Part shown: piece after piece, positions 1 to 64,000 of the stretch
How positions within the stretch are numbered: position 1 is the stretch's first letter
Layout of the letters: every line of letters begins with the position of its first letter
From: a virus
Virus record (IMG/VR): IMGVR_UViG_3300028840_001735
DNA length: 64,000 nt
Reading direction: 5' to 3' (one strand)
Made by a program: the position numbers and the translations under genes
The notes under the pieces: generated by a model
Seen by the model: the letters and a program-made list of their open reading frames with translations, nothing else
Told to the model about the DNA's origin: nothing
Databases searched by the model: none

Positions 1-540
1 GTCGGCATTCCTTAGATAGGCATACCTTAGGTCTGCATTCCTTAGGTCTGCATTCCTTAGGTCAGCATTCCTTAGATTTACATACCTTAGATAGGCATTC
101 CTTAGGTCTGCATTCCTTAGGTTTACATACCTTAGGTCGGCATCCCTTAGGTCTGCATTCCTTAGGTCGGCATACCTTAGGTCAGCATACCTTAGATCTG
201 CATCTACCAGCTCGGCATTCCTTAGCTCGGCATTCCTTAGGTCTGCACCCCTTAGGTTGGCATTCCTTAGGTTGGCATTCCTTAGATCTGCATCTACCAG
301 CTCGGCATTCCTTAGATCTGCATCTACCAGCTCGGCATTCCTTAGGTCTGCACCCCATAGTTTGGCGCCACTTAGGTTGGCATTCCTTAGGTTGGCGCCA
401 CTTAAATTAGCATACCATAGGTCGGCACCCCTTAGGTCAGCATACCTTAGATCTGCATCTACCAGCTCGGCATTCCTTAGCTCGGCATTCCTTAGGTCTG
501 CACCCCTTAGGTTGGCATTCCTTAGATCAGTATCTGGTTT
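1..540 (-). repeat. 15-bp tandem repeat array (coding; one unit = one pentapeptide)
   Basis: About 36 head-to-tail 15-bp units share the core ccttag (e.g. gtcggcattccttag, gtctgcattccttag). The 90-bp block 181-270 is identical to 436-525, an offset of 255 bp or 17 units. Confidence 0.95.
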
Positions 541-564
541 AATAACGTATCCGTTGACTTCCAT
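1..564 (-). CDS. pentapeptide-repeat protein, 3'-truncated by the window edge (absent from ORF track)
   Basis: ATG at 564-562. The reverse frame is open for all 188 codons down to nt 1 (no tta/cta/tca among plus-strand triplets 1-3, 4-6, ...). Translation MEVNGYVIKPDTDLRNANLRGADLRNAELRNAELVDADLRYADLRGADLWYANLSGANLRNANLSGAKLWGADL... gives about 35 uninterrupted A(D/N/E)LxX pentapeptides. Confidence 0.85.
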   Translation of the reverse strand, partial: MEVNGYVIKPDTDLRNANLRGADLRNAELRNAELVDADLRYADLRGADLWYANLSGANLRNANLSGAKLWGADLRNAELVDADLRNAELVDADLRNANLRNANLRGADLRNAELRNAELVDADLRYADLRYADLRNADLRDADLRYVNLRNADLRNAYLRYVNLRNADLRNADLRNADLRYAYLRNAD

Positions 565-573
565 TGTATCAAC

Positions 574-1863
574 CTATTCCGTGTAAAAATATTCATTTAA
601 AAATTCTATAACTTCCTTCATACGTTTACCCATTGTTAACCTACCAGGTTTCTTTTTTTCACTTTTCGCAGCAACTTGGTAAGACATAATCTGTCTATCC
701 GATAACTTCAAAACATCCGTAAAACCACCATCTTTCAAAGCAACTTTCAACCCATCATCTAATTCACCTGAAAATGAATGATTATGATCTGTTTGTTTTC
801 TGCCGTTAACAGCACGGCGCCGAACTTGTTTTTTTACTCTAACAAGTTCGGCAGATATCGTTTCAACGTTTTTATCAGCAGCCATAAAACTTAAAGTTGG
901 AAATTTCATTTTTGTGAAATTGTTATCGATCCAATAACGAACAACATCTTCAGGTGTCCTTTGAAGTTCAAGACACAAAATAGATAACTTAAGTGCCGAT
1001 GAATCATTTGATTTTACATCTTTGTAAAATGCACTTCCAATCGTTTTGTATCGTTCTGATTTATAAACTCTTATAAATTCTTTAATCATTTGTTTCTCTA
1101 AATCGTTTTGAATTTTCTTTCGTTCTTTAAGTCTCGGCTTAGATTTTAAGATCTGTAACATTCTAGATCTGATTGATGATTTAGGTTGAAATAGTTTTTT
1201 AGACGAACCGTTAGTGTTATTCGGTTTAATCTGCCTTCTGGCTGTCTGCTCCCTAAGCCGCTTGATTTTGTCAAAGTCGCGCTTATCACTTATCTTATCA
1301 TCCCTATTCTTTAACTTATTCTGTTTTTTAACTGGGTTTACTTTTTTAACTATTTTACTATCCGTGTTTAAATTAATTTTTAAATTGTCATTAAAACTAC
1401 AATTATTAACTATAAGCAAATCAGACCGTTTCAAAAACGGTTTCTGAAACGGTTTCGGAAACGGTTTCAAAAACCTAATAATTTGTTTATAACACTTATA
1501 CTTTAAACGGCATTTTGGCAATTCGTTCCATGCTTTTTTCCATGCTTTTACAACGTTCGGATTAGGTGGTTTATTGTAGTATATTTGAGTAGGTATCCAT
1601 ACCAATCCAGCGTTCCAATCTACCTCTATTAAACCCTTGTTTATAAGCTCTCTACACACTTTATCGAAGTCTTTAACGTTCCAATTGAAACGATCTATAA
1701 TTGTTCCTTTCCTAATTTCAAACAAACCAGGTATAATTCCTGATTCTTTAGCCGTCATTAAATAGATTAAAAGTGATTGCGCGTTCGGTTGTGGTGACGA
1801 TAACGTCCTAAACGTTTCATCATTCCAAATCGTTTTGTTTATTGTTGTGTGTTTAGTTGCCAT
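574..1863 (-). CDS. hypothetical protein; loosely replication-organiser/winged-helix-like N-terminus, Lys/Arg-rich centre
   Basis: 429-codon ORF with an ATG start. Its stop lies 9 nt before the next ATG. The N-terminal ~120 aa (TIWNDETFRTLSSPQPNAQSLLIYLMT...GLIEV) resembles phage DnaD/replication-organiser-type DNA-binding regions only loosely. No catalytic motif was seen. Confidence 0.4.
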   Translation of the reverse strand: MATKHTTINKTIWNDETFRTLSSPQPNAQSLLIYLMTAKESGIIPGLFEIRKGTIIDRFNWNVKDFDKVCRELINKGLIEVDWNAGLVWIPTQIYYNKPPNPNVVKAWKKAWNELPKCRLKYKCYKQIIRFLKPFPKPFQKPFLKRSDLLIVNNCSFNDNLKINLNTDSKIVKKVNPVKKQNKLKNRDDKISDKRDFDKIKRLREQTARRQIKPNNTNGSSKKLFQPKSSIRSRMLQILKSKPRLKERKKIQNDLEKQMIKEFIRVYKSERYKTIGSAFYKDVKSNDSSALKLSILCLELQRTPEDVVRYWIDNNFTKMKFPTLSFMAADKNVETISAELVRVKKQVRRRAVNGRKQTDHNHSFSGELDDGLKVALKDGGFTDVLKLSDRQIMSYQVAAKSEKKKPGRLTMGKRMKEVIEFLNEYFYTE

Positions 1864-1872
1864 TGTAATCTT

Positions 1873-2202
1873 TTAAAGTCTAATGAAACGATTATTTTTA
1901 TCTAAAATTGCACGTTTTTTAATTTCAATATGAATAGGTGATCTATCATGTTCTAACCGTTCATACAATTTAACAAATCCACACATACGCAATTCGTTCA
2001 ATAACGATCTTAATCTACCTCTACTATATTTGAATTTTTTAGATAGTGTTTTTAAACCGCTTTCTAATTCTTTATCTGTACAAAACATCAAACGAATCCA
2101 TATAGCAAACGCCGGTGGACTCATCTGATCGTATGCATCTAACAGATCAACACCTTGCCACGAACGTTTTTTACTACCTTTATTAACCGGACGTACAAAC
2201 AT
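1873..2202 (-). CDS. hypothetical small protein, winged-helix-like
   Basis: 109 codons with an ATG start, first gene after the 440-bp non-coding gap. The segment LKTLSKKFKYSRGRLRSLLNELRMCGFVK looks like a wHTH recognition region. This is a weak call. Confidence 0.35.
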   Translation of the reverse strand: MFVRPVNKGSKKRSWQGVDLLDAYDQMSPPAFAIWIRLMFCTDKELESGLKTLSKKFKYSRGRLRSLLNELRMCGFVKLYERLEHDRSPIHIEIKKRAILDKNNRFIRL

Positions 2203-2253
2203 ATTTTTAGAGAATCTCCCGTTTCCGTCTATTTGTTCTACTGTGATAAAACA

Positions 2254-2282
2254 AATATAAAAGAACTAAATATGATAAACAA
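2254..2282 (-). promoter_or_regulatory. candidate sigma70-type promoter for the 2202 operon
   Basis: Minus strand reads TTGTTT (2282-2277), 17 nt, TATATT (2259-2254), about 50 nt upstream of ATG 2202. The AT-rich context makes chance matches likely. Confidence 0.2.
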
Positions 2283-2512
2283 AAAAGTAACGTATCTTTT
2301 AAATAGCTCTGGGGAAAACAGAAGATTCTCTAAAAACACATTACCTTTTCTATTTGTCATCCTTTTTCCTTTTATAGCTTTATCACAGTAGATAGACACA
2401 ACCATACACTACCCCTACCCCTACAATCAAGTATTTTCTCAAAAAAAATTATTTACTTTTAAAAACTAAATAATTTTATAGGTAGCCGTGCTTTAGTATT
2501 GACTTACAGAAT

Positions 2513-2529
2513 AGCAATGTTACATTGCT
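2513..2529. promoter_or_regulatory. perfect 8+1+8 palindrome (operator-like)
   Basis: The sequence agcaatgt-t-acattgct lies inside the non-coding gap, next to a TTGACT...TACATT string. Confidence 0.3.
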
Positions 2530-2597
2530 AATTACAAAGCTCTTATTCCTTTCGAGTTTTGTACCTTTCTGTGTGTTATTGTTGTAGTGTTTCATAT

Positions 2598-2632
2598 TAT
2601 AAAGCCCTTGGTTATGAGACTAGGGCTTTATA
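2598..2632 (-). terminator. hairpin after the last lysis-module gene (weak terminator candidate)
   Basis: tataaagccct, 13-nt loop, agggctttata: an 11-bp stem starting 11 nt beyond the stop at 2643. There is no U-tract on the minus strand; cttttaaa follows on the plus strand. Confidence 0.3.
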
Positions 2633-2642
2633 CTTTTAAAGG

Positions 2643-2945
2643 CTAGTTATTTAAACGTTCACATTCATCAACTTCATTGCATGTTTTTGCTGTAACACGG
2701 CAATCAAGATCCCAATTAACTATACCGCTACTCTGAACGTTTTGACATACTTCAATACATGTAGCGCCTTCTAAAGTAGGTAAAGCCCAACTGCAATCAA
2801 GTTGTTCACCACGTTTACAAACATCATGACAACTTGGATTAACAACTGGTTCGATTTCGTTTTGAACTGGTTTTTGTGTTCTAGTTATACAACACGACAA
2901 AACACACAAGAATAAACTTGACATTAATAATTGTTTTATAATCAT
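2643..2945 (-). CDS. Cys-rich secreted protein, possible lipoprotein
   Basis: Signal-like N-terminus MIIKQLLMSSLFLCVLSCC with a lipobox-like VLSC. There are 8 Cys in the ~75-aa mature part. The start overlaps the upstream peptidase stop as ATGA. Confidence 0.55.
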   Translation of the reverse strand: MIIKQLLMSSLFLCVLSCCITRTQKPVQNEIEPVVNPSCHDVCKRGEQLDCSWALPTLEGATCIEVCQNVQSSGIVNWDLDCRVTAKTCNEVDECERLNN

Positions 2946-3721
2946 TTAAGTACCGGTGAATTTTCTACTACCCAAAAATCACGACAATAAGAAGATACAA
3001 TATAATCGTATGAAAATTTACAATATCCGCCGTCTTTCCAATCTGTTCCCCAAGAGTTTACAATATCAAAAGATCTTGAATCGTAACCGACGACTAACAT
3101 CGCGTGGCCACCGGCAATTGCGTCTTTATCTTCGGGCGGTACGGCGATATCGAAATCACCACGTATAAATTTGTTAGTTATCAACGCACCAAAGGATACT
3201 GTTCTACCTTCCGAAATAGCGCGTTTAATAGCCGTTATGCGCTTATAACCGCTTTGATATATGCGATAGTACCTAACAGGGGTTCGCTGATCGTGCGCAC
3301 TCATAAAGGCATCTGTAGCCGGCATAATAGACCAACGATATTCACCATTAACCTTGTCATGTAAATAAGGCCATGAATCTTCAGGTGGGTATCCTAACTT
3401 ATCAATAGCAGTGAATAGAGTTCTGAGGTAAGTACCTTCATCTAAATGCACTGCACTATGCTGAGCCCTGGATAAATAGTATCCCCACAGCCTAGAACCT
3501 AACTTAGGGTTAGTAATTCCTTGACGTTTATGATCTGCGCGTATCTGTTGAAAAACAGCATTAGCAACACATGTATTCATATTGCCTTGATCTAAAACAG
3601 ATACGATAAAAGAACGATTAGAAGCCGATGATTCTAATACATCTAAACTTAACAGATCATCGGCATTCCAATCTTGTTTTTCATTATTCCTTTTAGGACG
3701 ATCCGGTATCCAACCAAGCAT
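2942..3721 (-). CDS. papain-like (C1 family) cysteine peptidase
   Basis: DQGNMNTCVANA (Gln six residues before Cys), GGHAMLVVGYD and VNSWGTDWKDGGY match papain Gln19/Cys25, His159 and the Asn175-Ser-Trp-Gly motifs in the right order. No signal peptide is present. Confidence 0.75.
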   Translation of the reverse strand: MLGWIPDRPKRNNEKQDWNADDLLSLDVLESSASNRSFIVSVLDQGNMNTCVANAVFQQIRADHKRQGITNPKLGSRLWGYYLSRAQHSAVHLDEGTYLRTLFTAIDKLGYPPEDSWPYLHDKVNGEYRWSIMPATDAFMSAHDQRTPVRYYRIYQSGYKRITAIKRAISEGRTVSFGALITNKFIRGDFDIAVPPEDKDAIAGGHAMLVVGYDSRSFDIVNSWGTDWKDGGYCKFSYDYIVSSYCRDFWVVENSPVLK

Positions 3722-3725
3722 ACTA

Positions 3726-4154
3726 TTAATACTTTAACGCAAGTGGTTTAGGAATAACTAATTGTTCAGGAGATAATGAAAGCGTATCGTTTAAATTAGT
3801 TGCTTCTTTTATTCCTAATGGTTTAATCAATACTAACAATTGTTGATATGCTTCTTTAAACGCTTGAAACGCTTCGGCAATCTCTTCTTTACTAAGGTTT
3901 TCGGCACCTTGTGTAACTCTAATCGCTACATTTAAAGACGTCCTTGCGATAGATAAAACCTCGTTTATTTTTGCTTGTTTTTCTGGATTTGGATTCATTA
4001 TAAAATATCTATCTACATATTCTTCAATATTATCCAGAATAATCACGGCATCTAAAACAGCAGTGATCACCGTTGGTAATGTTGACAATACTGCTGAACA
4101 ACCTAACAACTGTACAAATAAAACAACACAAAACAACTTTTTTATATTATCCAT
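3726..4154 (-). CDS. lipoprotein, possible o-spanin-like component
   Basis: N-terminus MDNIKKLFCVVLFVQLLGCSAV carries the lipobox LLGC, and the rest is helical. At 142 aa it is larger than typical o-spanins. Confidence 0.35.
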   Translation of the reverse strand: MDNIKKLFCVVLFVQLLGCSAVLSTLPTVITAVLDAVIILDNIEEYVDRYFIMNPNPEKQAKINEVLSIARTSLNVAIRVTQGAENLSKEEIAEAFQAFKEAYQQLLVLIKPLGIKEATNLNDTLSLSPEQLVIPKPLALKY

Positions 4155-4170
4155 TTTTATATCCCTTCTT

Positions 4171-4650
4171 TCAATAACAGTCTAAATCACTGCAAACTTC
4201 TTGCGGAATTTTAGACTGTAAACGTTTTATGTTTTTACGCCTTATTCTTTCAATAGCTTGATCGCGTTCATTTTGGCAACGTTCAGAATTGCGAATGTTA
4301 CATTTAAATTTTTCATTTACTATACGTCGCGCTTCTCTGACAGCATAATCCCTATGTTGTACTGTTTGAAGTGCAGTTACTTTATCATCTAATTGTTTGA
4401 CGTTTTCTGCATTAACGCTGATCTTTTTTTCTAATTGAACATGTTCAATATCGTTTTGTTTTCTAAACTTTTTAAATTCTTTACTATCTGCTAACAAGTA
4501 GTTTAGGTAAGTAGTTCCCCCTGTTCCACCTCCTAATAATACGCCGATTACAATTGTTATAGTACGCCAATTCATTGAAGCACCAGTTGAATCTACTCTT
4601 ATCGAACGGCGTTTACTATCTTTAGGTAAAACTTCATCATGTACAGGCAT
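4171..4650 (-). CDS. membrane-anchored coiled-coil protein, i-spanin-like
   Basis: A single N-terminal TM segment (WRTITIVIGVLLGGGTGGTTYLNYLL) is followed by a charged helical region with C-terminal Cys residues. The gene lies between the endolysin and lipoprotein genes. Confidence 0.4.
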   Translation of the reverse strand: MPVHDEVLPKDSKRRSIRVDSTGASMNWRTITIVIGVLLGGGTGGTTYLNYLLADSKEFKKFRKQNDIEHVQLEKKISVNAENVKQLDDKVTALQTVQHRDYAVREARRIVNEKFKCNIRNSERCQNERDQAIERIRRKNIKRLQSKIPQEVCSDLDCY

Positions 4651-4651
4651 G

Positions 4652-4852
4652 TCATTTCTCCTTTAGCTTTTTTATAGCGTTAATTTTAGCTTGGTTCATA
4701 CGATATATAGATTCATCTAATCTGTATCGTCGCTGTTTTATCATCAATTCTTTTCCAACAATTCGTTGTCGTTTCTTTTCTTTAATGTAACCCCTAAAAC
4801 GGAAAAGTAAACGATACAACAAAACAAAAACATGTTTGATTTTACTAAACAT
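4652..4852 (-). CDS. hypothetical small basic protein
   Basis: 66 codons with an ATG start; the stop is 1 nt from the next ATG. It competes with an overlapping alternative frame (see findings). Confidence 0.4.
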   Translation of the reverse strand: MFSKIKHVFVLLYRLLFRFRGYIKEKKRQRIVGKELMIKQRRYRLDESIYRMNQAKINAIKKLKEK

Positions 4853-4870
4853 TTTAAACCCAACATACTA

Positions 4871-5554
4871 TTAAACTCCAGTAGCGTATTGAAAGTGCAT
4901 ATCATCACGGCGTTTCCATTCACCGCCCCAACTGAAACCATGCCTTTTAAATATTTCTACTAGTTTGAAATCTATATCACCTCGTTTGCCCGGCGGATTA
5001 GTTGCCCAGTTTATATCACATGCAATTCCCCAAGTGTGTAAAGATATTCCACTACGTGGATTATGATTTTTATGTCTAGGCGACCAAGTTCCAAATTGTA
5101 CTATTTCATAATCTAGATCGGCGTCTAATACATCTTGTAATGCCGCTTCAAAAACATGAACTATCTTTTTATGAATCCATTTCTTACCCACAATCGGCAA
5201 GTCTACCTTTGCTATATTTTTACGCGCCCAATCTCCTAAAAGTTCTATTCTACCACCTAAAGTATCTTTATAAGCTAACGTCCCAAACGTTCTACATACT
5301 TCTAAATCGCCGTGCGGTACAGGAACAGTAGATTCTTTTGAAATTTTATCGTCTATTATATTTCTCATAGCTGATAAAGTATATATACCAACTTCACCGG
5401 TAACCATATATTTCTGCTGAAAAGCAATAACTGCCTTTTTAGTTTTTGGTCCAAAGTCAGCGTCGATCTTTGCTTTATATAATCCGAGATCATAAAGGAA
5501 TTTTTGAATCTCTTTTACTTTCCTACCCTTATCACCATATTTTATTTTATCCAT
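4871..5554 (-). CDS. endolysin: peptidoglycan-binding domain + M15 (VanY-type) zinc peptidase
   Basis: The N-terminus is PG_binding_1-like (GDKGRKVKEIQKFLYDLGLY..DADFGPKTKKAVIAFQ). The C-terminus carries SLHTWGIACD ... WGGEW..RDDMHF, i.e. the H-x-D and D-x-x-H zinc motifs. Confidence 0.8.
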   Translation of the reverse strand: MDKIKYGDKGRKVKEIQKFLYDLGLYKAKIDADFGPKTKKAVIAFQQKYMVTGEVGIYTLSAMRNIIDDKISKESTVPVPHGDLEVCRTFGTLAYKDTLGGRIELLGDWARKNIAKVDLPIVGKKWIHKKIVHVFEAALQDVLDADLDYEIVQFGTWSPRHKNHNPRSGISLHTWGIACDINWATNPPGKRGDIDFKLVEIFKRHGFSWGGEWKRRDDMHFQYATGV

Positions 5555-5569
5555 TTTATTTCCCCTTCT

Positions 5570-8284
5570 TTATTTCCTTTTTAAACTGGTCATTACATTC
5601 ATTCTAGAACCTACAAAAGCAAATAAATCATTACCATAAGTAACAGAGTATAAATATTCTTTATATCTGTCAATACGCATTTTTGCAACTTCATAAAATG
5701 TCATACAATTATTACTAACCCATATACCTTGTGATGTTTCACTAGTAGTTTCTGAGTAACCACCTACAATAACATATAAACCATTAGCATAAAATACAGA
5801 ATTAAAATTTGTGCTAGAACCTGCACCTGTTTTTCTTTGTGTCCATGTTGTACCGTCTGGACTTGTTTGTATTTCTAAATCATCACCTACAGCAACATAT
5901 AAACCGTCATCTTCACTATAATATACATCTCTAAAAGTATCTGTGTAACTACCTGCTGCTGTTCGTTGTGTCCATGTTGTACCATCTGGACTTGTTTGTA
6001 TTTCACCACCAACACCTACAGCAACAAATAAATCATCGTTACTACTATAACATACACCCATAAAACCATCACCATAACCTCCTGCTGGTGTTCTTTGTGT
6101 CCATGTTGTACCGTCTGGACTCGTTTGTATTTCACCACTATAACCTACAACAACATATAAATCATCAGCAAGACTATAACATATATCTCTAAAAATATCT
6201 GTGTAACTACCTGCTGCTGTTCGCTGTGTCCATGTTATACCGTCTGGACTTGTTTGTATTTCACCACTACCACCTACAATAACAAATAAATCATCGTTAT
6301 TACTATAACAACCTCCATAAAAATTCCCTGTATAACTTCCTGCTGGTGTTCTACGTGTCCATATTATACCATCTACACTAGTTTGAATGTTACCATCTTC
6401 ACCAACAGCAATAAATAAATGTTCATAACCTGTTTTATTATTAGAAAATATATGGTAAATATCTTCTGAAATATAATCTAAATTATCTCCAGTTGTAACT
6501 TGATACCAATTAAATACATCTGAACTTGTTTGTATTTCACCAGCAATTCCTACAATAACAAATAAATCTATTGAATCACTAGCACATACAGCATAAAAAT
6601 TTTCTTCACAATATTTATCTGCTGTCCTTTGATACCATGTTATACCATCTGAACTCCTCTGAATTTCACCATTTTCACCTACAGCAATATAAGAACCTCT
6701 TACACTTCCATAACATACATCTCTAAAATCATCTGTGTAACTTCCTGCTGCTGTTCGCTGTGTCCATGTTGTACCATTTGAACTTGTTTGTATTTCGCCA
6801 GTAGCTCCTACAGCAATATATAAATCATTGTCTTCACTATAACATATACCATAAAAAGTATCTGTGTAACTACCTGCTGCTGTTCGTTGTGTCCATGTTG
6901 TACCGTCTGAACTCGTTTGTATTTCGCCAGTAGCTCCTACAGCAACAAATAAATCATCATTGCTACTATAACATATAGCCCTAAAATTTCCGCTATAACT
7001 TCCTGCTGCCGTTCTTTGTGTCCATGTTGTACCGTCTGGACTTGTTTGTATTTCACCATCATCACCAACAGCAACAAATAAACCATCGTTATTACTATAA
7101 CATACACCCCTAAAACCACTTGTGAATCCTCCTGCTGCTGTTCGCTGTGTCCAACTTACACCATCTGAACTCGTTTGTATTGCGCCAGCAGTTCCTACAG
7201 CAACAAATAAATCATTGTTACTACTATAACATACATCATAAAAAACACCACCAAAACTACTACCAGCTACTCGTTGTACCCATGTTATACCGTCTAAACT
7301 CGTTTGTATTTCGCCAGCAGTTCCTACAGCAACAAATAAATTTATACCAATATCAGCATTGTTAGAACATACAGCTTGAAAGTTTCCATTATACCCTACA
7401 TCAAACTTCTGTTTTTCCCAATTTTCAACTTGCATACGTTTTAGTTTATTTACTTCATCGAACCAATCAGAACCTAAATCAGATAAAGAATAATTAATAA
7501 CATTTTGATTATCTGTTGCATCACTTGGAATAGTTGGCGGACTTCCTGAACCAGCACCAGTCACATATCCTATATACCAATAACCCGCAAGTGCGTGCAA
7601 TGTTTGATCGCTCTGTCTCGATACAGTTGGACCTAACATCAATACCGTATAATCCGCCGCCGTTTCACTTACTGTAGACTGTCCAAGTAATCCAGTAGTT
7701 GTGATCGTATTATTTCCACCACTATAAGAAACAGTACACGTTTCAATAGCAATCGCTTCAGTTGTAGCACCTATCGCCGGTGTATTTTTCCAGACTAAAC
7801 AACTCCGTCCGGTATGTTCACGATCACCGTATATCAACGAATTAACATTGAATGTTATATTCGTTCCGTTGTCAGTTACAGAAGTCGGCGTACCTGATTC
7901 ACCTATCGTTTCTTCCCACTGAAGATATTCTGGATAAGCTGTTCTAGCATTTATCTGTATACCACTTGGTTTAACATCATATTTTAACGCTATATCGTAA
8001 TTTGTTGAATTGACATTTTCTATTTGAACATCTGTACAATAAACATTACTAGTCAAATCATGTCCAGAACCATCAGTACCACTTTGACTTGTGAGATCTA
8101 TTTCATCATTTCCTGAAGCCGATATGACTACTTTTGTACTTCCAAACGTACCATCATCATCGTAAACCCTACTCAATACGTTCGCTAAAGAATTATTCAA
8201 ATAATCCAGAAAGTAATCTTTAAAACTTTCTGTACCTAGTAACTTTTTAGTTACTATATTAGTGTATTTATCTCCAGTAGTCAT
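5570..8284 (-). CDS. distal tail protein with Asp-box (BNR) beta-propeller repeats; receptor-binding candidate
   Basis: 904 aa. There are 12 clear and 2 degenerate ~41-aa units containing G(E)IQTS(P/S)DG(T)TW. The gene follows the gpJ/gpI-like baseplate genes. Confidence 0.6.
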   Translation of the reverse strand: MTTGDKYTNIVTKKLLGTESFKDYFLDYLNNSLANVLSRVYDDDGTFGSTKVVISASGNDEIDLTSQSGTDGSGHDLTSNVYCTDVQIENVNSTNYDIALKYDVKPSGIQINARTAYPEYLQWEETIGESGTPTSVTDNGTNITFNVNSLIYGDREHTGRSCLVWKNTPAIGATTEAIAIETCTVSYSGGNNTITTTGLLGQSTVSETAADYTVLMLGPTVSRQSDQTLHALAGYWYIGYVTGAGSGSPPTIPSDATDNQNVINYSLSDLGSDWFDEVNKLKRMQVENWEKQKFDVGYNGNFQAVCSNNADIGINLFVAVGTAGEIQTSLDGITWVQRVAGSSFGGVFYDVCYSSNNDLFVAVGTAGAIQTSSDGVSWTQRTAAGGFTSGFRGVCYSNNDGLFVAVGDDGEIQTSPDGTTWTQRTAAGSYSGNFRAICYSSNDDLFVAVGATGEIQTSSDGTTWTQRTAAGSYTDTFYGICYSEDNDLYIAVGATGEIQTSSNGTTWTQRTAAGSYTDDFRDVCYGSVRGSYIAVGENGEIQRSSDGITWYQRTADKYCEENFYAVCASDSIDLFVIVGIAGEIQTSSDVFNWYQVTTGDNLDYISEDIYHIFSNNKTGYEHLFIAVGEDGNIQTSVDGIIWTRRTPAGSYTGNFYGGCYSNNDDLFVIVGGSGEIQTSPDGITWTQRTAAGSYTDIFRDICYSLADDLYVVVGYSGEIQTSPDGTTWTQRTPAGGYGDGFMGVCYSSNDDLFVAVGVGGEIQTSPDGTTWTQRTAAGSYTDTFRDVYYSEDDGLYVAVGDDLEIQTSPDGTTWTQRKTGAGSSTNFNSVFYANGLYVIVGGYSETTSETSQGIWVSNNCMTFYEVAKMRIDRYKEYLYSVTYGNDLFAFVGSRMNVMTSLKRK
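5645..7387 (-). repeat. tandem ~123-126 bp coding repeats (propeller blades)
   Basis: Long near-identical strings such as cctgctgctgttcg(t/c)tgtgtccatgttgtacc recur near 5952, 6211, 6744, 6873, 7002 and 7131. Confidence 0.9.
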
Positions 8285-8303
8285 AACTAAACACCATTCC
8301 TAT

Positions 8304-8657
8304 TTAACTAACTTTTCCAAACTTAGGTAGAACATTAACAACCATTTCGAGATTACCTGAACCACTAGTATGATCCCAAGCAATTCTAGCATATCTATAT
8401 TTACAAACTACCTCTTCATAACCAGAACCAGGTGTACCACCTGGATTGATAGCGAATGTAAACGGTATCTCTTGCCAACCTACACCACCACCGGCAAGAG
8501 AATCGTCGTTTGTGACTTCTAAATCAAAATCGCCAGATAAATCGTTTGTCCAAGTATACGTGATACTAAATTCGTCAGAATATCTTAAATCAATAACTAA
8601 ACTGTTTGTATCGGCGCCTATAACACCACCGTCAAAAATAGTTCCTGCTGTTTTCAT
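8304..8657 (-). CDS. hypothetical protein (small beta-rich tail-associated)
   Basis: 117 codons with an ATG start, packed between the gpI-like and propeller genes. Confidence 0.5.
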   Translation of the reverse strand: MKTAGTIFDGGVIGADTNSLVIDLRYSDEFSITYTWTNDLSGDFDLEVTNDDSLAGGGVGWQEIPFTFAINPGGTPGSGYEEVVCKYRYARIAWDHTSGSGNLEMVVNVLPKFGKVS

Positions 8658-8669
8658 TTTATATTTCTC

Positions 8670-11600
8670 CTATGTTACAGAATACGGTAAAGAAACTTTA
8701 CCAAAAACATTTGCATTGCCGTCTAATTTGCTACCTAAATAAAAAAACATCACTGTCTGAACGTATTGAGCCCAACGATTAGTCGTATCAGATACACCGC
8801 CGGTTGTAGCGCCCTGTACTTCAATCGTCCCAAGTGTTGGATCTAACGTTATAACCATCGGTTGATAAGCACTAAACGTTATTACTGTAGTATCGGCAAC
8901 TAAAGATCCGTTTGCATACATTTCTATTTTACCGGCAGCACCGGCAGCACTATTATATCTCAAAAATACTTCTTGCCCTGTAGTTGAATTGTATAAAGTA
9001 TAAATATAAAAGTCTTGTTCCGGTGCTTCGGTTGTTCCGAATTCTGGCTCCCATAAAATCGAATGCCTTTGTTTACTTATACTTGTAGAAAAACTACTTA
9101 AAGCTAAACTCGCCGTTCCAGCTTTACGCATACAAGGTTCTTCTCTGTCAGCAGGTTCTGAATTTGGTTCTACCCTAGCGTGCCATAAATATAAACCACT
9201 TGAACCATCACCTTGATAACTATTAGAACCATCCTCGTCTGCCAAGTATATATAAACAGAACTCGAACCAGAAGAAGTAGTTGTGTCAACTATCCAACAC
9301 CTATACCAATCATCACCTACATATTCTATACCAGAACTTTCAAGATTAGTTGTTGTACCTACGGCGCCGTTTGTTAAATCAAAATATGCTGATGGTAAAG
9401 CACCACCGCTAAACTGTCCGCTTGAAGCAAAGTTTATTCTGATAAAATCGCGTTCGCCGGCTTTAGCATATACACTAAATACATACTGTGTAGCATCAGA
9501 ATAAGAAATACTAGCAGAATAAGCAGCATGAACGTCGTCTGAAGAATCTTCTATCAGTTTATCTGCCGTAAGTGTTCCATTCGGTGAAACTATAGAATTC
9601 TCTGATATAGTCGCTTGCGCTTTAGTCCAGTCACTATCATCAAGTTCATTCGGATGTGTTACCATATTTACTGTTGGTAAACTGATAACACTAGGACGAT
9701 CGCCGATCTCTAGTTTAGCATTCCATAAATACAAACCACTTGAACCATCGCCGTTATATGATTCATTTCCTTCAGTGTCACACAAATAAAATGTACATGG
9801 CGTAGACGATGCAAGATTAGATTCCTGTGATATATAACATCTATACCAACCACCACCAACATCTTCTATTCCATAATTGCTTGGACTACCTTGTGCACCT
9901 GGACTAGTACCTATAACACCATTAGTTAGATCAAAATCAACATTTGTTTCATCTGTAAACCCTGTTGTTGCTATATTCATTCGTAACCAAGTTCGTTCAC
10001 CGGCTTTAGCGTATACACTAAAACAATAATCCGAAGAACCGTCCGGCGTTTTATATTGTTGCATTACATGATTGTTTGATGATGTACTATCCTCTACTAG
10101 TTTATCTGCCGTAAGCGTTCCATCCGGTGCCCTTGTAGTATTCGCCGTCACAGTAGTTCTAGTTTTTGTCCAGTCACTATGATTAAACTCTTGAGCCCTT
10201 GTAAAAAGATTTGTGTTTGTATGTATTGGACTTGTCGGAAAATAACCTTTTTCTATTTGTGTATTCCATATATAAGCACCACTTGATCCATCGCCTAAAT
10301 ATGTTACTGTTTCGTCATATTCTGTCACATATAAATAAGCTGATGTTGCTGTTTCTGAATCACTAGTTGCTATAACCCAACATCTATACCAATCATTTCC
10401 AATATCATATATGCCAGAACTATCTATTCCGGCACCCTCTGTTCCTACTTCGCCGTTTACTAAATCAAAATGGCAATATGTATTAACCGGGAAACCGGCA
10501 GAAAGAACTATTTGAATATCACGTCCATTACCTTTAGCATACACACTAAAACAATATTTTGAACTACCATCAGGAGTAAACGCCGAACTTTGGTATACTG
10601 TATGTGAAGAATTACTAGAGTCTTCTCTGATTCTACTAGCTGTTTCTGTATTGTTCGGCGCAGTTATAGTAATGCTAGGAACATCAACATTACCAACAGA
10701 CCAAGTAGAACCATCTAAACGTTGCGATTGATCTAAATAGTTAGATGCTTCACCTTCACTTAGTAAAGCTAATCTGTTATATAGCCTACCATAAATAGCC
10801 ATATTAGAATTATAATAATCACTTACTGAATTTTCGTTAATGTTATACCTTGGACCTAACCAATTACTATAACTAACATCTAAAATATCGGCATAGCTTT
10901 CTAATTCAGTATCAACTGTATCTATTGATTCTATTTCTTCACAACATATGTAACAATCACGTACAAGAAAACCAACACCATCAGGGTAAACTAATGGTGA
11001 ATAATCTGTAGTTTCAATAACCAGATTACCGTCTATAAAAATACTTATCTTTAGTTGGATGCCTTCCCAACACAATTGAACTCTAAATCCATAATATATA
11101 TCCTCATATAGTTCTATGGTTGTAGAGGTGAGAATTTCAGATAAATATCTACTTTTATCATAATACTTTCTTATATATAATGTGTTCGGTATATAGTTTA
11201 TACAATAACCATTTACGATATAAGATTCAAAATTGCTACCAGTTGTTTCAGACTTGTTTATAAAAAGGTTTATATTAGGATTTGTATCTGTTTCATGATA
11301 TTTAATTCTAGCATACGTAATCTGAGATACCCATTCTGAAGATACTACATTATTCCATGCAACTTCTATATCATCATTATCATTTTCACCTACTTGCATA
11401 TAACCATCTTCAACAGTTATAGAATATGTACTTGAATCGCTCCATTGTGAATCATCACTGTCTATAATAAAGCGATCTAAAAATCTTAGATACGTAATCT
11501 CCCATGATTCACCAGTCGCACGGAAAATATTATTCATTAAATTTTCAACTAATGTTCTGTTCAAACTACCTGAATCAACTATTCTTAGATTAGATATATA

Positions 11601-12077
11601 TTCGCTACCTAATTCATCTGGATCTGGTAAAGCTATACACCAAGGATCAACGCCTTCATGTTCTTCACCGGGGCCGGTTTCATCTAACACCCATCTGAAA
11701 TCAAACCAATTCCATATAAGATTACGTTCACCAGTTACATAGTATAAAACTTCTTGGATTATATCTTCTGAACCACGTTCCTTCCAAAGTTCAGCAGATA
11801 CCACGATCAAACGACGTAATTCATTATAAGTCAAACCAGAAGTTATATTATCTAGGTTATCAGTCCAACCAACAATATTTTTTAAGTACTGTAAATACTC
11901 ATCTGGACAATCCGAAACAGACCACAAATCCGGTATTGTCTGTATAATATTTGCGTTTGTTTCCCAAACACTTTGTGGTCCTGTTAAGTAACGTTCTAGA
12001 AACTGTAATCCCTCGCGCTGATCCGCCATACGGATTGCGCCGATTATAAAATCATATATTTGTCTAGGTACAGTCAT
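8670..12077 (-). CDS. baseplate/tail protein: P2 gpI-like N-terminus fused to three lectin-like modules
   Basis: N-terminus IPDLWSVSDCPDEYLQYLKNIVGWT...RRLIVVSAELWKERGSEDIIQEVL matches the Tail_P2_I pattern. It sits immediately downstream of the gpJ-like gene (TAATG overlap). Residues ~445-975 hold three ~175-aa repeats. Confidence 0.6.
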   Translation of the reverse strand: MTVPRQIYDFIIGAIRMADQREGLQFLERYLTGPQSVWETNANIIQTIPDLWSVSDCPDEYLQYLKNIVGWTDNLDNITSGLTYNELRRLIVVSAELWKERGSEDIIQEVLYYVTGERNLIWNWFDFRWVLDETGPGEEHEGVDPWCIALPDPDELGSEYISNLRIVDSGSLNRTLVENLMNNIFRATGESWEITYLRFLDRFIIDSDDSQWSDSSTYSITVEDGYMQVGENDNDDIEVAWNNVVSSEWVSQITYARIKYHETDTNPNINLFINKSETTGSNFESYIVNGYCINYIPNTLYIRKYYDKSRYLSEILTSTTIELYEDIYYGFRVQLCWEGIQLKISIFIDGNLVIETTDYSPLVYPDGVGFLVRDCYICCEEIESIDTVDTELESYADILDVSYSNWLGPRYNINENSVSDYYNSNMAIYGRLYNRLALLSEGEASNYLDQSQRLDGSTWSVGNVDVPSITITAPNNTETASRIREDSSNSSHTVYQSSAFTPDGSSKYCFSVYAKGNGRDIQIVLSAGFPVNTYCHFDLVNGEVGTEGAGIDSSGIYDIGNDWYRCWVIATSDSETATSAYLYVTEYDETVTYLGDGSSGAYIWNTQIEKGYFPTSPIHTNTNLFTRAQEFNHSDWTKTRTTVTANTTRAPDGTLTADKLVEDSTSSNNHVMQQYKTPDGSSDYCFSVYAKAGERTWLRMNIATTGFTDETNVDFDLTNGVIGTSPGAQGSPSNYGIEDVGGGWYRCYISQESNLASSTPCTFYLCDTEGNESYNGDGSSGLYLWNAKLEIGDRPSVISLPTVNMVTHPNELDDSDWTKAQATISENSIVSPNGTLTADKLIEDSSDDVHAAYSASISYSDATQYVFSVYAKAGERDFIRINFASSGQFSGGALPSAYFDLTNGAVGTTTNLESSGIEYVGDDWYRCWIVDTTTSSGSSSVYIYLADEDGSNSYQGDGSSGLYLWHARVEPNSEPADREEPCMRKAGTASLALSSFSTSISKQRHSILWEPEFGTTEAPEQDFYIYTLYNSTTGQEVFLRYNSAAGAAGKIEMYANGSLVADTTVITFSAYQPMVITLDPTLGTIEVQGATTGGVSDTTNRWAQYVQTVMFFYLGSKLDGNANVFGKVSLPYSVT
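9153..10745 (-). repeat. three tandem ~175-aa protein modules
   Basis: Each module contains (S/D)W(T/S)....V....(AP/SP)(D/N)GT.TA(D)...EDS...H, then (C/V)FSVYAK(A)G.R, FDL.NG.VGT, WYRC and GDGSSG.Y(L/I)W. Confidence 0.8.
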
Positions 12078-14260
12078 TATCCCGCCGTTATAACAATAGT
12101 TCCGGCAACCGGCAATTCTCTAGATAACAATTCTAGATTAGCGGCAAACCCGTTGATAGTTAAATTCTCTACCCTTGTAATATTTGAATCTGAAGCAAAT
12201 ATTTCATGAGTTATTCTTGATAAATAAACATCCTCACCAAACTGCCATTCAAATTCAACACCGTCTGATTTTCTTGTATCAGGTTGTAGTAATGCTGTAA
12301 GACTATCCTCTATAGCATCTACATCTAAAGCATCATAAACAGTAGCGGTGATATTCACAACCTTTTGAGTATAGTTTGTAGAAGTAATCTCTTGATTAGC
12401 TACAAGTCTTTTAGGTTTTACCGGTGACGAATACCGATCACCGTTGAAATATTCATCTAACGCCGATAACTGTGCAGAAGTAGCAACCCCACCGCCGGCA
12501 GTTACTACAACTAATTCAACAGTCTTAGGACCAAAACCACCTTCAACGGCATAACCTCTTATAAATATTTTTGAATTCGTGTTTTCATCTATGTAATCCA
12601 ACAACATAGATTCTATATCGTCTGGACTAATTGCAACCGTTTTAGTTCTCAAAGATGCTGGACCAGATATTTTTGCAAGTTCTAAACTCTCTGTACTTGC
12701 CGATTGCGATTCTTGCCAACCAACCGCCGGCCTTGGGTTCCATACTGAAGACACATCGGTTAAACCAGACTTGTCTACCACTATAGTGTTTGCACCAACA
12801 TTACCATCAGCATCGGCATCATAACGATATACAGAAGCTATAGTTGATCCACTTCCTGGTATCTTTCCTCTAATCCCATCACCAAAAGTAAATGTTGCCC
12901 GATCGTCTTCACCTAGTGAAACAGTGTAATGTTTACTGACAGATGTACTCTGTAGAAAATCATCAACCCTAGTCCATTCAACAGAATCAACCGTTACAGT
13001 TTCCGATTCATCTATAAAACCTGTTTTTACAGTAGAAAATTCTTGATCCGCTGAACCATCAGAAGTACCCATGTTAGATTCTGTAAACGTTTGTCCCTGG
13101 ATCATAGATACTTTAACATATTGATCACCTTGATCAATTACTATTCGATCTATTATAGGTGCTGTTCCGGCAGTATAAGATATAACACGATAACGTATCC
13201 AGTAATTTGTTTCACCGTTTATCTCTGCCGTTTCCCAACTCTCTGTTAAATTTTCTGGTAAAGTATATTCAACAGTATCAGAAGAAGATAGATTAGATGT
13301 GTTATCTGTAACGTCGCTTATTTCTTTCCAAGCACTACCTACAGTATAATGAGTTTCATCGGTATCAAGATCGGCAAGTTGCTGTCCTAATAGTGTTGTG
13401 GTTGTTATATAATTCTTGTTTCCTTCTCCGTAATCTGCCCATTCTGAGATTACATCTTCATAAGTACCTGAAGCGTCTAGCTGAACCCTAACAGATGTAC
13501 CTGTCCGTTCGCTAGTGCCAAGAATACCATCAACGGCAAAACGTAAAGTTGAACCTACAAGAGTAACATCATCTGGATTATCATCTAAATAATCGCCGTC
13601 GTAATACTCCCATAGCCCAACTAATCCACTTGAACCTGTGTCAAGTGTTATATCTAACTGATCCCACATCACCCCGCTATGTCCTATATATAAACAGTCT
13701 CGATTAGCAGGAACAGACCAAGGTGTAAAATCGTCGCCGGGTGCGCTGTTTGCTTCTGTTGTATAATCTGTATATGTATCTGTACTTTGATCGTATGCAA
13801 ACACGTTTGTAAGATCACCTGTTTCACTTGCGGCGACAGTTAAAGCCGTTAACGCTTCATAATATATAGTGGTTCCTGTAACTTGCGCTTTAGTTGCTAC
13901 TTTTGAATTCGCTGAAACTACTACTGTAGAAGCCGATAAAGCACCGGTTAATTTCATAACTATATCGACTTCTGCCGGTGATACCGAACTCAAATCATAG
14001 TCGATTAGCTTCAACATGTTCCTGATATTTTCTGGTAACTGTGCTGTGACTAATGTGCTCTCATTAGCTACCATATCAGCAAGTGTATTATTTAAATGTC
14101 CTACAAGGGCAAACGCCCTTAGTAATTGTATCAAAGGTTCTTGTGGAGATTCATCTGTTAATTCAGGTAAATTAATTCTTTTAAACTGGATTAGTGATTC
14201 TAAAATTTCACCGTAATAAAATGAAGCCCAATTAAAACTAGGTATTGAAATAGTTGTCAT
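12077..14260 (-). CDS. baseplate J-like protein (P2 gpJ / Mu gp47 class)
   Basis: 727 aa, positioned between the gpW-like and gpI-like genes. The N-terminal region ...PQEPLIQLLRAFALVGHLNNTLADMVANESTLVTAQ fits the Baseplate_J pattern. Confidence 0.6.
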   Translation of the reverse strand: MTTISIPSFNWASFYYGEILESLIQFKRINLPELTDESPQEPLIQLLRAFALVGHLNNTLADMVANESTLVTAQLPENIRNMLKLIDYDLSSVSPAEVDIVMKLTGALSASTVVVSANSKVATKAQVTGTTIYYEALTALTVAASETGDLTNVFAYDQSTDTYTDYTTEANSAPGDDFTPWSVPANRDCLYIGHSGVMWDQLDITLDTGSSGLVGLWEYYDGDYLDDNPDDVTLVGSTLRFAVDGILGTSERTGTSVRVQLDASGTYEDVISEWADYGEGNKNYITTTTLLGQQLADLDTDETHYTVGSAWKEISDVTDNTSNLSSSDTVEYTLPENLTESWETAEINGETNYWIRYRVISYTAGTAPIIDRIVIDQGDQYVKVSMIQGQTFTESNMGTSDGSADQEFSTVKTGFIDESETVTVDSVEWTRVDDFLQSTSVSKHYTVSLGEDDRATFTFGDGIRGKIPGSGSTIASVYRYDADADGNVGANTIVVDKSGLTDVSSVWNPRPAVGWQESQSASTESLELAKISGPASLRTKTVAISPDDIESMLLDYIDENTNSKIFIRGYAVEGGFGPKTVELVVVTAGGGVATSAQLSALDEYFNGDRYSSPVKPKRLVANQEITSTNYTQKVVNITATVYDALDVDAIEDSLTALLQPDTRKSDGVEFEWQFGEDVYLSRITHEIFASDSNITRVENLTINGFAANLELLSRELPVAGTIVITAG

Positions 14261-14263
14261 TTG

Positions 14264-14644
14264 TTACACTCCAGATGAAAATGTTTTCTGGAAACTAAAA
14301 GGAGTATCTGTTTCTAAGTTTATAAAATTACAACTTAAAGTCAATTCGTTTCCTTCAGTATTTGAATTGAATTTTACAGTATTCATCATCAACTTGTATA
14401 GTTTGTCTTCTTCAAACTCTTTTGATATTTTACGCAATCGGTTTACAATACTTGCCCTAAGTTGTGTATTATTCAAACCAAAAATCATAACCTCACCTAA
14501 AGCAACATCCTGTTGAAAAGCATTTTCATTGTCACCATCACCAAGCGCAAGATTTATAATCTTTCTAGCTTGATCGTCACCGTCTGTAGTATCTGTACCT
14601 CCTAATGAATTTACTCTTAATGGTAATGATAAACCTTTAGCCAT
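14264..14644 (-). CDS. baseplate protein, gpW/gp25-like
   Basis: 126 aa, positioned between the gpV-like and gpJ-like genes. It shows a loose GPW_gp25 pattern (LPLRVNSLGG...IINLALG). Confidence 0.45.
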   Translation of the reverse strand: MAKGLSLPLRVNSLGGTDTTDGDDQARKIINLALGDGDNENAFQQDVALGEVMIFGLNNTQLRASIVNRLRKISKEFEEDKLYKLMMNTVKFNSNTEGNELTLSCNFINLETDTPFSFQKTFSSGV

Positions 14645-14653
14645 AATTATACC

Positions 14654-15313
14654 TCATAAACTTGTAACTAACTGTGAATAAACCGTAGGTGGTAATGGAA
14701 TAGCCGGTGGTCCACTTGGTCCCATCATTGTTGGGTGTGTATGTGCATCAAAAATAGCTTTAAATAATTGCCCTAACACTATAGGCTCTGTAGCATTTTC
14801 ACCTAACTGTATCGAATTATCAGAAATAACTATTTTTACAGCACCGTTATTATAAGAAATTGTAATCGTACCTGCTGAATTATCCATAATAAACTGATGC
14901 CCACCTACACAGTTTATCGTAATCAATTCAGAACCTTCAGTATCATCAAAAATAAATGTATGCCCAGCAGGAGTAGCAAAACCACGGCGTTTACCATAGT
15001 TAGTCAGAAACTCTTCGTTTATAGGTGTATCAGAATTATAATATCTTTTACCAAGCCAACACGGATTAGGCGCTTCAATAAATGCTTGCCCATAACTCTG
15101 ATCTTTATCGCTACCAGTTACAACTTCTATTTCAACTTCTTCCCCTATATCTGGAATATAAAACCAACCCCAATCCAATTTCGGATAGATCCAAGTATTA
15201 TATTTCACCTCATCTGAACCAAATAAACCAACACAAGAAACCTGAATACCGCCACGCTGATCAGGATCTTGGTTGTCTAATACAGTTGCATCATATGTTT
15301 CTATATTATTCAA
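14654..15313 (-). CDS. baseplate spike/assembly protein V-like (gp5/VgrG OB-fold type)
   Basis: TTG start overlapping the upstream TGA, with SD AAGGTGA 5 nt upstream. N-terminus ATVLDNQDPDQRGGIQV and C-terminal HTHPTMMGPSGPP are typical of gpV-class spikes. Confidence 0.6.
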   Translation of the reverse strand: MNNIETYDATVLDNQDPDQRGGIQVSCVGLFGSDEVKYNTWIYPKLDWGWFYIPDIGEEVEIEVVTGSDKDQSYGQAFIEAPNPCWLGKRYYNSDTPINEEFLTNYGKRRGFATPAGHTFIFDDTEGSELITINCVGGHQFIMDNSAGTITISYNNGAVKIVISDNSIQLGENATEPIVLGQLFKAIFDAHTHPTMMGPSGPPAIPLPPTVYSQLVTSL

Positions 15314-16503
15314 TCTATCACCTTTCGCGCTGTGAAATCCAACTTATAACCTTCGGTAGCTGTAAAGTAATGTCTAACCCTAGCAAAATAATAATCACCG
15401 GATAAACTTATATCTGGTAATTCTAATTTATGTATTTGCCGTGCAAATATATCTTTAACACCTATCGAAGTGCCACGTCCTACGATGAAGTTTTCTCGCT
15501 TTTTTCTCCACCACATCTGAGCCCAAACTTTAGCTTCTGCCGGTGTCTTAAACTTTATATCCGAAACAACCTCTATCGCATAATCTCCAAAAAATAATTT
15601 CATAACAGATCCGCCGGTTGTATAAGTGTCACCAATCGTTTCTGTTGCATCACCTGTATATTCCATATCAGGAACAGATTCACTATCATTGAACTCTTCT
15701 AATACAGTTTGTGGCGCTTCTTTTGTTGATCCTTGTATCCTTCCCTGTACTTGTAACTTTGTAACCGCACCAGATAAAGCTAACTCCGGTCTAAAATCTA
15801 TAATCGCACCATTAGTTCCAGGACCATATTCAAGAGTGTATTTTTCTTCTTGTTCTTTTTTTAAAGTGGCTGGGTCTCTAAAATGTAAAACCCAACCGTC
15901 GCCAAGTTGAAAGTCTACCCAGAATACATACCCCATTACATTCGCCATTGATTCCACATACTCATAATCTGTCATATCTACTTTTTGTGGTGTTACATAT
16001 CTATTCGGCGTTTCGTCTATATCTAAATGTCCAAAGCTATATGGATCTCTATTCGCTACCTGTTCAACGGCTTCATGAATCAAAACACTTTCACCGACGA
16101 TTCTTTCTTTACTTTTTTCAACCGCCGGTTTGTGTTGCATCATTAAAAAATCATGAGTATGCCCTATAATTTCTATCGTTGGAAAGCCAGATGAAGGATA
16201 AGCAATTTGAACGTTTGTAATAATTGTACGCCCTATAAAACTTAAACTAGAACCATAACCAAAGAATATATCTAAAGGATTTCCAGGTTGCCATAACTTA
16301 GAATCACTTAAAATAAAATCAGGGTTTATCAAAGTTACTCTAGCTTCATCAGCAATACCATCAGCACTTTCATATTCTAAACTCACAACAAACTTAGATA
16401 GATTAAGTCCTAACTCTATTTCACCTACAGAAACATCAAAACGCGGCGCTTCAAAATCCGTATTCTCAGAATCTAATATCGATGTTATAGGTGATAACTT
16501 CAT
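15310..16503 (-). CDS. baseplate hub protein, late-control gpD-like (Mu gp44 class)
   Basis: 397 aa. The C-terminal YYFARVRHYFTATEGYKLDFTARK is typical of the gpD family, and the gene lies between the tape measure region and the spike. Confidence 0.55.
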   Translation of the reverse strand: MKLSPITSILDSENTDFEAPRFDVSVGEIELGLNLSKFVVSLEYESADGIADEARVTLINPDFILSDSKLWQPGNPLDIFFGYGSSLSFIGRTIITNVQIAYPSSGFPTIEIIGHTHDFLMMQHKPAVEKSKERIVGESVLIHEAVEQVANRDPYSFGHLDIDETPNRYVTPQKVDMTDYEYVESMANVMGYVFWVDFQLGDGWVLHFRDPATLKKEQEEKYTLEYGPGTNGAIIDFRPELALSGAVTKLQVQGRIQGSTKEAPQTVLEEFNDSESVPDMEYTGDATETIGDTYTTGGSVMKLFFGDYAIEVVSDIKFKTPAEAKVWAQMWWRKKRENFIVGRGTSIGVKDIFARQIHKLELPDISLSGDYYFARVRHYFTATEGYKLDFTARKVID

Positions 16504-17411
16504 TACAAACCTGTTGGAACAATTCCAGATATATAATTAGAACTATTGCGAGTAAACGCTGTTTCCCTTAACGTTCGCTGATCAGTTTCTTTAGCTCCAA
16601 ATCCACCTTTGAATGTTATAGATTTCTGTGTAATAACTTCTTTACTTATTGCACCTACAGATGGTAACATTATAATTTCACCTTCACTTATAACCTGTTT
16701 TTCAGGATGTAATCTTCTTATTACATCACCTAGTAAAGGTGCTCTATATTCTTGGTATGCTAGCATCTCATAATAATCACCTTCTTTAGCGTTATGATAT
16801 CTAGTCCAAGGGTTAAATTTTGCTTCTAATGAAAACTCTGGTGCGCTACGTATTGTAATAGCACATCTAACACCACGTATACCACCCGATGCTTTAGGTG
16901 GATCAAAATATCTAATCGCACCTAGTTGTAAATAACCACGATCAAGAGAAACACTACCGTCGCCGTGTATAAAAGATACATGTGGTGGACGTTTGAGATC
17001 ATCGTTATACTTACTCCATTCTTTCAGTTTAGCAATTCTATCTGCCGGGGTTGTATCATCATCGGCGACAAAACTTTCAACAGAAAATGAAGCGGCGGCA
17101 GTGACTACACCTGTAATGCTTTCCGGCGGTCCTTCATGTAACGCAAAAAAGAAAGCATCAAACGAAATAACATCCGGTTTACCATTAGTAAACTGTACGA
17201 TCGGTTGAGTTTGGCCTAACGAAACAAACTCAACAAAGTTTGATCCGACTTCTTCGGATAAATTTTCAGGACCAAACTGTCCTACAACTGGATCTTCATC
17301 AAAGTCTAAATTTTTTATCACCCAAACGCTAGGGTCGTTAGATAGTAAATCGTTTATAACTCCTGCTATAGCGCCGGATGCTACTTGCCCTATTGATCTT
17401 GATAAACTCAT
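16503..17411 (-). CDS. tail/baseplate protein in the Mu gp43 / tube-initiator position
   Basis: 302 aa, directly after the tape measure gene. The tube-like segment VGQFGPENLSEEVGSNFVEFVSLGQTQPIVQFTNGKPDVISFDAFFF is present. The call rests mainly on position. Confidence 0.3.
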   Translation of the reverse strand: MSLSRSIGQVASGAIAGVINDLLSNDPSVWVIKNLDFDEDPVVGQFGPENLSEEVGSNFVEFVSLGQTQPIVQFTNGKPDVISFDAFFFALHEGPPESITGVVTAAASFSVESFVADDDTTPADRIAKLKEWSKYNDDLKRPPHVSFIHGDGSVSLDRGYLQLGAIRYFDPPKASGGIRGVRCAITIRSAPEFSLEAKFNPWTRYHNAKEGDYYEMLAYQEYRAPLLGDVIRRLHPEKQVISEGEIIMLPSVGAISKEVITQKSITFKGGFGAKETDQRTLRETAFTRNSSNYISGIVPTGL

Positions 17412-17414
17412 AAC

Positions 17415-19844
17415 TTACCTCGCAACCGGCATTCCACCGTGATAAACTACCGTTCCAGGTTGCCAATTCTTTTCACGTCCACCGCGCCGTTGTATATCTC
17501 GTTCAGCTTTTGAATTAGCCTTTGCAACCTCTCTACCATCTATATTTATTCTAGTGCATTTCTCTTTGTTTACAGAATCGGCGGCGGCTTCAGCAGCTTC
17601 GGCGGCTTTTCCGGCAGACTCCTTTAAATGCTCATGAGAAATGCCGATTTGTTTAGCTAAATCCATCATAAACTTACCTGAATTTTTCTCGGCTTCTAAA
17701 ATATATTTTTCTGGTGATAAATCTTTAGTTTCTAATTCAGCTTTATGAGTTTTAAAAATCCTAGATTCTTGTTTCATTCTTTCAGGTATATTATCTACAT
17801 ATCCCCTTTTTATTTCTTCATGTACTGTAACCGCAATCTTTTTCTTCGGTGGTACATAATACGCTGCTCGTAATGCGCTATCTACTTCATCCTTCCAATC
17901 TCCAATACCTAAAGTATCCATGAATTGAGCAAAACGCAATCTAGCAAAGTTAAACTTCTTTACTAACCAGTCTATACCATCAACAATCATATTAACTATA
18001 TTCATCCAAAGTTCTTTTATATAGTTACCCCATGACTGTTTTTCACGTTTAAAATAAAACAATGCTGCAACTAAAGCGCCAACGGCGGCAACAACTAAAC
18101 CAACGGCGGCGGTAGCGGCTACAACACCAACAGTTAAAGATAAAAAGAATGCTTTAACTGCCGCCGTCGCCGTTACCAACCAAGTTGTTATATTAAATAA
18201 ACCTGTAACAACTAATCTGGTTATACCTTGCGCAAATGCAAATCTTATGGCGCTTCCAACTGCTATAAAAGCAGTCTTTAAAGGTGCAAGTAGAGTGAGT
18301 AAGAAACCAAAAAACCCAGAAAATACTTTCCATAAACCTACTACAGCCATTTTTATAGGCCAAAATGCTATACCTAAAGAAACCAATGCGGCACTTATAC
18401 CCGCAAGCGTAACTCCATATTCCATCATTTTTGCTTTTGGACTATCACCAAAAGCTTCACCGGATATAAGTCCTATTCTGTGTAATACCCAATGTATCTC
18501 ACTCATTATTGTACTTAAATTCTTTAAACCTTTTTCTAAACCGATCACTCTTTGTGTCGTACTCTCGCCGTACTTATCAGATACTTCTTGTAAACGCATC
18601 CATTGCGTTTCATTTTCTTTCATAGGTTCACGTAAATCTTTTAATGCATACAAAAAATGATTTAATGATTCTGTTACACTTTTGAATGCCGCTTTTCCAC
18701 TTTCTAAAAATGGACCAAATATACCAATTGCTAAACTTTCCATTGAAGATTTGAACAGAATAAACGCGCCATGTAAATTGTCTAACTTAATTTCCGCCGC
18801 TTCTGTTGACGCACCCATACCGTCAACTATATTTTTTTGCAATTCTTTAGTTGCTACAGAACCAGTTTTAGCTAAAGCAATATACGCCCTTGATGCTCTT
18901 TGCGGAAATAAAACGGATTCAATTCTTGCACGTTCAGCAAAGTCAGGTATCTTATCTAAAGCTTCATGGAAATCAGATACAACATCTACCAACGGTCTAA
19001 ACCCACTGTTATCAGTTTTAACTAAACTAACCCCAAGTTGTTCCATTGCTTTTTTAGCTTCGCTAGTAGGATTAACCAACCTATCAACTATATTCCTTAA
19101 CAACATTCCACCAGTTGTGCTCTTATGCATTTTATCAGCTAGTTTACCTAATACAGCAACAGTTTCTTCTAAACTCATCCCCCATTTTATAGCCCCAGAC
19201 GCGCCATAAGCAATCGCTTCTGCCATTTCCGGCAAAGTAGTTGCCGATTTCTGTGATGCTACCGTCAACGCATCGGCAACCCTTGTCGCTTCTTTTACTT
19301 CTAAACCCATTGCCCTTGTAACACCGCCAATAAACTGCGCAGCTTCACCTAGCTCAATACCGGCAACGGCGGCGGCATCCAACGTCGGGCCTACAGCAGA
19401 TAAAATCTCGCTTGTATTAAACCCTAATATACCTAATTTTTCCATCGCAACTGCCGATTGCGTCGCACTGAACACAGATTCAATACCTAACTGTTTAGTT
19501 TTATCAATCAAGATTTTCATTTCTTCATCAGAAATGTCACGCATAACAGCTTTAATACTTGATAGTTGTTTCTCGTATTGTATAGCCTGAAAAGCACCAG
19601 CACCCATCGCGGCGGCAGCAGGCAAACCAGCCATTGAAAATTGACGCAACCCATCGGAAATACTTTTTGCACTAGCTTTGATACGATTAAACGCTTTAGA
19701 TAAAGAACTCTCTATTTTAGTTCCTGTTTGTGATGCTGATGTTTGTAATCCCTGGAACGAACGTTTACCACGATTAACACCAGCTTCTAACTTCGCCGGA
19801 TCTAACATAAGAATCGCGCCTAATCCCATTTGTTCAAGTGCCAT
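17415..19844 (-). CDS. tail tape measure protein
   Basis: 809 aa. The N-terminal core (SIKAVMRDIS...SAVAMEKLGILGFNTSEILSAVGPTLDAAAVAGIELGEAAQFIGGVTRAMGL) matches the TP901-type TMP core. There is a central hydrophobic Ala/Val/Gly-rich stretch, and the gene sits between the chaperone and hub genes. At ~0.15 nm per residue this suggests a tail of ~120 nm (inference). Confidence 0.85.
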   Translation of the reverse strand: MALEQMGLGAILMLDPAKLEAGVNRGKRSFQGLQTSASQTGTKIESSLSKAFNRIKASAKSISDGLRQFSMAGLPAAAAMGAGAFQAIQYEKQLSSIKAVMRDISDEEMKILIDKTKQLGIESVFSATQSAVAMEKLGILGFNTSEILSAVGPTLDAAAVAGIELGEAAQFIGGVTRAMGLEVKEATRVADALTVASQKSATTLPEMAEAIAYGASGAIKWGMSLEETVAVLGKLADKMHKSTTGGMLLRNIVDRLVNPTSEAKKAMEQLGVSLVKTDNSGFRPLVDVVSDFHEALDKIPDFAERARIESVLFPQRASRAYIALAKTGSVATKELQKNIVDGMGASTEAAEIKLDNLHGAFILFKSSMESLAIGIFGPFLESGKAAFKSVTESLNHFLYALKDLREPMKENETQWMRLQEVSDKYGESTTQRVIGLEKGLKNLSTIMSEIHWVLHRIGLISGEAFGDSPKAKMMEYGVTLAGISAALVSLGIAFWPIKMAVVGLWKVFSGFFGFLLTLLAPLKTAFIAVGSAIRFAFAQGITRLVVTGLFNITTWLVTATAAVKAFFLSLTVGVVAATAAVGLVVAAVGALVAALFYFKREKQSWGNYIKELWMNIVNMIVDGIDWLVKKFNFARLRFAQFMDTLGIGDWKDEVDSALRAAYYVPPKKKIAVTVHEEIKRGYVDNIPERMKQESRIFKTHKAELETKDLSPEKYILEAEKNSGKFMMDLAKQIGISHEHLKESAGKAAEAAEAAADSVNKEKCTRINIDGREVAKANSKAERDIQRRGGREKNWQPGTVVYHGGMPVAR

Positions 19845-19851
19845 AACAAAC

Positions 19852-20043
19852 CTATTTTGTTTTATTTTTTTTAGCCTTATCTTTTAAATGTTTGATTAAT
19901 CTTTCTAAATACTGTTCTAAATGTACATACGGCATTTCCATTGCTTCACTATAACTAACTGCACCTTTAGAAAAATATGTTATATTAAATATTTGATCAC
20001 AAACCTCCTGTTCTGAGATTATCGGGAAGTAATCGCAAAAAAA
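19852..20043 (-). other. -1 programmed-frameshift extension of the chaperone gene
   Basis: The minus strand reads GAC AAT TTT TTT GCG (T7 = plus-strand a-run 20037-20043), 7 codons before the stop. The -1 frame stays open for 61 more codons (CDYFPIISEQEV...LIKHLKDKAKKNKTK) to TAG at 19854-19852, 8 nt before the tape measure ATG. This 174-nt gap has no canonical start codon for independent translation. Confidence 0.55.
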
Positions 20044-20837
20044 TTGTCATATGTCCAATCTATGGCAATCTTCCATTCATAACCACACATAGGACTGTTA
20101 CACACACAATCTATAGACATATCAGGACCAATTGAATTATTGCCAGTTAAATAAAGTATTTCTTCAAAATCTCTTTTACCTATTTCATCTAAATCACCAT
20201 CAACTAAATCCATAGGTTGTCCGTTAACTTCAAAAATAGAACCAATAACTATCATCGATTCTATTTTTGATTCATCTATAGGTTTAGACCTTTCAATAGA
20301 AGACCATCTTACAGGTTGAAAACTCAATGATTCAACCGTCATATCACGCAATGGAAACGGATCTTTCAAATCATATTTCCATTGCGCATCAACTAGAGTT
20401 TCTGCCGTTCTTACTGGTAATGTATTCAAATCACCACAAAAACTAAACTTATTATTACATCTCGGACATTCAATGTCTGTATAAATATCTTCTCCCATAG
20501 CATCACGACGTAAAGCCATATATGCAAACATAACATCACCATGGTACATTTTATATATCTCAAGAATACGTTCTGAACTGTTCATTGATTCAAAATTATG
20601 TGGTCCTATTCTAGTGCACATTTCACTTAAAACAATTGCGGCATAACGAAACATAGACATCGGACCTTTGCCTTTTTGTTTCTGTTTCTTTCTTAGCTCT
20701 TCATTGCGTTTCAAATTCCAACGCCGAAAAGCTATTTCTCTGGAATATCCCCCACTTTGATCTATAATACCTAGCGGTAAATTGTCCCCCTGTTCTTCTA
20801 ACGTTTTTATTATTATATTCGTTTTGTTTTCTGACAC
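20019..20837 (-). CDS. tail assembly chaperone candidate (zero-frame product)
   Basis: 272 aa with a GTG start preceded by GGAGGTG. It lies between the tube and tape measure genes and contains Cys pairs CPRCNNKF and CVCNSPMCGYEW. Confidence 0.45.
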   Translation of the reverse strand: MSENKTNIIIKTLEEQGDNLPLGIIDQSGGYSREIAFRRWNLKRNEELRKKQKQKGKGPMSMFRYAAIVLSEMCTRIGPHNFESMNSSERILEIYKMYHGDVMFAYMALRRDAMGEDIYTDIECPRCNNKFSFCGDLNTLPVRTAETLVDAQWKYDLKDPFPLRDMTVESLSFQPVRWSSIERSKPIDESKIESMIVIGSIFEVNGQPMDLVDGDLDEIGKRDFEEILYLTGNNSIGPDMSIDCVCNSPMCGYEWKIAIDWTYDNFFAITSR

Positions 20838-20892
20838 AGTACACCTCCAATCGGTTTATAAAACCTTGATAGGCCCTACTGCCGGGCATTTA

Positions 20893-21333
20893 TTATATAG
20901 GCATAATATCATCGGCTTGGAATGTATACGTAATGATAGACATTTCGCCCTCATTCTCCATATCCGCGCCAGCAACATTGCGCCCAGAAACAAAAAGATT
21001 AGTAAAGCTAAACGGTCTTGCAGTACCATCATTACGATAATAAACCAACGTGCCGGCTTTACGGTATCCAGCTTGAACAGGTGATTGCCCTGACTTATAC
21101 CATGCTTCTAATGCCGCTACCTCAACATCATGATGCATAGGAACAGCACCGGTAAATTCAACCGGTGTTGTTTGCCCGCCACTTCTTTTAGTTCTATCCG
21201 GCATTGTTACTACTTCTAAACTCTCTTCAATGTCGTCTATTTTCGTCAAAGTAAGCACCGGAAGCCCAGTAACAACCAATTCGAAACTGTTGTTCGGAAT
21301 ATGATTTTCGTTTATTTTACCTTGTAAACCCAT
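20893..21333 (-). CDS. tail tube protein
   Basis: 146 aa. The pattern FELVVTGLP....IDDIEESLEVVTMPDRTKRSGGQTTPVEFTGAVP ... FTNLFVSG fits gp19/XkdM-type tube proteins, and the gene is adjacent to the sheath. Confidence 0.6.
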   Translation of the reverse strand: MGLQGKINENHIPNNSFELVVTGLPVLTLTKIDDIEESLEVVTMPDRTKRSGGQTTPVEFTGAVPMHHDVEVAALEAWYKSGQSPVQAGYRKAGTLVYYRNDGTARPFSFTNLFVSGRNVAGADMENEGEMSIITYTFQADDIMPI

Positions 21334-21387
21334 TATTGTTTTCTCCTATTAGCTAGTTCGCTCTTTACAGCGCCTATCACTATCAGA

Positions 21388-21846
21388 TTATGTTTCAACC
21401 GTAATATCAGGTTTAATAACAGCAGTCGCCGCAAGATTTGAACCCGCCGTAGGTGCGGCAGATACAACCAACTCCACATAGTCACCCTCAGCTAAAGCAA
21501 CCGCAGAAGATAATTCTACATCTTGTTTGGTTCCATCGGCGTCATCATGTGCCGTTGTAGCTTCGGCACCTGTAACAGCACTACCATTCAAATGCACTTG
21601 TACAGTGGTACTATCCGCCGTTCCACAAACGTCAATTGAAGTACGTAAACCTACAAGTTTACACGCTCTATTGATAATCTTTCCACCGATCGATGCAACG
21701 GCAATCGTTCCCTGGAAAGCATCTAACCCAATATCAGCATGAGCTAATTCAACCAACACATCGTACAACCTTTGATTTGCATATCCGCCGGATTCATCCA
21801 TAAACGCACCGGCTTTTCCTAGATCCTTTTTGAGAGTAGCTGTCAT
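21388..21846 (-). CDS. hypothetical protein inserted between sheath and tube genes
   Basis: 152 codons with an ATG preceded by AAGGAGAA. The protein is Ala/Thr/Val-rich and beta-like, with no recognisable motif. Confidence 0.5.
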   Translation of the reverse strand: MTATLKKDLGKAGAFMDESGGYANQRLYDVLVELAHADIGLDAFQGTIAVASIGGKIINRACKLVGLRTSIDVCGTADSTTVQVHLNGSAVTGAEATTAHDDADGTKQDVELSSAVALAEGDYVELVVSAAPTAGSNLAATAVIKPDITVET

Positions 21847-21877
21847 TTTTAAATTCTCCTTTAGCTATTAACTATAA

Positions 21878-24202
21878 TTAACTAGACGCTTCAAAAATAC
21901 CGGCTTTGCCGATACGTATTTTAAACCTTTCAACAGTACCAACCATCCTTAGTCTGATATCAGCATATAGATCGCCGGCTTCTTTTGTAACATCTGTATT
22001 ATTTTCACCATCTACCTTTAATAGAACTGCTTCTTCAAATGTATACGCTGTATCAAATGCACCGTTATTGTATTCTTCTCTAAAGAAACCTCGCAAAGAT
22101 GCCAACGCTAACTGTTGAGTTCTTACATTGTTTAGACTGAAAATAATCCAATCAAAAGACTCTTGTAAAACATGTTCATAATAGGACATCGCTTCCCTTT
22201 GATGCTTCCAACGCCATGTTGGATCAGTAGCAGGAATGCGATCGCCCCATATAACAAAGTTACCCTGTTTCTTTATAATAACAGGTATACCACGCGGATT
22301 GAGTATTTCTTGATCAAGAATCCTGTCACCAGTTGGTAGTTTCAAAATAGACGGCAGAGTTGCTTCAACACCGGCGGCAGCTTTGTGATAACCGAAATTA
22401 TCAACTGCCATTCTAGCTTCCCTACCATGTACCATTCCGGTTACAGTTACTAACTTTAAAGCACCTTCATTGTTACCTTCCGGATCTGCCATATAAGCAT
22501 AACTAGGAAAGATCCAAGCTGAATAAGTACTACGTCCGATAGTTGTATTTACATATGTATCAGCAGCATCATCAGTAGTAACGTTTGACGGTATTTCACA
22601 CCTATACTGATGATTTTTAGCATCGGCGTAAGCTTTACCGGCATTCTGAACGGCAGTAGCCGTAACACCTGGAGTAGCAAACTTAACCAGACCCATATTC
22701 CTATCAGCTATTTGATTGAATGGTGAAGTGTCTACATCCCAAAGTTGACTGGTATAATCGGCATCTGCAATCTCCGATGCACCATCCCTACCGCCTTCAA
22801 GTTCGATCGGCGCAACTACCATAAAATCATCACTGGTATCAGCAACTGCTGTCATATCTGAACCATCGGCAACAGTGATAACCTGATTAGTATTCGCTGT
22901 AATCCGAAATTTAGTTTTTGCATCGGCAGAGTTAGTCTTATCTGGATAAAGATACCCACCTACCAACTCATCAGGTTCAAACAGAATATAGTTTAGAACA
23001 ATGGTATCACTAGCAGATAACGCCGTTCCACCTGCCGTAATCGTAAACGCCGGCACCCATTTAACTGAATCAAACGCACTTCCTAAAGTGCAAGTACCGA
23101 TAGCACCTAGCACATCAGAAACCACATTTCCTTCGGTTGCACTAGTCATTGTGATCGTTATAGTCTGCGCAATGTTATCAGCAGAGAATACACTTGCATG
23201 AGTAGGATCACCACCACCTGGACTATTGATCGTATATATATAACCAATCGCCGTTAATGTTGTAGCTGTAACAGCACTGTTTTTACTATATCCGTTTGAT
23301 GGACGTGCCGCCGGTACAATAGCGCCGTCATATGAATCAGCAGCTACAATTTCATAGTTTGCGGTATCATCGTTTATAATATTTACCCAATACTTTGAAG
23401 AAGTATCGTCCATTGAAAGATTAGCATATGTAGTCACAAGATTACCGTCTACATATACATCAATTGCAAACTCATTATCTGGATCTTCTTCACCGTCACG
23501 AATCCTAAACGATACAGCTTTGGCTTCGTTTTCTCTAGTTAGATAAACTTGCATATCTGTAGGTGTAGCACCTAGATCCGTTGACATAGTTGAATCAGCA
23601 GTAACAGTGAAATCCCATTCGCTATTCCCATCATTCCAGGCACTACTGATGATCTTATACTGTGTAGAACCTACCTCGCCAAACTGAATGTAACCACCGT
23701 TATATTCATCCGGTTTAAACGTACCTTCTACAACCGTCGGAGATTCCGTTGCACCTAAAGATAGAATGGTTTCAGTAACCTGGTTTACATTATTCAGAGT
23801 AGTAGTGAACCGTTTCCTTTTACCGCCCCATCTTCCACCATTATGCGCCGTAATCGTACCAGCAGCTACAAGGGCAGAGGAGTTCCGAGTATAAATAGTC
23901 TTCTGTGCTGCAACTTCGTTTCCATCTGTAGCACGTACCGCTACAATTCCACCGGCACCGGCAGCGTTTTTATAATATTCATATATAGCATCAGGACATT
24001 GCCCTTCAGTTATATATTTACCAACACGCCTTTCAGCAATTTCTTTTGAAGACAACCAAATCAATTCAGAAGTTGGACCTTTTTCCAAAAGTCCGCCATA
24101 ACCTACCCAACCTTTAGCACCTGGAGTAATAGGTTTATCGCCTTCAACCTCTTGAATTTGAGTTCCGGCGCCCCTTATTGGACCATAAACTTTTGTAGCC
24201 AT
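21878..24202 (-). CDS. contractile tail sheath protein
   Basis: 774 aa. The C-terminal region LNPRGIPVIIKKQGNFVIWGDRI...WRWKHQREAMSYYEHVLQESFDWIIFSLNN...LRGFFREEYNNGAF matches the conserved sheath C-terminal domain pattern. A strong SD (AGGAGAA) precedes the start. Confidence 0.85.
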   Translation of the reverse strand: MATKVYGPIRGAGTQIQEVEGDKPITPGAKGWVGYGGLLEKGPTSELIWLSSKEIAERRVGKYITEGQCPDAIYEYYKNAAGAGGIVAVRATDGNEVAAQKTIYTRNSSALVAAGTITAHNGGRWGGKRKRFTTTLNNVNQVTETILSLGATESPTVVEGTFKPDEYNGGYIQFGEVGSTQYKIISSAWNDGNSEWDFTVTADSTMSTDLGATPTDMQVYLTRENEAKAVSFRIRDGEEDPDNEFAIDVYVDGNLVTTYANLSMDDTSSKYWVNIINDDTANYEIVAADSYDGAIVPAARPSNGYSKNSAVTATTLTAIGYIYTINSPGGGDPTHASVFSADNIAQTITITMTSATEGNVVSDVLGAIGTCTLGSAFDSVKWVPAFTITAGGTALSASDTIVLNYILFEPDELVGGYLYPDKTNSADAKTKFRITANTNQVITVADGSDMTAVADTSDDFMVVAPIELEGGRDGASEIADADYTSQLWDVDTSPFNQIADRNMGLVKFATPGVTATAVQNAGKAYADAKNHQYRCEIPSNVTTDDAADTYVNTTIGRSTYSAWIFPSYAYMADPEGNNEGALKLVTVTGMVHGREARMAVDNFGYHKAAAGVEATLPSILKLPTGDRILDQEILNPRGIPVIIKKQGNFVIWGDRIPATDPTWRWKHQREAMSYYEHVLQESFDWIIFSLNNVRTQQLALASLRGFFREEYNNGAFDTAYTFEEAVLLKVDGENNTDVTKEAGDLYADIRLRMVGTVERFKIRIGKAGIFEASS

Positions 24203-24221
24203 TTCTTTATTTTCTCCTATT

Positions 24222-25463
24222 TTAGATTATTGCATCAATGTCACCTACAAGATTGAAATTTTGTACTAGGTAACCGTCTTCAGAATCCTTTGCCCAAACG
24301 CAAAAATCCATAACTCGAAAAGTAGCAACCCACGAATGTAAATCATTTTCGTTTGTGGTTCCTGCTTCTTCAAATTCTTCTACTAACCAAAGTCTATATC
24401 GTTCGTCAAGTCCTGTCGATACAATTATCTTATTATTTGCAAAATATCTTTTTATTTGATTAGATAAACGATAATGATCTACCAGTTTATCCGTTACACA
24501 CCTTAACGTAAAGAACAAATCACCCTGTATTGGACCAGGTACTATTATTGCGGAACCATCCGACTTATTACCACAAAAATCTTCACCTGGTAACTGAATC
24601 GCGTTTAGAAACGTTACGTTTTCCAGTATAATCTGTGGTATATGTTCAACTTCATACCAATCACGACTAGTAGCACTAGCAATGATAGGGCGGTATATCA
24701 ATCTAATCCACAATACTACACCTGTATTCACCGAACCTGTTAGCGTAATTACCTTGGTTCCACTATCATAACTATCCAAAATATCAGTGTCATGTTCTGA
24801 ATCAGTATCATGATTGAACACTGAATCTACATCAATAATATTATAGTCTACATCAATCGGGTAACCATCTAGATCAAGAGTTGTTCCAGTTGTTTGCATA
24901 GTAACCGGAAATCTTGCAATACAAGAAACATTACTTGTCATATTTCGGATTACCGATCTCAAAACTATATCTTCTTCTTCTGAATCTAAAAGTGCACTAT
25001 AGGCAACTACAATTTCCTCTAGTTCAGGGGTTTCTGTCTCATCTGTAGTGCTCAAATTGACAATCACTTGTAGTTTACGTTCTGTAACTGGAAAGGTGGT
25101 AATATTGTTCGCAATCTCGGCTTCTGTGTTCCAGTTGGTTGTATCTATCTCCCAACTGTCACCATCCCAATAATATTGATCAGTACCATCACCTAAACGA
25201 AACCCCGCGCTTGTAACCTGTGAATTGTTGACTGTTTTATGATCGATTACAGCGTAGAAACCTAACCACTGCTTTACCGCCGTTGGATTAGCAATCCATG
25301 ATTTCACATACAAATCGTCATCTGTTGGGTAGGTATCTGTACCATATGTACCCAATTGCGCTTTATTGGTTATAGGATTCAATCTGGTATTCGCACCTAA
25401 AGTGATCCTGTTTCTATCCTGTTCTCGCCATGTGAAATGCTTTATAAATTTTCTTAAATCCAT
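24222..25463 (-). CDS. hypothetical tail/neck protein
   Basis: 413 codons, immediately upstream of the sheath gene in transcription order. Confidence 0.4.
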   Translation of the reverse strand: MDLRKFIKHFTWREQDRNRITLGANTRLNPITNKAQLGTYGTDTYPTDDDLYVKSWIANPTAVKQWLGFYAVIDHKTVNNSQVTSAGFRLGDGTDQYYWDGDSWEIDTTNWNTEAEIANNITTFPVTERKLQVIVNLSTTDETETPELEEIVVAYSALLDSEEEDIVLRSVIRNMTSNVSCIARFPVTMQTTGTTLDLDGYPIDVDYNIIDVDSVFNHDTDSEHDTDILDSYDSGTKVITLTGSVNTGVVLWIRLIYRPIIASATSRDWYEVEHIPQIILENVTFLNAIQLPGEDFCGNKSDGSAIIVPGPIQGDLFFTLRCVTDKLVDHYRLSNQIKRYFANNKIIVSTGLDERYRLWLVEEFEEAGTTNENDLHSWVATFRVMDFCVWAKDSEDGYLVQNFNLVGDIDAII

Positions 25464-25464
25464 C

Positions 25465-26118
25465 TTACTTACCTGCTTTGCTTGCTATTTCTTTAAATGC
25501 TTGTCTTATTGATGTATTCCATTCTTTTTCAACTTCTTTTTTTAATCCAGGATCACGCATAGCATTCCTAATAAAAGGACGCGCCGGAATAATTATAGCT
25601 TTAGTTTTCTTAGACAATGGATAAAACTTCTTTTTTGCCGCTGTATCCCATAATTTTTTAGCTCTACCTTCTAAAACTTCAGGGCTCATATCACCTTTAC
25701 TTACTAAATATAACAACCAAAACATATGACGCATCTCATTGGTTACTTTTATTATAGCACCTTGATGTAACATTAATGCAAGATTATATTCTTTATTCGT
25801 TCTTTTTACACCTATAAACGCTAAATCCCAATCCTGTACATCATAAGTAATCGCATTAAAAAGATCACCTTGATCAACTAATGGTTTAGCTCGATTGCCA
25901 CGATTACCTTTTATTGTTTTTGTTAAGGCGGCATTTTGTGGTTTAACTCCACTTCTAATACCTTGTCTTATTCTACCTTGTAATCTGATAGCGTTTCTTT
26001 TTGTTGCTCTTCTTACATGTTTTTTAAATACATTTGTAATCTGTCTTGGGGTTAACCCTTCAATTGTGGCTTTCCAGCCATCCGGTGTTAACTTTATTTC
26101 AAAAACCTTCGGCGGCAT
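25465..26118 (-). CDS. virion morphogenesis / tail completion-like protein (Mu G / P2 S class)
   Basis: 217 aa. It carries the IIPARPFIRNA motif and a basic N-terminus, and it lies in the neck region. Confidence 0.4.
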   Translation of the reverse strand: MPPKVFEIKLTPDGWKATIEGLTPRQITNVFKKHVRRATKRNAIRLQGRIRQGIRSGVKPQNAALTKTIKGNRGNRAKPLVDQGDLFNAITYDVQDWDLAFIGVKRTNKEYNLALMLHQGAIIKVTNEMRHMFWLLYLVSKGDMSPEVLEGRAKKLWDTAAKKKFYPLSKKTKAIIIPARPFIRNAMRDPGLKKEVEKEWNTSIRQAFKEIASKAGK

Positions 26119-26520
26119 TTATGAACTCCGATGCTTCGCCGGTTGTCTATCAGCGAAATGTGCTTTAACCAAAGTATGTCCATAACTTGGATAATGCCCT
26201 AAAGGTTCTAACCTGGTAATATAACAATCATGTTCTACGTTTCCTATCTGTGTAATCCGATCATTTACTCGTAACGTTACAGATTCAGAATCTAAATCGC
26301 GTTTTCTAAATAATACATATCCGCGCTCTTCTTCTCTTGGTCCGCCGGAAGACGGCGTTTGATCGTCACTAGATCCATACTTTACTTGACCCGGCAACAC
26401 AACAACCGTGCTTCTCGCCGCTTGCTGCACAGGTTCACGCGCTTCTGTATCATATATTGTATTATCGTAATCAATACAAACTAATCTGACATTAACAGCA
26501 TGTAACAACCTTGGATACAT
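26119..26520 (-). CDS. head-tail joining (head closure)-like protein
   Basis: The start is placed at ATG 26520-26518 (TAATG overlap with the upstream stop) rather than the track's TTG at 26535. Its size and neck position resemble head-closure proteins. Confidence 0.35.
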   Translation of the reverse strand: MYPRLLHAVNVRLVCIDYDNTIYDTEAREPVQQAARSTVVVLPGQVKYGSSDDQTPSSGGPREEERGYVLFRKRDLDSESVTLRVNDRITQIGNVEHDCYITRLEPLGHYPSYGHTLVKAHFADRQPAKHRSS

Positions 26521-27614
26521 TAGTAATAACTCCAATTGCTAGGTGTTGCGATCCCTATCGGCGCTTTATATAGTTTTATTATATCAAGTATTTCCTGATC
26601 ACCAGTTAAACCAGATAATCCAACCCTTCTAGCAGCCATGCTACTTGATGCATATTTTATCATATGCCCGTCAGTTCTTTCTTCAACTACAACGCCCGCA
26701 ATAGTTAACGGCGCCGGTGCGGGTGCACTACCACCTAAAGGCACATAAAGCGGATTAGTAAGTTTCTCGATTACTAACTTCAATAGCGCCCTTTTAATTA
26801 GAAGTGGTGTAGAACCATCAGATTCAGTGAAACCAAAATCCCCACTTATTATTTGATTCTGATAACCCTTTACAAACTTTAATCTTTCAGGTGAATAAGG
26901 TGCTGTAAAAACGCTTCTTGTATCTTCAGATCTTATAAGTTTTACTCTAGGATTACGCCGATCATCTGGATACGTTCTAGAATTATAAACTTTATAGAGA
27001 TCAGTATCTAAATCTGTAGTTGAACTGTTTATCCTCAAATAATCGCAAGTTATTATTGGTACACCTAAATGTATTGTGTCTGTATCGTCACCATCGAAAC
27101 TTATTGTAAGACTACGTGAATAAAACCATTGTCTACAGGCGCGCTCTAAAGCAGATTGCCAAGTGGTTATTGCTGCATTAACTGTAGCATCCGGAAAATC
27201 TTCCGCCGTTAACCCTTCCGCCCTAACATCGTCTACAGTTATATAATATTCACCAGGTAAACCCTCAACGTCTAACAACTCAAAATCTTCGGCGCCGGTT
27301 TGCCAGTCTGAACCTTCTAGATATTTCCACCTCCAATATATACGATGTGTACCTAAAGTTGCATCTAATTCCGGCGTCCATCCTTGCGTATTAGTATTAT
27401 CATACGCATAATAAGAACCTGTTTCAAATCTACCCGGCGAATCTGTAACATCTTCCCAGTCTGAAGAAGGAAACACTTGATCACCGGGCAAACCGCCTTC
27501 AATATTGAAGATACGAAATTCAACAGCATACATATTTGTTTTATTACCGTTTACAGTAATAAACCAATTGATGTTACTGGTTATATTCTCTTCACCTCTT
27601 GCAATAGCTGTCAT
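26520..27614 (-). CDS. head-tail connector/adaptor-like protein
   Basis: 364 aa. The central YITVDDVRAEGLTAEDFPDATVNAAITTWQSALERACRQWFYSRSL resembles gp6-type head-tail connector sequences. Confidence 0.35.
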   Translation of the reverse strand: MTAIARGEENITSNINWFITVNGNKTNMYAVEFRIFNIEGGLPGDQVFPSSDWEDVTDSPGRFETGSYYAYDNTNTQGWTPELDATLGTHRIYWRWKYLEGSDWQTGAEDFELLDVEGLPGEYYITVDDVRAEGLTAEDFPDATVNAAITTWQSALERACRQWFYSRSLTISFDGDDTDTIHLGVPIITCDYLRINSSTTDLDTDLYKVYNSRTYPDDRRNPRVKLIRSEDTRSVFTAPYSPERLKFVKGYQNQIISGDFGFTESDGSTPLLIKRALLKLVIEKLTNPLYVPLGGSAPAPAPLTIAGVVVEERTDGHMIKYASSSMAARRVGLSGLTGDQEILDIIKLYKAPIGIATPSNWSYY

Positions 27615-27880
27615 GGTAAAACCCCATCTGGATCGAACGGCGAACCAACCGCAACTTCTTCAACGTAAAAACCTTGCATTATAGTTCCAGTTAACGGCGC
27701 CGTTGTTAACGTCACTTGTGTACTACTATCCTCAACACAACCAAAAGTATCATCATCTTGGTTGTATACACTACCATTCCAAATTGGCCTAAAAGTACCT
27801 GATTCAAAAGCCGTTGGGGTTGTAAAAACCCTATTTGATCCGTTTACTGTTCCTGTTAAATCTTTTATTACTGTAGCCAT
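27611..27880 (-). CDS. hypothetical small structural protein
   Basis: 89 codons, with an ATGA overlap to the downstream gene. Confidence 0.4.
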   Translation of the reverse strand: MATVIKDLTGTVNGSNRVFTTPTAFESGTFRPIWNGSVYNQDDDTFGCVEDSSTQVTLTTAPLTGTIMQGFYVEEVAVGSPFDPDGVLP

Positions 27881-27904
27881 TTTTGAAACCTCTAAACCTT
27901 ATTA

Positions 27905-28696
27905 TCACGGCGTGTATGGGAAATCTACCCACGATCCATTATTTCTTACCTGTGCAGTGCCATCTGTTGTGTTATAGATAATCATACCGTCTAAAGCCGT
28001 TAAAGCGTTACGTTGCGTTGTAGTTAAACGTGGTAATCGTGGTACGGCTACCGTACCCCTAAAATCTAAAGATACACTTGTATCAACGGCAGACGGCGAA
28101 GCCGCACTATCGCCGATCGACATATAACCCCTATGATGCCAATCTACCGTTAAAGCTGTATTGCCAGATATAACGTCGCCATCACCAGAACTAGTGTTTA
28201 TATTTACTTCACCTATTCCTTGTAACCATAATGTACCACCTGCGCCGTTTGCAACATCACCATTGCCACCTGTAGACGCTCTAATATGTACTTCGCCTCC
28301 ATCGCCGCCTGTACCACCTGTGCCTATTACAGCAGCGCCACCTGCACCACTCCAAAGTTGTATTCTACCACCATCACCGCCATCTACACCTTCAGCACTA
28401 CCGGCGCCACCAGCACCACAATATCCAAAAAAACCGCCACCTGTACCGCCAACATAAGAAGCGTTTGAGGCGTCGCCACCATCACCTAAATTTACATATA
28501 TACCACCACCGTCACCACCGTTTAGCACTGTACTATCACCACCGTTTCCAGTGTCTATCGTCCACTTTGAACCGTCACCACCACTTGTACCATCAGAACC
28601 ATTACCTAAGTTCCAATCCATATGTTGTGCATTATTATTAGCATTATCTGGCGTAAATATTCTTAAGTTCAATAACTTAGCTCTACTGATAGCCAT
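27905..28696 (-). CDS. glycine-rich fibre-like protein
   Basis: 263 aa with runs such as GGDGGGIYVNLGDGGD...GGTGGGFFGYCGAGGAGS...GTGGTGGDGGEVH. The C-terminal LTTTQRNALTALDGMIIYNTTDGTAQVRNNGSWVDF motif is shared with the 1001-aa fibre. Confidence 0.5.
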   Translation of the reverse strand: MAISRAKLLNLRIFTPDNANNNAQHMDWNLGNGSDGTSGGDGSKWTIDTGNGGDSTVLNGGDGGGIYVNLGDGGDASNASYVGGTGGGFFGYCGAGGAGSAEGVDGGDGGRIQLWSGAGGAAVIGTGGTGGDGGEVHIRASTGGNGDVANGAGGTLWLQGIGEVNINTSSGDGDVISGNTALTVDWHHRGYMSIGDSAASPSAVDTSVSLDFRGTVAVPRLPRLTTTQRNALTALDGMIIYNTTDGTAQVRNNGSWVDFPYTP

Positions 28697-28701
28697 CGTT
28701 C

Positions 28702-29187
28702 TTACCCTTCCGCAAAACCCGCTTCTCTATTCGTGCGTTCAAGAAGGTCTAACCAGTTTTTCTTCGAGACTTTCTTTCGAATAAACTTTCCCATATCTTC
28801 TTCTGACATAAGATTACTCATCAGATAAATAATCACAGGCACGATCTCTATGCCAAACTTCTGTAGCTTTATGCCTATGAAACGCATGACTACCCTATCA
28901 ACTGTCGTATGTGTATTATATTTTATTCGAAGCCTCGCTTCTTCAAATTGCTCCTCTAAGTTCTCATGAATCTCTACACCTGCGGCCTCTATCATCTGAG
29001 ATAACACTCTTATCCCCAACTCATTGTCTCTAGCAGCTATACTGTTTAAAAGATAACCTGATGGAGCGTTTTTGTAAAAATCATCAGGACCTTTGCATTG
29101 TGCTACCCAACGAACCGCTTCTTTACATGATGAATTATTATTTACAGATTTCCACCAATCCATTCTTTGAAAGTTATATTTTTTCAT
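28702..29187 (-). CDS. hypothetical protein
   Basis: The start is placed at ATG 29187-29185, 2 nt after the upstream TAG, instead of the track's TTG at 29208. The ORF is 161 codons. Confidence 0.45.
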   Translation of the reverse strand: MKKYNFQRMDWWKSVNNNSSCKEAVRWVAQCKGPDDFYKNAPSGYLLNSIAARDNELGIRVLSQMIEAAGVEIHENLEEQFEEARLRIKYNTHTTVDRVVMRFIGIKLQKFGIEIVPVIIYLMSNLMSEEDMGKFIRKKVSKKNWLDLLERTNREAGFAEG

Positions 29188-29189
29188 AA

Positions 29190-32100
29190 CTAACCTAACT
29201 GTATCCAATTACTTGTACCATCTGACACAAATACCGCCCATTGATTGTCATCATCTAATACAAATATTTTTATTTCATCTATTGTATCTGCACCATTCGG
29301 AATTACATCTATGTCATACCCAGGCTGACCATTATAATATGCTTTTACAGCTATAGCTAATCCTTTATTCGACGCCGCAATTGCTGGTAAATTTACAGTT
29401 ATCTCCCCTCCACCACCTGACTGTGGGTCGGCTCTTACCAGTTCGCCTATACTAGCTGTATAGGGACTATCCGATGAATCTATCTGGGTCACTACATCCC
29501 AACGTGCGCCTGGAATAGAGCCTAACGTGATGCTCTTTTTACTATAACTATCCGCTGCATCTTCAATCAATAATTCATCTGTTATCGTCGGAGTTGATTT
29601 TAAAGCTATTGCAGAAATTTCACTGGAACTATTTGAGATTAAAGAAGCATCTGAAACTGCACTATTCAATTGTGCCAAAGTCCCTGTTCCAATGTTAGCA
29701 ATACTAGTGCTGTGCGGATTAGCTGTACTGGAAATATGTGAATCTATTTGCGCATGGGTATTTGTACCGTCATTTAATAGATCACCATGATCGATCTGGG
29801 AACCATCATTTCCCGTGCCACTATGGGTATGCCCAGCGGAATCATCAAATTGAACCATCCCCTCAGTTAAAACTATCCATTCCATTCCCGTAGACGTAGC
29901 GGAGTTCGCCCACAAAAACCGATAATCCGATCCTATAGCCAGTCGATCATGATCCGTTGAATATGTAAACAAATCACCTTTAGTAGTTGTAGGAAATATC
30001 GCCCCTATTGTTGTACGCTTTTTATTATTACTATCTTCAGTGTCTTCTATCAAAAGATAATCGGCAGATACAGGATTAGATTTTAAACTTATCGCCGCTA
30101 TTTCTCCCGCTGTATCATCATGAATAGAATTACTATGATAATGTATTGTGCAATCACCAGAACCCGTTAAAGATACATATTGTGAATTTGTTAATGAACT
30201 AACCCACCCACCGTTTTGATATTCCTGGAAAACTCCAAGTGTACTATTATAAATATACATCCCATTTTCAGGAGTTATCGCGTTCCGTTGTGTTGTGGTA
30301 AGTACATTCGGCATAAACGCGGCATCAGTTTCAGCACAACGAATAGATGCATCACCACTCATAGCACCTGAACCACCTATACGCACTCTACCATTAGCAC
30401 TATCAAAAACTAAATTTGCACTACCAGCAACATTAGTTCCAGAACCATAAAGAATTTGTGTATCACTAGCTGTACCTGGAATACCATCTAAATCTGCTAT
30501 ACTTACTTCATCTGAACCACCGTTTTCATGTGTTGAAGCGTGCGCTGATGGAACAGTAGAAGTTAAATCTACCTCTGAACCGGCAGCATCAGGTAACCAA
30601 AACAAACCATCATCACTAGTCTTCTTATATAACCTACCTAAACCCGCACCTGGATTACTCGGCGCCGATATATCAGCTAATTGGTAATAACCTGTATTTG
30701 TAACATTTACAGCGCCAGATATGTTATTTGAATCATCTATTGTAATCCCAGAATCTTGAATGCCTTTAGCGCCACCGTCACCTCTTACAATCGTGTTATC
30801 TGTTATATTTAAAGCAGCCGTAACATCACCTTGGTTACCAGGTATATTCTCCCATGAACCACCATTTCTAGCCTGTATAGTACCAAGCGTACTATTATAA
30901 ATAATCATTCCGTTTTCAGCAGTTAAAGCATCACGTTGTGTTGTAGTAAGTACATTCGGTATAAACGCGGCATCAGTCATAGCCAATCTAATCGATGCAT
31001 CACCCCACGTTCCAGGTATACTACCGCCAATCTGAATACGTTCAGTATTCATATCACCTAATATTATATTGCCTATATTTAACTCTCTATCTATATTAAC
31101 CGCAGACGCATCTAACCCATTACCGATTATAATATTTAACTGTCCAGATGTAATGTTATCACCGGCACGACTACCAATTAATGTATTACCTTGCCCATAC
31201 GCAAGCATACCGGCTCTAAAACCAACAGCAGTGTTGTTGTCAGTATTTATAGCACCTTGTAATGAATATGCGCCGATTCCTGTATTATTGTCACCACCTT
31301 CAACACCTTCGCCAGAACCATAACCATACCATGTATTATTAGCACCTGAAGCCGTCCCAATATTTCCAGGTAAACCATCACCCATTGCAGTACACCGTGT
31401 AGAATAACCTATAGATATCAACCCTGTATTAAGTGTAATCCCATCTGTACCATCAAAGGTTAAATTTGCACTGCCGGCAATTGTATCTGAACCTGATCCA
31501 TAAGCTATTTGACTTGACGCTATTGAACCACCTATACCATCAATAACATCTGTTATATTTATAGGTGTACCATCATTACCAGATCCGCTATGTGTATGCC
31601 CGGTTGAATCGTCAAATCCAACCATTGATTCAACTAAAGTAACCCAATCTAAATATGTGCTATTTGATGTATTTACTCTAAAAAATTGGTTATTCGTTCC
31701 AATCGGTTGACGTGTATCGCCACCCGCATCATGAACATAAACATCGCCTTGACTTGTTAACGGCGAATACATACCGCCACCACCATCGTCAACGGCGTCA
31801 ATTATTTCTTCAAAGTCTACAAGAAAACCTTTTCCAGGATATTCATACAGTTCACCCATCGCTGGTTTTCTTAAGGATAAATACCTAGTGGAAAACGCTA
31901 CTGCATTTGTTAAAACTTCACTTGTACCGTCTAAAGTTACACGAATTAAATAAGTGCCGGATACATCAGCGGTAGGTGTAAATGTAGGCGATGCTGCCGT
32001 TTCACTTGATAATGTAGCAGAAGCACCAACAGGCTGATCAACTATCTCCCATGTATACCCAGTAACACCAGTATCATCATCAATTGAAAGTGTAACTAAA

Positions 32101-32195
32101 GGCGGAGTAGGTGATACAACAGAGTATGCATACTCTAAAGCTACACCAGGTGAACCAGGGGTTTGCCCTTCTACGCTTATTATAATCTCAGCCAT
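29190..32195 (-). CDS. large fibre protein with internal duplications
   Basis: 1001 aa. Duplicated segments include FDDS(T/A)GHTHSG(S/T)GNDG, GSANL(T/V)FD and DASIR...TDAAF(I/M)PNVLTTTQR(D/N)A(L/I)T.ENGM.IYNSTLG. The composition is Gly/Ser/Thr/Asn-rich. Confidence 0.6.
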   Translation of the reverse strand: MAEIIISVEGQTPGSPGVALEYAYSVVSPTPPLVTLSIDDDTGVTGYTWEIVDQPVGASATLSSETAASPTFTPTADVSGTYLIRVTLDGTSEVLTNAVAFSTRYLSLRKPAMGELYEYPGKGFLVDFEEIIDAVDDGGGGMYSPLTSQGDVYVHDAGGDTRQPIGTNNQFFRVNTSNSTYLDWVTLVESMVGFDDSTGHTHSGSGNDGTPINITDVIDGIGGSIASSQIAYGSGSDTIAGSANLTFDGTDGITLNTGLISIGYSTRCTAMGDGLPGNIGTASGANNTWYGYGSGEGVEGGDNNTGIGAYSLQGAINTDNNTAVGFRAGMLAYGQGNTLIGSRAGDNITSGQLNIIIGNGLDASAVNIDRELNIGNIILGDMNTERIQIGGSIPGTWGDASIRLAMTDAAFIPNVLTTTQRDALTAENGMIIYNSTLGTIQARNGGSWENIPGNQGDVTAALNITDNTIVRGDGGAKGIQDSGITIDDSNNISGAVNVTNTGYYQLADISAPSNPGAGLGRLYKKTSDDGLFWLPDAAGSEVDLTSTVPSAHASTHENGGSDEVSIADLDGIPGTASDTQILYGSGTNVAGSANLVFDSANGRVRIGGSGAMSGDASIRCAETDAAFMPNVLTTTQRNAITPENGMYIYNSTLGVFQEYQNGGWVSSLTNSQYVSLTGSGDCTIHYHSNSIHDDTAGEIAAISLKSNPVSADYLLIEDTEDSNNKKRTTIGAIFPTTTKGDLFTYSTDHDRLAIGSDYRFLWANSATSTGMEWIVLTEGMVQFDDSAGHTHSGTGNDGSQIDHGDLLNDGTNTHAQIDSHISSTANPHSTSIANIGTGTLAQLNSAVSDASLISNSSSEISAIALKSTPTITDELLIEDAADSYSKKSITLGSIPGARWDVVTQIDSSDSPYTASIGELVRADPQSGGGGEITVNLPAIAASNKGLAIAVKAYYNGQPGYDIDVIPNGADTIDEIKIFVLDDDNQWAVFVSDGTSNWIQLG

Positions 32196-32198
32196 TTT

Positions 32199-32519
32199 CT
32201 ATTTTTTTCTTTTTGTTTTCGTTTTTCTATTCTGTGTTATCCCTTGTACCTTACCACCTTCTAATATGTTTCCAGGTGAAACAAGTAATTCCTCTATTTT
32301 ATTTATCAATAGTTCTTGCGCTTTAGGTTCAAATACACTGTCTAGTTTTATAGTCTGTACTATCGCCGGCGCTTTACCTTCGGCAGCAACATCTTTATCT
32401 TTAAAAAACGCTATAGTAACAGACACAGAACCATCCCTTAGAACCTGAAAAGATTCAACACGTATATATTCACAAAACAATCCAGTGTTATTTATTTCCT
32501 TTGATTTTATTATAGCCAT
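32199..32519 (-). CDS. hypothetical protein
   Basis: 106 codons with an ATG start and a Lys-rich C-terminus. Confidence 0.45.
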   Translation of the reverse strand: MAIIKSKEINNTGLFCEYIRVESFQVLRDGSVSVTIAFFKDKDVAAEGKAPAIVQTIKLDSVFEPKAQELLINKIEELLVSPGNILEGGKVQGITQNRKTKTKRKK

Positions 32520-32534
32520 TCTCGTTTTTCCCTT

Positions 32535-33758
32535 CTATATAAACCTACCAAAAAACAAAGCTTCTTCTATTGCCGCTTCTTCATATTCTGGTTCAAAAAG
32601 TAAACCAAAAAAATGATCGGCGTTACTCGAAGATTGCCCTAAATAAACATCACCATCGTCTGTACTCCATGATGTTCCTGAATGTGTACCGTTACCAGTA
32701 GTGAATAGTGAAGTTATAATATCACCTTCCCCGGGGTCGATTACTATCTTTAAAATTTGCCCTCTGGACCAGGTGTGATTCCCTGAAGTGACAAGAGCAC
32801 TTGCCCCATCGACTACTATCCGGCCAGTGTCGGCACTCGTCCCGGGTTCCAAATATATTTTGATATCCTGGGTGGCATCATCGAAGTGGAGTAACACCTG
32901 CTCCTCGGTGCTTGTATCGTATAACTGAGCGCTTCCGAATTCTGGGATTATATATAACGTAATCTTTCCTCTTAGATTCGAAGTTACATCCGTCGAATCC
33001 CAATACCCGTTAGCTGCCGCCCTAGTGACATCTGATGTTCCAGAATTCGGGATAATCGACGAAGGCCACTCACCGAATTCAAACTGTGCCTGCCATCCCC
33101 AAAAAGCACTGGACCCGTCCCCTGTGAAGTAATAATCCGTCCCATCTAATGCTAAAAATTCAGACCGCAACCATTCATAAGCAGCACAGTCGTTTATATC
33201 GCGAGTATACCAGCAGAAGCACCATCCGTCGCTCGCATCGTCCGCACCAGAATCTATTATACCACTTGTACTCCCAACCGACTTCGCACTAAGATCATAG
33301 TTTACATCTGTTTGATCACCGGTATGCTGGTGTCTCATCCGCAAATCATAGCCGTTGTCTTTGCCGAATATCGATGCTGCCCACGTCCCTTCTGGCGTGT
33401 TTTCATCAAACGTAGTGATCCATTTGCGGATGAAGTGGTCGTTATAGTTTGTGCTCGGAACTACTTCATCAGCAGTGTTTGTCCCGAGTGGGTCATCAGT
33501 ACCTGTGTCATTAGTATTTACGGTAACCTGATCAGTGTCATATTGATCAAATTGTTGCGAATAGAATTGAACGTTAGTCCGCGATCCTTCTATTAATATA
33601 CCTGTACGGGTAGCCCCATCTACAGTCATGTCAACCGTCGCTTTGACATTTGAACCGAACGACCCCAGCACCTCTTCGATGGACGTGCCGATCGGTCCAA
33701 TATAACGCGTACTAGAACAACTAAATGTTAAATCATCAAAATCTGCTGCAATTGCCAT
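32535..33758 (-). CDS. lectin-like module protein, paralogue of the C-terminal part of 8670..12077
   Basis: Residues ~60-240 align with the repeat module of the gpI-like protein (TN...F....W....V..N.T..P.GT.TAD ... GDGSS..W.A..E.G..PS.I). The C-terminal ~130 aa also resemble that protein's C-terminus. Confidence 0.5.
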   Translation of the reverse strand: MAIAADFDDLTFSCSSTRYIGPIGTSIEEVLGSFGSNVKATVDMTVDGATRTGILIEGSRTNVQFYSQQFDQYDTDQVTVNTNDTGTDDPLGTNTADEVVPSTNYNDHFIRKWITTFDENTPEGTWAASIFGKDNGYDLRMRHQHTGDQTDVNYDLSAKSVGSTSGIIDSGADDASDGWCFCWYTRDINDCAAYEWLRSEFLALDGTDYYFTGDGSSAFWGWQAQFEFGEWPSSIIPNSGTSDVTRAAANGYWDSTDVTSNLRGKITLYIIPEFGSAQLYDTSTEEQVLLHFDDATQDIKIYLEPGTSADTGRIVVDGASALVTSGNHTWSRGQILKIVIDPGEGDIITSLFTTGNGTHSGTSWSTDDGDVYLGQSSSNADHFFGLLFEPEYEEAAIEEALFFGRFI

Positions 33759-33767
33759 AACTATATC

Positions 33768-34292
33768 TTATCCAATCTCCGGTTCAAGACATGCTTCTAT
33801 AATTCTATCACCAATACCTATATTACTACCAACACTAGGCCATAATTTTACAACCGATGCATCACCAATTGTTATAGGTGACAGTTCTGTAGGCTTTGTT
33901 ACTGGTTTCGTTGTAACTCGAATTGCAACGTTTTCAAATCGTACTTCTTCTTTGTTTTCAGGCAATACATCTGGATCAGGATCTAGTATGTCAAAATTAC
34001 AACGGTAAGTTTTCCAATCGCTATTTGATCTCTCATAATCTTCTAATGCATCACCTTTATTTGTTTTATCAATAGTTTTCCAATCAGAAGATTCGGCAAA
34101 CACTGCGAACAATCCATAATCATCCTCCCACACATAACAAAGCAACGGATGAAATTTATCACTAGACTGCGTTTTAGGACCGTATATACTCCACCAATTA
34201 CTATCCTCTTTTACATGACCATGTTTAGAATCTGCGCCTGGAATATTAGGTTTTCCATCTACATAACCTAGTTTTAATATACGACATTCCAC
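33768..34292 (-). CDS. hypothetical protein
   Basis: 174 codons with a GTG start 11 nt after the upstream stop. No in-frame ATG is nearby. Confidence 0.45.
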   Translation of the reverse strand: MECRILKLGYVDGKPNIPGADSKHGHVKEDSNWWSIYGPKTQSSDKFHPLLCYVWEDDYGLFAVFAESSDWKTIDKTNKGDALEDYERSNSDWKTYRCNFDILDPDPDVLPENKEEVRFENVAIRVTTKPVTKPTELSPITIGDASVVKLWPSVGSNIGIGDRIIEACLEPEIG

Positions 34293-34303
34293 AATTCACC
34301 CAC

Positions 34304-35077
34304 TTATGTCCAAGCTGTTAAAACTCCTGAAACTTGGCAAACGGCGTCTGTACCGTCTATTTTGCATACCATTTCACATTGTGCACTAGCGGCGGTTGGA
34401 AACGTCGGTTCAGTTGTGCCGGTATAGTAAACAGTACCGCCAGAAATTGAAGCCGATGTTATTGCCCTACTCCCTGTAGCATCTTGTTTAACTCTAAGAG
34501 TATAAACACTGCTGGCATCTGATGGTAATCCTGTAGTACTTATCGTCAAAGCAACACTATCAGAATTTAATGTCACCTCTTGATGTTGCCCGTTTGCTAA
34601 AGTCCAAGTAAACGATGCAGTAGAATTACCATTATCATAAACCGCATCAGCATTTATAGTCCCTACGTTTATGATTTCGTTAGTCTTGAAATCTATAGAT
34701 GATACTGTCGTACCACTTCTAGTTATTTCAAATACATCATCGCCAGCGCCCAACGCATCTGTTAAAGTTACTAATTGTAAAGCACCACCTACAGATCTTA
34801 AATCCCATATTTTTTCGTTACTACCACCATCATTCTCATTAATGCGTAAAACCGGCGCGTTGTCAGATATTTCTAATATGCCGTCAACTTGAGCATCACC
34901 CATACAACGAATAAGAGCACTTGTGCTTCCTAATCTTAATTCGTCTGAACCAAGAGTAGAACCAACTAACAAATTACCAGATCCAGCAAGTCGTTCAAAT
35001 AGATCGGCTTGAACGGATTCAGTAGTTTGAAGATTACTTAGATCGCCGTTGGTTCCTCTCTTTAGTGGTATCGACAT
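34304..35077 (-). CDS. fibre-like protein sharing its N-terminal domain with 35801..37867
   Basis: MSIPLK...SGNLLVGSTLGSDELRLGSTSALIRCMGDAQVDG aligns with MAIPLK...GGNLVIGATLGASDEVRLGVVGETVRVLGDFAVDG. Confidence 0.5.
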   Translation of the reverse strand: MSIPLKRGTNGDLSNLQTTESVQADLFERLAGSGNLLVGSTLGSDELRLGSTSALIRCMGDAQVDGILEISDNAPVLRINENDGGSNEKIWDLRSVGGALQLVTLTDALGAGDDVFEITRSGTTVSSIDFKTNEIINVGTINADAVYDNGNSTASFTWTLANGQHQEVTLNSDSVALTISTTGLPSDASSVYTLRVKQDATGSRAITSASISGGTVYYTGTTEPTFPTAASAQCEMVCKIDGTDAVCQVSGVLTAWT

Positions 35078-35079
35078 CT

Positions 35080-35772
35080 TTATCCTGTTACTTTCGATTT
35101 AAGAACTTCAGGTAACGGAATCCTTGAATCTTTATTTCCTGAACTAAATTTACAAATAATAACCTGTTCTTCAGGAATAATTCGATCGCCGGAATAACCA
35201 TCTGGTAGTTTGTCTTGTATAAAATCAAGAATCTCGTTTACTACCGTCACCTGTCCTCTATACGCTTCTATATATTCTACACTGTTTTTAAAAGCAGTTT
35301 GAACATCTTTTTCTAGCTGTTCTTGTGCTTTCTTTTTTACTAATTCAAATTCAGCTTGCGCTTCATCTATCAACGGTTGTTTGATTTTATTTGCTATCTC
35401 CTTTGTTTTCGACTCTTTAGCTAAAAGTTTATAAGAAAACAATTCACCAATTTCTATTCTTATTTCTTCTTTATTTCCGTTATTCTTTTCTGTTTCTTGT
35501 TGTCTAGCTTTGTTCCTTTTTTCTCTTGCTATAGCCCTCAATTCACTAGCGGTTAACTCTTTAGGTTCTTCTGGTTTAGGTTCTTCTGGTTTAGGTTCTT
35601 CTGGTTTAGGTTCTTCTGGTTTAGGTTCTTCTGGTTTAGGTTCTTCTGGTTTAGGTTCTTCTGGTTTAGGTTCTTCTGGTTTAGGTTCTTCAACCTCAAC
35701 AGATTTTTCGGCTTCTACCGCTACCAATTTCGGCTTCTTTTTTGTTTTCTTTACTTTCTTTTTTGTAGCCAT
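35080..35772 (-). CDS. (EEPKP)n-repeat protein with coiled-coil C-terminal half
   Basis: 230 aa. A Lys-rich N-terminus is followed by 8-9 consecutive EEPKP units and then a helical charged region. Confidence 0.6.
   Translation of the reverse strand: MATKKKVKKTKKKPKLVAVEAEKSVEVEEPKPEEPKPEEPKPEEPKPEEPKPEEPKPEEPKPEEPKPEEPKELTASELRAIAREKRNKARQQETEKNNGNKEEIRIEIGELFSYKLLAKESKTKEIANKIKQPLIDEAQAEFELVKKKAQEQLEKDVQTAFKNSVEYIEAYRGQVTVVNEILDFIQDKLPDGYSGDRIIPEEQVIICKFSSGNKDSRIPLPEVLKSKVTG
35561..35695 (-). repeat. perfect 15-bp tandem repeat (ttaggttcttctggt x8 plus one partial)
   Basis: The repeat is read directly from the sequence and encodes the EEPKP units. Confidence 0.95.
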
Positions 35773-35800
35773 TTCTTTTTATCCCTTCTATTTTTGTTGT

Positions 35801-37867
35801 TTACAATACACAAGTTACGCCGAGATCAACGATATATTCCGTTGAAGTTACAGCCCAACCTACACGTTTTACAGCATCTCCGGTTCCTGAAGGTGCTGTT
35901 CCTACTGGGCGCCCTGTGCCGTCTGGCAAGAACAAAGCACTACCAGGGGTAAACGACGCACCGCTATCAGTAACCTTTGAACCATTCTTGGCAAACCTAC
36001 ATATAACAGTACCACCAACATCACCGGTACCGCCTGTAATAGCTATACCTGTAACTTTACTGTTTGTATTACTATTACCATTACCTAGAGTGATCCTACC
36101 AGATGTACTTGAAGCGGCAACAACATCACCGGCAGCAATTACAACGGTATTTTCAATTGGCAACTCTTGAACGTTTACACCATCTACATCAACCCTTTCA
36201 ACTAAAGCGTTAACTGCGCCGATTATAGAAGTAACACCGTTCAAAATCTCATTAGAACCTGTCTGGTCCAATGTACGATCAGAAGATTGACTAAGTGTAA
36301 TCCCGCTATTACCGACATCATCAAAAACAAGTTCGGCGGCAGCAGAATCTAAACTCAAATTCCCCGCCGACGTTGCTATAGTAGAACCGGCACCACCATC
36401 AATAGTGAAACCACTTGCACCGGCGTTTAGATCAATAAGGATTGCATCAAGTTGTATCTCTGTAGATGAAGCATTACCTATAGCAATCGTTCTAGCTGCC
36501 GCACCTGTACCAATATTTATATTCTGTGCAACCGCATCAGCGCCGATACTAATTGCACCGCCACTACTTTCAATAGCGATCGCACCTGTAGCATCTAATT
36601 CCATAGTTGCTGTGTTTACATCCAATAAAGCAACCGAACTGATCGCCAAAGTTCCACTTGTAGTCGTTGACAAAGTTAGATTAGCACTATCAACAGTGAA
36701 ATTCGAAGCGCCAGCAGCATTAAGCTCAATAGCACCATCTGAGTTTACATCTACTAAATCACCGTTTATCTCTATTTCTGTAGAGCTTGCGCTACCTACA
36801 GTAATCGTTCTGGCACTTGCACCAGTACCGATGTTTATTGCACCTGTATCAGTATCAACACCTATGTTGATTGCACCGGCGGAACTATCAATGTTAACGC
36901 CGGCGGCTCCATCGGCGTTTATCACACCAGCACCGGCGGCAGTCAAAGTTAAATCCTGTCCAGATGTAGGTGTAAGACTAACAGCACCGGCGCCGGTAGC
37001 TTCTATAACACTGCTACCACCATCTTGAACATCTAACGCTGATCCAGATCCAGTTGTGTTTAGCTGCAATAGAGTTCCACTTCCAGCAGTTGCAAAACTT
37101 GCGCCGATTCCAGTTGTGTTAGCACCCATATCAAGCTCTAATGCAATACCAGCAGTAGATGAACCCGGTGCCCTATGAATCTTTAATACGGTAGTCGTAT
37201 CAGTAGCCGTTGAATTTTCTAAATCGATTATACCATTTCCACTTGTTACATCAATCGTGTTTCCAGTAGCATAAGTAGCTTGTAAAGTACTAGCACCGCC
37301 AGAAATAGCATCATCAAGATCGTCAAGCATAGTCATCAGATCCGTAGATGAAGAAGCACTGATCAATGATGGATCTACACCGATCGAATATGCACCGGCA
37401 TTCGTTCCACTTGCAGCAAGATTGTAAGCGGCAGCATCAGGACCATTATCGTTTACAGCTATCAACCATAACTCTGCTAAATAATCACTAACACTTGAAC
37501 CTATATGTACCAATCCAGCCCCAACAGTTAGATCGGCATTTAGGTTTACAGTATCAGAAGTACCGCCACCTATATCTATTGTATCGCCGCTATTATCACC
37601 TAAATCCACATCACCATTAGCGGCAAACGTTCCGGTAATAGTTGACGACGTTGTAATCGTTTCGGCGCCATCAACGGCGAAATCACCCAAAACTCGAACG
37701 GTTTCACCTACAACACCTAATCTAACTTCGTCACTTGCTCCAAGTGTAGCACCTATAACTAGATTGCCACCGGATCTTGGTTCTATAGCGTCAATATTCA
37801 AGGCATCGGCGACTAAGAACTGATCCGCTCTACCGACAGTAGTATTAATTTTTAGTGGAATTGCCAT
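35801..37867 (-). CDS. Ala/Gly/Thr/Ser-rich fibre protein
   Basis: 688 aa of low-complexity beta-strand-like repeats (GAINIGTGASARTITVGSASSTEIEINGD / GAISIGADAVAQNINIGTGAAARTIAIGNASSTEIQLDA). The N-terminal domain is shared with 34304..35077. Confidence 0.55.
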   Translation of the reverse strand: MAIPLKINTTVGRADQFLVADALNIDAIEPRSGGNLVIGATLGASDEVRLGVVGETVRVLGDFAVDGAETITTSSTITGTFAANGDVDLGDNSGDTIDIGGGTSDTVNLNADLTVGAGLVHIGSSVSDYLAELWLIAVNDNGPDAAAYNLAASGTNAGAYSIGVDPSLISASSSTDLMTMLDDLDDAISGGASTLQATYATGNTIDVTSGNGIIDLENSTATDTTTVLKIHRAPGSSTAGIALELDMGANTTGIGASFATAGSGTLLQLNTTGSGSALDVQDGGSSVIEATGAGAVSLTPTSGQDLTLTAAGAGVINADGAAGVNIDSSAGAINIGVDTDTGAINIGTGASARTITVGSASSTEIEINGDLVDVNSDGAIELNAAGASNFTVDSANLTLSTTTSGTLAISSVALLDVNTATMELDATGAIAIESSGGAISIGADAVAQNINIGTGAAARTIAIGNASSTEIQLDAILIDLNAGASGFTIDGGAGSTIATSAGNLSLDSAAAELVFDDVGNSGITLSQSSDRTLDQTGSNEILNGVTSIIGAVNALVERVDVDGVNVQELPIENTVVIAAGDVVAASSTSGRITLGNGNSNTNSKVTGIAITGGTGDVGGTVICRFAKNGSKVTDSGASFTPGSALFLPDGTGRPVGTAPSGTGDAVKRVGWAVTSTEYIVDLGVTCVL

Positions 37868-37873
37868 TTTTTA

Positions 37874-38224
37874 TTATCTCCTTAACGCTTCAGGAACCTG
37901 AACGTTTTTAAACTTTGAATCGATATCATTATCTAAAGTAATCGGTTTATCTATTTGTTCAAAAAAATAACCTGGTTCGTTTTTTTCACCATCTATAGAT
38001 GTATTCTGAGGTACATACATATTTTCAATCATACGTTGCGCATATTCATCGCTTATTCCAATAGTACCACCTATAGGAACCTTTAAAAAAGGACATCTTT
38101 TTTTGTCTAATACTACTGTTTTACCGTTATCGTTTACTTTACTAAACCTAACTCTAAAAGTCATGAATCCATCTTCTATAAACGGTTCTGCATAGTTTGT
38201 CAACCTATAATATTTTTTAGCCAT
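37874..38224 (-). CDS. hypothetical protein
   Basis: 116 codons with an ATG start, tightly packed. Confidence 0.45.
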   Translation of the reverse strand: MAKKYYRLTNYAEPFIEDGFMTFRVRFSKVNDNGKTVVLDKKRCPFLKVPIGGTIGISDEYAQRMIENMYVPQNTSIDGEKNEPGYFFEQIDKPITLDNDIDSKFKNVQVPEALRR

Positions 38225-38232
38225 TTTATAAC

Positions 38233-38808
38233 CTATAATAAATAATGTTCACCAGGTTGAAACAATAAAGTATCTGTATCTATTGCAACACCTATTCGTT
38301 GTAATATATATCCTACAGTACTAGGCGGTGTTTCTGTTATCGCACCTTCAGTACTCAAAAACTGTTCAGCACCCGCTGTTAACCCTGTAAACCCACCTAT
38401 AACATATCCTGTAAACATAACTACAGCAGTAGTTGAATCTGTTTTACTGATCACAATCCCAATAGCAGGGATCGTACTAGTCGAAGTATTATCTGCTTTA
38501 TCTGCCGTTAATGCACCAGTAGAGTAAACAATATCTCTAACACTTACATCTGAAGGTACCGTAAAAGATTGCGGGGTTGGTACAGATAAAGACTTGTAAG
38601 CACCATCATCGGCTAAATAGTTAGTACCAGCGCCCGAACTTGTAATAGGTACACCGTTTATTTCATTAACACTTACAATATCATTACTGTTTAAATCTAG
38701 TTCGGCGCCGATATCAACCTGAGTAGCATTTGGCATACCTATTTCAACTACATCGCTATCTCCATCAATAACGACTTTAGTATTTTCTATGTCAACTCTA
38801 CCAGCCAT
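38233..38808 (-). CDS. fibre-like protein
   Basis: 191 aa. The segment LDLNSNDIVSVNEINGVPITSSGAGTNYLADDGAYKSL resembles common phage tail-fibre segments. Confidence 0.4.
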   Translation of the reverse strand: MAGRVDIENTKVVIDGDSDVVEIGMPNATQVDIGAELDLNSNDIVSVNEINGVPITSSGAGTNYLADDGAYKSLSVPTPQSFTVPSDVSVRDIVYSTGALTADKADNTSTSTIPAIGIVISKTDSTTAVVMFTGYVIGGFTGLTAGAEQFLSTEGAITETPPSTVGYILQRIGVAIDTDTLLFQPGEHYLL

Positions 38809-40430
38809 TAATATCTACCTATAAATCCATGATATAAACTTATAAATTGAGCATTTGTTACCAATTCACTTATTGTATGAAAACTCTCACCCCAATTGCT
38901 ACTAAAATCATTACCTCCGCAATTCATAGTTGGTAAAGGATAAACCGAAGGAACATGAATTATACCACCCATTTCAGTTTGAAATCCAACTGTAGAACAT
39001 TCAAACTGAAAACCATCTGTAATCATATTCTCTATAAATACATGTGACTTATGTCTACTACGTAATCCTCTTTGTGCTCTTAAATATATAGCGTTAGCAG
39101 CTATAGCATATGCATCTATAAACGAAGTATAATTAGCTAAAAGTCCAACTCTCGAATTGCTACTGGCACCAAACCACATCGGATGATAAGCAAAAATATA
39201 AAGTATAGAAAAGTACCCTGTAACACATGGATATAAACCCCAAAATGAACCACCTACTAAATAATTTATTGAATGATCTGTAAAAGATATAGCATAACAA
39301 TTAGCTACACCATAAAAATTCATAGAATTCACTTCTACTACATTTGTCGTTCTAGAGGTTAAACCCCAACCCCTCCATTCTGTGTTACTATCTAAACTCA
39401 AATCATTATAAGCATCAACGGCAAAAACATCAGGATGGATCATTGAATCAGTACCGGCAGTAAGTCCACTGCTAAATCCAACAAAAATAATATGTTCAAC
39501 AAGTTCTATACCATAAAGCCCTACAGCAGATGAGTTTATATTTAATTGTGTAGCAACAGAAGAATCAAATTTGAAGTTGGCAAAATTTATTTTAGAAGCA
39601 CCACCTAAAATATCGTTTGCCGGTTGCCGTTCACCACAATCTTGAGCGATTATATAACTCGAAACTGAACTTGATATATAAATAATAGTTTCAGGTTCAA
39701 CGATCCTATAAGTATCATCCTCGCTTATAGTTGCACTAAACGGCAAATTTACAACTATATCTTGGGTATCGTTATGATGAATAGAACGTCTATCGCCGGC
39801 GGCATCACCTGTCAAAATCTCAATAGTACGCCCAAAATGTTCACCAAAACCATCAAACTCTGTATCACTTAAACCAGAAGATCTTACTGAAATATTAGTA
39901 CTTCCAGCTAAAGCTGCCGTTGAAGAAACTATTTCTGTAAAACCATCTGTTCCACCACCACCGCCATCGCTTATAACCCATATATTAGCATTTAAAATTT
40001 TATTTTTAAATACTGGCATGTCATAACCATTACCAGCGTGCGGTCCTACATGGATAATTACAGTATGGTTTATAGTATTTGGCAATAAATCTACTGCCGC
40101 TTGTAACGTTTCTAAAGGTGAAACACTAGTACCTGGATTATCATCATCGCCATCGGCGGCTCTAACATAAAGATCTACATCGGCAACAGTTTGTTCACCT
40201 GTCAATAATGCTTTTAACGAAACATCACTACCAAATACACTTACAGGATCATCATGCCAATTGCCAGAATCATCGCCGTGTATAATCCGCTTTAACTGAC
40301 TTAACAAACCTTCAAAAAAATCAGACAGATTAGTAGAACTAGATTCAACATCACTTACAGCAGTTCCGTCAAGTGTGTCATCAAAGGAATCTGGTTTAGC
40401 TATCTGTCTAAATCTTTTTAATCCAGCCAT
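38808..40430 (-). CDS. beta-helix-like protein (possible spike/depolymerase)
   Basis: 540 aa. LETLQAAVDLLPNTINHTVIIHVGPHAGNGY is reminiscent of the N-cap of pectate-lyase-fold proteins. This is a weak call. Confidence 0.3.
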   Translation of the reverse strand: MAGLKRFRQIAKPDSFDDTLDGTAVSDVESSSTNLSDFFEGLLSQLKRIIHGDDSGNWHDDPVSVFGSDVSLKALLTGEQTVADVDLYVRAADGDDDNPGTSVSPLETLQAAVDLLPNTINHTVIIHVGPHAGNGYDMPVFKNKILNANIWVISDGGGGGTDGFTEIVSSTAALAGSTNISVRSSGLSDTEFDGFGEHFGRTIEILTGDAAGDRRSIHHNDTQDIVVNLPFSATISEDDTYRIVEPETIIYISSSVSSYIIAQDCGERQPANDILGGASKINFANFKFDSSVATQLNINSSAVGLYGIELVEHIIFVGFSSGLTAGTDSMIHPDVFAVDAYNDLSLDSNTEWRGWGLTSRTTNVVEVNSMNFYGVANCYAISFTDHSINYLVGGSFWGLYPCVTGYFSILYIFAYHPMWFGASSNSRVGLLANYTSFIDAYAIAANAIYLRAQRGLRSRHKSHVFIENMITDGFQFECSTVGFQTEMGGIIHVPSVYPLPTMNCGGNDFSSNWGESFHTISELVTNAQFISLYHGFIGRY

Positions 40431-40431
40431 T

Positions 40432-40794
40432 TTAACACTCTAAAACAGGATTAAAAACCGATTTGCCGGTTTTAGTTAAACTAATCCTAGTTGCCCTTTG
40501 TGTTAAGTGTACCATAACAATAACACGGGTGTCATCAATTTGTGTAATAATACGTTCCCCGCCCTTAAACTTTTTTGACGAAACACTATCAAGGTGTTCG
40601 GCAGTCATAAAAATTTTATCATAACCTTCAGGGCGAGGAACAGAATACTGTGTACCATTATGTGAAATAGTTAAACCAGTGATTATGTTTTGAAAAGAAC
40701 TGTCTTTAGAAAAACTAAACCACTGTTTAGCCTGTTCTTTGTCATCTAAATTGAAACAAAGTGTTTTTCCAGTTGTAAGATGTACACGCAACAA
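40432..40794 (-). CDS. hypothetical protein
   Basis: 120 codons. A TTG start is preceded by AAGGGAGTG, with no in-frame ATG nearby. Confidence 0.45.
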   Translation of the reverse strand: MLRVHLTTGKTLCFNLDDKEQAKQWFSFSKDSSFQNIITGLTISHNGTQYSVPRPEGYDKIFMTAEHLDSVSSKKFKGGERIITQIDDTRVIVMVHLTQRATRISLTKTGKSVFNPVLEC

Positions 40795-40839
40795 ATTGCA
40801 CTCCCTTGAATTGTTCCAAACAGGAGGCTTTACTTTTTT

Positions 40840-41124
40840 TTACTCCTCAGTACCCAAATCGTTACTACTTACAATTCTTGTGTACGATATCGGTTTAGAT
40901 CTCATAGTATCAACTTTTTTCTTAGTTTCTTGTATACGCATTAAATCTGAAATTTCTGGGAAATTCTCATTGATATAATCGTATTCAGATTGTGTAATCT
41001 TAATGATAGAAGAAGGTCTAAGGTGTAAAGCACCTTTACACGATCTATCTTCAACTTCATCAGGAAAATCAACCTGTTGCGCCCTAAGTTTCCTAGAAAC
41101 TAATATATGTAGTAAACTAGTCAT
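40840..41124 (-). CDS. hypothetical protein
   Basis: 94 codons with an ATG start and an 8-nt overlap with the upstream gene. Confidence 0.45.
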   Translation of the reverse strand: MTSLLHILVSRKLRAQQVDFPDEVEDRSCKGALHLRPSSIIKITQSEYDYINENFPEISDLMRIQETKKKVDTMRSKPISYTRIVSSNDLGTEE

Positions 41125-41416
41125 TAGTCATTTTCCTTTTGACTTTTTTCCGTTTAATCTTAGGTGTAGGACTTTCTGTATCTACACTCGGCGTTGGTTC
41201 CTTTTCTTCTTCTTTAGGAACTATATTTTTCTTTTCAGGAATTGGATCGGGTTCTTTTTCTTGTAGTTTACTTACAAGAAAAGACGAATTGTTTTTACAA
41301 TAATCAACTTCAGGAGTTTGATCACTGATGACAACAGTCCGATCTTTTATATATTTTCTACCACTAGGTGAAATAAACGTTGCACTTGTCTTTAAGGTTA
41401 CATTATATAATGCCAT
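41117..41416 (-). CDS. hypothetical protein with Pro/Glu/Lys-rich tail
   Basis: The start is placed at ATG 41416 (MALYNVTLK...) rather than the track's GTG at 41437. Confidence 0.45.
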   Translation of the reverse strand: MALYNVTLKTSATFISPSGRKYIKDRTVVISDQTPEVDYCKNNSSFLVSKLQEKEPDPIPEKKNIVPKEEEKEPTPSVDTESPTPKIKRKKVKRKMTND

Positions 41417-41450
41417 GCTTGAGCCCTTTCCAAACACATGGTTTACGGTT

Positions 41451-41482
41451 TGTAAACCAAAAGGCGGCTTGATTAACCGCCT
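41451..41482 (-). terminator. intrinsic terminator after the major capsid gene
   Basis: The minus strand reads AGGCGG-TTAATCAAG-CCGCCT followed by TTTTGGTTTAC, starting 18 nt after the capsid stop. A second small hairpin (GGTTTAC/GTAAACC) follows. Confidence 0.5.
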
Positions 41483-41499
41483 ATCGGTTTACTCACTTG

Positions 41500-42696
41500 T
41501 TATACACCAGTACCAATATTAGTACCCTTTACGAGTGCAGTTACTTCTTCAACCTGACAAGAAACCTTAGCGTGCATACAGTATTCATTACCACGCTTAT
41601 AGATGTTTCTATCTTTTTCTAGTGTTAGATCTCTACCGATACCTATAATAAAGTTATCCATATGAGTAAGAATAACTTGCGGATTTGCTTGATAAGTGAT
41701 CTTACATACATCACCATCGCCGATCGAACCACCGGCATTACGCGCTATAGTTCCAGCAGTATAATCCATATCATAATCAGTACCTTCAGTATATGCTGCT
41801 GTAGGTGTAGTAGATAAAGCACTCGGCAGGACGTTCTCGCCGGCAGATACAATTGGATTATATCTTAGACTTACAGCGGTAGTTCCACTAAGTGTTACAT
41901 GCTCAACAACTGTTGGGTTTAGAGCCATCAATGGAACCTCAACAATAGGAATTCCATAAGGTGTTTGAGTCTCACCGGCGGCGGCACTATCACCACGCGG
42001 CGTCATGCGAGTTGCGAATTTTTCAATATAAATCTGCGCCAGATCAGGCGACATAAAGAAACGCAAATCCTTTTTGTTTCTGCGAAACTTAGTCGGCATA
42101 GCCCTAATCATTGCACCGAATACACTTAGACCAATATTTGTACCGGCATGATCTACAACGTTTCCACTATCAGCCAAACGCAACCAACCGTTAAACAGCG
42201 CCAAAAAAGCATCCTTAACATACTGAGTAGTAGAACCACCATCAAGGATATCACCTTCAATAGAAGCTTGTCCAGTTGTATCGCCGTTTATATAAAGTGT
42301 CTCAAGATCATTTGCCAACTGCTTTGCAAACATTTTCATGATATGATCTTCAACACTTTCACCTTCTATATTCAACTCTTTAAAACCATCTGAAATCTCA
42401 AACGGTACAATGATTTCTTTTGGTAGAAGGCTGATCTTTGAAGTAGTTACACCACGCCGATTAGACGGTGCAACCATTTCAGTCGCCGGTTGTGCGACAC
42501 GAGTGCCAATACCGATCTTATCAATGTCAAGTTGCTCATTCCTAAACTTAACAACTCTGGCGTTATCTTTCAGGACGGTTTCTTGAACCAAATAATCTAT
42601 AAACTTATCCTGTTGTGCGGGGTTAAGCTTGCCGTAGGTAGCTAGAGCATCCGCCGCAGTAATCGCCGCTTTCTGGGTTAGCTCTTCATTAGTCAT
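41500..42696 (-). CDS. major capsid protein (HK97-fold type)
   Basis: 398 aa, directly after the scaffold gene. The N-terminal pattern LNPAQQDKFIDYLVQETVLKDNARVVKFRNEQLDIDKIGIG is typical of this capsid family. SD AAAGGAGAA precedes the start, and a terminator follows the gene. Confidence 0.75.
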   Translation of the reverse strand: MTNEELTQKAAITAADALATYGKLNPAQQDKFIDYLVQETVLKDNARVVKFRNEQLDIDKIGIGTRVAQPATEMVAPSNRRGVTTSKISLLPKEIIVPFEISDGFKELNIEGESVEDHIMKMFAKQLANDLETLYINGDTTGQASIEGDILDGGSTTQYVKDAFLALFNGWLRLADSGNVVDHAGTNIGLSVFGAMIRAMPTKFRRNKKDLRFFMSPDLAQIYIEKFATRMTPRGDSAAAGETQTPYGIPIVEVPLMALNPTVVEHVTLSGTTAVSLRYNPIVSAGENVLPSALSTTPTAAYTEGTDYDMDYTAGTIARNAGGSIGDGDVCKITYQANPQVILTHMDNFIIGIGRDLTLEKDRNIYKRGNEYCMHAKVSCQVEEVTALVKGTNIGTGV

Positions 42697-42750
42697 CTTT
42701 CTATTTTCTCCTTTATAGAGTTTATATTGTTTAATTACTAGGACGTTTGC

Positions 42751-43638
42751 TTACAGCAAGCCAGTCCAAATATTACCATCTGTATTCTTTTGTACCAGTT
42801 TATCTTCTGAAGACTTAGGCGCCGGACGTGTTTCCTCGATCTTAGAAACGCGTCCGCTAATATCTTCAAGGCTCTTTTTGATCGGTGCAAAAACTTCTTC
42901 GATCGACTTAGTAACAGAATCAGTATTTTCACCTTTAGATACCCACTTAACATCAGCAGGTAACGCTGTTTTAGTTAGATCAGAAATAATACCTTTTACA
43001 GAATCGGGATCTACACTTACCAACATACCTAACAGTTGTTCGGTAGTCTTTTTAAGTGTAGCTGTTCTCTCACCTGTAAACCGTTTATTCTTTTCAAGAT
43101 CTTCAACATTAAGAAGTTCGCCGTTTTCTCCCAACTGAAAAACGATAGACTTTTTAACTTTATTTTTCTCTTCATCCTCATCTTTTTCTTTATCATCGGA
43201 TTTTTTCTTGTCCTCTGATTCTTCCTTCTCTTTTTCTTTATCCTTATCCTCTGCTTTTTTCTTTTCTTTGTCGTCTTCTTCCTTTTCTTTATCCTCTGCT
43301 TTTTCAACTGGATAATCGCCAGGTTTTAGTTGACTAAGAAAAGTAACTATAGAATCAATATCCTCATTAGGAACACTCTCACTATCTGAACTTTTGTTCA
43401 AGTATTCCTTGATGTTAGTTATTGACTTAACTAGATCCACCGGCAAACCGGCTTTTTCTAGCGTTTCGTTTGTTAGTCCATTATTAGGATCAAACGCACC
43501 CATGGTTTTAACCTCCTCATTTCTTTTCCAGAGTAAAAATTCACGCAAGATTGCCGGTTTATCAACTATGGAAACCTCACGAGTATCTAAACCGAGAATT
43601 TCTCGGGCATCTTTTTTGCTTTTATTTTTAGTAATCAT
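42751..43638 (-). CDS. scaffolding protein
   Basis: 295 aa, with a highly charged helical centre (KEKEEDDKEKKKAEDKDKEKEKEESEDKKKSDDKEKDEDEEK). It lies between the protease-domain gene and the capsid gene, with an ATGA overlap upstream. Confidence 0.65.
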   Translation of the reverse strand: MITKNKSKKDAREILGLDTREVSIVDKPAILREFLLWKRNEEVKTMGAFDPNNGLTNETLEKAGLPVDLVKSITNIKEYLNKSSDSESVPNEDIDSIVTFLSQLKPGDYPVEKAEDKEKEEDDKEKKKAEDKDKEKEKEESEDKKKSDDKEKDEDEEKNKVKKSIVFQLGENGELLNVEDLEKNKRFTGERTATLKKTTEQLLGMLVSVDPDSVKGIISDLTKTALPADVKWVSKGENTDSVTKSIEEVFAPIKKSLEDISGRVSKIEETRPAPKSSEDKLVQKNTDGNIWTGLL

Positions 43639-46600
43639 TTTCCTTCTACTGTAGCAATGCCACCAATACTAAACCCTGTCAACTCTTTATTCTTTATCTT
43701 ATTCCATATATTATCATCACTCACATGAACTGTCATCACCCAACTTCCTTTTTTGACATGTTTACCGTTTATATCATATGAAACAGGTGATATGTAAGAT
43801 TCAACTAATTCAACACCAATATCACCAAACATATTATGCATAATCCCCAATTTTGTACTCCTATTATAGTTAGTTAAAAAGTTATGGGCTGTCTTTCTAA
43901 TAGTTTCCGGCTTTTCCCAATCTTTATGTGCGTCAACCTCGTTAGGTTCTAAAACAATTCCAGTTACTATCCTTAATTCTCTACCTTCCGCCTTTACTGT
44001 TTCTACCTCGCAGAACTCGAATTCTTTAGTTGGCACATCAATCAGATTACCTTGATCAGAAACCAATAACCAACCGTCACCATCTTCTATAAGTCTATGT
44101 AATCCTTTGAGTTTTTTCCCTTTAAACATGATCTCTGTAGTACTAATAGAATCACCTGATAGCACCGCTAAACCTTGATCGATCACATCAATCTCTGATG
44201 TAAGTGCCTTGGATACATTTATATAGTGTGCCGGCTTGATATGTTTTGGTAAACTCATAGAGTTTTTATGCTTATCAAACTCCTTAATTACCCTAATCGG
44301 ATTATCACCAATAGGACTTTTTTCGGACTCCAAAACCAATAATGATGGTTCACCTATATCAAGTCTAATCATCCAACGTTCATTAGCCAAATTAGAACCT
44401 ATTTGAACAGGTTCACTCCAATTTTGTCTCTGTAAAACAAACTTTGCATTCGATAAAGAAAATTCACTTTTTTCAGAAAAACCTTTATTCACATCAATCT
44501 CAACCCTACTAGATTGGATTCTTTTTACCAATTCGTTGCGTACTGTTTCAATTTCACCTTCAGATTTTTCCCAATATTTCAACTCATCTGGTATCTGTTT
44601 TCTAATCGCTACAGGTAAAAACGAATAACCTTGCGGCGGTATCCAATGATCCTGAACGGATTGATCACTCAAAATATATGGCATTTGTTCTTTAGGACGA
44701 ACAGATATCCATAATTGCTTATCTATAATCCCAGAATTCTTTTTTATAAATACATCTGTACATTCATTACACAATTCTATTATATCACCGTCCCATTCTA
44801 TGAAACTCATTTCACCTTCATTTTTGCATACTAGACATTCTTCTATCCTATCTGTTTTTTCTATTTTTATGGCTCTAAAAACTAAACGCCCTTTGAAATT
44901 ACCGTTCTTTAAAAAATATTCCCGGTAATCACTTTTTTGGACGCCATACTCTACAACACCTTGATCCACAATATCAAACACACCAGGATATTGTGGATTA
45001 CCACCTATAGGCGATGCCTTACCTAATACCGGATCTTTAGTTTTACCTTCGATATCTAGCCAGATATTCGGACAAACACCTTCATATTTGCTTACAATTT
45101 CCACTGGCAAAGAATCATCATCTACCATCCAATTGTTGTTTTTCCAATCCACTTTACTTATATTATCCAAACACCCTGATAATTTTTTTGCTGTTTCTAA
45201 TGTAGTTACTGGTTTATCAATATCATATTCCTTTTGTATTTCCATAGTCCAACTAATCAAACTTTTATTGCATTCTGTTTCTACTCTAAAATCAGAATGC
45301 AAACTTTTACCGCACCAATGGTTTTGAACAACATATCTGTATGTACCAGACTCATCAGGGACAATAAGATTACTTTCATCACATGACTTTTTTACCGGGT
45401 TATAATTCATAACTTCAAGTAAATCACCAGGTTGTATCCCAGTAGAACCGCCGCCGGTAATAAACGTTGAAAGCTTTCTAACTATCCAACCGCGTTTTTT
45501 AAGTTCATTAAACTTCTTTTTAGCTTTCATATCGTAATGAAGAATAAACTTACCTTTTAAACTCTTTAGTTTTTCTATAAACTTATCTTCATCAAATTCT
45601 TTTTCGCCAACACCTTGATCACGTTCTGGGTATGGCGGATCTAAATAAAAGAATGAATCTGGCGCATCATACTTATCAAATAATTTTTCATAACTATCAT
45701 TATGAATCTTTACACCCTTTAATCTTTCTTTAGTAAGCGCTAATCTATCTGGACCTTGGTATCTTTTATTTTCAATCGAAGGATCTATACCTCTTATGTT
45801 TGTATCTACACGGTAAAAAGATGCAAACCTTTTATATACAAAACGGTAAAACCGTTCTATATCGTTTTTAGGTTTTAAATAATGTACCTTCTCTAATTGA
45901 TCTCTTGTGCAAACCCAATTGAGTGATTGTATCTTTTTAATCTGATCTTCAGTTATATCTTGTATAAACTTTAAACAAAAAGGTATCTCCGGGTTTATAT
46001 CGTTCAATACTTCTACTTCACTCCGTTCTTTACGATAAAAAACCGCCGCACCACCGGCAAACGGTTCTATATACGTTTTATGTTCTGGCATCATACTTAC
46101 TACACGTCCGGCGACTCTGGTTTTTCCGGCAGTAGAACCCCACATAGATAATCTTCGTTTACTAACACTTTCTTTATTTTCCGTTTCACGTTCTAATATC
46201 TTACGTGCTTTATTCTGTAAATCTGATATTTGTTTATCAGATAAACCAAATTTGCTTTGTGGTATACGTGCTATAGCATTCCTCAAGTGTGGCAAATCAA
46301 CTTTACCTGTAGCATCTTTATAAGGAAAATGCCGTAAACTTCTCGGTGCAGTTTTCCCTTCACCGTCCTTTTTACCACCTGATTCAACATATAAAAAAGC
46401 ACTATCCGGTAAATCGTTTATATAAGCCCTAGACCATACTGCTTTCTTTACAAAACATTGAAAACCAAAATCTTTATCAACCCAATTTTTATTTGAAAAC
46501 TCCTTTTCAAAATCAGAAGATAAGTCATCTAATCCGTTATCGGGCGGCGCCGGATGTTCCACACCATCTGAAGATAACTTATCCACAATCAAAGAATGTA

Positions 46601-47159
46601 GATTAGTTATCTTAATTGTGCTCAACTCGTCGGTGTTATCACCGTACATTTTATGTAGTTTCCAATGTACGGCTTCAAGTTGTTCATTATCTAATCCGTC
46701 GATATCTATATCTGTAGTAATTTCGATATCTGATTTTTTTATTTCTTCTGTTATTTCTTCTACCTTCTTTTCAATTTCATTTATAAAACTAACATCGATT
46801 GGATTATCAAACTTATCCAACACTTCAACTTGACGATAATACAACACATCTGAATTCCAAGTTGGTTGTACCTCTGCCCACTGTTTTCTAGTGTCTTCAG
46901 AGATCAAGTGTCTATTTTCTAAACTCTTAAAAGCATCGCCGTTCACAGCAACAGTATCACCTAACTTTATTATACCTAAAGCTTTATTTTGACTAACCAA
47001 ATAACACGTTTCATTTTTTATTTCAATAGGACGTGTTTTAACAAGCAAATCAGATTTGCCGTCTATCAATGCCGTTGCTATAAAATGTGGTGAAACAGTG
47101 ATACTTTCTATAGTAGTAACATCTGCTTCTTTTTGTGGTAATGTGGATACTCTTTTCAT
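43635..47159 (-). CDS. 1174-aa multidomain head protein: Dam-like N6-adenine MTase + LigD-phosphoesterase-like domain(s) + C-terminal XkdF-like prohead protease domain
   Basis: MTase motifs YIEPFAGGAAVFY (res ~363-375) and FFYLDPPYPERD (res ~503-514). LigD_N-like YVVQNHWCGKSLHSDFRVE...YEG...YPGVFDIVDQGVVEYG...NGNFKGRLVFRAIK (res ~605-765). XkdF-like end GIVLEPNEVDAHKD...TAHNFL...VELVESYISPVSYDINGKHVKKGSWVMTVHVSDDNIWNKIKNKELTGFSIGG (res ~1055-1174). Confidence 0.7.
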   Translation of the reverse strand: MKRVSTLPQKEADVTTIESITVSPHFIATALIDGKSDLLVKTRPIEIKNETCYLVSQNKALGIIKLGDTVAVNGDAFKSLENRHLISEDTRKQWAEVQPTWNSDVLYYRQVEVLDKFDNPIDVSFINEIEKKVEEITEEIKKSDIEITTDIDIDGLDNEQLEAVHWKLHKMYGDNTDELSTIKITNLHSLIVDKLSSDGVEHPAPPDNGLDDLSSDFEKEFSNKNWVDKDFGFQCFVKKAVWSRAYINDLPDSAFLYVESGGKKDGEGKTAPRSLRHFPYKDATGKVDLPHLRNAIARIPQSKFGLSDKQISDLQNKARKILERETENKESVSKRRLSMWGSTAGKTRVAGRVVSMMPEHKTYIEPFAGGAAVFYRKERSEVEVLNDINPEIPFCLKFIQDITEDQIKKIQSLNWVCTRDQLEKVHYLKPKNDIERFYRFVYKRFASFYRVDTNIRGIDPSIENKRYQGPDRLALTKERLKGVKIHNDSYEKLFDKYDAPDSFFYLDPPYPERDQGVGEKEFDEDKFIEKLKSLKGKFILHYDMKAKKKFNELKKRGWIVRKLSTFITGGGSTGIQPGDLLEVMNYNPVKKSCDESNLIVPDESGTYRYVVQNHWCGKSLHSDFRVETECNKSLISWTMEIQKEYDIDKPVTTLETAKKLSGCLDNISKVDWKNNNWMVDDDSLPVEIVSKYEGVCPNIWLDIEGKTKDPVLGKASPIGGNPQYPGVFDIVDQGVVEYGVQKSDYREYFLKNGNFKGRLVFRAIKIEKTDRIEECLVCKNEGEMSFIEWDGDIIELCNECTDVFIKKNSGIIDKQLWISVRPKEQMPYILSDQSVQDHWIPPQGYSFLPVAIRKQIPDELKYWEKSEGEIETVRNELVKRIQSSRVEIDVNKGFSEKSEFSLSNAKFVLQRQNWSEPVQIGSNLANERWMIRLDIGEPSLLVLESEKSPIGDNPIRVIKEFDKHKNSMSLPKHIKPAHYINVSKALTSEIDVIDQGLAVLSGDSISTTEIMFKGKKLKGLHRLIEDGDGWLLVSDQGNLIDVPTKEFEFCEVETVKAEGRELRIVTGIVLEPNEVDAHKDWEKPETIRKTAHNFLTNYNRSTKLGIMHNMFGDIGVELVESYISPVSYDINGKHVKKGSWVMTVHVSDDNIWNKIKNKELTGFSIGGIATVEGK

Positions 47160-47419
47160 AATGCATTCCTATAATCTAAATCTTTAGGTTTTTTATTATG
47201 GCGTTTAAACCAGTTTGATCTAATTCTATCTATCTGTTCGTCGATAGGATTATCTTCGTTAGGTACACCTTGCAACATTTCAAGTTGATAAATTTGTCCG
47301 CTAGTCAAATCGCCTGTTTCGTCTAAAATATCTTCAGTGAGTTTCAAAATTTCTTCATCCTCTAAAGGTGGCGCCGTATCGTTTAGTTTTTCTAAAGCAC
47401 TTTGTTTTTTATCTGGCAT
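47156..47419 (-). CDS. hypothetical acidic protein
   Basis: 87 codons, with an ATGA overlap to the downstream gene. Confidence 0.45.
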   Translation of the reverse strand: MPDKKQSALEKLNDTAPPLEDEEILKLTEDILDETGDLTSGQIYQLEMLQGVPNEDNPIDEQIDRIRSNWFKRHNKKPKDLDYRNAL

Positions 47420-47433
47420 ATCTTCCCCTTAAT

Positions 47434-49407
47434 TTATGGTAACCTCGTAATATTAGTGGCTATATCCCTAACTAATAACGCTTTTTCGTCTTTTGTTATA
47501 TTCGGAATATTATCTACAAAATCATAAATTACATCTTCTACCTCTGTAGATATTTTAACACCAGGACGGTTTATAGCGAATGAAGCTGTTTCAACGGCGT
47601 CAATTATTTGTTGTTCAGTCCAGTTTTTACCTACTACACGTTCAACAGATTCTAAGATATCTATTATTTGTCTATCATATGCACCAGGTGCTATCCATCT
47701 ATCATAAAATTTTGTTCTCAGTTTAAACGGTTGTATAAAAGTATTCCTATGTAACACAAATTCTTGTGATTTGCCATAAGCATTGTTCACACCTAATAGT
47801 TTACGCAAAATAGACTTAGATACTATTTCGGTTGTACCTTCTATAAGACTACGCGCAGAATCCTTAAAGGCTTTCATTGATGAACGATTAGAACCATGAA
47901 CTACTTCGTGTATTAAAGTTTCTATCCCTAAATCTTGTTTATGTAAAAACGTATTTTTCCATGTACCATCTAATATCTGTTTCAATTCGTCCGATATTGT
48001 TTCCGCACTAGATCTTTTAAGCTCTATTCTGCCGGTCCAATAGTGTGTGCCTAACGATTTTTTGTTTGTTCTAATGTATAATTTTTTGTTCTGCCCTTTT
48101 GTAAGTTCTTCAGGTAATAACGACCCTCTTTCCCTTGCTGGCGTTTGAGTCATACCAAAATGTTTTTCAAAAGTTTTATTGATAGTTTTTCTAATCTTAC
48201 CTAACTCTTTTGTGCCATATAAACTATCCCATTGTTCTGATATAACCTTGAAATCCCCTACTAAATCATCATGTGGATTTATAGTTGCTGTAGTTCTAGG
48301 CTTCGGTTTGGGTTTAGGTAAAACAGGTTTTGTTCTTATAGGTTTTGGTGCTCGTATTCCCATCTCTTTACTTACAACATCTATATTACATCTACACCTG
48401 AAATGATACGGCGGCATTATAACATTAGCTTTTACAAGTCCTCTAGTACCCTTTGGTGATACTCTACCTATTCTACCACCGGTTAAGTTATGAGCCATTT
48501 TAGTTGTTATAAACGGTTGCGCTTGTTTAACTTGTTCCGGCGTAGTAGCAGAAAGAAGATTTTCTAGTTGAATACCGGCATCAGATACAGTGAATTCTTT
48601 GCCGTCTAACATCTGGCATTTTTCACACGTCCTATGATCGTTTGGATTCACTACTTGAAACGTTGTAAACCCAACATTACTAAACGCATTAAGTTGCGCC
48701 GTTACTCTCGCGGACGTTGCGGCATTAGCTGTCAAACCTTCAAAATATCTTTCACTAGTTCCTCTAAAGCCTTTAGGTATTTTTACATGTTTCAGATTAG
48801 ATTCTACAACTTGTTTCATGGTTTTGCCGGCAGCTACTCTGCCGCGCCCATGCTCAATCAAATGTTCTTTAGTTACTTTAGCTATAGTATCAGAAACATT
48901 GTTTTTATAATGTTCTCCGATCCAAAAAACTTGATGCCCTTCTAATGCAGACATTGCCCTGTAATCCGACATATCAAAATCAGGACGTACTTTGAATTTT
49001 TCAGCTTTAGCAACGAAAGTACCTGTACTAAAATCCATCGGCGCTTTAGTTATTTTATACGCTTTTTTTAATGCCGCGACATGAGATAAAGTATATATAT
49101 TGATCATCTCATTATGAAATCGAACTGATACAACATCATACCACTTGTTCATAACTTCATCGATAGATTTTACTATACGACTTATATCCTTATCCGTTAC
49201 AATCTCACTTGACTTATTTAACTCTTTTAATGCAACACTACTGGCTTCAGAAGCTAATCTATCCCATTGTTTACTTATATATTCACGCAACATAGTTTCA
49301 ACTTTAGCGGTTTGTGTTAACTCATCTATCGCTAAAGCTTTAGATAACATAAAATCAACAATATTTATACTGTCATAAAGTTGATCTATTTGTGTAATCT
49401 GTTGCAT
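47434..49407 (-). CDS. MuF/SPP1 gp7-like head morphogenesis protein with C-terminal HExxH domain
   Basis: MuF hallmarks NDHRTCEKCQMLDGKEF ... PPYHFRCRCNI (res ~256-341). These are followed by a Pro/Lys linker (PKPIRTKPVLPKPKPKPR) and a ~280-aa extension containing LIHEVVHGSN (HEVVH at 47896-47910). Confidence 0.75.
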   Translation of the reverse strand: MQQITQIDQLYDSINIVDFMLSKALAIDELTQTAKVETMLREYISKQWDRLASEASSVALKELNKSSEIVTDKDISRIVKSIDEVMNKWYDVVSVRFHNEMINIYTLSHVAALKKAYKITKAPMDFSTGTFVAKAEKFKVRPDFDMSDYRAMSALEGHQVFWIGEHYKNNVSDTIAKVTKEHLIEHGRGRVAAGKTMKQVVESNLKHVKIPKGFRGTSERYFEGLTANAATSARVTAQLNAFSNVGFTTFQVVNPNDHRTCEKCQMLDGKEFTVSDAGIQLENLLSATTPEQVKQAQPFITTKMAHNLTGGRIGRVSPKGTRGLVKANVIMPPYHFRCRCNIDVVSKEMGIRAPKPIRTKPVLPKPKPKPRTTATINPHDDLVGDFKVISEQWDSLYGTKELGKIRKTINKTFEKHFGMTQTPARERGSLLPEELTKGQNKKLYIRTNKKSLGTHYWTGRIELKRSSAETISDELKQILDGTWKNTFLHKQDLGIETLIHEVVHGSNRSSMKAFKDSARSLIEGTTEIVSKSILRKLLGVNNAYGKSQEFVLHRNTFIQPFKLRTKFYDRWIAPGAYDRQIIDILESVERVVGKNWTEQQIIDAVETASFAINRPGVKISTEVEDVIYDFVDNIPNITKDEKALLVRDIATNITRLP

Positions 49408-51129
49408 TTATTCATCTTCATCTTGGATTAGTTTTTCAGACCAAGCTTCTTCTAAATGTTTTCTTAAACTAAATAAACTATCAATCACATCTGTTTGATC
49501 TAAACTCTTTAACATTTTAGTCGGCGCAACCTGTTGTGATGGTTCTGTCACATCCGCTTGGTTCTTAACGGCTTCTGCCATGGACAAACTAAACGGCATA
49601 TCTGGATCGAATGTATCTGTCTTCTGTAACGGCGGCAACTCAAGACCTAGTATATCATTTAGAACCATCCTTGCGATCCGTGGTGTCATTCCGCCGGTCT
49701 TTTCAGCACCACCTAAGATCTTAACCAGTTCTGAATTGTCCGTAGTATTTGGACTATTGCTTTTGAATTTATAATAAACAGCACCAAGAATAGGAAATAA
49801 TTCACGGTTTATCCAGTTATCAAATTCATTTCGTTCTGGCGCAAAAATTTGTTCATCAGCTAATCGCCGTGATGTTTCCGCCGTTGTTCTAGTATAGTCT
49901 GAACTCCTGCCAGTGAATATAGGTGGTAACCTCCAGGATACCCTTACTTTTTCGCGATTAGTTTCAGAATACTTTTGAAACATTGCATCAGAATGTTGAT
50001 CGTCTGTTAATGACTTTATATCTATTTTAACCTGTCCAGAGTCTTCACCTTCTTCACCCATGGGTTCGGCTTCTATAACTAACACTTTACTTCTGTTATC
50101 GTCACCCTGGATTTTCTCCATAAACTCTTGAATTCTAATAACTGTATCTTCTGTAAGCTGTCCATTGCTTACGGCAATTACTTGACTAGGAATCATATTA
50201 TTACAAAATGTTATATAATTTATCTCACTAGATTTACGATCCCCTTCTATATCGATTATAGAACCCATAAACTTAGGTAACCCATATGCTGATCTGCTAC
50301 AGTATATCTTCCAATGTTTTATTTCATTAGCCTTTAATTCTTCCGGCATTGGAGTTCCTTTACCATCCCAATTTTTTACTTTCTCTTCAGGAACTAATTC
50401 ACCGGTTTCAACGTTGTATGTTCTATAATCGCCGAACTCTTTAAACCATCTTTGTGAATATGAACTACTCGAATAACTTCTAGTAGGACTAAGTGATATC
50501 TGAACAAATCTTCTAAACCGCTTATAAATTGTCATGGTATCTATTGAAATACTACCATCTACATTTAATTTATGTATCGGCATATCAACTTTAATTGGAG
50601 TTACATCTGTAGGTGTTATCCTAACTTGATAACTTGGTACATGTGTAAAATACTGTATCTCGCCGTTTATACTCCTTACTACTTCCCAATATCCATTACC
50701 TGTAGCTTCTATATCCTGTCTTGTGTCGCGTCTAAGTTTTGTAAACGATCGATCATATCCGGCGTTCTGAAAGAAGTTTTCAAGTTTTACAAATTCTATT
50801 CTAGCTTCTTTTTTAGTCTTATCGTCGATCTCTGCATCACCGTTTAACCTTGATACAAAATAATGCCCAAAACCGTCTATATTGGTTTCCATGGCATCTA
50901 TACAAGGCCCCATTTCTGAATTCCGTTCTGATAATGTGGTTAGATAATACATATCAAACGGCGGTTCTAAAATCCTACCTTCTGCCTGTAAAGAAACTAA
51001 TGGATTATCCTCTGCAAGTTGTTTTGACTTTCCAGGTTCATCATTTTTCTTAGTAGGTAAATCGATTATCAAAGCACGTACTTTATTACCTTTAATTTTT
51101 GTATCAACTACTTCTGAGTTTATATGCAT
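49408..51129 (-). CDS. portal protein
   Basis: 573 aa, immediately downstream of the large terminase and upstream of the MuF-like gene. The call rests on size and position. Confidence 0.7.
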   Translation of the reverse strand: MHINSEVVDTKIKGNKVRALIIDLPTKKNDEPGKSKQLAEDNPLVSLQAEGRILEPPFDMYYLTTLSERNSEMGPCIDAMETNIDGFGHYFVSRLNGDAEIDDKTKKEARIEFVKLENFFQNAGYDRSFTKLRRDTRQDIEATGNGYWEVVRSINGEIQYFTHVPSYQVRITPTDVTPIKVDMPIHKLNVDGSISIDTMTIYKRFRRFVQISLSPTRSYSSSSYSQRWFKEFGDYRTYNVETGELVPEEKVKNWDGKGTPMPEELKANEIKHWKIYCSRSAYGLPKFMGSIIDIEGDRKSSEINYITFCNNMIPSQVIAVSNGQLTEDTVIRIQEFMEKIQGDDNRSKVLVIEAEPMGEEGEDSGQVKIDIKSLTDDQHSDAMFQKYSETNREKVRVSWRLPPIFTGRSSDYTRTTAETSRRLADEQIFAPERNEFDNWINRELFPILGAVYYKFKSNSPNTTDNSELVKILGGAEKTGGMTPRIARMVLNDILGLELPPLQKTDTFDPDMPFSLSMAEAVKNQADVTEPSQQVAPTKMLKSLDQTDVIDSLFSLRKHLEEAWSEKLIQDEDE

Positions 51130-51137
51130 AATATCTC

Positions 51138-53741
51138 CTACAACACACCAAAACTTCTACGAGTTCTATTGCGTGTTCGCTGTTTAGCTGAACCAACCGC
51201 ATGGTCTAAAGCATCAAAAAAGTCTCTATGCTTCTCTGATGGAAACAAGATTAGATTCTCTATAGGTTTAGAATGTACACCCTTTTTAAAATAGAAACGT
51301 TTATTCTCAAAAATCGCCGATAGCTTCCACGCCCTTGACATTTTATCTTTATGTACTTGTCTCTTATATATTCTAGCGTTAGGGCGTTTTTCTTTCAACG
51401 TTTGTCTTAAAGCATCCTGATATTGATTGGATTCTATACCTACTTTGATAGGGCTCCAACGATCATAAAATTCAAATATCTTTTCGGCGTGTTTAGTCGG
51501 ACGTAAAAAGTCTAAATAGTAATCCAATAAATAACAATAGTAATCATCCTTCTTTATTGATCCTTGAATACCTATAACAGCTATCGCAAACTTATCGTTT
51601 ATTTCACGTTCTGTAACGTTTAAATCTACACCCATATATATCTTAAGCGTATTAGTCGCCGGATAATCATCAATATCAATCTGTTGACAATCATCATATT
51701 GAAAAATTTCCCCCTTCATCGCTTCAGTATCACAATTACCTGATATTAAAATTTTCCCGTTACGCCTAGTTATCAAAGTGGCATTCTTGGTTTTAAAACA
51801 TACAACATTACCTGAATATGGAACTTCATAAATTTGTTTATTTGGATCAATCCCATTACCTATAGCTTTACGTAAACAAACCCTAAACGAATCGCTTCTT
51901 TGTACATAAACTTTACCATTTTTATAAATTTTTCTTGTTTTTATTTTAGAAATAGAAGAATCATATCCAATCATAAATCCAATTTCCATCACATCGTTTA
52001 CAAGCTGTTTAGATATTGAAGTGTACTGGTATGAATCACCTTTTTTATATTTTATTATATAACCACCACCATCTATCAATGTATCAAAAAGTATTTTTAA
52101 CTGACGTTTAGATAAGTTAAAAAAAATTCTTGGTATTCTTGCATCATACGAACATGTTTTTACATTTTCCCTTAACCATCCCCATAACCAAATATGTGAA
52201 AAAACTAACCTCACAGTATTTTTATTTTTATATTCTTTAAAATCAATTGACATTGATTTGAGAATATTTTTCATTGACTTCAGAACAATTCCTTCGTTTT
52301 GTGAAAAACTAATCTCCCCACGGGTTTTTTTACTAGTACTACCTTTAGTTACAAAAAAACCTAAAAACTTCAAAAACATATCCATCTCTACATCTATAGG
52401 TCTATGTTTTTCTAAAGAATATTCTTTCCATATACCTATACCATATCGATCTTTTCTCCAACCTTGTTTTATCTTGAAAATCTTTTTTTCTTTACCATTC
52501 CAATCTACACATGAAGGGAATAAAACACGCTTTGTTCTAATGCTAACTTTGGAAGGTAGATTATAAGCGTCAACAAAATCCCAATCGTCTTTAGATGGAT
52601 AATCTGCTGGTTTACAAACCATTTGATGATTTGGTGTAACCAAAGCATCAACCTTGTTACTTTTTATGTGAACCAGATTTCCTTTGTATGATTTGTTAAT
52701 TTTACGAATTGGCTTTTGATATTGTAGTTTATTGTTTTTGAGATTATACGTTGCAAGCTTGTTATCTTTGTCTATTTCGTAAAAGTATTTCCAACCTTTA
52801 TTTGTAAGGAATTCTGTATCTTCTGAATGACATTGGTATTGACTGTTAAAAATAATCAATCCTGATTTCTTGCGTATATCCTTAAAATATTTCGGTGTAA
52901 ACTTTTCAGGCCATGGTGAATTTTCGTTATCATCTAAAGCTCTAATTACAAGAGTTTTACCTTTAAGTTCGTTAGCTTCTAAGTGTCCATACAAATCATC
53001 AAAATGATATCTAGTCCCTTCTCTATGATGTTCGCCGCGATGAGGAACGTTTGGATCTGGTGGTTCTAATAATGGAAGATATGTTTTATAATACCAAGTC
53101 TTGACTTTATCCCTCATTCTAGACGTTCTGGAATTCTCTTCTGTTATCAAGTCATCTGTTATAAGTACATCAAAGTGTTTAGATGTAATAGTTGAATCTT
53201 CACCAGTACATGTGATCGTCGATTCTGTTGCTGCTGTAGTTCTACCAAGTATACTTATTTCCGTGTTATCCCATTTCTCTACATCGCGTGGATCAAAAAA
53301 TGGTCCGAATATATCAACTAACTTTTTGTTATGCTCAAAATGTGCTTTTATACCACGTAAAAAACCTTCAGCATTCCCTTTGCTTTTACTACCTAACAAT
53401 ATCCTTAAGTTTCTATTCTTACATAAAAGAAATATAGATCGTGTAATCGTGCAAGACGTTGTTTTACCAGAACCACGGAACGCAAGGATCAAATTATCAG
53501 GATGTAGAAATTGCCATTGCAACATTTTTAAATGAAATGGTTTAACGTCGTAACCAAGAACTTCTTTAGCTAATATATCTATGCGATTATTCTCTAGAAC
53601 CTGTCGCCGAATCCATTCGTTCGTCGCTGCCTGTTGCTGTGCTAAAACACCTTCAAGTTGTGAACGTTCTAATCTATCAAGCTTCTTTGCTACACCACGA
53701 ATTATAGGTGTTACTTTTTTCTTTTTTACACTTTTCGGCAT
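51138..53741 (-). CDS. terL: terminase large subunit, intein-containing
   Basis: Walker A AFRGSGKTTS and Walker B FDVLITDD are in the N-terminal extein. The C-terminal nuclease-like extein contains VDLNVTE...IAVIG...IESNQYQ. A 366-aa insertion separates ...IIFNSQYQ from CDTEAMKGEIF. Confidence 0.85.
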   Translation of the reverse strand: MPKSVKKKKVTPIIRGVAKKLDRLERSQLEGVLAQQQAATNEWIRRQVLENNRIDILAKEVLGYDVKPFHLKMLQWQFLHPDNLILAFRGSGKTTSCTITRSIFLLCKNRNLRILLGSKSKGNAEGFLRGIKAHFEHNKKLVDIFGPFFDPRDVEKWDNTEISILGRTTAATESTITCTGEDSTITSKHFDVLITDDLITEENSRTSRMRDKVKTWYYKTYLPLLEPPDPNVPHRGEHHREGTRYHFDDLYGHLEANELKGKTLVIRALDDNENSPWPEKFTPKYFKDIRKKSGLIIFNSQYQCHSEDTEFLTNKGWKYFYEIDKDNKLATYNLKNNKLQYQKPIRKINKSYKGNLVHIKSNKVDALVTPNHQMVCKPADYPSKDDWDFVDAYNLPSKVSIRTKRVLFPSCVDWNGKEKKIFKIKQGWRKDRYGIGIWKEYSLEKHRPIDVEMDMFLKFLGFFVTKGSTSKKTRGEISFSQNEGIVLKSMKNILKSMSIDFKEYKNKNTVRLVFSHIWLWGWLRENVKTCSYDARIPRIFFNLSKRQLKILFDTLIDGGGYIIKYKKGDSYQYTSISKQLVNDVMEIGFMIGYDSSISKIKTRKIYKNGKVYVQRSDSFRVCLRKAIGNGIDPNKQIYEVPYSGNVVCFKTKNATLITRRNGKILISGNCDTEAMKGEIFQYDDCQQIDIDDYPATNTLKIYMGVDLNVTEREINDKFAIAVIGIQGSIKKDDYYCYLLDYYLDFLRPTKHAEKIFEFYDRWSPIKVGIESNQYQDALRQTLKEKRPNARIYKRQVHKDKMSRAWKLSAIFENKRFYFKKGVHSKPIENLILFPSEKHRDFFDALDHAVGSAKQRTRNRTRRSFGVL
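51735..52832 (-). mobile_element. intein with LAGLIDADG homing-endonuclease domain (TerL residues 304-669)
   Basis: Begins with Cys (CHSEDTEFLT; codon 52832-52830) and has block B ALVTPNHQM. Two LAGLIDADG-like motifs are present (FLKFLGFFVTKGS and ILFDTLIDGGGY). It ends ...LISGN (Asn codon 51737-51735), followed by the +1 Cys. Confidence 0.8.
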
Positions 53742-53759
53742 AGTTTACAAACTCCAAAC

Positions 53760-53798
53760 CGGAGGGCGGGAGAAGGGAAAGGTAACAACCGCCCTCCG
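53760..53798 (-). terminator. GC-rich hairpin between the 103-aa gene and terL (terminator/attenuator or RNA-stability element)
   Basis: Perfect 10-bp stem cggagggcgg/ccgccctccg with a 19-nt loop. On the minus strand it is followed by GTTTGGAGTTTG, which contains the terL SD. Confidence 0.4.
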
Positions 53799-53815
53799 AT
53801 TCAGAAATATATTAT

Positions 53816-54127
53816 CTAATCGAAAACTTCGTAAACAATAGTTTCACCGCTTGCGTTTAGATCTGTGTCGGCTCCAATGGTAAAACCGTTTGCCAACGGA
53901 GTAATACCATTAGAAGTTATAGTTGATATGTCTGTTGTTCCTGAACCGGAATCTACTGTCTTTTGAGCACTAGCATCAGCCATTTCACTACACCAAAAAG
54001 CTTGACAGTTTCCACCGGTATTATATAGCCTTACTAATCTCGGACGAAACCCTACCTTCGTAACATTTATCGCCGATCCAGTTCCAACCACACTACCTAC
54101 ACTTAGTCTATTCATTCCACTTGCCAT
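53816..54127 (-). CDS. hypothetical protein (beta-rich, probably abundant)
   Basis: 103 codons. It has the best SD in the window (AAGGAGGTGA, 6 nt before the ATG) and sits between the putative small and large terminase genes. Confidence 0.5.
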   Translation of the reverse strand: MASGMNRLSVGSVVGTGSAINVTKVGFRPRLVRLYNTGGNCQAFWCSEMADASAQKTVDSGSGTTDISTITSNGITPLANGFTIGADTDLNASGETIVYEVFD

Positions 54128-54214
54128 TTTTTCACCTCCTTAGTGAAAATACACTCTTGACAATTACCGAGACAACAAGAACCCGGCAACCTGTCTCAAC
54201 ATGAGACTGGAGTG

Positions 54215-54847
54215 TTAAACTTTTGATCTTACCACTCTCCTACCACCACTATTCTTAGATGGCGGTTTCCTTTTGGTTTTATTGCCAGTATCTAGTTTAG
54301 ATATTGGTGCTTTTGGTAACGGTTTATAAATTGGACCAGAATCAATTTGATCTATAGACTGATCCCCATAACGTAAATGCATCTCATTAACCGCTTGAAT
54401 CTCACCCAAGACAAACTGTTTAAGCTCTACATTCGTTAGGTTTACAATAGCTTGTCCAGCTACTAAACGCCCTGAATCTGAGTTTCTTTCGACTAAACCC
54501 AACTCTTGCCCCATCTTTATTATCTTATCTAATATGTCGGATTTTGCCTTTATTGCACCTACATAAGCCGATTGGTTCTTACTTGTATCATATTCGGCGA
54601 TTAGATTATCAAGATCTGCTATACATGCCTTCTGTTCGATCATGTACTGAACGTATGTATGTTCAGTGGTTTTCTCGCGTGTAATCTCAGATTGCTTATC
54701 AAAAAATTTGGTTTTTAATATTTCGTAATCTGAAAACTGAATACCAATCTCTTCAGCAATTTCCTCATCCGTCCAACCCTGGATCAATAAAGAATGTAGC
54801 TTTGCATACGCTGATCGTAAAGCTTTACCGCGCAACTGTAATGTCAT
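54215..54847 (-). CDS. putative terminase small subunit (HTH protein)
   Basis: First gene after the early-region terminator. It has an HTH-like GWTDEEIAEEIGIQ and a basic C-terminal tail. The start is placed at ATG 54847 rather than the track's TTG at 54856. The call rests on position. Confidence 0.35.
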   Translation of the reverse strand: MTLQLRGKALRSAYAKLHSLLIQGWTDEEIAEEIGIQFSDYEILKTKFFDKQSEITREKTTEHTYVQYMIEQKACIADLDNLIAEYDTSKNQSAYVGAIKAKSDILDKIIKMGQELGLVERNSDSGRLVAGQAIVNLTNVELKQFVLGEIQAVNEMHLRYGDQSIDQIDSGPIYKPLPKAPISKLDTGNKTKRKPPSKNSGGRRVVRSKV

Positions 54848-55025
54848 ACATATCAAACTAAACGTTGTAATCCCTTATGTCCACAACTTTAAACGATTGA
54901 TATGATTTCGGCGATTAGATATGTAATCAACTGTGGTTTAGATTAGAATGATAAAACACGGCAAAAACTAGGCTTTTATCAAACTTCTAAACTGTAAATG
55001 TAAATAAATACTGTAATATAAGCAC

Positions 55026-55056
55026 AAAAAAAAGTCCTGTAGTTTCCTACAGGACT
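55026..55056 (-). terminator. canonical intrinsic terminator ending the early region
   Basis: The minus strand reads AGTCCTGTAG-GAAA-CTACAGGACT followed by TTTTTTTT, 24 nt after the stop at 55080. Confidence 0.8.
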
Positions 55057-55079
55057 CTTTTAATTATTGATGTAAACCG

Positions 55080-55622
55080 TTACTCGACTACATCAAGCTG
55101 CTCTGATTCATCTGGCAAACTTCCTTCTATCTCCAAACCTGGAATCATGTTTTTCGGGATCGGTGGCAAACTCTCATCACCTTCCTTATTATAGCAAGTC
55201 AACACAGTCATCTCTACCAGTTCAGTACTGTCTGAACCATTCACGATCGGCATTGGTCCAACTTTACGAGCTATAGTCTCAAAACCCAAGTGTTTAAGCT
55301 CTGTTGCTCTACGCTTAGCATCAAACGTTTCAGTCTTATAAAACTCTTGTGTGCAAGTTCCCCACGTTACAACACCATAACAATCAAGTTTCTGTGGTTC
55401 GCCGTTTTTTCTGGCTACCTTCCTCATGAGTTTAGAATTCTCAGACCTGAGATATTCAATCTCACACTTTACAGAACAGAATTGATCATTGGGATCACTT
55501 GGCTCAAATTCCTTAGCACACTGAATACATTGAACGGTATCCATGATCTCTACCTCATCATTATCGATTACATCATTGACGTTGATATCTCCAGACTTTT
55601 TATTCTTTCCCTTTTTTTTCAT
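55080..55622 (-). CDS. hypothetical zinc-ribbon protein
   Basis: The start is placed at ATG 55622 (GGAGATTAGAAAAATG) rather than the track's TTG at 55637. It contains CIQC...CSVKC. Confidence 0.5.
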   Translation of the reverse strand: MKKKGKNKKSGDINVNDVIDNDEVEIMDTVQCIQCAKEFEPSDPNDQFCSVKCEIEYLRSENSKLMRKVARKNGEPQKLDCYGVVTWGTCTQEFYKTETFDAKRRATELKHLGFETIARKVGPMPIVNGSDSTELVEMTVLTCYNKEGDESLPPIPKNMIPGLEIEGSLPDESEQLDVVE

Positions 55623-55673
55623 TTTTCTAATCTCCAATTTGTTGTTTATGGTTTTTATGTTATTTGTTTATTT

Positions 55674-56801
55674 TTATGCTGCTACTTTACTTAAATATCT
55701 GTGTCCAACTTCCTCAAAATTGAGCCTTGAAACGGTGCTCAAGTCTCTACCTGTAGCCGTTACAGCGTTTGCAATGTCATACGCTGTAACGCTCTTCTCA
55801 TCAAAAAGTTTACGTGTAGTATTATCAAGTATTGCTTGATCATGCTGTAACGTATCTTTAACTAGTTGATTCTGAACCTTTTTTATTTCACCTTTACCAA
55901 GTCCAAAACCAGATAGACTTTCGATTTCATCAAGTGCATTATCGATCAATACACTTACTGAATTTTCCCATTTTTTAATATCGCCATTAGCTTCTGCCAT
56001 GGCTACAGGAATCGCATCGCGAATACCGTCCTGTAACTTTCTAGGGTCACCTATATGTCTGAATTTCTTAGTTGCTTCAGACTTCCACGATCTCATTCCA
56101 TTTAAGCATACAAGTCTATAAGTGATTGGGGTTATCTGTACCGATCTAAGTCCTAACTCGCTATTTCCGATATCAAAACCCCATTCGATAGAATCATTAA
56201 GTTTTACCTCAACCGATTCTGTGGGTACTGTAACCCTCATGATCATATGCGGTCCAGTTGCTACCGATCGAACACTTACTTTATCTATCAAACTTGTCCG
56301 ATCTAGATATTCTCCAACTTCATCGATCAAGGTAAGATCGTCAATCGGCGCATACCGTTCAGACATAATAGACCTAACTTCATTACCAGCTAATCTGAAC
56401 GTAGTGTTACTACTGTTATGCAATAAACCGAAATTCATGCAAGCCACTTGCAATTTTTGTGGTAGTGCTCTGATGTAATCCGGTGGTGTTTTCATATCTG
56501 TTTTCCCCACTTTTGTTCTTGAGCATAACTGATTAAAAGCATTGTTGCGTAAAATAAGTGGATCTCCTGTTTCTCTGCCTGGATACGGTATACGTGCTAT
56601 TGACATATGTTCGCCATCAGTTGTCCCAAACGCCCAACTATTCAATGCCGATGAATATATGTCATCCGCTTCACCGTCTTTTTCATGAGCACTTCTAACA
56701 ATCTCTTTAGCTTCTACAAAGCTAATCGGATTATTTGGAAAATTTTTCCAAACTTCCCTCATATCCTGCTTAGTCTTTAATGGTGTTAAATTTGTTTCCA
56801 T
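55674..56801 (-). CDS. DUF932-like (phage/plasmid-like protein TIGR03299 type)
   Basis: 375 aa. The motif FDIGNSELGLRSVQITPITYRLVCLNGMRS....KKFRHIG matches the R.VC.NGM ... H.G signature recalled for DUF932. Confidence 0.5.
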   Translation of the reverse strand: METNLTPLKTKQDMREVWKNFPNNPISFVEAKEIVRSAHEKDGEADDIYSSALNSWAFGTTDGEHMSIARIPYPGRETGDPLILRNNAFNQLCSRTKVGKTDMKTPPDYIRALPQKLQVACMNFGLLHNSSNTTFRLAGNEVRSIMSERYAPIDDLTLIDEVGEYLDRTSLIDKVSVRSVATGPHMIMRVTVPTESVEVKLNDSIEWGFDIGNSELGLRSVQITPITYRLVCLNGMRSWKSEATKKFRHIGDPRKLQDGIRDAIPVAMAEANGDIKKWENSVSVLIDNALDEIESLSGFGLGKGEIKKVQNQLVKDTLQHDQAILDNTTRKLFDEKSVTAYDIANAVTATGRDLSTVSRLNFEEVGHRYLSKVAA

Positions 56802-56824
56802 TTTTCTAATCTCCTTTGTGTGTG

Positions 56825-57028
56825 TTATTTATCAACCCTATTTTTTAATTCTACATATAAACGCCTTAAAATAGGTACAGGAATCTTAACTGTAGCTTGA
56901 TCAGTATCGATCCATCCTGTACTTGCTACATACTTCAACAGATTATCTACATTATCTAAACTACTCCATTGTAGTTTAGTACGTTTACCACACTCTGAGC
57001 ATACAAACCTATAGAATTTATTTTTCAT
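56825..57028 (-). CDS. hypothetical small zinc-ribbon-like protein
   Basis: The start is placed at ATG 57028 (AGGA 9 nt upstream, 10 nt after the upstream stop). This avoids the 89-nt overlap implied by the track ORF 56825..57127. Confidence 0.45.
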   Translation of the reverse strand: MKNKFYRFVCSECGKRTKLQWSSLDNVDNLLKYVASTGWIDTDQATVKIPVPILRRLYVELKNRVDK

Positions 57029-57038
57029 TTTTACAATC

Positions 57039-57410
57039 CTATATGTATGTTTCAAACGATTCCCAAAAATATTTATATGAATTCTCATCAAGCCACTTGC
57101 CATCAAGCTTGATCTTGCCTTGATCAACTTCTATCAAAGCCATATCAACTCCAGACCAATGAGATACAAATTCTAAAAACAACGGATTATTTGAATGGTG
57201 TTCCCTAATAATCCGTTGAATTGTTCGTGTTACAGCATATTCAATAAGAAATCTCGCACCTTTCCTTTTTAAACAGTATAACTTTTCTTCTATCTCAATC
57301 ACCTTTGGATATTTTTTATCTGATAACATCCGATAAACATAAAAAGCCGCCATTCTAGCAGGAATCGGCGCTTTGTTTATCTGTTCTATTATATTTTCTT
57401 GTGTTACCAT
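57039..57410 (-). CDS. hypothetical protein
   Basis: 123 codons with an ATG start. Confidence 0.45.
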   Translation of the reverse strand: MVTQENIIEQINKAPIPARMAAFYVYRMLSDKKYPKVIEIEEKLYCLKRKGARFLIEYAVTRTIQRIIREHHSNNPLFLEFVSHWSGVDMALIEVDQGKIKLDGKWLDENSYKYFWESFETYI

Positions 57411-57505
57411 TTTTTTTGATTCCCTTTTTTTCGGATAGCTAATCCGTTTATGCTCATCAGTACAGTCGCCAACTGTAGACAGTGAGAAAGTCTCACTGTT
57501 TCGCT

Positions 57506-58051
57506 TTATGCTGCTTTTACCTTTATTGTTTTTTGGGATGGTACACCCTTGTTGAATGCAAAATAAGTAGCATTATTTTTAGTAGTTATTCTATCACACT
57601 CATTCACGTTCTTCATTGCATAAAGCGCTTTAAGAAATAAATCGGGTTTTCTTGTGTCGTAAATATATTCATCATACTGCTTATCAGAAAATTTGCAGAT
57701 CTTTTCAAATAGTTTCATAGATTTTTTTATTTGTAAAAACCTATCTCCCAATTCTGACAATATCAGCGATGAATAATCAGTTTCGAATTTTATCCATCTT
57801 ATATTAAGTTTTGCATCGTAAGAACTATGCATAAAAGATTTATATTTATACCCTTTATCTAATAACTCATTCATATCTTGTTTTGCTTTTTTTCTTATAT
57901 ATTCATTATCATAATCACTATTAACTCTATCAAGTCTATCTTGTATCGCTTCATATTCATTTTCGAATATATAAATAAAAAAGTTCTCACGTCCATATTG
58001 TTCCCCAATCCACTGCTCGAATAGATATGTTTTATATGTTTTCATTTCCAT
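57506..58051 (-). CDS. hypothetical protein (very AT-rich gene)
   Basis: 181 codons. ATG is preceded by AAAAGGAGATTAAAC. A hand-counted sample at 57841-57900 is 20% GC. Confidence 0.5.
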   Translation of the reverse strand: MEMKTYKTYLFEQWIGEQYGRENFFIYIFENEYEAIQDRLDRVNSDYDNEYIRKKAKQDMNELLDKGYKYKSFMHSSYDAKLNIRWIKFETDYSSLILSELGDRFLQIKKSMKLFEKICKFSDKQYDEYIYDTRKPDLFLKALYAMKNVNECDRITTKNNATYFAFNKGVPSQKTIKVKAA

Positions 58052-58082
58052 GTTTAATCTCCTTTTTTGTGTGTTATAGCTT

Positions 58083-58382
58083 TTAACCTCTTGAGATCGA
58101 CAAATTCAACCCCATTTTACTGGCCGCAGACACGACATAATTGCCGTGCCCTGCCCACTGCTCATAGCCATTGTGTAAGGCTATGAGTTCCTCAATCTCC
58201 TTGATGTAGCGGTTTACATCATCTATATCATACTCCCCATCCCATTCGATTATGTCGTTCATCGGTGGGATATGGGGCAAGTCCAGATCGTCTACATGAT
58301 CGTACCACGACTGCACTGCATCTATCACTTCGTCGAGAGAGTCATACGTCTCTTGATAGTTATTGTCTGCTAGTATATACAT
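58083..58382 (-). CDS. hypothetical highly acidic protein
   Basis: 99 aa with 21 Asp/Glu against 4 Lys/Arg. A sample at 58141-58200 is 53% GC. Confidence 0.5.
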   Translation of the reverse strand: MYILADNNYQETYDSLDEVIDAVQSWYDHVDDLDLPHIPPMNDIIEWDGEYDIDDVNRYIKEIEELIALHNGYEQWAGHGNYVVSAASKMGLNLSISRG

Positions 58383-58471
58383 TTTGTTCCTTTCTTTCTT
58401 AAGCTTGATTGCCTGACCAGGCCATCAAGAAATTGATAGCTAGGTGCGATAATCAAACTTCTGAAGTGTAT

Positions 58472-59026
58472 TCAAATCTTGATCGGCATAATAACTAGCG
58501 TGAGATTGCTTATCGCTCTACAAAGTATCTTGATAGGAGACAAAGCACTATCAGCATAAACGTGGAAAGAAGGGACTTCTCTACCATTGAACATACTCCT
58601 TTTCAATTGAAACGCCTTTATTGCATCCTGTATGAAGAAGGGATTTAGACCACGTTCTTTCACTGGCGTATCGTTATATTCTGGCATGACTTCGCGCCAT
58701 GACGGAATAGATACATCAAGTGCGTCGAATGAAAATCCAAGTACTTTAACTATGGATTCATTCACTTGGATTTCAATTTTGTCATCTGGAGATATGTCAA
58801 TTGCTTTTAAGATCTTCTTTGCATCATCAAGACTAATAGCAAATTCAATATCTTGACCACTGCATGGTGCACTAAGTACTGATAAGCACTTACCATTTGT
58901 GCCAACTATGTTTAATCTCTCATCCTTGCATTCAAAAAAAACACATTCCAAGTATCTATTGCCACCTTTGGCGAATAGTACGGCTGCATTAATTCCGTTG
59001 TAAAGTTCGCCTTTCTCTATTTCCAT
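58472..59026 (-). CDS. hypothetical protein, faint sliding-clamp (DnaN)-like motif
   Basis: 184 aa. LNIVGTNGKCLSVL resembles the L.LVATDGHRLA segment of beta clamps. This is very tentative. Confidence 0.2.
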   Translation of the reverse strand: MEIEKGELYNGINAAVLFAKGGNRYLECVFFECKDERLNIVGTNGKCLSVLSAPCSGQDIEFAISLDDAKKILKAIDISPDDKIEIQVNESIVKVLGFSFDALDVSIPSWREVMPEYNDTPVKERGLNPFFIQDAIKAFQLKRSMFNGREVPSFHVYADSALSPIKILCRAISNLTLVIMPIKI

Positions 59027-59070
59027 TTCTCTCTCCTTTGTGTGTGTGTTTTCAAGCGTGATAACTTGAT

Positions 59071-59100
59071 GCTAGCCTATATATATTTATATAGGCTAGC
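59071..59100. other. perfect 30-bp palindrome (13-bp stem, 4-nt loop)
   Basis: gctagcctatata-tatt-tatataggctagc lies in the 83-nt gap between the SNF2 stop and the next start. No U-tract is present. Confidence 0.6.
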
Positions 59101-59109
59101 ACTAAGCGA

Positions 59110-61158
59110 TCATACATATAGTTGATCGGCAAATTTACTGATCTGTGTTTTTTTGTATGTACTTAGAATCTTAAGAGCCCATGCGCATTGTTTATCAGAA
59201 TACTCGATACCGTCAAGCGCCCTATCGACTAATGATTGCACAAACTCTGATCTGGCATCCTTGCCATTGAATCCTATATTATCTTTTTTAACAGCACCGT
59301 CGCAGTGTCCAGACAGATAAAGCATAGCTTTAGCAGCTACTTGCTTTATCTCTGAATTCACAGTGTATTCAAAGGTGCCTTTTTTGTTTCTGATCTGTAC
59401 TTTTGTATCCTCAACCGGCTTTTTCTCAACCGGCTTTTTCTCAACCGGCTTTTTCTCAACCGGCTTTTTCTCAACCGGCTTTTCGATTTTGGGACGATTC
59501 CGATCAAGCGCTTGATCGGCTATGTTCATTTTATACACCATGGTTTTAATCACATGAGAATCAATAGTGCCATCGAGTGTAAGATAGACAACATTTACAA
59601 ATGTAGCTGTTTGCCCGATTCTATGTGCTCTATCCTCAGCTTGCACGCACCACGATGGATTCCAATCAGCTTCAGCAAAAACAACTGTATTAGCTGCTGT
59701 AAGCGTAATACCCATTCCGGCAGCATGTGTTGATAGAATAGCTAATTCGACTTCAGAATCATTCTGAAACCGATCAACTAATTCTTGACGCTTATTGATC
59801 GGCGTAGATCCATCAATCCTTATAGAATTAGGGAATTGTTTTTCGATCTCATCTAATAAAACTTTATGATGAGCGAAAACTATTGCTTTACCTTGTATAT
59901 TTTCGCTCAAATACTCACATACACCCTTTGCTTTTGCTTGTGCTATTTCAGCCCTTAAAGCTGATATTTCTTCAAAACTACCAGCACTAGCTATTAATCG
60001 ATCTATGTCATCAGTCCAGGTTTCCGGCATACTCTGTAAACCAGAATCACTGCACTCTAGATCAACTACCGATCTGAGCTTTGGAGGTAGTTCGGTTTCA
60101 ACGTCTACCTTAAGCCGTCGTACCATACACGACGATCGTAATTTGGCTTGTAATTCGTCAAGGTGGGTAGCACCATCAAACTGCCAACCCCATCTTGTCT
60201 TTTCCGGTGCACAATACCGGAATAAAAACTTCGACTCAGTTTGCCAAGTGCCTTCAGGACCAATCGCGCCGATCGCTTTTAGAAGGCTGATACTTTCTCT
60301 CACCTTATTCTGTATCGGCGTACCTGTTAATAACACGCAACGTGCCACTTTATGGATCAATCCCTCAGTCTTAAGACGGCCTTTCACCCATGTGCCAAAA
60401 AAGAAAGCTGTTCTTTTGGCTTTTGGGTTTTTCAACATATGCGATTCATCAAGAATCGCTAGATCAAAATTCATACCAGAAAGTGTTTCTCTGATATGCT
60501 TTGCGCGATCACTGCTACCGACCACTTTATCATAGTTGACTATGATCACCCTAGCGGTAGTATCAACTGCTTTGCCATTGATAACATGGACTGAGATCTC
60601 AGAATCCCACCATTTTTGGAACTCACGTTGCCAGTTAACTTTAAGCGTAGCCGGACAAACTACCAAAATTTTCTCGGCATCAAGGGATCGCGCAATCCCG
60701 ATACCTTGCATAGTCTTGCCCAATCCCATTTCATCGGCGATCAACACACCTTTTTTGCCGGATTGAAAATTAGACAGTGCGTACTGAATTCCGGCCCTTT
60801 GATACGGTCTGTACTCAAGACCAGTAGCACGGGGTATGTCAAGATCGGCGTCTGTAGCCTTTGACAGGTCTTGAGACCTTGCAAGATCCGTCAATAGACT
60901 TGCTACATCTGAACTCAACTCAACTTGATCAGAGCTTGCTAGATCTACTGCAAGCTCTAATTTGTTTTCACTGATCCAGCGGGTACGGCGTGGAATACCC
61001 GCGTCGTATAGCCTACGTTGCAGATCGGGCGGTGATTTTTCCCATACGAAAAACCAACCCCGTTCCTTTAACCATTGTGAATCAGAAAAACTAGCATTGG
61101 GCGCGTACAATACGCGCCCTAGTTTTTCTACTGTCACTGTCTCGATTCTTATTGTCAC
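59110..61158 (-). CDS. SNF2-family helicase/ATPase
   Basis: Motifs YQRAGIQYAL, LIADEMGLGKT (I), ILDESHMLKN (II), LTGTPIQN (III) and GMGITLTAANTVVFAEADWNPSWCVQAEDRAHRIGQ (V-VI). GTG start with AAGGAGA 6 nt upstream. Confidence 0.9.
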   Translation of the reverse strand: MTIRIETVTVEKLGRVLYAPNASFSDSQWLKERGWFFVWEKSPPDLQRRLYDAGIPRRTRWISENKLELAVDLASSDQVELSSDVASLLTDLARSQDLSKATDADLDIPRATGLEYRPYQRAGIQYALSNFQSGKKGVLIADEMGLGKTMQGIGIARSLDAEKILVVCPATLKVNWQREFQKWWDSEISVHVINGKAVDTTARVIIVNYDKVVGSSDRAKHIRETLSGMNFDLAILDESHMLKNPKAKRTAFFFGTWVKGRLKTEGLIHKVARCVLLTGTPIQNKVRESISLLKAIGAIGPEGTWQTESKFLFRYCAPEKTRWGWQFDGATHLDELQAKLRSSCMVRRLKVDVETELPPKLRSVVDLECSDSGLQSMPETWTDDIDRLIASAGSFEEISALRAEIAQAKAKGVCEYLSENIQGKAIVFAHHKVLLDEIEKQFPNSIRIDGSTPINKRQELVDRFQNDSEVELAILSTHAAGMGITLTAANTVVFAEADWNPSWCVQAEDRAHRIGQTATFVNVVYLTLDGTIDSHVIKTMVYKMNIADQALDRNRPKIEKPVEKKPVEKKPVEKKPVEKKPVEDTKVQIRNKKGTFEYTVNSEIKQVAAKAMLYLSGHCDGAVKKDNIGFNGKDARSEFVQSLVDRALDGIEYSDKQCAWALKILSTYKKTQISKFADQLYV
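59410..59484 (-). repeat. 15-bp tandem repeat x5 (ctcaaccggcttttt) encoding (KPVEK)5
   Basis: The repeat is read directly from the sequence and lies in the C-terminal third of the SNF2 ORF. Confidence 0.95.
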
Positions 61159-61170
61159 TATTTATCTCCT

Positions 61171-61428
61171 TTAATTTTTGTCTTGAGTGATCGTAAACGT
61201 GTCGCAGGACCGGCCATCAGGTCCGATATCGATATCGACGTCTATATGTACGTCCTGATATCCCCTAATTTGCCCGCATGTACATGTCGGACTACCACAG
61301 AGGTCTCTACATATTTTATAATATGTAGATCGGGACACTGTATGGTGCCGAACGTTAGCTGGGATTTTCACGGAACATTTGGTTCCGTGAAAATCGTTTC
61401 GTAATATCACATCTACTGTTTTTCTCAT
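61171..61428 (-). CDS. hypothetical Cys-rich small protein
   Basis: 85 codons containing CRDLCGSPTCTCG. Confidence 0.45.
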   Translation of the reverse strand: MRKTVDVILRNDFHGTKCSVKIPANVRHHTVSRSTYYKICRDLCGSPTCTCGQIRGYQDVHIDVDIDIGPDGRSCDTFTITQDKN

Positions 61429-61429
61429 T

Positions 61430-62497
61430 TTATCTCCTTATCTGGTTATTTGCTGCTATGGCAATATCGGCCACCCAATGTTTGACCGCTCCGCAATTTA
61501 CTGCTTGGTAAGTAAGTGGCATACATTCGTAATACCACTTGCTTAGAGCATCTTTGTCTTTCCGAGACGGGTCTTGATTGTGATACGACAAATGCTGATA
61601 GATCTTGCCGGACGGTGAGAGTTCGGCCATGCTGTTACCGACTACAACTATATAGCAACTACCATCACGGCACTCATCAGCATATCCGGCAGCACAGTTA
61701 CTAAGCCGGGATGCTTCGGAAACTAGAGACCTTTCATCTTTTATCTGTCTTACTCCATACTTTTCCGACCACGGCATTGCCTTGAAAGGCAAGTTTCTTT
61801 TATACAACTGATCTAGTCTGTCATCACTAGATCTTGCCAGCACCGATCTAAAAACAGTGTCTGGTTTTGTTCTGGCGCCGTTAACAAGATCCCTGTCCCA
61901 TATCTCATCTAATAGATCTTTGGGAGATATGGATCTCATTGCCCCGTTAGGGCCATATCCATACTCAAAACGTCGATTCCAACCAGCCCAATCCTGTTTG
62001 GCTAATAGCCAGTTGGCTATGAGCATCGATCTAGGAACGTAATCCCCCGTTATCCGTGTTATACTACGTATATAGTATAACTCCGGATCGTTAAGCCATT
62101 TATATCCAATATGCCTGCTCATTTTGTTAGTGATGAGCCGATCACACGTCAAAAGCCATTCGTGTATGGCTTTTTTGGACGGCGCATCGGGCCACAACGT
62201 TTTAAACCATCCCCGAGAAATAGCTTCTTTAAACCGCCACGGTAGGTGCGCATAGCACGCGGGGAATTTGTCTGGGTGATTGGGCAAATTCCACAATTCG
62301 CGTGCTACCAATGCACGTACGTCATTACGCGTAAAATTAAACGCGTAATCATACGTCCAATTCCTCGGTATTCCATAATCCGACGGATTATGGAAAAATT
62401 CCGCTATCCACCACTCAAACGTTGCGGAATTGCACGTTGGACGAATCCATTGTGCAAGCTCCTTAGTTTTATTTTCTACTTCGGGAATTGTTGGCAT
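61430..62497 (-). CDS. PcfJ-like protein
   Basis: 355 aa. The C-terminal LVSEASRLSNCAAGYADECRDGSCYIVVV resembles the E...L.(H/N)C...Y...(C/I)..G......V signature recalled for PcfJ-like domains. Confidence 0.35.
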   Translation of the reverse strand: MPTIPEVENKTKELAQWIRPTCNSATFEWWIAEFFHNPSDYGIPRNWTYDYAFNFTRNDVRALVARELWNLPNHPDKFPACYAHLPWRFKEAISRGWFKTLWPDAPSKKAIHEWLLTCDRLITNKMSRHIGYKWLNDPELYYIRSITRITGDYVPRSMLIANWLLAKQDWAGWNRRFEYGYGPNGAMRSISPKDLLDEIWDRDLVNGARTKPDTVFRSVLARSSDDRLDQLYKRNLPFKAMPWSEKYGVRQIKDERSLVSEASRLSNCAAGYADECRDGSCYIVVVGNSMAELSPSGKIYQHLSYHNQDPSRKDKDALSKWYYECMPLTYQAVNCGAVKHWVADIAIAANNQIRR

Positions 62498-62515
62498 GAT
62501 TTCCCCTGATCTCCT

Positions 62516-62854
62516 TTAGACGTAATTCAAAACCATTATCTCCATAAATTTGAATTGCGCACCTTCCGGTAGTGTAGTGCTACCTTCTGGCAACCTTGGA
62601 CCGCTATACTGACAAACTAAAGCCGGTTCGCCGATCTCCAACGTTACAGATACCCTATTTGCTGGAATCACCATTCCTATCAAATTTGATAAAATGTTAG
62701 CTGTATCAGTATGTCCAATACAACTCTCGATCCCCTTATACCTCAATACAGACTTTGTCCTCTGTATTGACACTTCGTTTACTTCAACGTACAGGCGATC
62801 TGTTTCTTTGTTTTCCGGTAGCATATTTAAACTAAACGCATTTAATACTTTCAT
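62516..62854 (-). CDS. B116/DUF1874-like protein
   Basis: 112 aa. MKVLNAFSLNML..., CIGHTDTANILSNLIG, ANRVSVTLEIGEPALV and GPRLPEG parallel the STIV B116 family pattern as recalled (NAFSINML ... IGH..T ... NRV.V ... G. .ALI ... RL.EG). Confidence 0.55.
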   Translation of the reverse strand: MKVLNAFSLNMLPENKETDRLYVEVNEVSIQRTKSVLRYKGIESCIGHTDTANILSNLIGMVIPANRVSVTLEIGEPALVCQYSGPRLPEGSTTLPEGAQFKFMEIMVLNYV

Positions 62855-62869
62855 GTCTCTATTCTCCTT

Positions 62870-63220
62870 TTATAGGTTTAAACTGTCCAGTACTTCTTCG
62901 ACGCCTAAAACGTGGAAATAATATTTATTCCATGTTTGTCTGGCATCAAGTGGTTTACTTGATTTTGTGAAACGGCTACATTCCCAATCAATAATTGCGC
63001 TGGGAATATCCCTGATAATTCCATTCTGCTCATGGTGTTTCGCGTATGATCTGTGTATACGCGAAACCGTTTCAGGTGAGAAACCAAGACATAATAATAC
63101 GATCTTATCTAGATCGTGTAAGTAATCAGAGATTGTCATCTTACCTCTGATTACTCTAGCCGTATATATAAAAACTACCCTATGTTTATAAATAGCTTTT
63201 ATTTTTTTCCAGTTTCTCAT
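62870..63220 (-). CDS. hypothetical protein (His-rich motifs HR..., HDLDK, HH)
   Basis: 116 codons. It may be an HD-type or DUF5662-like protein, but the call is weak. Confidence 0.25.
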   Translation of the reverse strand: MRNWKKIKAIYKHRVVFIYTARVIRGKMTISDYLHDLDKIVLLCLGFSPETVSRIHRSYAKHHEQNGIIRDIPSAIIDWECSRFTKSSKPLDARQTWNKYYFHVLGVEEVLDSLNL

Positions 63221-63246
63221 TGTTCGATTCTGTGTGTGTATGTGAC

Positions 63247-63280
63247 AAAAAAAAACAGCGCACTCTCAAGAGTGCGCTGT
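63247..63280 (-). terminator. intrinsic terminator (bidirectional-looking)
   Basis: Stem acagcgcactc-tcaa-gagtgcgctgt (11 bp). On the minus strand it is followed by T9 (plus-strand a-run 63247-63255), and on the plus strand by ttttt. It starts right after the stop at 63283. Confidence 0.75.
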
Positions 63281-63282
63281 TT

Positions 63283-63555
63283 TTATGCTACGTCAAAACC
63301 TCCCACTGATTCCATATTAACCTCTACGCGCCCTACATCCGATACAATGTAGGACTCAAAGCTCATGCAACCACGTACTCCACAGTTGCACGAATGATCG
63401 ATAACATGCAACTCACAGCTTGATAGCTGTAAGTCACTGATACCATAAAGGCGGCCTTGACGGATCGCCTTTATTATTTTTGCCGCTTCTGAGTGCGCTA
63501 CGCCAATACGTCGTAGCGCACTCAACGCTTTTCCTCTGCTCTTTTTTAGTGTCAT
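63283..63555 (-). CDS. hypothetical protein
   Basis: 90 codons. ATG sits in the conserved GGAGATTAGAAAAATG context. Confidence 0.5.
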   Translation of the reverse strand: MTLKKSRGKALSALRRIGVAHSEAAKIIKAIRQGRLYGISDLQLSSCELHVIDHSCNCGVRGCMSFESYIVSDVGRVEVNMESVGGFDVA

Positions 63556-63626
63556 TTTTCTAATCTCCCTGTTAGTGTTGCGTCCTCAACCCATTAAGCC
63601 CCATGCCTAAAGAGCTACGGGGCTGA

Positions 63627-63663
63627 GTTGAACTTGTCTAACCGTTTGTTAGACAAGTTCAAC
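63627..63663 (-). other. 15-bp perfect-stem hairpin spanning a stop codon
   Basis: gttgaacttgtctaa-ccgtttg-ttagacaagttcaac. The right arm is the last four codons plus the stop of 63649..63936. Two further hairpins flank it (63664-63685 and ~63597-63624). No U-tract is present. Confidence 0.5.
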
Positions 63664-63936
63664 TGTCAGAAAACCTTCTGACAGTGGCCTTGGATTCACC
63701 ACTTGTTGTTTTTGTACTACAATACGCTGTAACCGCGTATTGTAATATATGAGATCGGGCAACCCGATCTCATCGTGGGCCACATTTAGCATGTACCCTA
63801 TGTGGTCCGTCATTTTTGACAAACCGTACTGCTTTACATACCATTTTCGGATAAAATCAGCGGTATCAATACAGTTGCTACCGCTGTTCAATATCCTATT
63901 TTTCTTGTTCCTTACTATTATTGTCTTCTGTTCCAT
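63649..63936 (-). CDS. hypothetical protein
   Basis: 95 codons. ATG is preceded by AAAGGAGATTGAGAC and a CA-rich leader. Confidence 0.5.
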   Translation of the reverse strand: MEQKTIIVRNKKNRILNSGSNCIDTADFIRKWYVKQYGLSKMTDHIGYMLNVAHDEIGLPDLIYYNTRLQRIVVQKQQVVNPRPLSEGFLTVELV

Positions 63937-64000
63937 TGTCTCAATCTCCTTTCTGTGTGTTTCCTGTGTGCCATGGTTTTAATTATACTGATCTCAGCTA

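Follow-up and report, generated by a model that had tools for sequence, protein, structure and literature searches.

At the left end of a stretch of viral DNA of 64,000 nucleotides (IMG/VR record IMGVR_UViG_3300028840_001735; the whole stretch is called the window hereafter), the minus strand carries the 5' part of a pentapeptide-repeat protein gene (1..564), which starts with an ATG at 564-562 and has its 3' end past the contig end. Translation confirmed the claim of the initial annotation that this frame is open for 188 codons, down to window position 1. The first 13 codons (526..564, minus strand) encode an N-terminal cap, MEVNGYVIKPDTD, which is recognised by a shared motif and by strands in the structure model, where it closes the first coil. 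The remaining part (1..525, minus strand) is an array of 35 units of 15 bp with the consensus CTAAGGAATGCCGAC, translated as L-R-N-A-D, corresponding to about 8.75 four-unit coils, and Tandem Repeats Finder reports a period of 15, 35.0 copies and 73% matches for window 1-525. The 15-bp array recorded earlier is therefore real, but its extent had been given as 1-540, although the 13 N-terminal codons lie outside it. Across the array, the other five frames contain 1, 2, 4, 31 and 35 stops, and the minus-strand frame alone contains none. Each unit is read as L-x-x-A-x, with Leu in 35 of 35 units and Ala in 33 of 35 (Val twice), so that the earlier reading of one A(D/N/E)LxX pentapeptide per unit is borne out. 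Both conserved residues face inward, while the outward positions are variable (R/V/W/S, N/Y/G/D and D/N/E/Y/K). The units run uninterrupted over all 35 with an exact five-residue periodicity in the visible 188 residues, and 19 of the 35 are distinct. The retention of inward Leu and Ala together with the outward variability indicates selection on a folded protein and not a chance reading frame within a repeat. A non-coding repeat was also considered, and it is ruled out by the single open frame and the protein-like pattern of conservation. Thus, a genuine phage protein-coding gene has its 5' part in window 1-564. As had been pointed out, the ORF track shows only the antisense 257..586 (plus strand) here, because ORFs running off the source were left unlisted.

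The gene is located directly behind a replication gene. A lambda-O-like / DnaD-like replication initiator of 429 aa (574..1863, minus strand) was identified by tblastn and by PHROG 1701. Its residues 11-128 are 39.8% identical to the 'DNA replication protein O' of Citrobacter phage Chris1 (tblastn, E 3e-24), and the match to PHROG 1701 (DnaD-like) has an E value of 2e-6. Four 12-bp iterons are found inside the initiator gene at 1428-1474 (Tandem Repeats Finder period 12, 3.9 copies), and beside them is a stretch with 80% A+T (1321-1420). Both lie directly after the N-terminal domain, at the place that encodes residues 130-180. The iterons and the A+T stretch together (1321..1474) form a putative replication origin. 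The origin of lambda is located inside gene O in the same arrangement. The ATG of the repeat gene is 9 nt downstream of the TAG of the initiator gene on the same strand, and no promoter-like or terminator-like sites were found between the two genes, the counts of such sites in the region not exceeding those in shuffled sequence. Since the two genes share a frame at this short distance, synthesis of one protein by read-through of the TAG was considered. This was rejected, because TAG ends 10 of 55 genes, a suppressor tRNA was not found, and the homologue of the initiator in the related contig L006 aligns up to residue 427 of 429 and has its ORF stop a few codons later.

The genes of the window are all on the minus strand and include those for an SNF2 helicase, large terminase, portal, capsid, sheath-like and tail proteins and an endolysin; the source is a tailed, myovirus-like phage of about 98 kb. 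Its nearest relatives in IMG/VR, L006 and L008 (about 62% identity in a tail protein and 44-48% in the endolysin), keep the gene order lysin, ORF109, O-like gene. In both of them the repeat gene is absent after the O-like gene, and small ORFs and a gene for a DnaC-like ATPase, called by eye from its Walker-A motif, are found there. The lack of the repeat gene at the equivalent position in the nearest relatives marks it as an accessory gene of the replication module. It had been proposed that the gene lies at the end of the transcription unit. This is not supported, since the gene closely follows the initiator gene and the replication module of the relatives continues past this point.

The 188-residue fragment matches PF00805 over six stretches with 226.6 bits against a cut-off of 20.2 (E 1.1e-68), and AlphaFold2, supplied with a 49-sequence alignment, returned a quadrilateral beta-helix with a short strand every five residues (pLDDT 93.8, pTM 0.86) and cap strands at residues 2-3 and 6-7. 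The fragment is predicted from this model to fold as a right-handed quadrilateral beta-solenoid rod with four units per coil. Both a phage-encoded pentapeptide-repeat protein and a beta-helix had been anticipated by the initial annotation, and both are supported by these tests. In a Foldseek search of the PDB, designed consensus solenoids came first, followed by HetL and Np275/276 (E 4e-14 to 2e-12, TM up to 0.85, 34-47% identity), and a sequence search of the PDB ranks the entries in the same way, with phmmer E values of 3e-45 to 1e-18 for the consensus-type proteins. Indeed, HetL/All3740, Np275-Np276 and Alr5209, together with the designed 'beta1' solenoids derived from them, are the best matches in both sequence and fold. 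The likeness to these cyanobacterial consensus-type proteins stems from the consensus repeat and not from caps or context, and they are cellular whereas the protein of the window is viral. The NCBIfam model of Alr5209 (NF052603, 113 positions) gave 198.3 bits against a cut-off of 125, a score summed over four overlapping repeat matches. Membership in, or orthology to, Alr5209 was not accepted, as the score reflects this summing of repeats and the protein differs in length and context.

The top-scoring database matches belong to a prophage family (P0001, P0068 and P0004) with 64-65% identity over the repeats. Its members have an 87-aa N-terminal domain and a 66-aa Cys-rich C-terminal domain that are unrelated to the window's protein, so the similarity is confined to the repeats. 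The genes of this family likewise lie in an early region adjoining replication/recombination genes.

Most database matches resemble the window's protein solely in the repeats, and the cap is a better marker. The cap motif ME(V/I)NGYxIKPxxxL is common to the window's protein, P0078, P0059, P0101 and L045/L046. Among these, P0078 (255 aa) ends in a Cys-rich domain with no Pfam match, P0059 (252 aa) and P0101 (224 aa) end in DUF5758 (PF19062, E 1e-21 and 3e-23, respectively), and L045/L046 (136 aa) have no extra domain, as judged by eye. Judged by sequence, the GYxIKP cap defines a recognisable sub-family, often with DUF5758. The DUF5758-family proteins P0059 and P0101 (PF00805 + PF19062) have the same cap followed directly by regular A(D/N)LRx units, and they are 52-63% identical to the window's protein over the repeats. 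Their arrays have about 24-27 and about 22-23 units, respectively, against at least 35 in the window's gene, and genes of this type sit among small early-type phage genes. Two further members of the DUF5758 family, L010 and L011, use a single codon per array position, like the window's gene. The DUF5758 motif EC..GIHF occurs in 55 of the best 120 matches. The domain was modelled as a small all-beta structure (pLDDT 88.8) that matched no PDB structure (best E 1.5), and the searchable literature on DUF5758 consists of annotation-level mentions; the sub-family with DUF5758 thus offers a small beta domain without a solved structural relative. Because most of the cap-sharing proteins end in DUF5758 or a Cys-rich domain, the window's protein is likely to have a non-repeat C-terminus as well. 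The full protein would be longer than the visible 188 residues, and its four cap-sharing relatives make it reasonably likely, on sequence grounds, that its C-terminus is formed by a domain without repeats, such as DUF5758.

Phage pentapeptide-repeat genes are common. Six peptide patterns searched in IMG/VR led to at least 107 contigs with relatives, whose usual neighbourhood consists of replication and recombination genes, several PHROG families exist for them, and many BFVD entries already carry a pentapeptide-repeat annotation. For example, the repeat gene of L002 lies between Cro-like regulators and SMC_N/AAA_24/helicase/primase genes, that of L010 two genes downstream of Mu Gam, that of L011 two genes after a Lin1244_N-domain gene, and that of L096 directly behind an SNF2 helicase gene, and L098 has three repeat paralogues among small early-type ORFs. 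To survey the neighbours, all ORFs of 150 aa or more located up to 3 kb from a repeat gene were collected for 45 such genes in IMG/VR, which gave 149 ORFs. In this raw tally with no background control, the commonest Pfam families were ERF, ResIII/SNF2/Helicase_C, further pentapeptide repeats, DnaB, AAA_24, RecU, methylase and PD-(D/E)XK, and structural families were nearly absent from the top neighbour families. In the searchable literature, no function is assigned to any phage pentapeptide-repeat protein; the mentions are at annotation level, such as those of gene CKA15_017 of a Listeria phage (PMC12282133) and ORF9 of Eggerthella phage PMBT5 (PMC9394477). Genes of this kind are known and common in phages, and the window's gene is one more of them, an ordinary find that alone opens no new mechanism. 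What it adds is a case directly behind a lambda-O-like initiator gene.

Taken together, the locus probably holds a truncated but genuine phage gene for a solenoid rod, an accessory of the replication module with an intracellular protein-binding role. An intracellular role alongside the replication genes is favoured by the gene context, namely the neighbourhoods of the repeat genes. The protein would work in the infected cell, jointly with the replication genes, as a rigid rod that binds proteins. It would occupy or bridge a DNA-handling protein, which could be a host topoisomerase or nuclease or one of the phage's own replication factors. Mimicry of DNA toward gyrase and service as an anti-defence decoy are hypothetical, specific versions of this binding rod.

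First, the protein may be a DNA mimic of the Qnr/MfpA/AlbG type, which binds host DNA gyrase/topoisomerase IV as surrogate DNA and inhibits or protects it. This is a reasonable hypothesis based on the shared fold, but we regard it as unlikely. Qnr, MfpA, AlbG and McbG have the same right-handed quadrilateral beta-helix, and QnrB1, MfpA, AlbG and EfsQnr are found lower in the Foldseek ranking with E values of 1e-8 to 1e-5. Their identity in these structural alignments is, however, 13-26%, against 40-47% for consensus-type proteins. DNA mimics such as Ocr, ArdA and MfpA imitate the DNA backbone by their surface charge, which is mainly acidic. The known gyrase-directed proteins are also mildly acidic, and the net charge and pI of the fragment (-3 and 5.18) are near those of QnrB1 (-6 and 5.0) and MfpA (-5 and 5.33), calculated from reference sequences identical to the PDB chains. 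As an arbiter of DNA mimicry, net charge fails, because QnrB1 and MfpA are no more acidic than the fragment; with such similar values, charge neither favours nor excludes mimicry. The location in a replication module, where DNA topology matters, would suit an action on gyrase. Other phage gyrase inhibitors, Gip and Igy, are known (PMC10886550), and CKA15_017 of the Listeria phage has an HHpred-level likeness to gyrase-directed repeat proteins (PMC12282133). Against these points stand the curated family models. The fragment scored 58.9 bits with the NCBIfam Qnr model NF033086 (cut-off 240), 34-52 bits with the QnrA, B, C, D, E, S and VC subfamily models (cut-offs 425-500) and 70 bits with the MfpA model NF000349 (cut-off 360). 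The earlier assignment to the Qnr/MfpA type is thus not supported, and the closest proteins are consensus-type repeat proteins, whose function is either unassigned or not directed at gyrase.

Details of architecture and context also separate the window's protein from the gyrase-directed ones. In QnrB1, the protruding loops are A and B. One or two loops protrude from the beta-helix in some proteins of this fold, according to a review. Such Qnr-type loops are absent from the 35 uninterrupted units in the visible 188 residues, which are far more regular than the repeats of Qnr, MfpA, AlbG and McbG. The window's protein has about 8-9 visible coils, compared with 183-214 residues in total for the solved MfpA and QnrB1 chains. 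C-terminal helices are the typical route of dimerisation in gyrase-directed repeat proteins (PMC10886550), whereas the cap-sharing relatives carry DUF5758 or Cys-rich C-termini or finish with a short cap, so that the C-terminal architecture of the window's protein, by analogy with these relatives, would differ from that of Qnr and MfpA. Qnr, MfpA, AlbG and McbG are chromosomal or plasmid factors of resistance or immunity, whereas the window's gene belongs to the replication module of a lytic-type phage. Moreover, the fold serves many unrelated functions, for example in HetL, PipB2, NleL and DotG.

In the accessory binding rod that we prefer, the array grows and changes through duplication of whole units and blocks. 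At the DNA level, Leu is encoded by CTA in 30 of the 35 units and Arg by AGG in 27 of 27, whereas these codons make up 11% of Leu codons and 19% of Arg codons in the 55 other minus-strand ORFs of the window, and the G+C content is 49% in the array and 37.6% in the window. This codon bias (Leu CTA, Arg AGG) agrees with the previous remark that the nucleotide identity between units is above what the protein motif needs. An exact segmental duplication of 96 bp has its copies at 175..270 and 430..525, 17 units apart; it had been noticed as a 90-bp block duplicated 255 bp away, which is real but slightly longer than described, and it supports the suggested recent duplication within the array. The one Leu codon and one Arg codon throughout and this exact duplicate point to unit and block duplication in the window's array. 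Hyper-regular DNA is not peculiar to this gene: in three further pentapeptide-repeat genes of phages or prophages, the uniformity is as high or higher, with a single Leu codon and a nearly single Ala codon throughout. The mean unit identity is 74% in the window's array and 83% in the repeat gene of L002, and the family of P0001, P0068 and P0004 has a hyper-regular 15-bp array with a mean unit identity of 83%. These three prophage proteins have 325, 290 and 275 aa, the difference between P0001 and P0068 being seven whole units; the terminal domains of P0001 and P0068 are identical, and those of P0004 are close. As the single-codon arrays and the whole-unit length variants show, duplication of units and blocks is a habit of this gene family. 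Phage pentapeptide-repeat genes in general have uniform codon use in the array, vary in length by whole units and are cut by contig breaks, and it is plausible that the copy number of the array varies between isolates.

That the sequence ends at window position 1 is due to the array, inside which short-read assemblies break. The observation that the ORF leaves the window was correct but incomplete, since it runs off the contig as well. The first base of the ENA contig k141_152921 (96,422 bp) corresponds to window position 4, with full identity over window 4-4702, and the Logan contig L001 (k=31, SRR6963591) ends at window 451, inside the duplicate copy at 430-525. A homology search with the O-like protein returned the identical protein alone, which is on record on contigs of at most 98,550 bp. 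These records make it almost certain that the source contig ends at window position 1. That two assemblers stop 3 nt apart indicates a branch in the read graph, which would be explained either by another long duplication beyond the visible part or by a heterogeneous population. Among 80 IMG/VR loci with a relative of the fragment, the match lies within 50 bp of a contig end in 12, against 0.4 expected. Repeat arrays thus break short-read assemblies, so that many catalogued phage 'fragments' end there and their lengths are unreliable.

The missing 3' end was sought in several ways without success. A megablast search with window 1-8000 gave no match among 50,697 phage records, exact DNA patterns were not found in IMG/VR, a search for relatives of the O-like protein in IMG/VR and the JGI metagenomes found none, and the 38-aa and 188-aa partial products, looked up as exact sequences in a protein collection, were both absent. 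A homology search with the fragment for a full-length version gave a best match of 64% identity with different end domains. The window contains two other in-frame 15-bp arrays, which differ between assemblies that otherwise agree at 100% identity. The (PEEPK) x8.8 array (35560-35691) lacks six units in the ENA contig, the (KPVEK) x4.9 array (59410-59483) is shorter by three units, and Logan contigs break at both of them. These differences may be real slippage or assembly collapse. In either case, unit counts taken from short reads are unreliable here; the unit order in window 1-450 comes from two assemblies, possibly of the same reads.

A broader proposal, which we consider rather improbable, is that highly regular repeat genes, often fused to DUF5758, form a widespread class of early genes that in phages are linked to replication and recombination modules, in which the 15-bp arrays act as slippage-prone contingency loci and rod length tunes a decoy or ruler for host DNA-handling enzymes or defence proteins. 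If this were true, the array of the window's gene, which has at least 35 units and a population-level branch where the contig stops, would be one that is currently varying.

The second specific version of the binding rod is an anti-defence decoy, in which the solenoid mimics DNA or another ligand and blocks a host nuclease or defence system, like Ocr, ArdA and Gam, with slippage-driven change of rod length as an arms-race device. An accessory gene absent from relatives would fit such a role, as would the occurrence of repeat genes in early regions, including the L010 copy near Mu Gam, the whole-unit length variants of the related prophage family and the array as a hotspot of duplication. However, no anti-defence activity of any pentapeptide-repeat protein is reported in the searchable literature, and the acidic (32) and basic (29) residues of the fragment are nearly balanced on each of the four faces. 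PADLOC also gave no match, although its library holds defence and not anti-defence proteins. We consider the decoy distinctly improbable.

Finally, an assembly artefact or a decaying pseudogene, in which the order and number of units and the 96-bp duplicate were mis-assembled or the true gene is interrupted, might be suspected because all three available assemblies end inside the array and the PEEPK and KPVEK arrays differ by 6 and 3 units between otherwise identical assemblies, but it is very improbable, because the same 561 nt were obtained from two different assemblies, the k=141 that the name of the ENA contig implies exceeds the length of the 96-bp repeat, which spanning reads could therefore resolve, the imperfect units (19 distinct among 35) anchor the assembly path, and the frame is intact with a textbook pattern of conservation.

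Contigs break recurrently at pentapeptide-repeat arrays. Among the 80 IMG/VR loci with relatives of the window's repeat protein (L014-L093), 12 of the pentapeptide-repeat matches are located 50 bp or less from a contig end, where 0.4 would be expected, and 24 are found within 1 kb of an end (8.4 expected). Several such genes can be present together, as in L098, a 24-kb metagenomic phage contig, where three paralogous genes combining pentapeptide repeats with DUF5758 (8001-8759, 13497-14042, and 14556-15215) lie amid small ORFs.

The window has other 15-bp arrays. A perfect tandem of 8.8 units at 35560-35691 encodes (PEEPK)n in the minus-strand ORF 35080-35772, whose 230-aa product is rich in Lys and Glu. 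Exactly 90 nt (six units) of this array are missing from ENA contig k141_152921, a second assembly of the same phage that elsewhere equals the window apart from the array described next, and a contig of the Logan assembly (k=31) terminates within the array. The six-unit difference can be either true slippage or assembly collapse. The other array, (KPVEK)n, consists of 4.9 perfect 15-bp units at 59410-59483, close to the C-terminus of an SNF2-type helicase encoded by the minus-strand ORF 59110-61158. It is 45 nt (three units) shorter in the ENA contig, so that the helicase is 682 aa in the window and 667 aa in ENA, and a Logan contig ends inside it, at 59454.

At 565-576, three codons separate the TAG that ends the lambda-O-like initiator gene from the repeat gene's ATG, and both genes use one reading frame. 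Read-through of this TAG to join the two genes was rejected because TAG is a normal stop here, no suppressor tRNA is present, and the C-terminus of the O-like protein is conserved in one relative. Inside the O-like gene (574-1863), directly after the region coding for the N-terminal domain, the segment 1321-1474 holds an 80% A+T stretch and, beside it, four iterons of 12 bp that have internal dyad symmetry (GTTTCnGAAAC). It resembles an origin of the lambda type located within the initiator's own gene.

In the nearest IMG/VR relatives, a helicase gene (11212-13554 in L006 and 12086-13531 in L008) precedes ORF109 and the O-like gene. Its product is 780 aa in L006 versus 481 aa in L008, and the approximately 300 additional residues look like an intein-type insertion. 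In the window, the large terminase (51138-53741, 867 aa) is split: it matches terminase PHROGs at residues 65-306 and again at residues 697-861, and the roughly 390 residues in between have no match. These split matches, together with a faint LAGLIDADG_3 match listed for the product, suggest a possible intein or homing endonuclease insertion.

ORF 5570-8284 (904 aa), flanked by tail genes and the endolysin gene, contains 129-bp (43-aa) tandem repeats at 5833-7341, on which higher-order periods (258 bp, 387 bp) are superimposed. Its product shows a weak BNR/YCF48-type match and may be a beta-propeller receptor-binding protein. Finally, a single ORF at 43635-47159 (1174 aa) is DNA-methyltransferase-like at residues ~316-596, and its C-terminal part (~1050-1172) has matches to PHROGs that carry the annotation "head maturation protease" or "protease".

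What the first reader, a model, noticed from the sequence alone, without database searches (positions are those of the whole stretch)
5645..7387. Tail-distal protein built from 12-14 Asp-box (BNR) propeller blades encoded by near-identical DNA repeats
Seen in sequence:
- Residues ~300-880 of the 904-aa ORF are 12 clear ~41-aa units. Their consensus is G(E)IQTS(P/S)DG(T)TWTQRTAAGSYT..F..(V/I)CYS..D.LFVAVG. Two degenerate units follow.
- At DNA level the units share long identical strings (e.g. near 5952, 6211, 6744, 6873, 7002, 7131), so the array is young and recombination-prone.
- The gene occupies the tail-fibre/receptor-binding slot, after the gpJ/gpI-like genes and before the endolysin.

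Established: S-x-D-G-x-T-W is the classical Asp-box of sialidase-type beta-propellers.

Inference: fourteen blades would fit two 7-bladed propellers. A propeller-based receptor-binding protein or glycan-binding/hydrolysing tip would be an unusual architecture.
Basis: partly seen in the sequence, partly recalled or inferred. Interest (0 to 1): 0.65.

Follow-up and report, generated by a model that had tools for sequence, protein, structure and literature searches.

The report
Phage tail fibre with double propeller
The gene encodes the host-recognition tail protein of an uncultured contractile-tailed phage, with a conserved baseplate-anchoring head fused to 14 repeated Asp-box blades predicted to fold into two seven-bladed propellers; this is a tidy example of a widespread but unstudied module, not a new kind of system.

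Summary
**Observation.** The repeat array is real. ORF 5570-8284 (minus strand, 904 aa) carries 12 in-frame Asp-box units (S-x-D-G-x-T-W). The period is 129 nt, or 43 aa, not 41. A leading strand and two degenerate closing blades bring the total to 14 blades. The units are 57-88% identical in DNA, so they are not near-identical. Synonymous divergence is unsaturated, and two unit pairs show gene-conversion-like tracts.

**Structure.** AlphaFold2 on aa 280-904 gave pLDDT 87.9. Foldseek's best matches are tandem 7+7 double propellers, including 2ymu and GH74.

**Role.**
- The gene follows gpJ-like and gpI-like baseplate genes and precedes the endolysin.
- Its first ~285 residues form an anchor found in 731 protein clusters, always N-terminal.
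- In relatives the same anchor carries a pectate-lyase beta-helix, an S74-chaperoned fibre, a Kelch propeller or a single BNR propeller. This is the classic mosaic of a receptor-binding protein.

**Novelty.** Propeller receptor-binding proteins are already known (phi11, PRD1, phiKZ gp131, K1F endosialidase). Homologous BNR modules occur in thousands of proteins, many fused to phage tail domains.

**Most likely function.** A non-catalytic, multivalent adhesin head; a glycosidase role is not excluded.

**Verdict.** Observation partly confirmed and the 7+7 inference supported, but the architecture is not unusual. New member of a known kind; moderate-low interest.

The parts
5570..8284 (-). Complete CDS, 904 aa plus stop codon: receptor-binding tail protein
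   Evidence: ORF list and translation. The identical protein is seen on two other contigs.
7430..8284 (-). N-terminal anchor domain, aa 1 to ~285. Mostly beta, ending in a helix at aa 266-286.
   Evidence: It is 68% identical to the N-terminus of P0008, whose C-terminus is a pectate-lyase beta-helix. 731 representative clusters carry it, always at residues 1 to ~270, in proteins of 231-2661 aa. Model 1 gives pLDDT 80-95 for aa 90-240. No PDB relative was found by sequence.
7406..7423 (-). Extra leading strand, aa 288-293 (NWEKQK). It is the counterpart of the fourth-strand motif TWTQRT and is probably the 'velcro' strand that completes the last blade.
   Evidence: The sequence aligns with the unit consensus (unit 0). 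DSSP shows a strand at fragment residues 10-12.
6491..7381 (-). Blades 1-7, aa ~302-598: predicted first seven-bladed Asp-box propeller
   Evidence: DSSP shows seven sets of four strands at pLDDT mostly above 90. Foldseek matches 7+7 proteins.
5573..6472 (-). Blades 8-14, aa ~605-904: predicted second propeller. Blade 13 has a degenerate Asp-box (SNNCMTF) modelled at low confidence. Blade 14 has only three strands.
   Evidence: DSSP and pLDDT. The 6-aa insertion and divergence at unit 7 mark the boundary.
5750..7315 (-). The 12 clear 129-nt (43-aa) Asp-box units. Unit 7 is 147 nt.
4871..5554 (-). Endolysin immediately downstream (PG_binding_1 + Peptidase_M15_4)
   Evidence: The same arrangement is seen next to P0008 and P0009.
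8304..8657 (-). 117-aa ORF directly upstream, function unknown, conserved next to the receptor-binding gene in L003. Possibly an adaptor or assembly factor.
   Evidence: 35% identity to the 120-aa ORF preceding P0009. No family hit.
8670..12077 (-). 1135-aa gpI-like tail protein carrying three GTA head-spike-fibre domains. It is a likely baseplate partner and a second adhesin candidate.
   Evidence: TIGR02242 at aa 19-120 and NF048003, E 1.2e-108. phrog_5939 tail protein.
12077..14260 (-). 727-aa gpJ-like baseplate wedge protein
   Evidence: TIGR02243. phrog_219. 52% identical to its L001 counterpart.

Best explanation
The ORF encodes the exchangeable receptor-binding tail protein of an uncultured myovirus with a genome of about 98 kb. 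It occupies the slot that the tail fibre gene gpH holds in P2-like phages.

Residues 1 to ~285 form a clade-wide anchor that docks the protein to the gpJ/gpI-type baseplate periphery. A short helix follows. Residues ~288-904 are a cassette of 14 Asp-box blades that folds into two seven-bladed beta-propellers, closed by an N-terminal 'velcro' strand.

I infer that the double propeller is a non-catalytic, multivalent adhesin. Its many near-equivalent blades would present repeated binding pockets on the face opposite the Asp-boxes. That face is formed by the loop linking each blade's fourth strand to the next blade's first strand (conserved AAGSY plus variable residues) and by the variable loop between the second and third strands. 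These pockets would attach the phage to a repetitive host surface polymer, most likely a glycan, before sheath contraction.

The array arose by amplification or homogenisation of blades within the gene. It remains recombinogenic, which offers a route to altered specificity.

**Shown:** the repeat anatomy, the fold class, the gene slot, and the anchor with swapped heads.
**Inferred:** virion location, binding rather than catalysis, and the nature of the ligand.
For: **Repeat anatomy.**

**Fold**
- The AlphaFold2 model of aa 280-904 has pLDDT 87.9 and pTM 0.71, with 14 blades.
- Top Foldseek PDB hits are all tandem double propellers. They include 2ymu (TM 0.55/0.58), the GH74 entries 6p2n, 6p2m, 6p2l and 2cn2, and Aip1 1nr0.
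- A 315-aa viral propeller superposes on half of the model at TMt 0.78 and rmsd 2.6 A.

**Gene slot**
- The tail module runs sheath, tape measure, baseplate, gpJ-like, gpI-like, this gene, endolysin.
- The order is syntenic in L001, L002 and L003.

**Anchor with swapped heads**
- P0008 has a 68% identical N-terminus but a pectate-lyase beta-helix head, and sits before the same type of endolysin.
- L010 carries a Peptidase_S74 chaperone, L016 carries Kelch propellers, and several other loci carry unrelated heads.
- 731 anchor clusters exist, always N-terminal, in proteins of 231-2661 aa.

**Relatives of the module sit on phage tails and cell surfaces**
- 21 of the best 120 hits carry Sipho_tail, and 5 carry Peptidase_S74.
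- P0037 is named 'phage tail family protein'.
- Caulobacter phage KSC annotates its relative as tail fibre, and cyanophages as gp7.
- P0018 is a bacterial surface protein with S-layer homology (SLH) domains.

**Against catalysis**
- The only invariant or near-invariant columns in 48 homologues are Asp-box S, G and W residues.
- There is no sialidase or GH family hit.
- The only sequence relative with a solved structure is the non-enzymatic Ycf48.
- Asp-box glycosidase propellers are characteristically irregular, with few Asp-boxes (PMC2716378). Here 12-13 of 14 blades keep the motif.

**Array dynamics.**
Against: - There is no experimental evidence of virion incorporation, and the host is unknown. 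No tRNA was found, no prophage relative was found in genomes, and the major capsid protein is at most 30% identical to any cultured phage.
- Model coordinates could not be inspected. The 7+7 split and the velcro pairing rest on Foldseek scores and DSSP only.
- The full-length model failed in the middle of the array.
- Blade 13 is modelled at low confidence.
- A sister phage carries a depolymerase-type beta-helix in this slot. GH74 enzymes share the tandem Asp-box propeller fold. An enzymatic head is therefore plausible.
- The regularity of the blades may reflect recent amplification rather than multivalent binding.
- The upstream 1135-aa fibre protein could be the primary adhesin.
Confidence: 0.55

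Rival explanations
1. The double propeller is a depolymerase. It would be a GH74-like or sialidase-like glycoside hydrolase, with the active site in the cleft between the two propellers or on one top face. It would cut a capsule, exopolysaccharide or cell-wall glycan so the phage can reach the cell surface.
For: - GH74 xyloglucanases are the solved Asp-box proteins with the same continuous 7+7 layout, and they rank among the top Foldseek hits at E ~1e-16 (PMC2716378).
- The K1F tailspike is an Asp-box propeller enzyme (PMC2716378).
- The closest anchor relative, P0008, carries a pectate-lyase-type beta-helix typical of depolymerases in the same slot.
- There is a weak NCBIfam hit to an 'F510_1955 family glycosylhydrolase', 47 bits against a cut-off of 175.
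- BFVD lists a phage protein named beta-1,4-xyloglucan hydrolase among the weaker matches.
Against: - No sequence-level match to GH33, GH58 or GH74.
- TM to GH74 is only ~0.35-0.42 with 13-16% identity. This is lower than to the non-enzymatic 2ymu.
- No blade-specific conserved acidic or basic residues were found among 48 homologues.
- The blades are far more regular than in known Asp-box enzymes (PMC2716378).
Confidence: 0.22
2. The protein is a virion or baseplate structural or decoration component, or an accessory adhesin for environmental surfaces such as mucus or particles. It would not determine host range; the upstream 1135-aa fibre would be the true receptor-binding protein.
For: - The 1135-aa gpI-like protein carries three fibre domains.
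- Some relatives fuse BNR propellers to the distal tail protein Dit (Pfam Sipho_tail) or to gp7-type baseplate proteins rather than to fibres.
Against: - The extreme diversity of heads on a conserved anchor is the signature of host-range determinants.
- The heads include S74-chaperoned fibres and a depolymerase-like beta-helix.
- The gene occupies the gpH position directly after gpI.
Confidence: 0.13
3. The repeat number or the array itself is an assembly artefact: collapse or expansion of a shorter array in short-read metagenome assembly.
For: The data are metagenomic, and the units share exact strings of up to 51 nt.
Against: - Units differ at 12-43% of positions, so reads of 100-150 nt are placed uniquely.
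- The same 904-aa length was recovered on three contigs from at least two samples, with one substitution between versions.
- The reading frame stays intact through all 14 blades.
- End-to-end alignment with 14-blade modules of unrelated proteins fits a complete two-propeller domain.
Confidence: 0.03

Closest known systems
GH74 xyloglucanases/cellobiohydrolases (e.g. 2cn2, 6p2n, 6p2m, 1sqj)
   Same: An uninterrupted run of Asp-box blades forms two tandem seven-bladed propellers, 'type 3' in PMC2716378. They are among the top Foldseek hits.
   Different: - 13-16% identity and no sequence-family match.
- GH74 has only 4+5 Asp-boxes, irregular blades and a catalytic Asp pair in the cleft.
- Here 12-13 of 14 blades keep the Asp-box and no conserved catalytic residues were found.
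- GH74 enzymes are secreted, whereas this module is fused to a phage baseplate anchor.
Ycf48/HCF136 (Pfam PSII_BNR, PF14870; 2xbg, 5ojp)
   Same: It is the only solved family detectable by sequence: Pfam E 2.4e-13 and PDB E 6e-4. It has ~43-aa blades with Asp-box-like turns and is a non-enzymatic binding propeller.
   Different: It is a single seven-bladed propeller that acts as a photosystem II assembly factor. The NCBIfam equivalog scores 55 bits against a cut-off of 326, so this protein is not an orthologue.
Phage propeller receptor-binding proteins: phi11 Gp45 (five-bladed), PRD1 P2, phiKZ gp131C (seven-bladed, 4GBF)
   Same: A beta-propeller serves as the distal host-binding domain of a baseplate-attached protein (PMC4901313, PMC13250141).
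   Different: They belong to different propeller families without Asp-boxes, have a single propeller per chain, and show no sequence relation here.
Coliphage K1F endosialidase (GH58, 1v0e)
   Same: It is a phage tailspike whose host-interacting domain is an Asp-box propeller (PMC2716378).
   Different: It is six-bladed with only two Asp-boxes, is catalytic, and has a C-terminal S74 chaperone. No End_tail_spike or Peptidase_S74 hit was found in this protein.
DUF6242 / DUF6242_C (PF19755 / PF25852) propeller modules, including 'phage tail family protein' fusions of Sipho_tail with a propeller
   Same: This is the true sequence family of the array. More than 4,500 proteins match. Many align end to end over the ~590-aa, 14-blade cassette at 35-46% identity.
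   Different: - These proteins are uncharacterised, with no structure or function published that I could find.
- Their units are mostly 39-40 aa, against 43 aa here.
- They carry a different N-terminal context: the distal tail protein Dit, SLH, Ig or Fn3 domains.
Nostoc punctiforme 'highly repetitive propeller' (2ymu)
   Same: It is the best structural match (TM 0.55/0.58). It has 14 very similar blades forming 7+7 and is a textbook case of recent blade amplification.
   Different: It belongs to the WD40 family, has no Asp-boxes, and is a cellular protein.

Membership tests
Asp-box (BNR) beta-propeller | Repeated S-x-D-G-x-T-W motif | tested here: met
   12 motifs at 43-aa spacing plus one degenerate motif, SNNCMTF.
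Asp-box (BNR) beta-propeller | The motif forms the hairpin between strands 3 and 4 of four-stranded blades arranged as a propeller | tested here: met
   In the model (pLDDT 87.9) each Asp-box lies between the EIQTS strand and the TWTQR strand. There are 14 blades and Foldseek matches propellers. This is a prediction, not an experimental structure.
Ycf48/PSII_BNR (PF14870) | Score above the curated family threshold | tested here: inconclusive
   Pfam gives 50.4 bits against a cut-off of 27, which is met. The NCBIfam equivalog PRK13684 gives 55 bits against 326, which is not met. The protein is a relative of the domain family, not an Ycf48 orthologue.
Ycf48/PSII_BNR (PF14870) | Single seven-bladed propeller of about 300 aa | tested here: not met
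   14 blades over ~600 aa, fused to a 285-aa phage anchor.
GH74 glycoside hydrolase | Tandem 7+7 Asp-box propellers from a continuous repeat run | tested here: met
   Foldseek hits 6p2n, 6p2m, 6p2l and 2cn2 at E 1e-16 to 1e-14 and TM 0.34-0.42. This is by fold only.
GH74 glycoside hydrolase | Sequence-family membership and a conserved catalytic Asp pair in the inter-propeller cleft | tested here: not met
   No GH74 chain was found by phmmer or by profile against PDB. No blade-specific conserved acidic residue was found in A2. Direct superposition of the active site was not possible without coordinates.
Sialidase / endosialidase (GH33, GH58) | Six-bladed catalytic propeller with Arg triad and nucleophile; Pfam BNR_2, Sialidase or End_tail_spike | tested here: not met
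   None of these families was hit. The model has 7+7 blades.
Phage receptor-binding tail fibre or spike (gpH slot) | Encoded at the distal end of the tail/baseplate module | tested here: met
   Order is gpJ-like, gpI-like, 117 aa, this gene, endolysin. Syntenic in L001-L003.
Phage receptor-binding tail fibre or spike (gpH slot) | Conserved N-terminal attachment domain with exchangeable C-terminal heads among related phages | tested here: met
   731 anchor clusters, always at residues 1 to ~270. Heads include a beta-helix, an S74 fibre, Kelch, BNR and unknown domains.
Phage receptor-binding tail fibre or spike (gpH slot) | Present in the virion and required for adsorption | not testable with these tools
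   Needs proteomics, cryo-EM and adsorption assays. The host is unknown.

The most novel reading that the evidence does not exclude
The 14-blade array may act as an evolvable, multivalent lectin head. Each blade junction would be a separate binding pocket. Unequal recombination or gene conversion between the 129-nt units would reshuffle pocket-lining loops, or change blade and propeller number. This would give the phage a built-in route to shift host range without acquiring foreign DNA. The window protein would then be a recent doubling of the single-propeller heads seen in its closest relatives.
Probability: 0.15. Interest if true: 0.55.

Novelty: new member of a known kind. Interest (0 to 1): 0.3.

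Why it matters
It adds a clean, well-delimited example of a receptor-binding head class that is abundant in uncultured phages but has no solved structure or known ligand: the DUF6242_C / Ycf48-like Asp-box propellers. The construct boundaries given here (anchor aa 1-285, head aa ~288-904) make it directly expressible for structural and glycan-binding work.

The anchor family (731 clusters with many different heads) is a ready-made natural library for studying or engineering receptor-binding module exchange in a large clade of uncultured phages (contigs of 53-108 kb).

It does not change current understanding of phage adsorption. Propeller heads and mosaic receptor-binding proteins are both established.

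Tried and rejected
- **Near-identity DNA search against phages.** No match. The phage is novel, so no annotated twin exists.
- **PHROGs on the protein.** Only spurious short hits.
- **Full-length AlphaFold2 with a 68-sequence alignment.** The middle of the array (aa 551-670) and the C-terminus were unresolved, and Foldseek TM was below 0.2. It was superseded by the model of aa 280-904.
- **Profile searches of PDB sequences.** Neither the head alignment A2 nor the anchor alignment A3 gave anything meaningful.
- **Word-indexed homologue search with the anchor.** It found only 6 proteins. The exhaustive HMMER search showed 731 clusters, so the earlier impression of a tiny family was wrong.
- **My first reading of the ~630-aa homologues.** I took them to be bare 14-blade arrays. 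That was wrong: they are the anchor plus one degenerate propeller.
- **Host inference.** No tRNAs. The genome-contig scan with the capsid protein found nothing. Capsid relatives are at most 30% identical.
- **A look-up of P0001's contig failed**. P0127 was used instead.
- **A single 14-bladed ring.** Considered and rejected, because a closed seven-bladed propeller superposes on half of the model and every top hit is a 7+7 protein.
- **A clear seven-unit super-period as evidence of whole-propeller duplication.** There is only a weak rise of identity at offset 7, 54% against 45-46% at offsets 4-5. This is not conclusive.
- **Literature.** I found no paper linking BNR or DUF6242 propellers to phage receptor binding.
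Full report
**1. What is in the sequence**

The finding lies inside one ORF on the minus strand, 5570-8284, 904 aa.
- Tandem Repeats Finder reports an array at 5833-7341 with a basic period of 129 nt. Overlapping solutions at 258 and 387 nt score up to 1369.
- A motif scan finds 12 Asp-boxes, [ST]-x-[DN]-[GV]-x-x-W, starting at aa 329 through 808. They are spaced exactly 43 aa apart except for one 49-aa interval.
- The repeat finder shows the same 12 copies in register.

- The period is 43 aa, not ~41.
- The units are not near-identical. Pairwise identity is 57-88% in DNA and 33-77% in protein. The longest exact shared strings are 51 nt (units 4/11) and 43 nt (units 3/12).

**2. Age and dynamics of the array**

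- Between regular units the mean synonymous difference is 0.30 and the mean non-synonymous difference is 0.24.
- Synonymous sites are far from saturated. The units therefore share recent ancestry or are being homogenised.
- Protein-level change concentrates at unit positions 22-27, 32-34 and 42-43.
- A GENECONV-style permutation of variable sites shows an excess concordant tract for units 4/11 (34 sites, global p 0.006) and for units 3/12 (23 sites, pairwise p < 0.001). This fits conversion or unequal exchange between distant units.
- Identity rises only weakly at an offset of seven units. A whole-propeller duplication is possible but not demonstrated.
- The repeat number is reproducible. The identical protein (P0127) lies on contigs of 98,550 and 96,422 nt from two samples. 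A third contig encodes a 904-aa version with the single change A494D, at one of the hypervariable loop positions.

**3. Fold**

*Sequence level*
- Pfam finds only PSII_BNR/Ycf48 above threshold, at 50.4 bits.
- Ycf48 is also the only solved structure found by sequence, at E 6e-4.
- Profiles of the family find nothing further in PDB.

*Models*
- A full-length AlphaFold2 model left the centre of the array unresolved.
- A model of aa 280-904, built on a 48-sequence alignment, reached pLDDT 87.9 and pTM 0.71.

*What the DSSP assignment of the second model shows*
- One leading strand at aa 289-291.
- Then 14 blades in the order FRDVCYS (first, innermost strand), LFVAVG (second), EIQTS (third), TWTQR (fourth).
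- The Asp-box lies in the hairpin between the third and fourth strands, as in known Asp-box propellers (PMC2716378).
- Blade 13 has a degenerate, low-confidence third and fourth strand.
- Blade 14 stops after its third strand. The leading NWEKQK strand is the obvious candidate to complete it. This pairing is inferred.

*Foldseek*
- Against PDB, only tandem double propellers rank at the top. These are 2ymu (TM 0.55/0.58), four GH74 xyloglucanases, Aip1 and UTP proteins.
- Against BFVD, a 315-aa viral propeller superposes on half of the model at TM 0.78 and 2.6 A.
- I could not inspect coordinates. The 7+7 arrangement is well supported but indirect.
- The 6-aa insertion and sequence divergence at unit 7, and the degeneration of units 13-14, sit where the two rings would close.

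**4. Genomic context**

All long ORFs are on the minus strand. The window is a phage structural and replication region.
- Genes present include a terminase, portal, a capsid protein of phrog_1623, sheath, tape measure and baseplate.
- Immediately upstream lie a gpJ-like baseplate protein (TIGR02243) and a 1135-aa gpI-like protein (TIGR02242) carrying three GTA head-spike-fibre domains. A 117-aa ORF follows.
- Immediately downstream is a PG_binding_1 + Peptidase_M15_4 endolysin.
- The gene thus occupies the slot that the tail fibre gene gpH holds in P2-like phages (my own knowledge of the P2 gene order).
- Related metagenomic phages keep this order (L001-L003).
- No cultured phage is close. There is no megablast hit, and the capsid protein is at most 30% identical.

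**5. The decisive comparative evidence**

Residues 1 to ~285 are a separate domain.
- They are 68% identical to the N-terminus of P0008. The rest of P0008 is a pectate-lyase-type beta-helix, and it precedes the same type of endolysin.
- An exhaustive HMMER search finds 731 representative clusters with this domain. It always lies at residues 1 to ~270, in proteins of 231-2661 aa.

In IMG/VR contigs of 53-108 kb the same anchor carries different heads:
- a Peptidase_S74-chaperoned fibre (L010);
- a weak endosialidase-like segment (L008);
- Kelch-repeat propellers (L016);
- several unrelated unknown heads.

Only 5 of the best 150 representatives contain BNR units. Only the window's cluster has 13 or more. 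Its nearest relatives (P0009, L007 and similar) have one degenerate propeller.

A conserved attachment domain with freely exchanged distal heads is the hallmark of receptor-binding proteins.

**6. How common the head is**

The array matches more than 4,500 proteins.
- Many align end to end over a ~590-aa, 14-blade cassette at 35-46% identity.
- Of the best 120, 21 carry the Sipho_tail domain of the distal tail protein Dit, 5 carry Peptidase_S74 and one carries a tail-collar domain.
- Others are cell-surface proteins with SLH, Ig, Fn3 or InlB-repeat domains.
- The precomputed family is PF25852, DUF6242_C.
- 21 phage genomes in GenBank (INPHARED collection) encode weaker relatives, annotated as tail fibre (Caulobacter KSC), baseplate wedge initiator (cyanophage gp7) or BNR repeat protein.
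- 247 BFVD models match the fold.

Solved propeller receptor-binding proteins already exist: phi11 Gp45, PRD1 P2, phiKZ gp131C and the K1F endosialidase (PMC4901313, PMC13250141, PMC2716378). The architecture is therefore not unusual in nature. This particular family, however, has no structure or ligand in the literature I could search.

**7. Mechanism**

Best supported:
- The anchor docks the protein on the gpJ/gpI baseplate periphery.
- The double propeller is the host-contacting head.

I favour a non-catalytic, multivalent adhesin for four reasons.
- The only columns conserved across 48 homologues are Asp-box S, G and W residues, which are structural.
- No glycosidase family is detected.
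- The sequence relative with a known function, Ycf48, is a binding protein.
- Asp-box enzymes are irregular with few Asp-boxes (PMC2716378), whereas here nearly every blade is canonical.

By the standard propeller convention (my knowledge, and consistent with PMC2716378), two loop types lie on the face opposite the Asp-boxes. One is the loop linking a blade's fourth strand to the next blade's first strand. The other is the loop between the second and third strands. The conserved AAGSY segment, the variable positions 22-24 and 42-43, and the natural A494D change all fall in these loops. This makes that face the likely ligand surface. This step is inference.

The main rival is a GH74-like depolymerase. 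It is supported by the shared 7+7 Asp-box topology and by the depolymerase-type head in the sister phage. It cannot be excluded without coordinates or biochemistry.

**8. Verdict**

- The two-propeller inference is supported.
- The receptor-binding role is strongly supported by context and module exchange.
- The claim of unusual architecture is not supported.
- This is a new, well-defined member of a widespread but uncharacterised class of phage receptor-binding heads.
- Its modest added interest is that it appears to be a recent, still recombining expansion to 14 blades within its own anchor family.

Noticed in passing
window 51138-53741 (-): The terminase large subunit ORF is 867 aa. Its terminase matches are split (aa 65-306 and 697-861) around a LAGLIDADG_3 domain at aa 554-622. 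This probably marks an intein with a homing endonuclease.
   Followed up: partly
window 43635-47159 (-): A 1174-aa ORF fuses a D12-class N6-adenine DNA methyltransferase (aa 345-553) to an XkdF-type S78_2 prohead protease domain (aa 1052-1170), inside the head module.
   Followed up: no
window 8670-12077 (-) and 32535-33758 (-): The gpI-like 1135-aa tail protein carries three 'GTA head spike fiber' domains (NF048003, E 1.2e-108). It is a second adhesin candidate. A 407-aa ORF in the head-tail region shares the same PHROG, phrog_5939.
   Followed up: partly
L016:5001-7931 (IMGVR_UViG_3300028042_000005): In a related phage, the same N-terminal anchor carries Kelch-repeat beta-propeller(s) in place of the BNR propellers. 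An unrelated propeller family has been recruited to the same receptor-binding slot.
   Followed up: partly
window 6803-6805 (codon 494 of the ORF): The only difference between the window protein and the variant P0001, from another contig, is A494D. It lies at a hypervariable position in the loop between the second and third strands, at the end of unit 4.
   Followed up: yes
window 2942-3721 (-): A 259-aa ORF with a papain-like Peptidase_C1 domain sits a few genes downstream of the endolysin. It is conserved at the same place in L001, L002 and L003. Its role is unknown.
   Followed up: no
window 8304-8657 (-): A 117-aa ORF with no family match lies between the gpI-like gene and the receptor-binding gene. 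A 35%-identical 120-aa ORF precedes the receptor-binding gene in L003. It may be an adaptor or assembly chaperone.
   Followed up: partly
L006:8001-11525 (JGI 3300075147): P0018 is a bacterial surface protein with SLH domains. It carries a 14-blade cassette 43-46% identical end to end to the phage head, and is flanked by recombinase and transposase genes. This suggests cassette exchange between phage tails and host surface proteins.
   Followed up: partly
window 1-64000: No tRNA genes were found. GC is 34-43% with uniformly negative GC skew, and essentially all long ORFs are on the minus strand.
   Followed up: no

Follow-up and report, generated by a model that had tools for sequence, protein, structure and literature searches.

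The question raised by this locus is why about a thousand residues of enzyme-like domains stand at the place of a phage's prohead protease, and whether the chain that contains them is one gene at all. The window (the whole stretch of viral DNA analysed, 64,000 nucleotides of the record IMGVR_UViG_3300028840_001735) has a GC content of 37.6%, and the ORF scan detected zero internal stops across the 3525 nt of the gene; at this GC content an open frame of 1174 aa is far beyond chance. The gene overlaps its neighbours on either side, the 87-aa ORF upstream and the 295-aa ORF downstream, by 4 nt (ATGA). The head-module genes, in the order from large terminase to capsid protein, were as follows.

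51138..53741, minus strand: large terminase with an intein-like LAGLIDADG insert (phrog_38, two stretches)
49408..51129, minus strand: portal protein (phrog_12 at 2e-25 and PF04860)
47434..49407, minus strand: MuF-like minor head protein, 657 aa (PF04233 at residues 200-341; PHROG minor head protein families matched)
47156..47419, minus strand: 87-aa ORF with ATGA overlap with the polyprotein
43635..47159, minus strand: putative polyvalent head protein, whole ORF of 1174 aa with an ATG start, uninterrupted
42751..43638, minus strand: scaffold-like protein, 295 aa, with an acidic/lysine-rich centre (C-terminal part of phrog_3017, weak match)
41500..42696, minus strand: major capsid protein, HK97-like (phrog_1623 at 4e-76; PF05065 weak)

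The polyprotein occupies the prohead-protease slot, and the PHROG and Pfam scan of the head-module ORFs yielded no second protease. The 87-aa ORF, whose translation appears to be coupled to that of the polyprotein, gave no family match in PHROG or Pfam; a 67-aa ORF holds the equivalent position in the related prophage L004. In the large terminase, PF14528 was matched at residues 554-622 and Terminase_6C at 703-849.

That adjacent genes had been fused by sequencing or assembly errors, to which the unusual length is the only hint, is scarcely credible. In addition to the absence of stops, over 100 independent homologs, from metagenomes and genomes, were collinear across the domain junctions, and an identical 889-aa fragment of the polyprotein was present in another data set (P0001, from JGI). 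An assembly or frameshift chimera was excluded by these collinear architectures and the identical fragment. One real gene encodes the polyprotein, with the phage's prohead protease as its base, and the earlier claim of one uninterrupted ORF in the protease slot stands. The parts of the polyprotein, from the N-terminus, are listed below.

46794..47108, minus strand: ASCH-fold domain, residues ~18-122 (AF2 model and Foldseek)
46560..46787, minus strand: helical linker domain, residues ~125-200 (predicted helices 125-141, 158-174 and 181-197)
46506..46556, minus strand: linear motif HPAPPDNGLDDLSSDFE, residues 202-218, conserved in the alignment
46155..46451, minus strand: "module", a ~90-aa conserved head-module domain, residues 237-335 (alignment and profile search)
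45375..46148, minus strand: D12-class (Dam/DpnM-like) N6-adenine DNA methyltransferase, residues 338-595 (Pfam, PHROG, PDB)
44850..45368, minus strand: PE1, a beta-barrel of the LigD-3'-phosphoesterase superfamily, residues 598-770 (profile and Foldseek)
44760..44837, minus strand: Cys4 zinc ribbon, C775/C778/C797/C800, modelled as two beta-hairpins
44475..44726, minus strand: alpha/beta connector "HEL", residues ~812-895, always after PE1
44040..44453, minus strand: PE2, a second, degenerate LigD-PE-fold domain, residues ~903-1040, metal ligands lost
43650..44006, minus strand: XkdF-type (Peptidase_S78_2) putative prohead serine protease domain, residues 1052-1170 (Pfam, PHROG)

The first-pass annotation had read most of this architecture from the letters. 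Its D12-class methyltransferase with motifs I and IV, its conserved W.. segment (residues ~240-300), its Cys4 ribbon and its C-terminal XkdF-like domain were all located, and two assignments that it had marked as tentative, the ASCH/PUA-like N-terminus and the second, degenerate copy of the phosphoesterase fold, were borne out by structure and profile matches. Its LigD 3'-phosphoesterase-like domain was correct in fold and in the His-His-Asp-Arg set, although the phosphate-binding His is lost and the domain belongs to a divergent branch.

The XkdF domain matched PF14550 at E 4e-32 and phrog_3017 "head maturation protease" at 9e-34, and the six family-conserved residues K1056, D1076, D1080, H1108, S1121 and S1164 (in GFSIGG) are all present. 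XkdF is a "putative" protease in Pfam, its proteolysis being predicted. Elsewhere it occurs as a standalone protein of ~150 aa or joined to a scaffold region. The PAK_P1-like phages have a bare arrangement of portal, 156-aa XkdF, ATGA-overlapped 305-aa ORF, 136-aa ORF and capsid, and the cargo has therefore been added to a protease that already existed. Like the standalone form (PAK_P1 gp3, 156 aa) and the form with a scaffold-like region (phrog_3017), the polyprotein has the same Pfam domain, the position between portal/MuF and scaffold/capsid and the downstream ATGA overlap, whereas ~1040 residues of enzymatic cargo are added N-terminally. The PAK_P1-type 156-aa XkdF proteins in the protease slot carry the annotation "DNA methyltransferase".

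The methyltransferase was matched by PF02086 over residues 345-553 (E 1e-19), by phrog_56 (5e-36) and by the DpnM structure 2dpm (E 2.4e-5), with motif I EPFAGGAAV at 365-373 and motif IV DPPY at 507-510. It is absent in close relatives such as P0009; by this distribution it is an accessory insert and not part of the conserved core.

PE1 contains the motif NHWCGKSLHSDFR at residues 613-625 and keeps Q612, H614, H621, D623 and R625. A profile of 29 sequences (A6) detected the archaeal LigD-PE structures 3p43 (9.9e-7) and 3p4h (2.8e-5) and the PaeLigD PE 3n9b/2lj6 (2e-3), and Foldseek matched the PE1 model to 3p43 (E 3.9e-5, TMt 0.76). In the alignment H614, H621, D623, R625 and W700 were invariant in 29/29 diverse sequences that are only ~35% identical. 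The phosphate-binding His of true LigD PEs is missing; at its place stands C696, where the family mostly has Glu/Gln, and that His is essential in archaeal and bacterial PEs (PMC3082917). As C616 and R746 replace a near-invariant Arg and His of the family, PE1 of the polyprotein could be weakened. Judged from these residues, PE1 belongs to a branch that has diverged from the plain LigD PEs. The CxxC...CxxC of the Cys4 ribbon is in the consensus of close homologs and was missing from P0002 and from distant homologs; in the distant homologs HEL adjoins PE1 directly. HEL has the invariant residues W817, P827, G844, L848, P849, W863 and R874, and the PE1-HEL-PE2 order is conserved. The PE2 profile (A5, residues ~896-1048) matched 3p4h at E 8.7e-7 and 3p43 at 4.6e-4. 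Relative to CkoPE, His9 corresponds to Q912 (FVLQRQ), His15 to R928 and Asp17 to M930, and Arg19 is kept as R932; PE2 would be catalytically dead and probably serves only to bind nucleic acid. The conserved core of the family, as far as the homologs delineate it, is the PE1-helical-PE2-XkdF block.

Characterised relatives of this block are the archaeal stand-alone PEs CkoPE and MbaPE (PDB 3P4H, 3P43; PMC3082917) and the PE domain of the bacterial NHEJ ligase D. PE1 and PE2 share their eight-stranded beta-barrel fold with significant profile matches, PE1 retains the Mn2+-binding His, His and Asp and the phosphate-binding Arg, and in relatives of the polyprotein an ATP-dependent ligase domain accompanies the block, a pairing also seen in LigD. 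Unlike LigD PEs, PE1 has an insertion of ~60 residues, Trp replacing Tyr and a spacing of the two His that is longer by one residue, besides the missing phosphate-binding His. PE2 is degenerate, and a conserved connector links the two tandem copies. Neither a Ku nor a polymerase partner of the block was seen, and its context is a virion module, in contrast to the cellular repair locus of LigD.

For the N-terminal region, the AF2 model of residues 1-340 had a pLDDT of 78.6 overall and mostly above 90 over the ASCH domain. Foldseek against PDB gave 2dp9 as the best match (E 4e-6, TMt 0.70), together with ZmASCH 5y6c (9e-6), YqfB and the TRIP4 ASCH; the BFVD matches were viral ASCH proteins, and the Pfam sequence search gave no match. 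The helical linker is kept in close homologs. The motif HPAPPDNGLDDLSSDFE starts a predicted disordered segment (residues 206-247, pLDDT <50) and is a candidate cleavage or docking site. The module, with the segment W..AYINDLPDSAF...HLRNAIARIPQ at residues 239-301, is conserved more strongly than any other piece of the family: 22 columns are invariant (n=20 sequences), and identity across homologs is 55-84%, as against <=40% for the other domains there. It had no match in Pfam, PHROG or PDB. A profile search found 831 relatives, of which the best 120 are standalone proteins of 85-190 aa; one such gene (L008) lies in the head module between the MuF and protease/scaffold genes, and in phage THSA-485A the module is found inside the protease-slot protein.

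The fusion recurs widely. More than 250 metagenomic proteins have combinatorial versions of the architecture, nearly always XkdF-terminated and in the same gene slot, and the PE1-helical-PE2 block alone forms about 1250 protein clusters at 50% identity. The homologs carry one to four methylases, among them one to three D12 MTases and a C5 MTase, a PF01068 ATP-dependent DNA ligase, a 2H/LigT phosphoesterase (with a weak, sub-threshold Acb1 match), an InPase (pyrophosphatase) or lactamase_B, a repertoire that by domain content is typical counter-defence or repair equipment. XkdF lies within 15 residues of the C-terminus in 91/104 homologs; among the 72 PE-block representatives that carry XkdF, the distance is at most 20 residues in 71. 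Roughly one in two of the best representatives of this block show no XkdF, and these may be truncated gene calls. Unrelated phages and prophages use the protease slot for such proteins, as in a prophage on a 358-kb contig with a three-MTase version (L004), a phage whose 1770-aa version bears a ligase (L006) and a further relative (L012). The P0084 protein combines MTase, module, XkdF and a tail of 317 aa in a single chain, with the capsid gene directly downstream, and this tail, right after XkdF, matches the N-terminus of the window's scaffold-like ORF (pairwise E 1e-4).

We favour, with a probability of about 0.55, a polyvalent head protein whose protease end carries counter-defence and DNA-end-healing cargo into the procapsid. 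The procapsid targeting proposed in the first-pass annotation is supported by comparison, namely by the shared slot, the terminal XkdF, the swapped cargo and P0084, while packaging, cleavage, ejection and all enzyme activities are what we infer from sequence.

An unlikely alternative is that the fusion only secures strong late co-expression: XkdF would release itself, the protease part alone would enter the procapsid, and the MTase and PE block would act on replicated phage DNA before or during packaging, in the manner of late Dam-type methylases. The gene indeed lies in a late head operon with apparent translational coupling, GATC shows no depletion in the window (312 observed vs 335 expected), which fits a genome methylated before leaving the cell, and the dispensability of the MTase in close relatives is expected of an accessory enzyme. 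It also counts for this explanation that, to our knowledge, SAM-dependent methylation is impossible on condensed DNA within a capsid. Co-expression is, however, attainable by separate genes in one operon, and this alternative leaves unexplained both the N-terminal attachment of very different enzymes to an almost always terminal XkdF in hundreds of lineages and the single chain of cargo, protease and scaffold-like tail in P0084.

It is improbable that the role is mainly structural, with the module and PE1-HEL-PE2 as exapted and mostly non-catalytic parts of an internal head scaffold, parts that bind DNA or capsid and organise the genome or anchor its ends inside the capsid, and the methylase the sole true enzyme passenger. 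The loss of 3/3 metal ligands in PE2 and of the essential His in PE1, the rigid PE1-HEL-PE2-XkdF order amid otherwise variable domains, and the module's standalone occurrence beside MuF and within the THSA-485A protein agree with it. Yet the invariant His-His-Asp-Arg of PE1 is hard to explain without metal-dependent chemistry, and the ligase or 2H phosphoesterase beside the PE block in relatives points to real end-processing.

Several observations speak against the favoured packaging model. The 134-kDa cargo per protease copy is bulky. Since prohead proteases are usually degraded and expelled, retention of fragments in the head is an assumption. The missing His of PE1, its deviations at C616 and R746, the predicted status of XkdF proteolysis and the PE-block representatives without XkdF also count against the model. 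The close association of PE1-HEL-PE2 with XkdF may mean that the block serves in assembly instead of being free cargo.

Packaged enzymes have precedents. P1 DarB is a capsid-packaged methyltransferase-helicase that shields incoming DNA from type I restriction, and its incorporation depends on other Dar proteins. The polyprotein would likewise bring a DNA methyltransferase in the capsid to act in cis on the injected genome; it differs in lacking a helicase and in its proposed incorporation device, the covalently attached prohead protease, and DarB packaging is demonstrated whereas that of the polyprotein is proposed. T4 internal proteins and Alt are loaded by a capsid-targeting sequence, which the prohead protease removes. 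The proposed loading into the procapsid core, trimming and ejection with DNA are similar, whereas in T4 the targeting peptide is short, N-terminal and carried by separate proteins, and the cargo here is covalently joined to the protease itself.

The concept of polyvalent proteins ending in a prohead peptidase has been known since 2017, when Iyer, Burroughs, Anand, de Souza and Aravind described polyvalent proteins of phages and conjugative elements, some with a C-terminal assemblin-like prohead peptidase (PMC5512222). In that study, which included DarA and DarB among the seed queries and discussed T4 Alt, N6A methylase, 2H phosphoesterase and InPase are polyvalent-protein domains, the prohead peptidase is always C-terminal, and delivery of counter-defence enzymes with the DNA is proposed. 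The polyprotein agrees with these proteins in its many unrelated enzymatic domains per polypeptide, its combinatorial homologs and its place among virion/packaging genes. Its anchor is XkdF rather than their assemblin-like peptidase, and XkdF/Peptidase_S78_2 is unrelated to the SH/assemblin superfamily according to the Iyer/Aravind group. The peptidase-terminated class was called "rather limited" there, in contrast to the extent of the PE block. PMC5512222 mentions neither XkdF nor ASCH, and neither LigD-type PE domains nor a DNA ligase as cargo. It likewise contains nothing on XkdF as an anchor, on a tandem PE block or on the module, and the combination of this protease anchor with repair cargo seems undescribed.

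In the favoured explanation, XkdF would be the portion native to the procapsid under assembly, and the ~1040 N-terminal residues would be cargo: the ASCH domain as a putative nucleic-acid-binding part, the helical linker with its motif, the module, the Dam-like m6A MTase and PE1-Zn ribbon-connector-PE2, with PE1 a predicted metal-dependent phosphoesterase of the LigD 3'-end-healing superfamily. The chain would be translated in coupling with the scaffold protein and enter the procapsid via its protease end, where XkdF would cut scaffold or capsid substrates and probably also the polyprotein's own linkers. The freed enzymes would remain in the head until infection and then exit together with the DNA. 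The newly infected cell offers SAM and Mn2+, and there the incoming genome would be methylated against restriction and its damaged 3' ends healed, and in the relatives with an ATP-dependent ligase the 3' ends would be sealed as well.

The 1174-aa polyprotein was encoded on the minus strand (window 43635-47159; GC content of the window, 37.6%) by one ORF running from an ATG start through 1174 codons with zero internal stops, as the first-pass annotation had described it, and an assembly artefact was excluded as its origin. The gene also occupied the slot of the prohead protease proposed for it, between the portal/MuF and scaffold/capsid genes.

Head-module genes surrounding the polyprotein gene
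51138-53741, minus strand, large terminase
49408-51129, minus strand, portal
47434-49407, minus strand, MuF-like protein
47156-47419, minus strand, 87-aa ORF
42751-43638, minus strand, scaffold-like ORF of 295 aa, acidic/lysine-rich
41500-42696, minus strand, major capsid protein, HK97-like

The 87-aa, 1174-aa and 295-aa ORFs were chained by ATGA overlaps of 4 nt. A programmed -1 frameshift from the XkdF domain into the scaffold ORF was considered for the A-AAA-TGA sequence at this junction and was rejected; as no conserved slippery sequence was present at the equivalent junctions of the homologous loci L004/L005 and PAK_P1, the ATGA overlap was taken as ordinary translational coupling. The element was assigned to a myovirus-type phage because genes for a tail sheath and a tape-measure protein were encoded further downstream. 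No prohead protease match was obtained in the other head-module ORFs scanned, and on the MuF-like ORF a single match labelled 'head maturation protease' stood amid matches to MuF-type minor head proteins.

The large terminase ORF (867 aa) was apparently split by an insert resembling an intein, with a LAGLIDADG homing-endonuclease domain at res 554-622 of this ORF (PF14528); the TerL PHROG aligned to it in two stretches, the nuclease domain not appearing before res 703-849. In the 657-aa MuF-like protein the MuF domain covered res 200-341 alone, and the C-terminal part of about 300 residues, which had no family match, could be a second virion-delivered effector. An SNF2-type helicase of 682 aa (59110-61158, minus strand) matched the middle of the phrog_62 helicase profile (1881 positions, 2e-98) and weakly also a giant 'DNA methyltransferase' PHROG, with a RusA-like resolvase nearby (58472-59026). 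The ORFs at 8670-12077 and 32535-33758 (both minus strand) matched the tail-protein PHROG phrog_5939, the 1135-aa member of this pair in three repeated stretches.

The C-terminal XkdF-like domain expected in the polyprotein was clearly detected at res 1052-1170, with PF14550 at 111 bits (cut-off 24; E 4e-32) and the 'head maturation protease' family phrog_3017 at 9e-34. The family-conserved residues K1056, D1076, D1080, H1108, S1121 and S1164 (GFSIGG) were all present. With conservation in at least 96% of 105 sequences, S1164, H1108 and D1076/D1080 are candidates for the catalytic Ser, His and Asp; our literature search found no experimental paper on XkdF activity. The position between portal/MuF and scaffold/capsid genes recurred in five homologous loci (L003, L004, L006, L010 and L012), and XkdF was terminal, with at most 15 residues remaining, in 91 of 104 homologs.

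More than 250 relatives were retrieved from 5.8 billion proteins, and mapping of their segments onto the polyprotein revealed a combinatorial family of architectures.

Architectures among relatives of the polyprotein
Many proteins of about 800-1170 aa: 1-3 tandem D12 methylases, the conserved module (res 237-335 of the polyprotein), XkdF
P0007, P0009-P0013: ASCH, module, PE1-HEL-PE2 (two LigD-3'-phosphoesterase-like copies, PE1 and PE2, with the connector HEL), XkdF, without a methylase
P0014, P0017, P0049: with an ATP-dependent DNA ligase domain
P0015: 2H/LigT phosphoesterase inserted behind PE1
P0091: InPase behind XkdF
P0058, P0059: DUF6582 or DUF5824 replacing the module
P0116: 2H and module, with a weak, sub-threshold Acb1-like match

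The PE block (PE1-HEL-PE2) was also found C-terminal to the ligase domain in the 'ATP-dependent DNA ligase' of the archaeal virus ANMV-1. When its profile was searched against 1.84 billion cluster representatives, 1250 proteins passed a limit of E 1e-3 and 568 a limit of E 1e-30; most had a length of 600-2200 aa. Among the best 149 of these 1250 representatives the order PE1-HEL-PE2 was invariable, with ASCH, MTase and module varying N-terminally; XkdF was detectable in 72 of the 149 and lay within 20 residues of the C-terminus in 71 of the 72.

Synteny was conserved between widely differing elements. The prophage on the 358-kb contig L004 encoded TerL, portal, MuF, a 67-aa ORF, a 1052-aa protein (three MTases, module and XkdF), a 286-aa ORF and capsid in this order, and the same synteny was kept around a 1770-aa ligase version in a 79-kb phage contig and in a close relative of the window that had no methylase. 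In P0084 (836 aa), MTase, module and XkdF were followed by a 317-aa tail and then by the capsid gene, with no separate scaffold gene; the start of this tail matched the N-terminus of the scaffold-like ORF of the window (EVS[IL]VD..A....FL..KR, pairwise E 1e-4). The PAK_P1-like Pseudomonas phages carried a minimal arrangement of portal, an XkdF-only protein of 156 aa, a 305-aa ORF with an ATGA overlap, a 136-aa ORF and capsid; the cargo has thus been added at the N-terminus of a small head protease that already existed.

In PAK_P1 itself (NC_015294.2) the gene at 2983-3453, in the protease slot, was labelled 'DNA methyltransferase', as in many PAK_P1-like phage records, while about 135 of its 156 aa aligned with XkdF. 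This label is probably a mis-annotation spread by annotation transfer from MTase-XkdF fusions. Cultured-phage XkdF genes with this label were considered as known fusions and rejected, the products being of 156 aa in PAK_P1 and 212 aa in a Rhizobium phage, and tblastn gave no cultured phage with a fusion of this kind.

The N-terminal part (res 1-340) was modelled with AlphaFold2 from a 27-row alignment (mean pLDDT 78.6), with pLDDT mostly above 90 over res 20-120. Foldseek matched this model in the PDB to TTHA0113 (2dp9, E 4e-6, TMt 0.70) and the Zymomonas ASCH protein ZmASCH (9e-6), with YqfB and TRIP4 also among the best matches, and in BFVD to many viral ASCH proteins. The ASCH/PUA-like assignment, tentative in the first-pass annotation, was thus borne out by fold; by sequence, no Pfam model, ASCH included, matched res 1-336 with the limit raised to E 10. 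A linker predicted to be helical (res ~125-200) and the module flanked a conserved linear motif, HPAPPDNGLDDLSSDFE (res 202-218, window 46506-46556, minus strand; consensus HPxPPDNGLDxxSxDFE), which ran into a segment of predicted disorder (pLDDT <50 over res 206-247). The motif is a candidate site for docking or for cleavage by a protease.

The module (res 237-335, KAVWSRAYINDLPDSAFLYVESGGKKDGEGKT.PRSLRHFPYKD..GKVDLPHLRNAIARIPQ...) showed the highest conservation in the whole family, with 22 invariant alignment columns and 55-84% identity between proteins whose other domains were at most 40% identical; it contained the conserved Trp segment noted earlier from the sequence. It had no match in Pfam, PHROGs or PDB sequences, and its profile was also negative against the PDB. 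The profile search recovered 831 relatives, the best 120 of which were standalone proteins of 85-190 aa lacking a Pfam domain. The 217-kb contig L008 showed the order TerL, portal, MuF, two small ORFs, standalone module, 402-aa ORF, 150-aa ORF and capsid. The sole cultured-phage match was Tsac_2860 of Thermoanaerobacterium phage THSA-485A, a 661-aa protein encoded directly behind the portal gene, whose N-terminus matched head-maturation-protease PHROGs and was followed by the module at about res 244-323; it was also the lone Foldseek match of the module part of the N-terminal model. On account of the conservation, the L008 context and the THSA-485A match, we regard the module as a head-assembly-associated domain. 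An identification with DUF6582 (PF20223), raised by a likeness of motifs and by the presence of DUF6582 at the equivalent position of P0059, was not supported: hhalign of the module profile with this P0059 segment gave a probability of 0.7%, and none of the 120 standalone module proteins had a precomputed Pfam hit to DUF6582.

Standalone module genes occurred in hundreds of contigs, for example at 7001-7363 in L008, 7001-7327 in L009 and 7001-7531 in L007. Their contexts were not uniform: that in L008 was a head module, the L009 gene had large head-like ORFs beside it, and in L007 genes for replication were close by. In L009 the module gene adjoined an ORF of 1217 aa carrying an intein-like Hint domain (7309-10962), followed by genes for base modification of the queuosine/archaeosine type (PTPS, radical SAM, GTP cyclohydrolase I and QueC; 11072-13775) and then by a 668-aa protein containing XkdF.

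The predicted D12-class N6-adenine methyltransferase was confirmed by PF02086 (71.6 bits, cut-off 22; E 1e-19, res 345-553), phrog_56 (5e-36) and the DpnM structure 2dpm (E 2.4e-5), with the SAM-binding motif I EPFAGGAAV (365-373) ahead of the catalytic motif IV DPPY (507-510). GATC was not depleted in the window (312 observed vs 335 expected, ratio 0.93). Strong depletion was seen for GGCC (27 observed vs 98 expected, ratio 0.28), which may reflect avoidance of HaeIII-type host restriction, GATC being unselected or protected.

A model of res 591-1050 (12-row alignment, pLDDT 82.7, pTM 0.75) gave two convincing Foldseek matches in the PDB, both to archaeal LigD phosphoesterases (3p4h, E 1.8e-6, TMt 0.81; 3p43, E 3.9e-5, TMt 0.76). 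Single sequences produced no Pfam LigD_N hit, either for res 590-1064 at E up to 10 or for 16 PE1 sequences individually, and the narrow PE1 profile A1 reached the PaeLigD phosphoesterase at a non-significant E of 1.4. Significance was reached solely once the profile had been widened with divergent members found in the representative search: the resulting profile A6 matched 3p43 at 9.9e-7, 3p4h at 2.8e-5 and the PaeLigD phosphoesterase (3n9b/2lj6) at 2e-3, with both barrel halves covered. PE1 (res 598-770) showed the eight-stranded beta-barrel fold.

In CkoPE (3p4h), H9, H15 and D17 bind Mn2+ and R19 binds phosphate, each being essential there and in MbaPE (3p43) (Smith et al. 2011, PMC3082917). 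Their counterparts in PE1 were H614, H621, D623 and R625 of the motif NHWCGKSLHSDFR (res 613-625), the His-His spacing being one residue longer; these residues and W700 were invariant in 29 PE1 sequences with an average column identity of 35%. The second phosphate ligand, also essential, is His51 in CkoPE and His78 in MbaPE, with a Tyr nearby (Y55/Y82; PMC3082917). By profile alignment this His appeared to be absent from PE1, its column holding C696 in the polyprotein and mostly Glu/Gln in the family, and the Tyr column corresponded to the invariant W700. The LigD phosphoesterase-like domain claimed in the first-pass annotation therefore stood in its fold and its H-x6-H-x-D-x-R motif, but not as an orthodox LigD phosphoesterase: as the phosphate-binding His is not conserved, PE1 is better placed in a divergent branch of the superfamily. 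In the polyprotein, two positions nearly invariant in the family were also altered, with C616 for Arg and R746 for His.

The Cys4 (Zn) ribbon behind PE1 was likewise verified (C775/C778/C797/C800), its CxxC...CxxC pattern being kept in close homologs; it was absent in P0002 and distant homologs, where PE1 directly preceded the next segment. The connector (res ~812-895), always located behind PE1, had invariant Trp, Pro, Gly and Arg positions. The suspected degenerate second copy of the fold, PE2 (res ~903-1040), was recognized by its profile A5 (built on res ~896-1048; 3p4h, E 8.7e-7; 3p43, 4.6e-4). Its metal ligands His/His/Asp were missing, the equivalents being Q912, R928 and M930, and only the Arg (R932) was retained, along with H964, the equivalent of the phosphate-binding His, in the polyprotein itself. 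PE2 is thus predicted to be catalytically dead. As hhalign aligned PE1 and PE2 at 17% probability over the C-terminal strands only, an internal duplication rests on the separate matches of both copies to phosphoesterase structures and not on direct similarity between them.

Polyvalent proteins combine many effector domains, with the N6A methylase as a hub domain (Iyer et al. 2017, PMC5512222). The polyprotein resembles them in having at least two unrelated effector/enzyme domains and combinatorial relatives, and it is likewise encoded among virion/packaging genes. Iyer et al. (2017) do not mention XkdF, ASCH, LigD-type phosphoesterase domains or DNA ligase cargo; the same group later described XkdF as a serine peptidase with no relation to the SH/assemblin superfamily. 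No description of the architecture was found in a literature search covering XkdF, Peptidase_S78_2, prohead protease-methyltransferase fusions and LigD/phosphoesterase in phage capsids. With the architecture unpublished in the literature searched and no cultured fusion found by tblastn, the polyprotein represents a variant of a known strategy: the concept is already published, and the protease anchor is different. The tandem LigD phosphoesterase block as cargo, with one putatively active and one predicted dead copy and joined by a ligase in relatives, and the conserved head-module domain are apparently undescribed.

From the domain identities, retained catalytic motifs, gene position and combinatorial family observed here we infer, with a probability of roughly 55%, that XkdF-anchored cargo is loaded into the procapsid, released, ejected with the DNA and active in the next cell. 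The XkdF end would carry the polyprotein into the procapsid alongside the scaffold protein, where the protease would process head proteins and probably the polyprotein's own linkers too, with the HP.PPDNGLD motif as a candidate site. The freed enzymes would stay in the head and exit with the DNA. In the next cell the methylase would modify the incoming genome and PE1 would heal 3' ends, with PE2, the connector and ASCH as putative nucleic-acid-binding helpers; in the ligase-bearing relatives the ends would also be sealed. Virion-carried proteins have precedents in DarB of P1 and in Alt and the internal proteins of T4. DarB is a methyltransferase-helicase, whereas the polyprotein has a methyltransferase and no helicase domain among its Pfam and PHROG matches. 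The logic of procapsid cargo follows the same reasoning that Iyer et al. applied to polyvalent proteins.

The undepleted GATC count, together with the SAM requirement, would also suit a fusion that serves late co-expression only, its enzymes acting in the producing cell before packaging. We consider this main rival less likely, since it leaves unexplained the attachment of many different enzymes specifically ahead of XkdF. That the module and the PE block are mainly structural parts of the head interior seems quite improbable: the invariant metal site of PE1 and the ligase or 2H domains neighbouring it in relatives speak against such a role, although a dead PE2, a PE1 lacking the phosphate-binding His and a rigid PE-XkdF linkage agree with it. 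The capsid-loading reading also has a bolder form, possible but put forward tentatively, in which XkdF-anchored polyproteins would make up a large class, so far overlooked, of kits for DNA repair and modification carried in virions. A LigD-like 3'-end-healing enzyme, which with the ATP-dependent ligase of relatives would amount to portable end-joining, and Dam methylases would be loaded into the capsid through fusion to the prohead protease. After injection the genome would be healed or made circular, and methylated, before nucleases of the host could degrade it, and the module would be a new, near-universal head-internal loading domain.

The principle would not surprise a specialist; worth following up experimentally are the size of the family, the virion-linked end-healing enzymes and the module. 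Independently of the mechanism, the analysis revealed a divergent tandem branch of the LigD phosphoesterase superfamily comprising some 1250 clusters (50% identity), a head-module domain of ~90 aa that is very conserved and has no Pfam, PHROG or PDB match, and the probable mis-annotation of the 156-aa XkdF proteins in PAK_P1-like phages. If the cargo is packaged, fusion N-terminal to a protease domain of ~120 residues would be a simple, evolvable route for arbitrary enzymes into capsids, with a bearing on engineered protein-delivering capsids and on phage counter-defence (anti-restriction and, through the 2H variants, possibly anti-CBASS). A LigD-type end-healing enzyme inside virions, with a ligase in relatives, would broaden what is known of how phages use end-joining.
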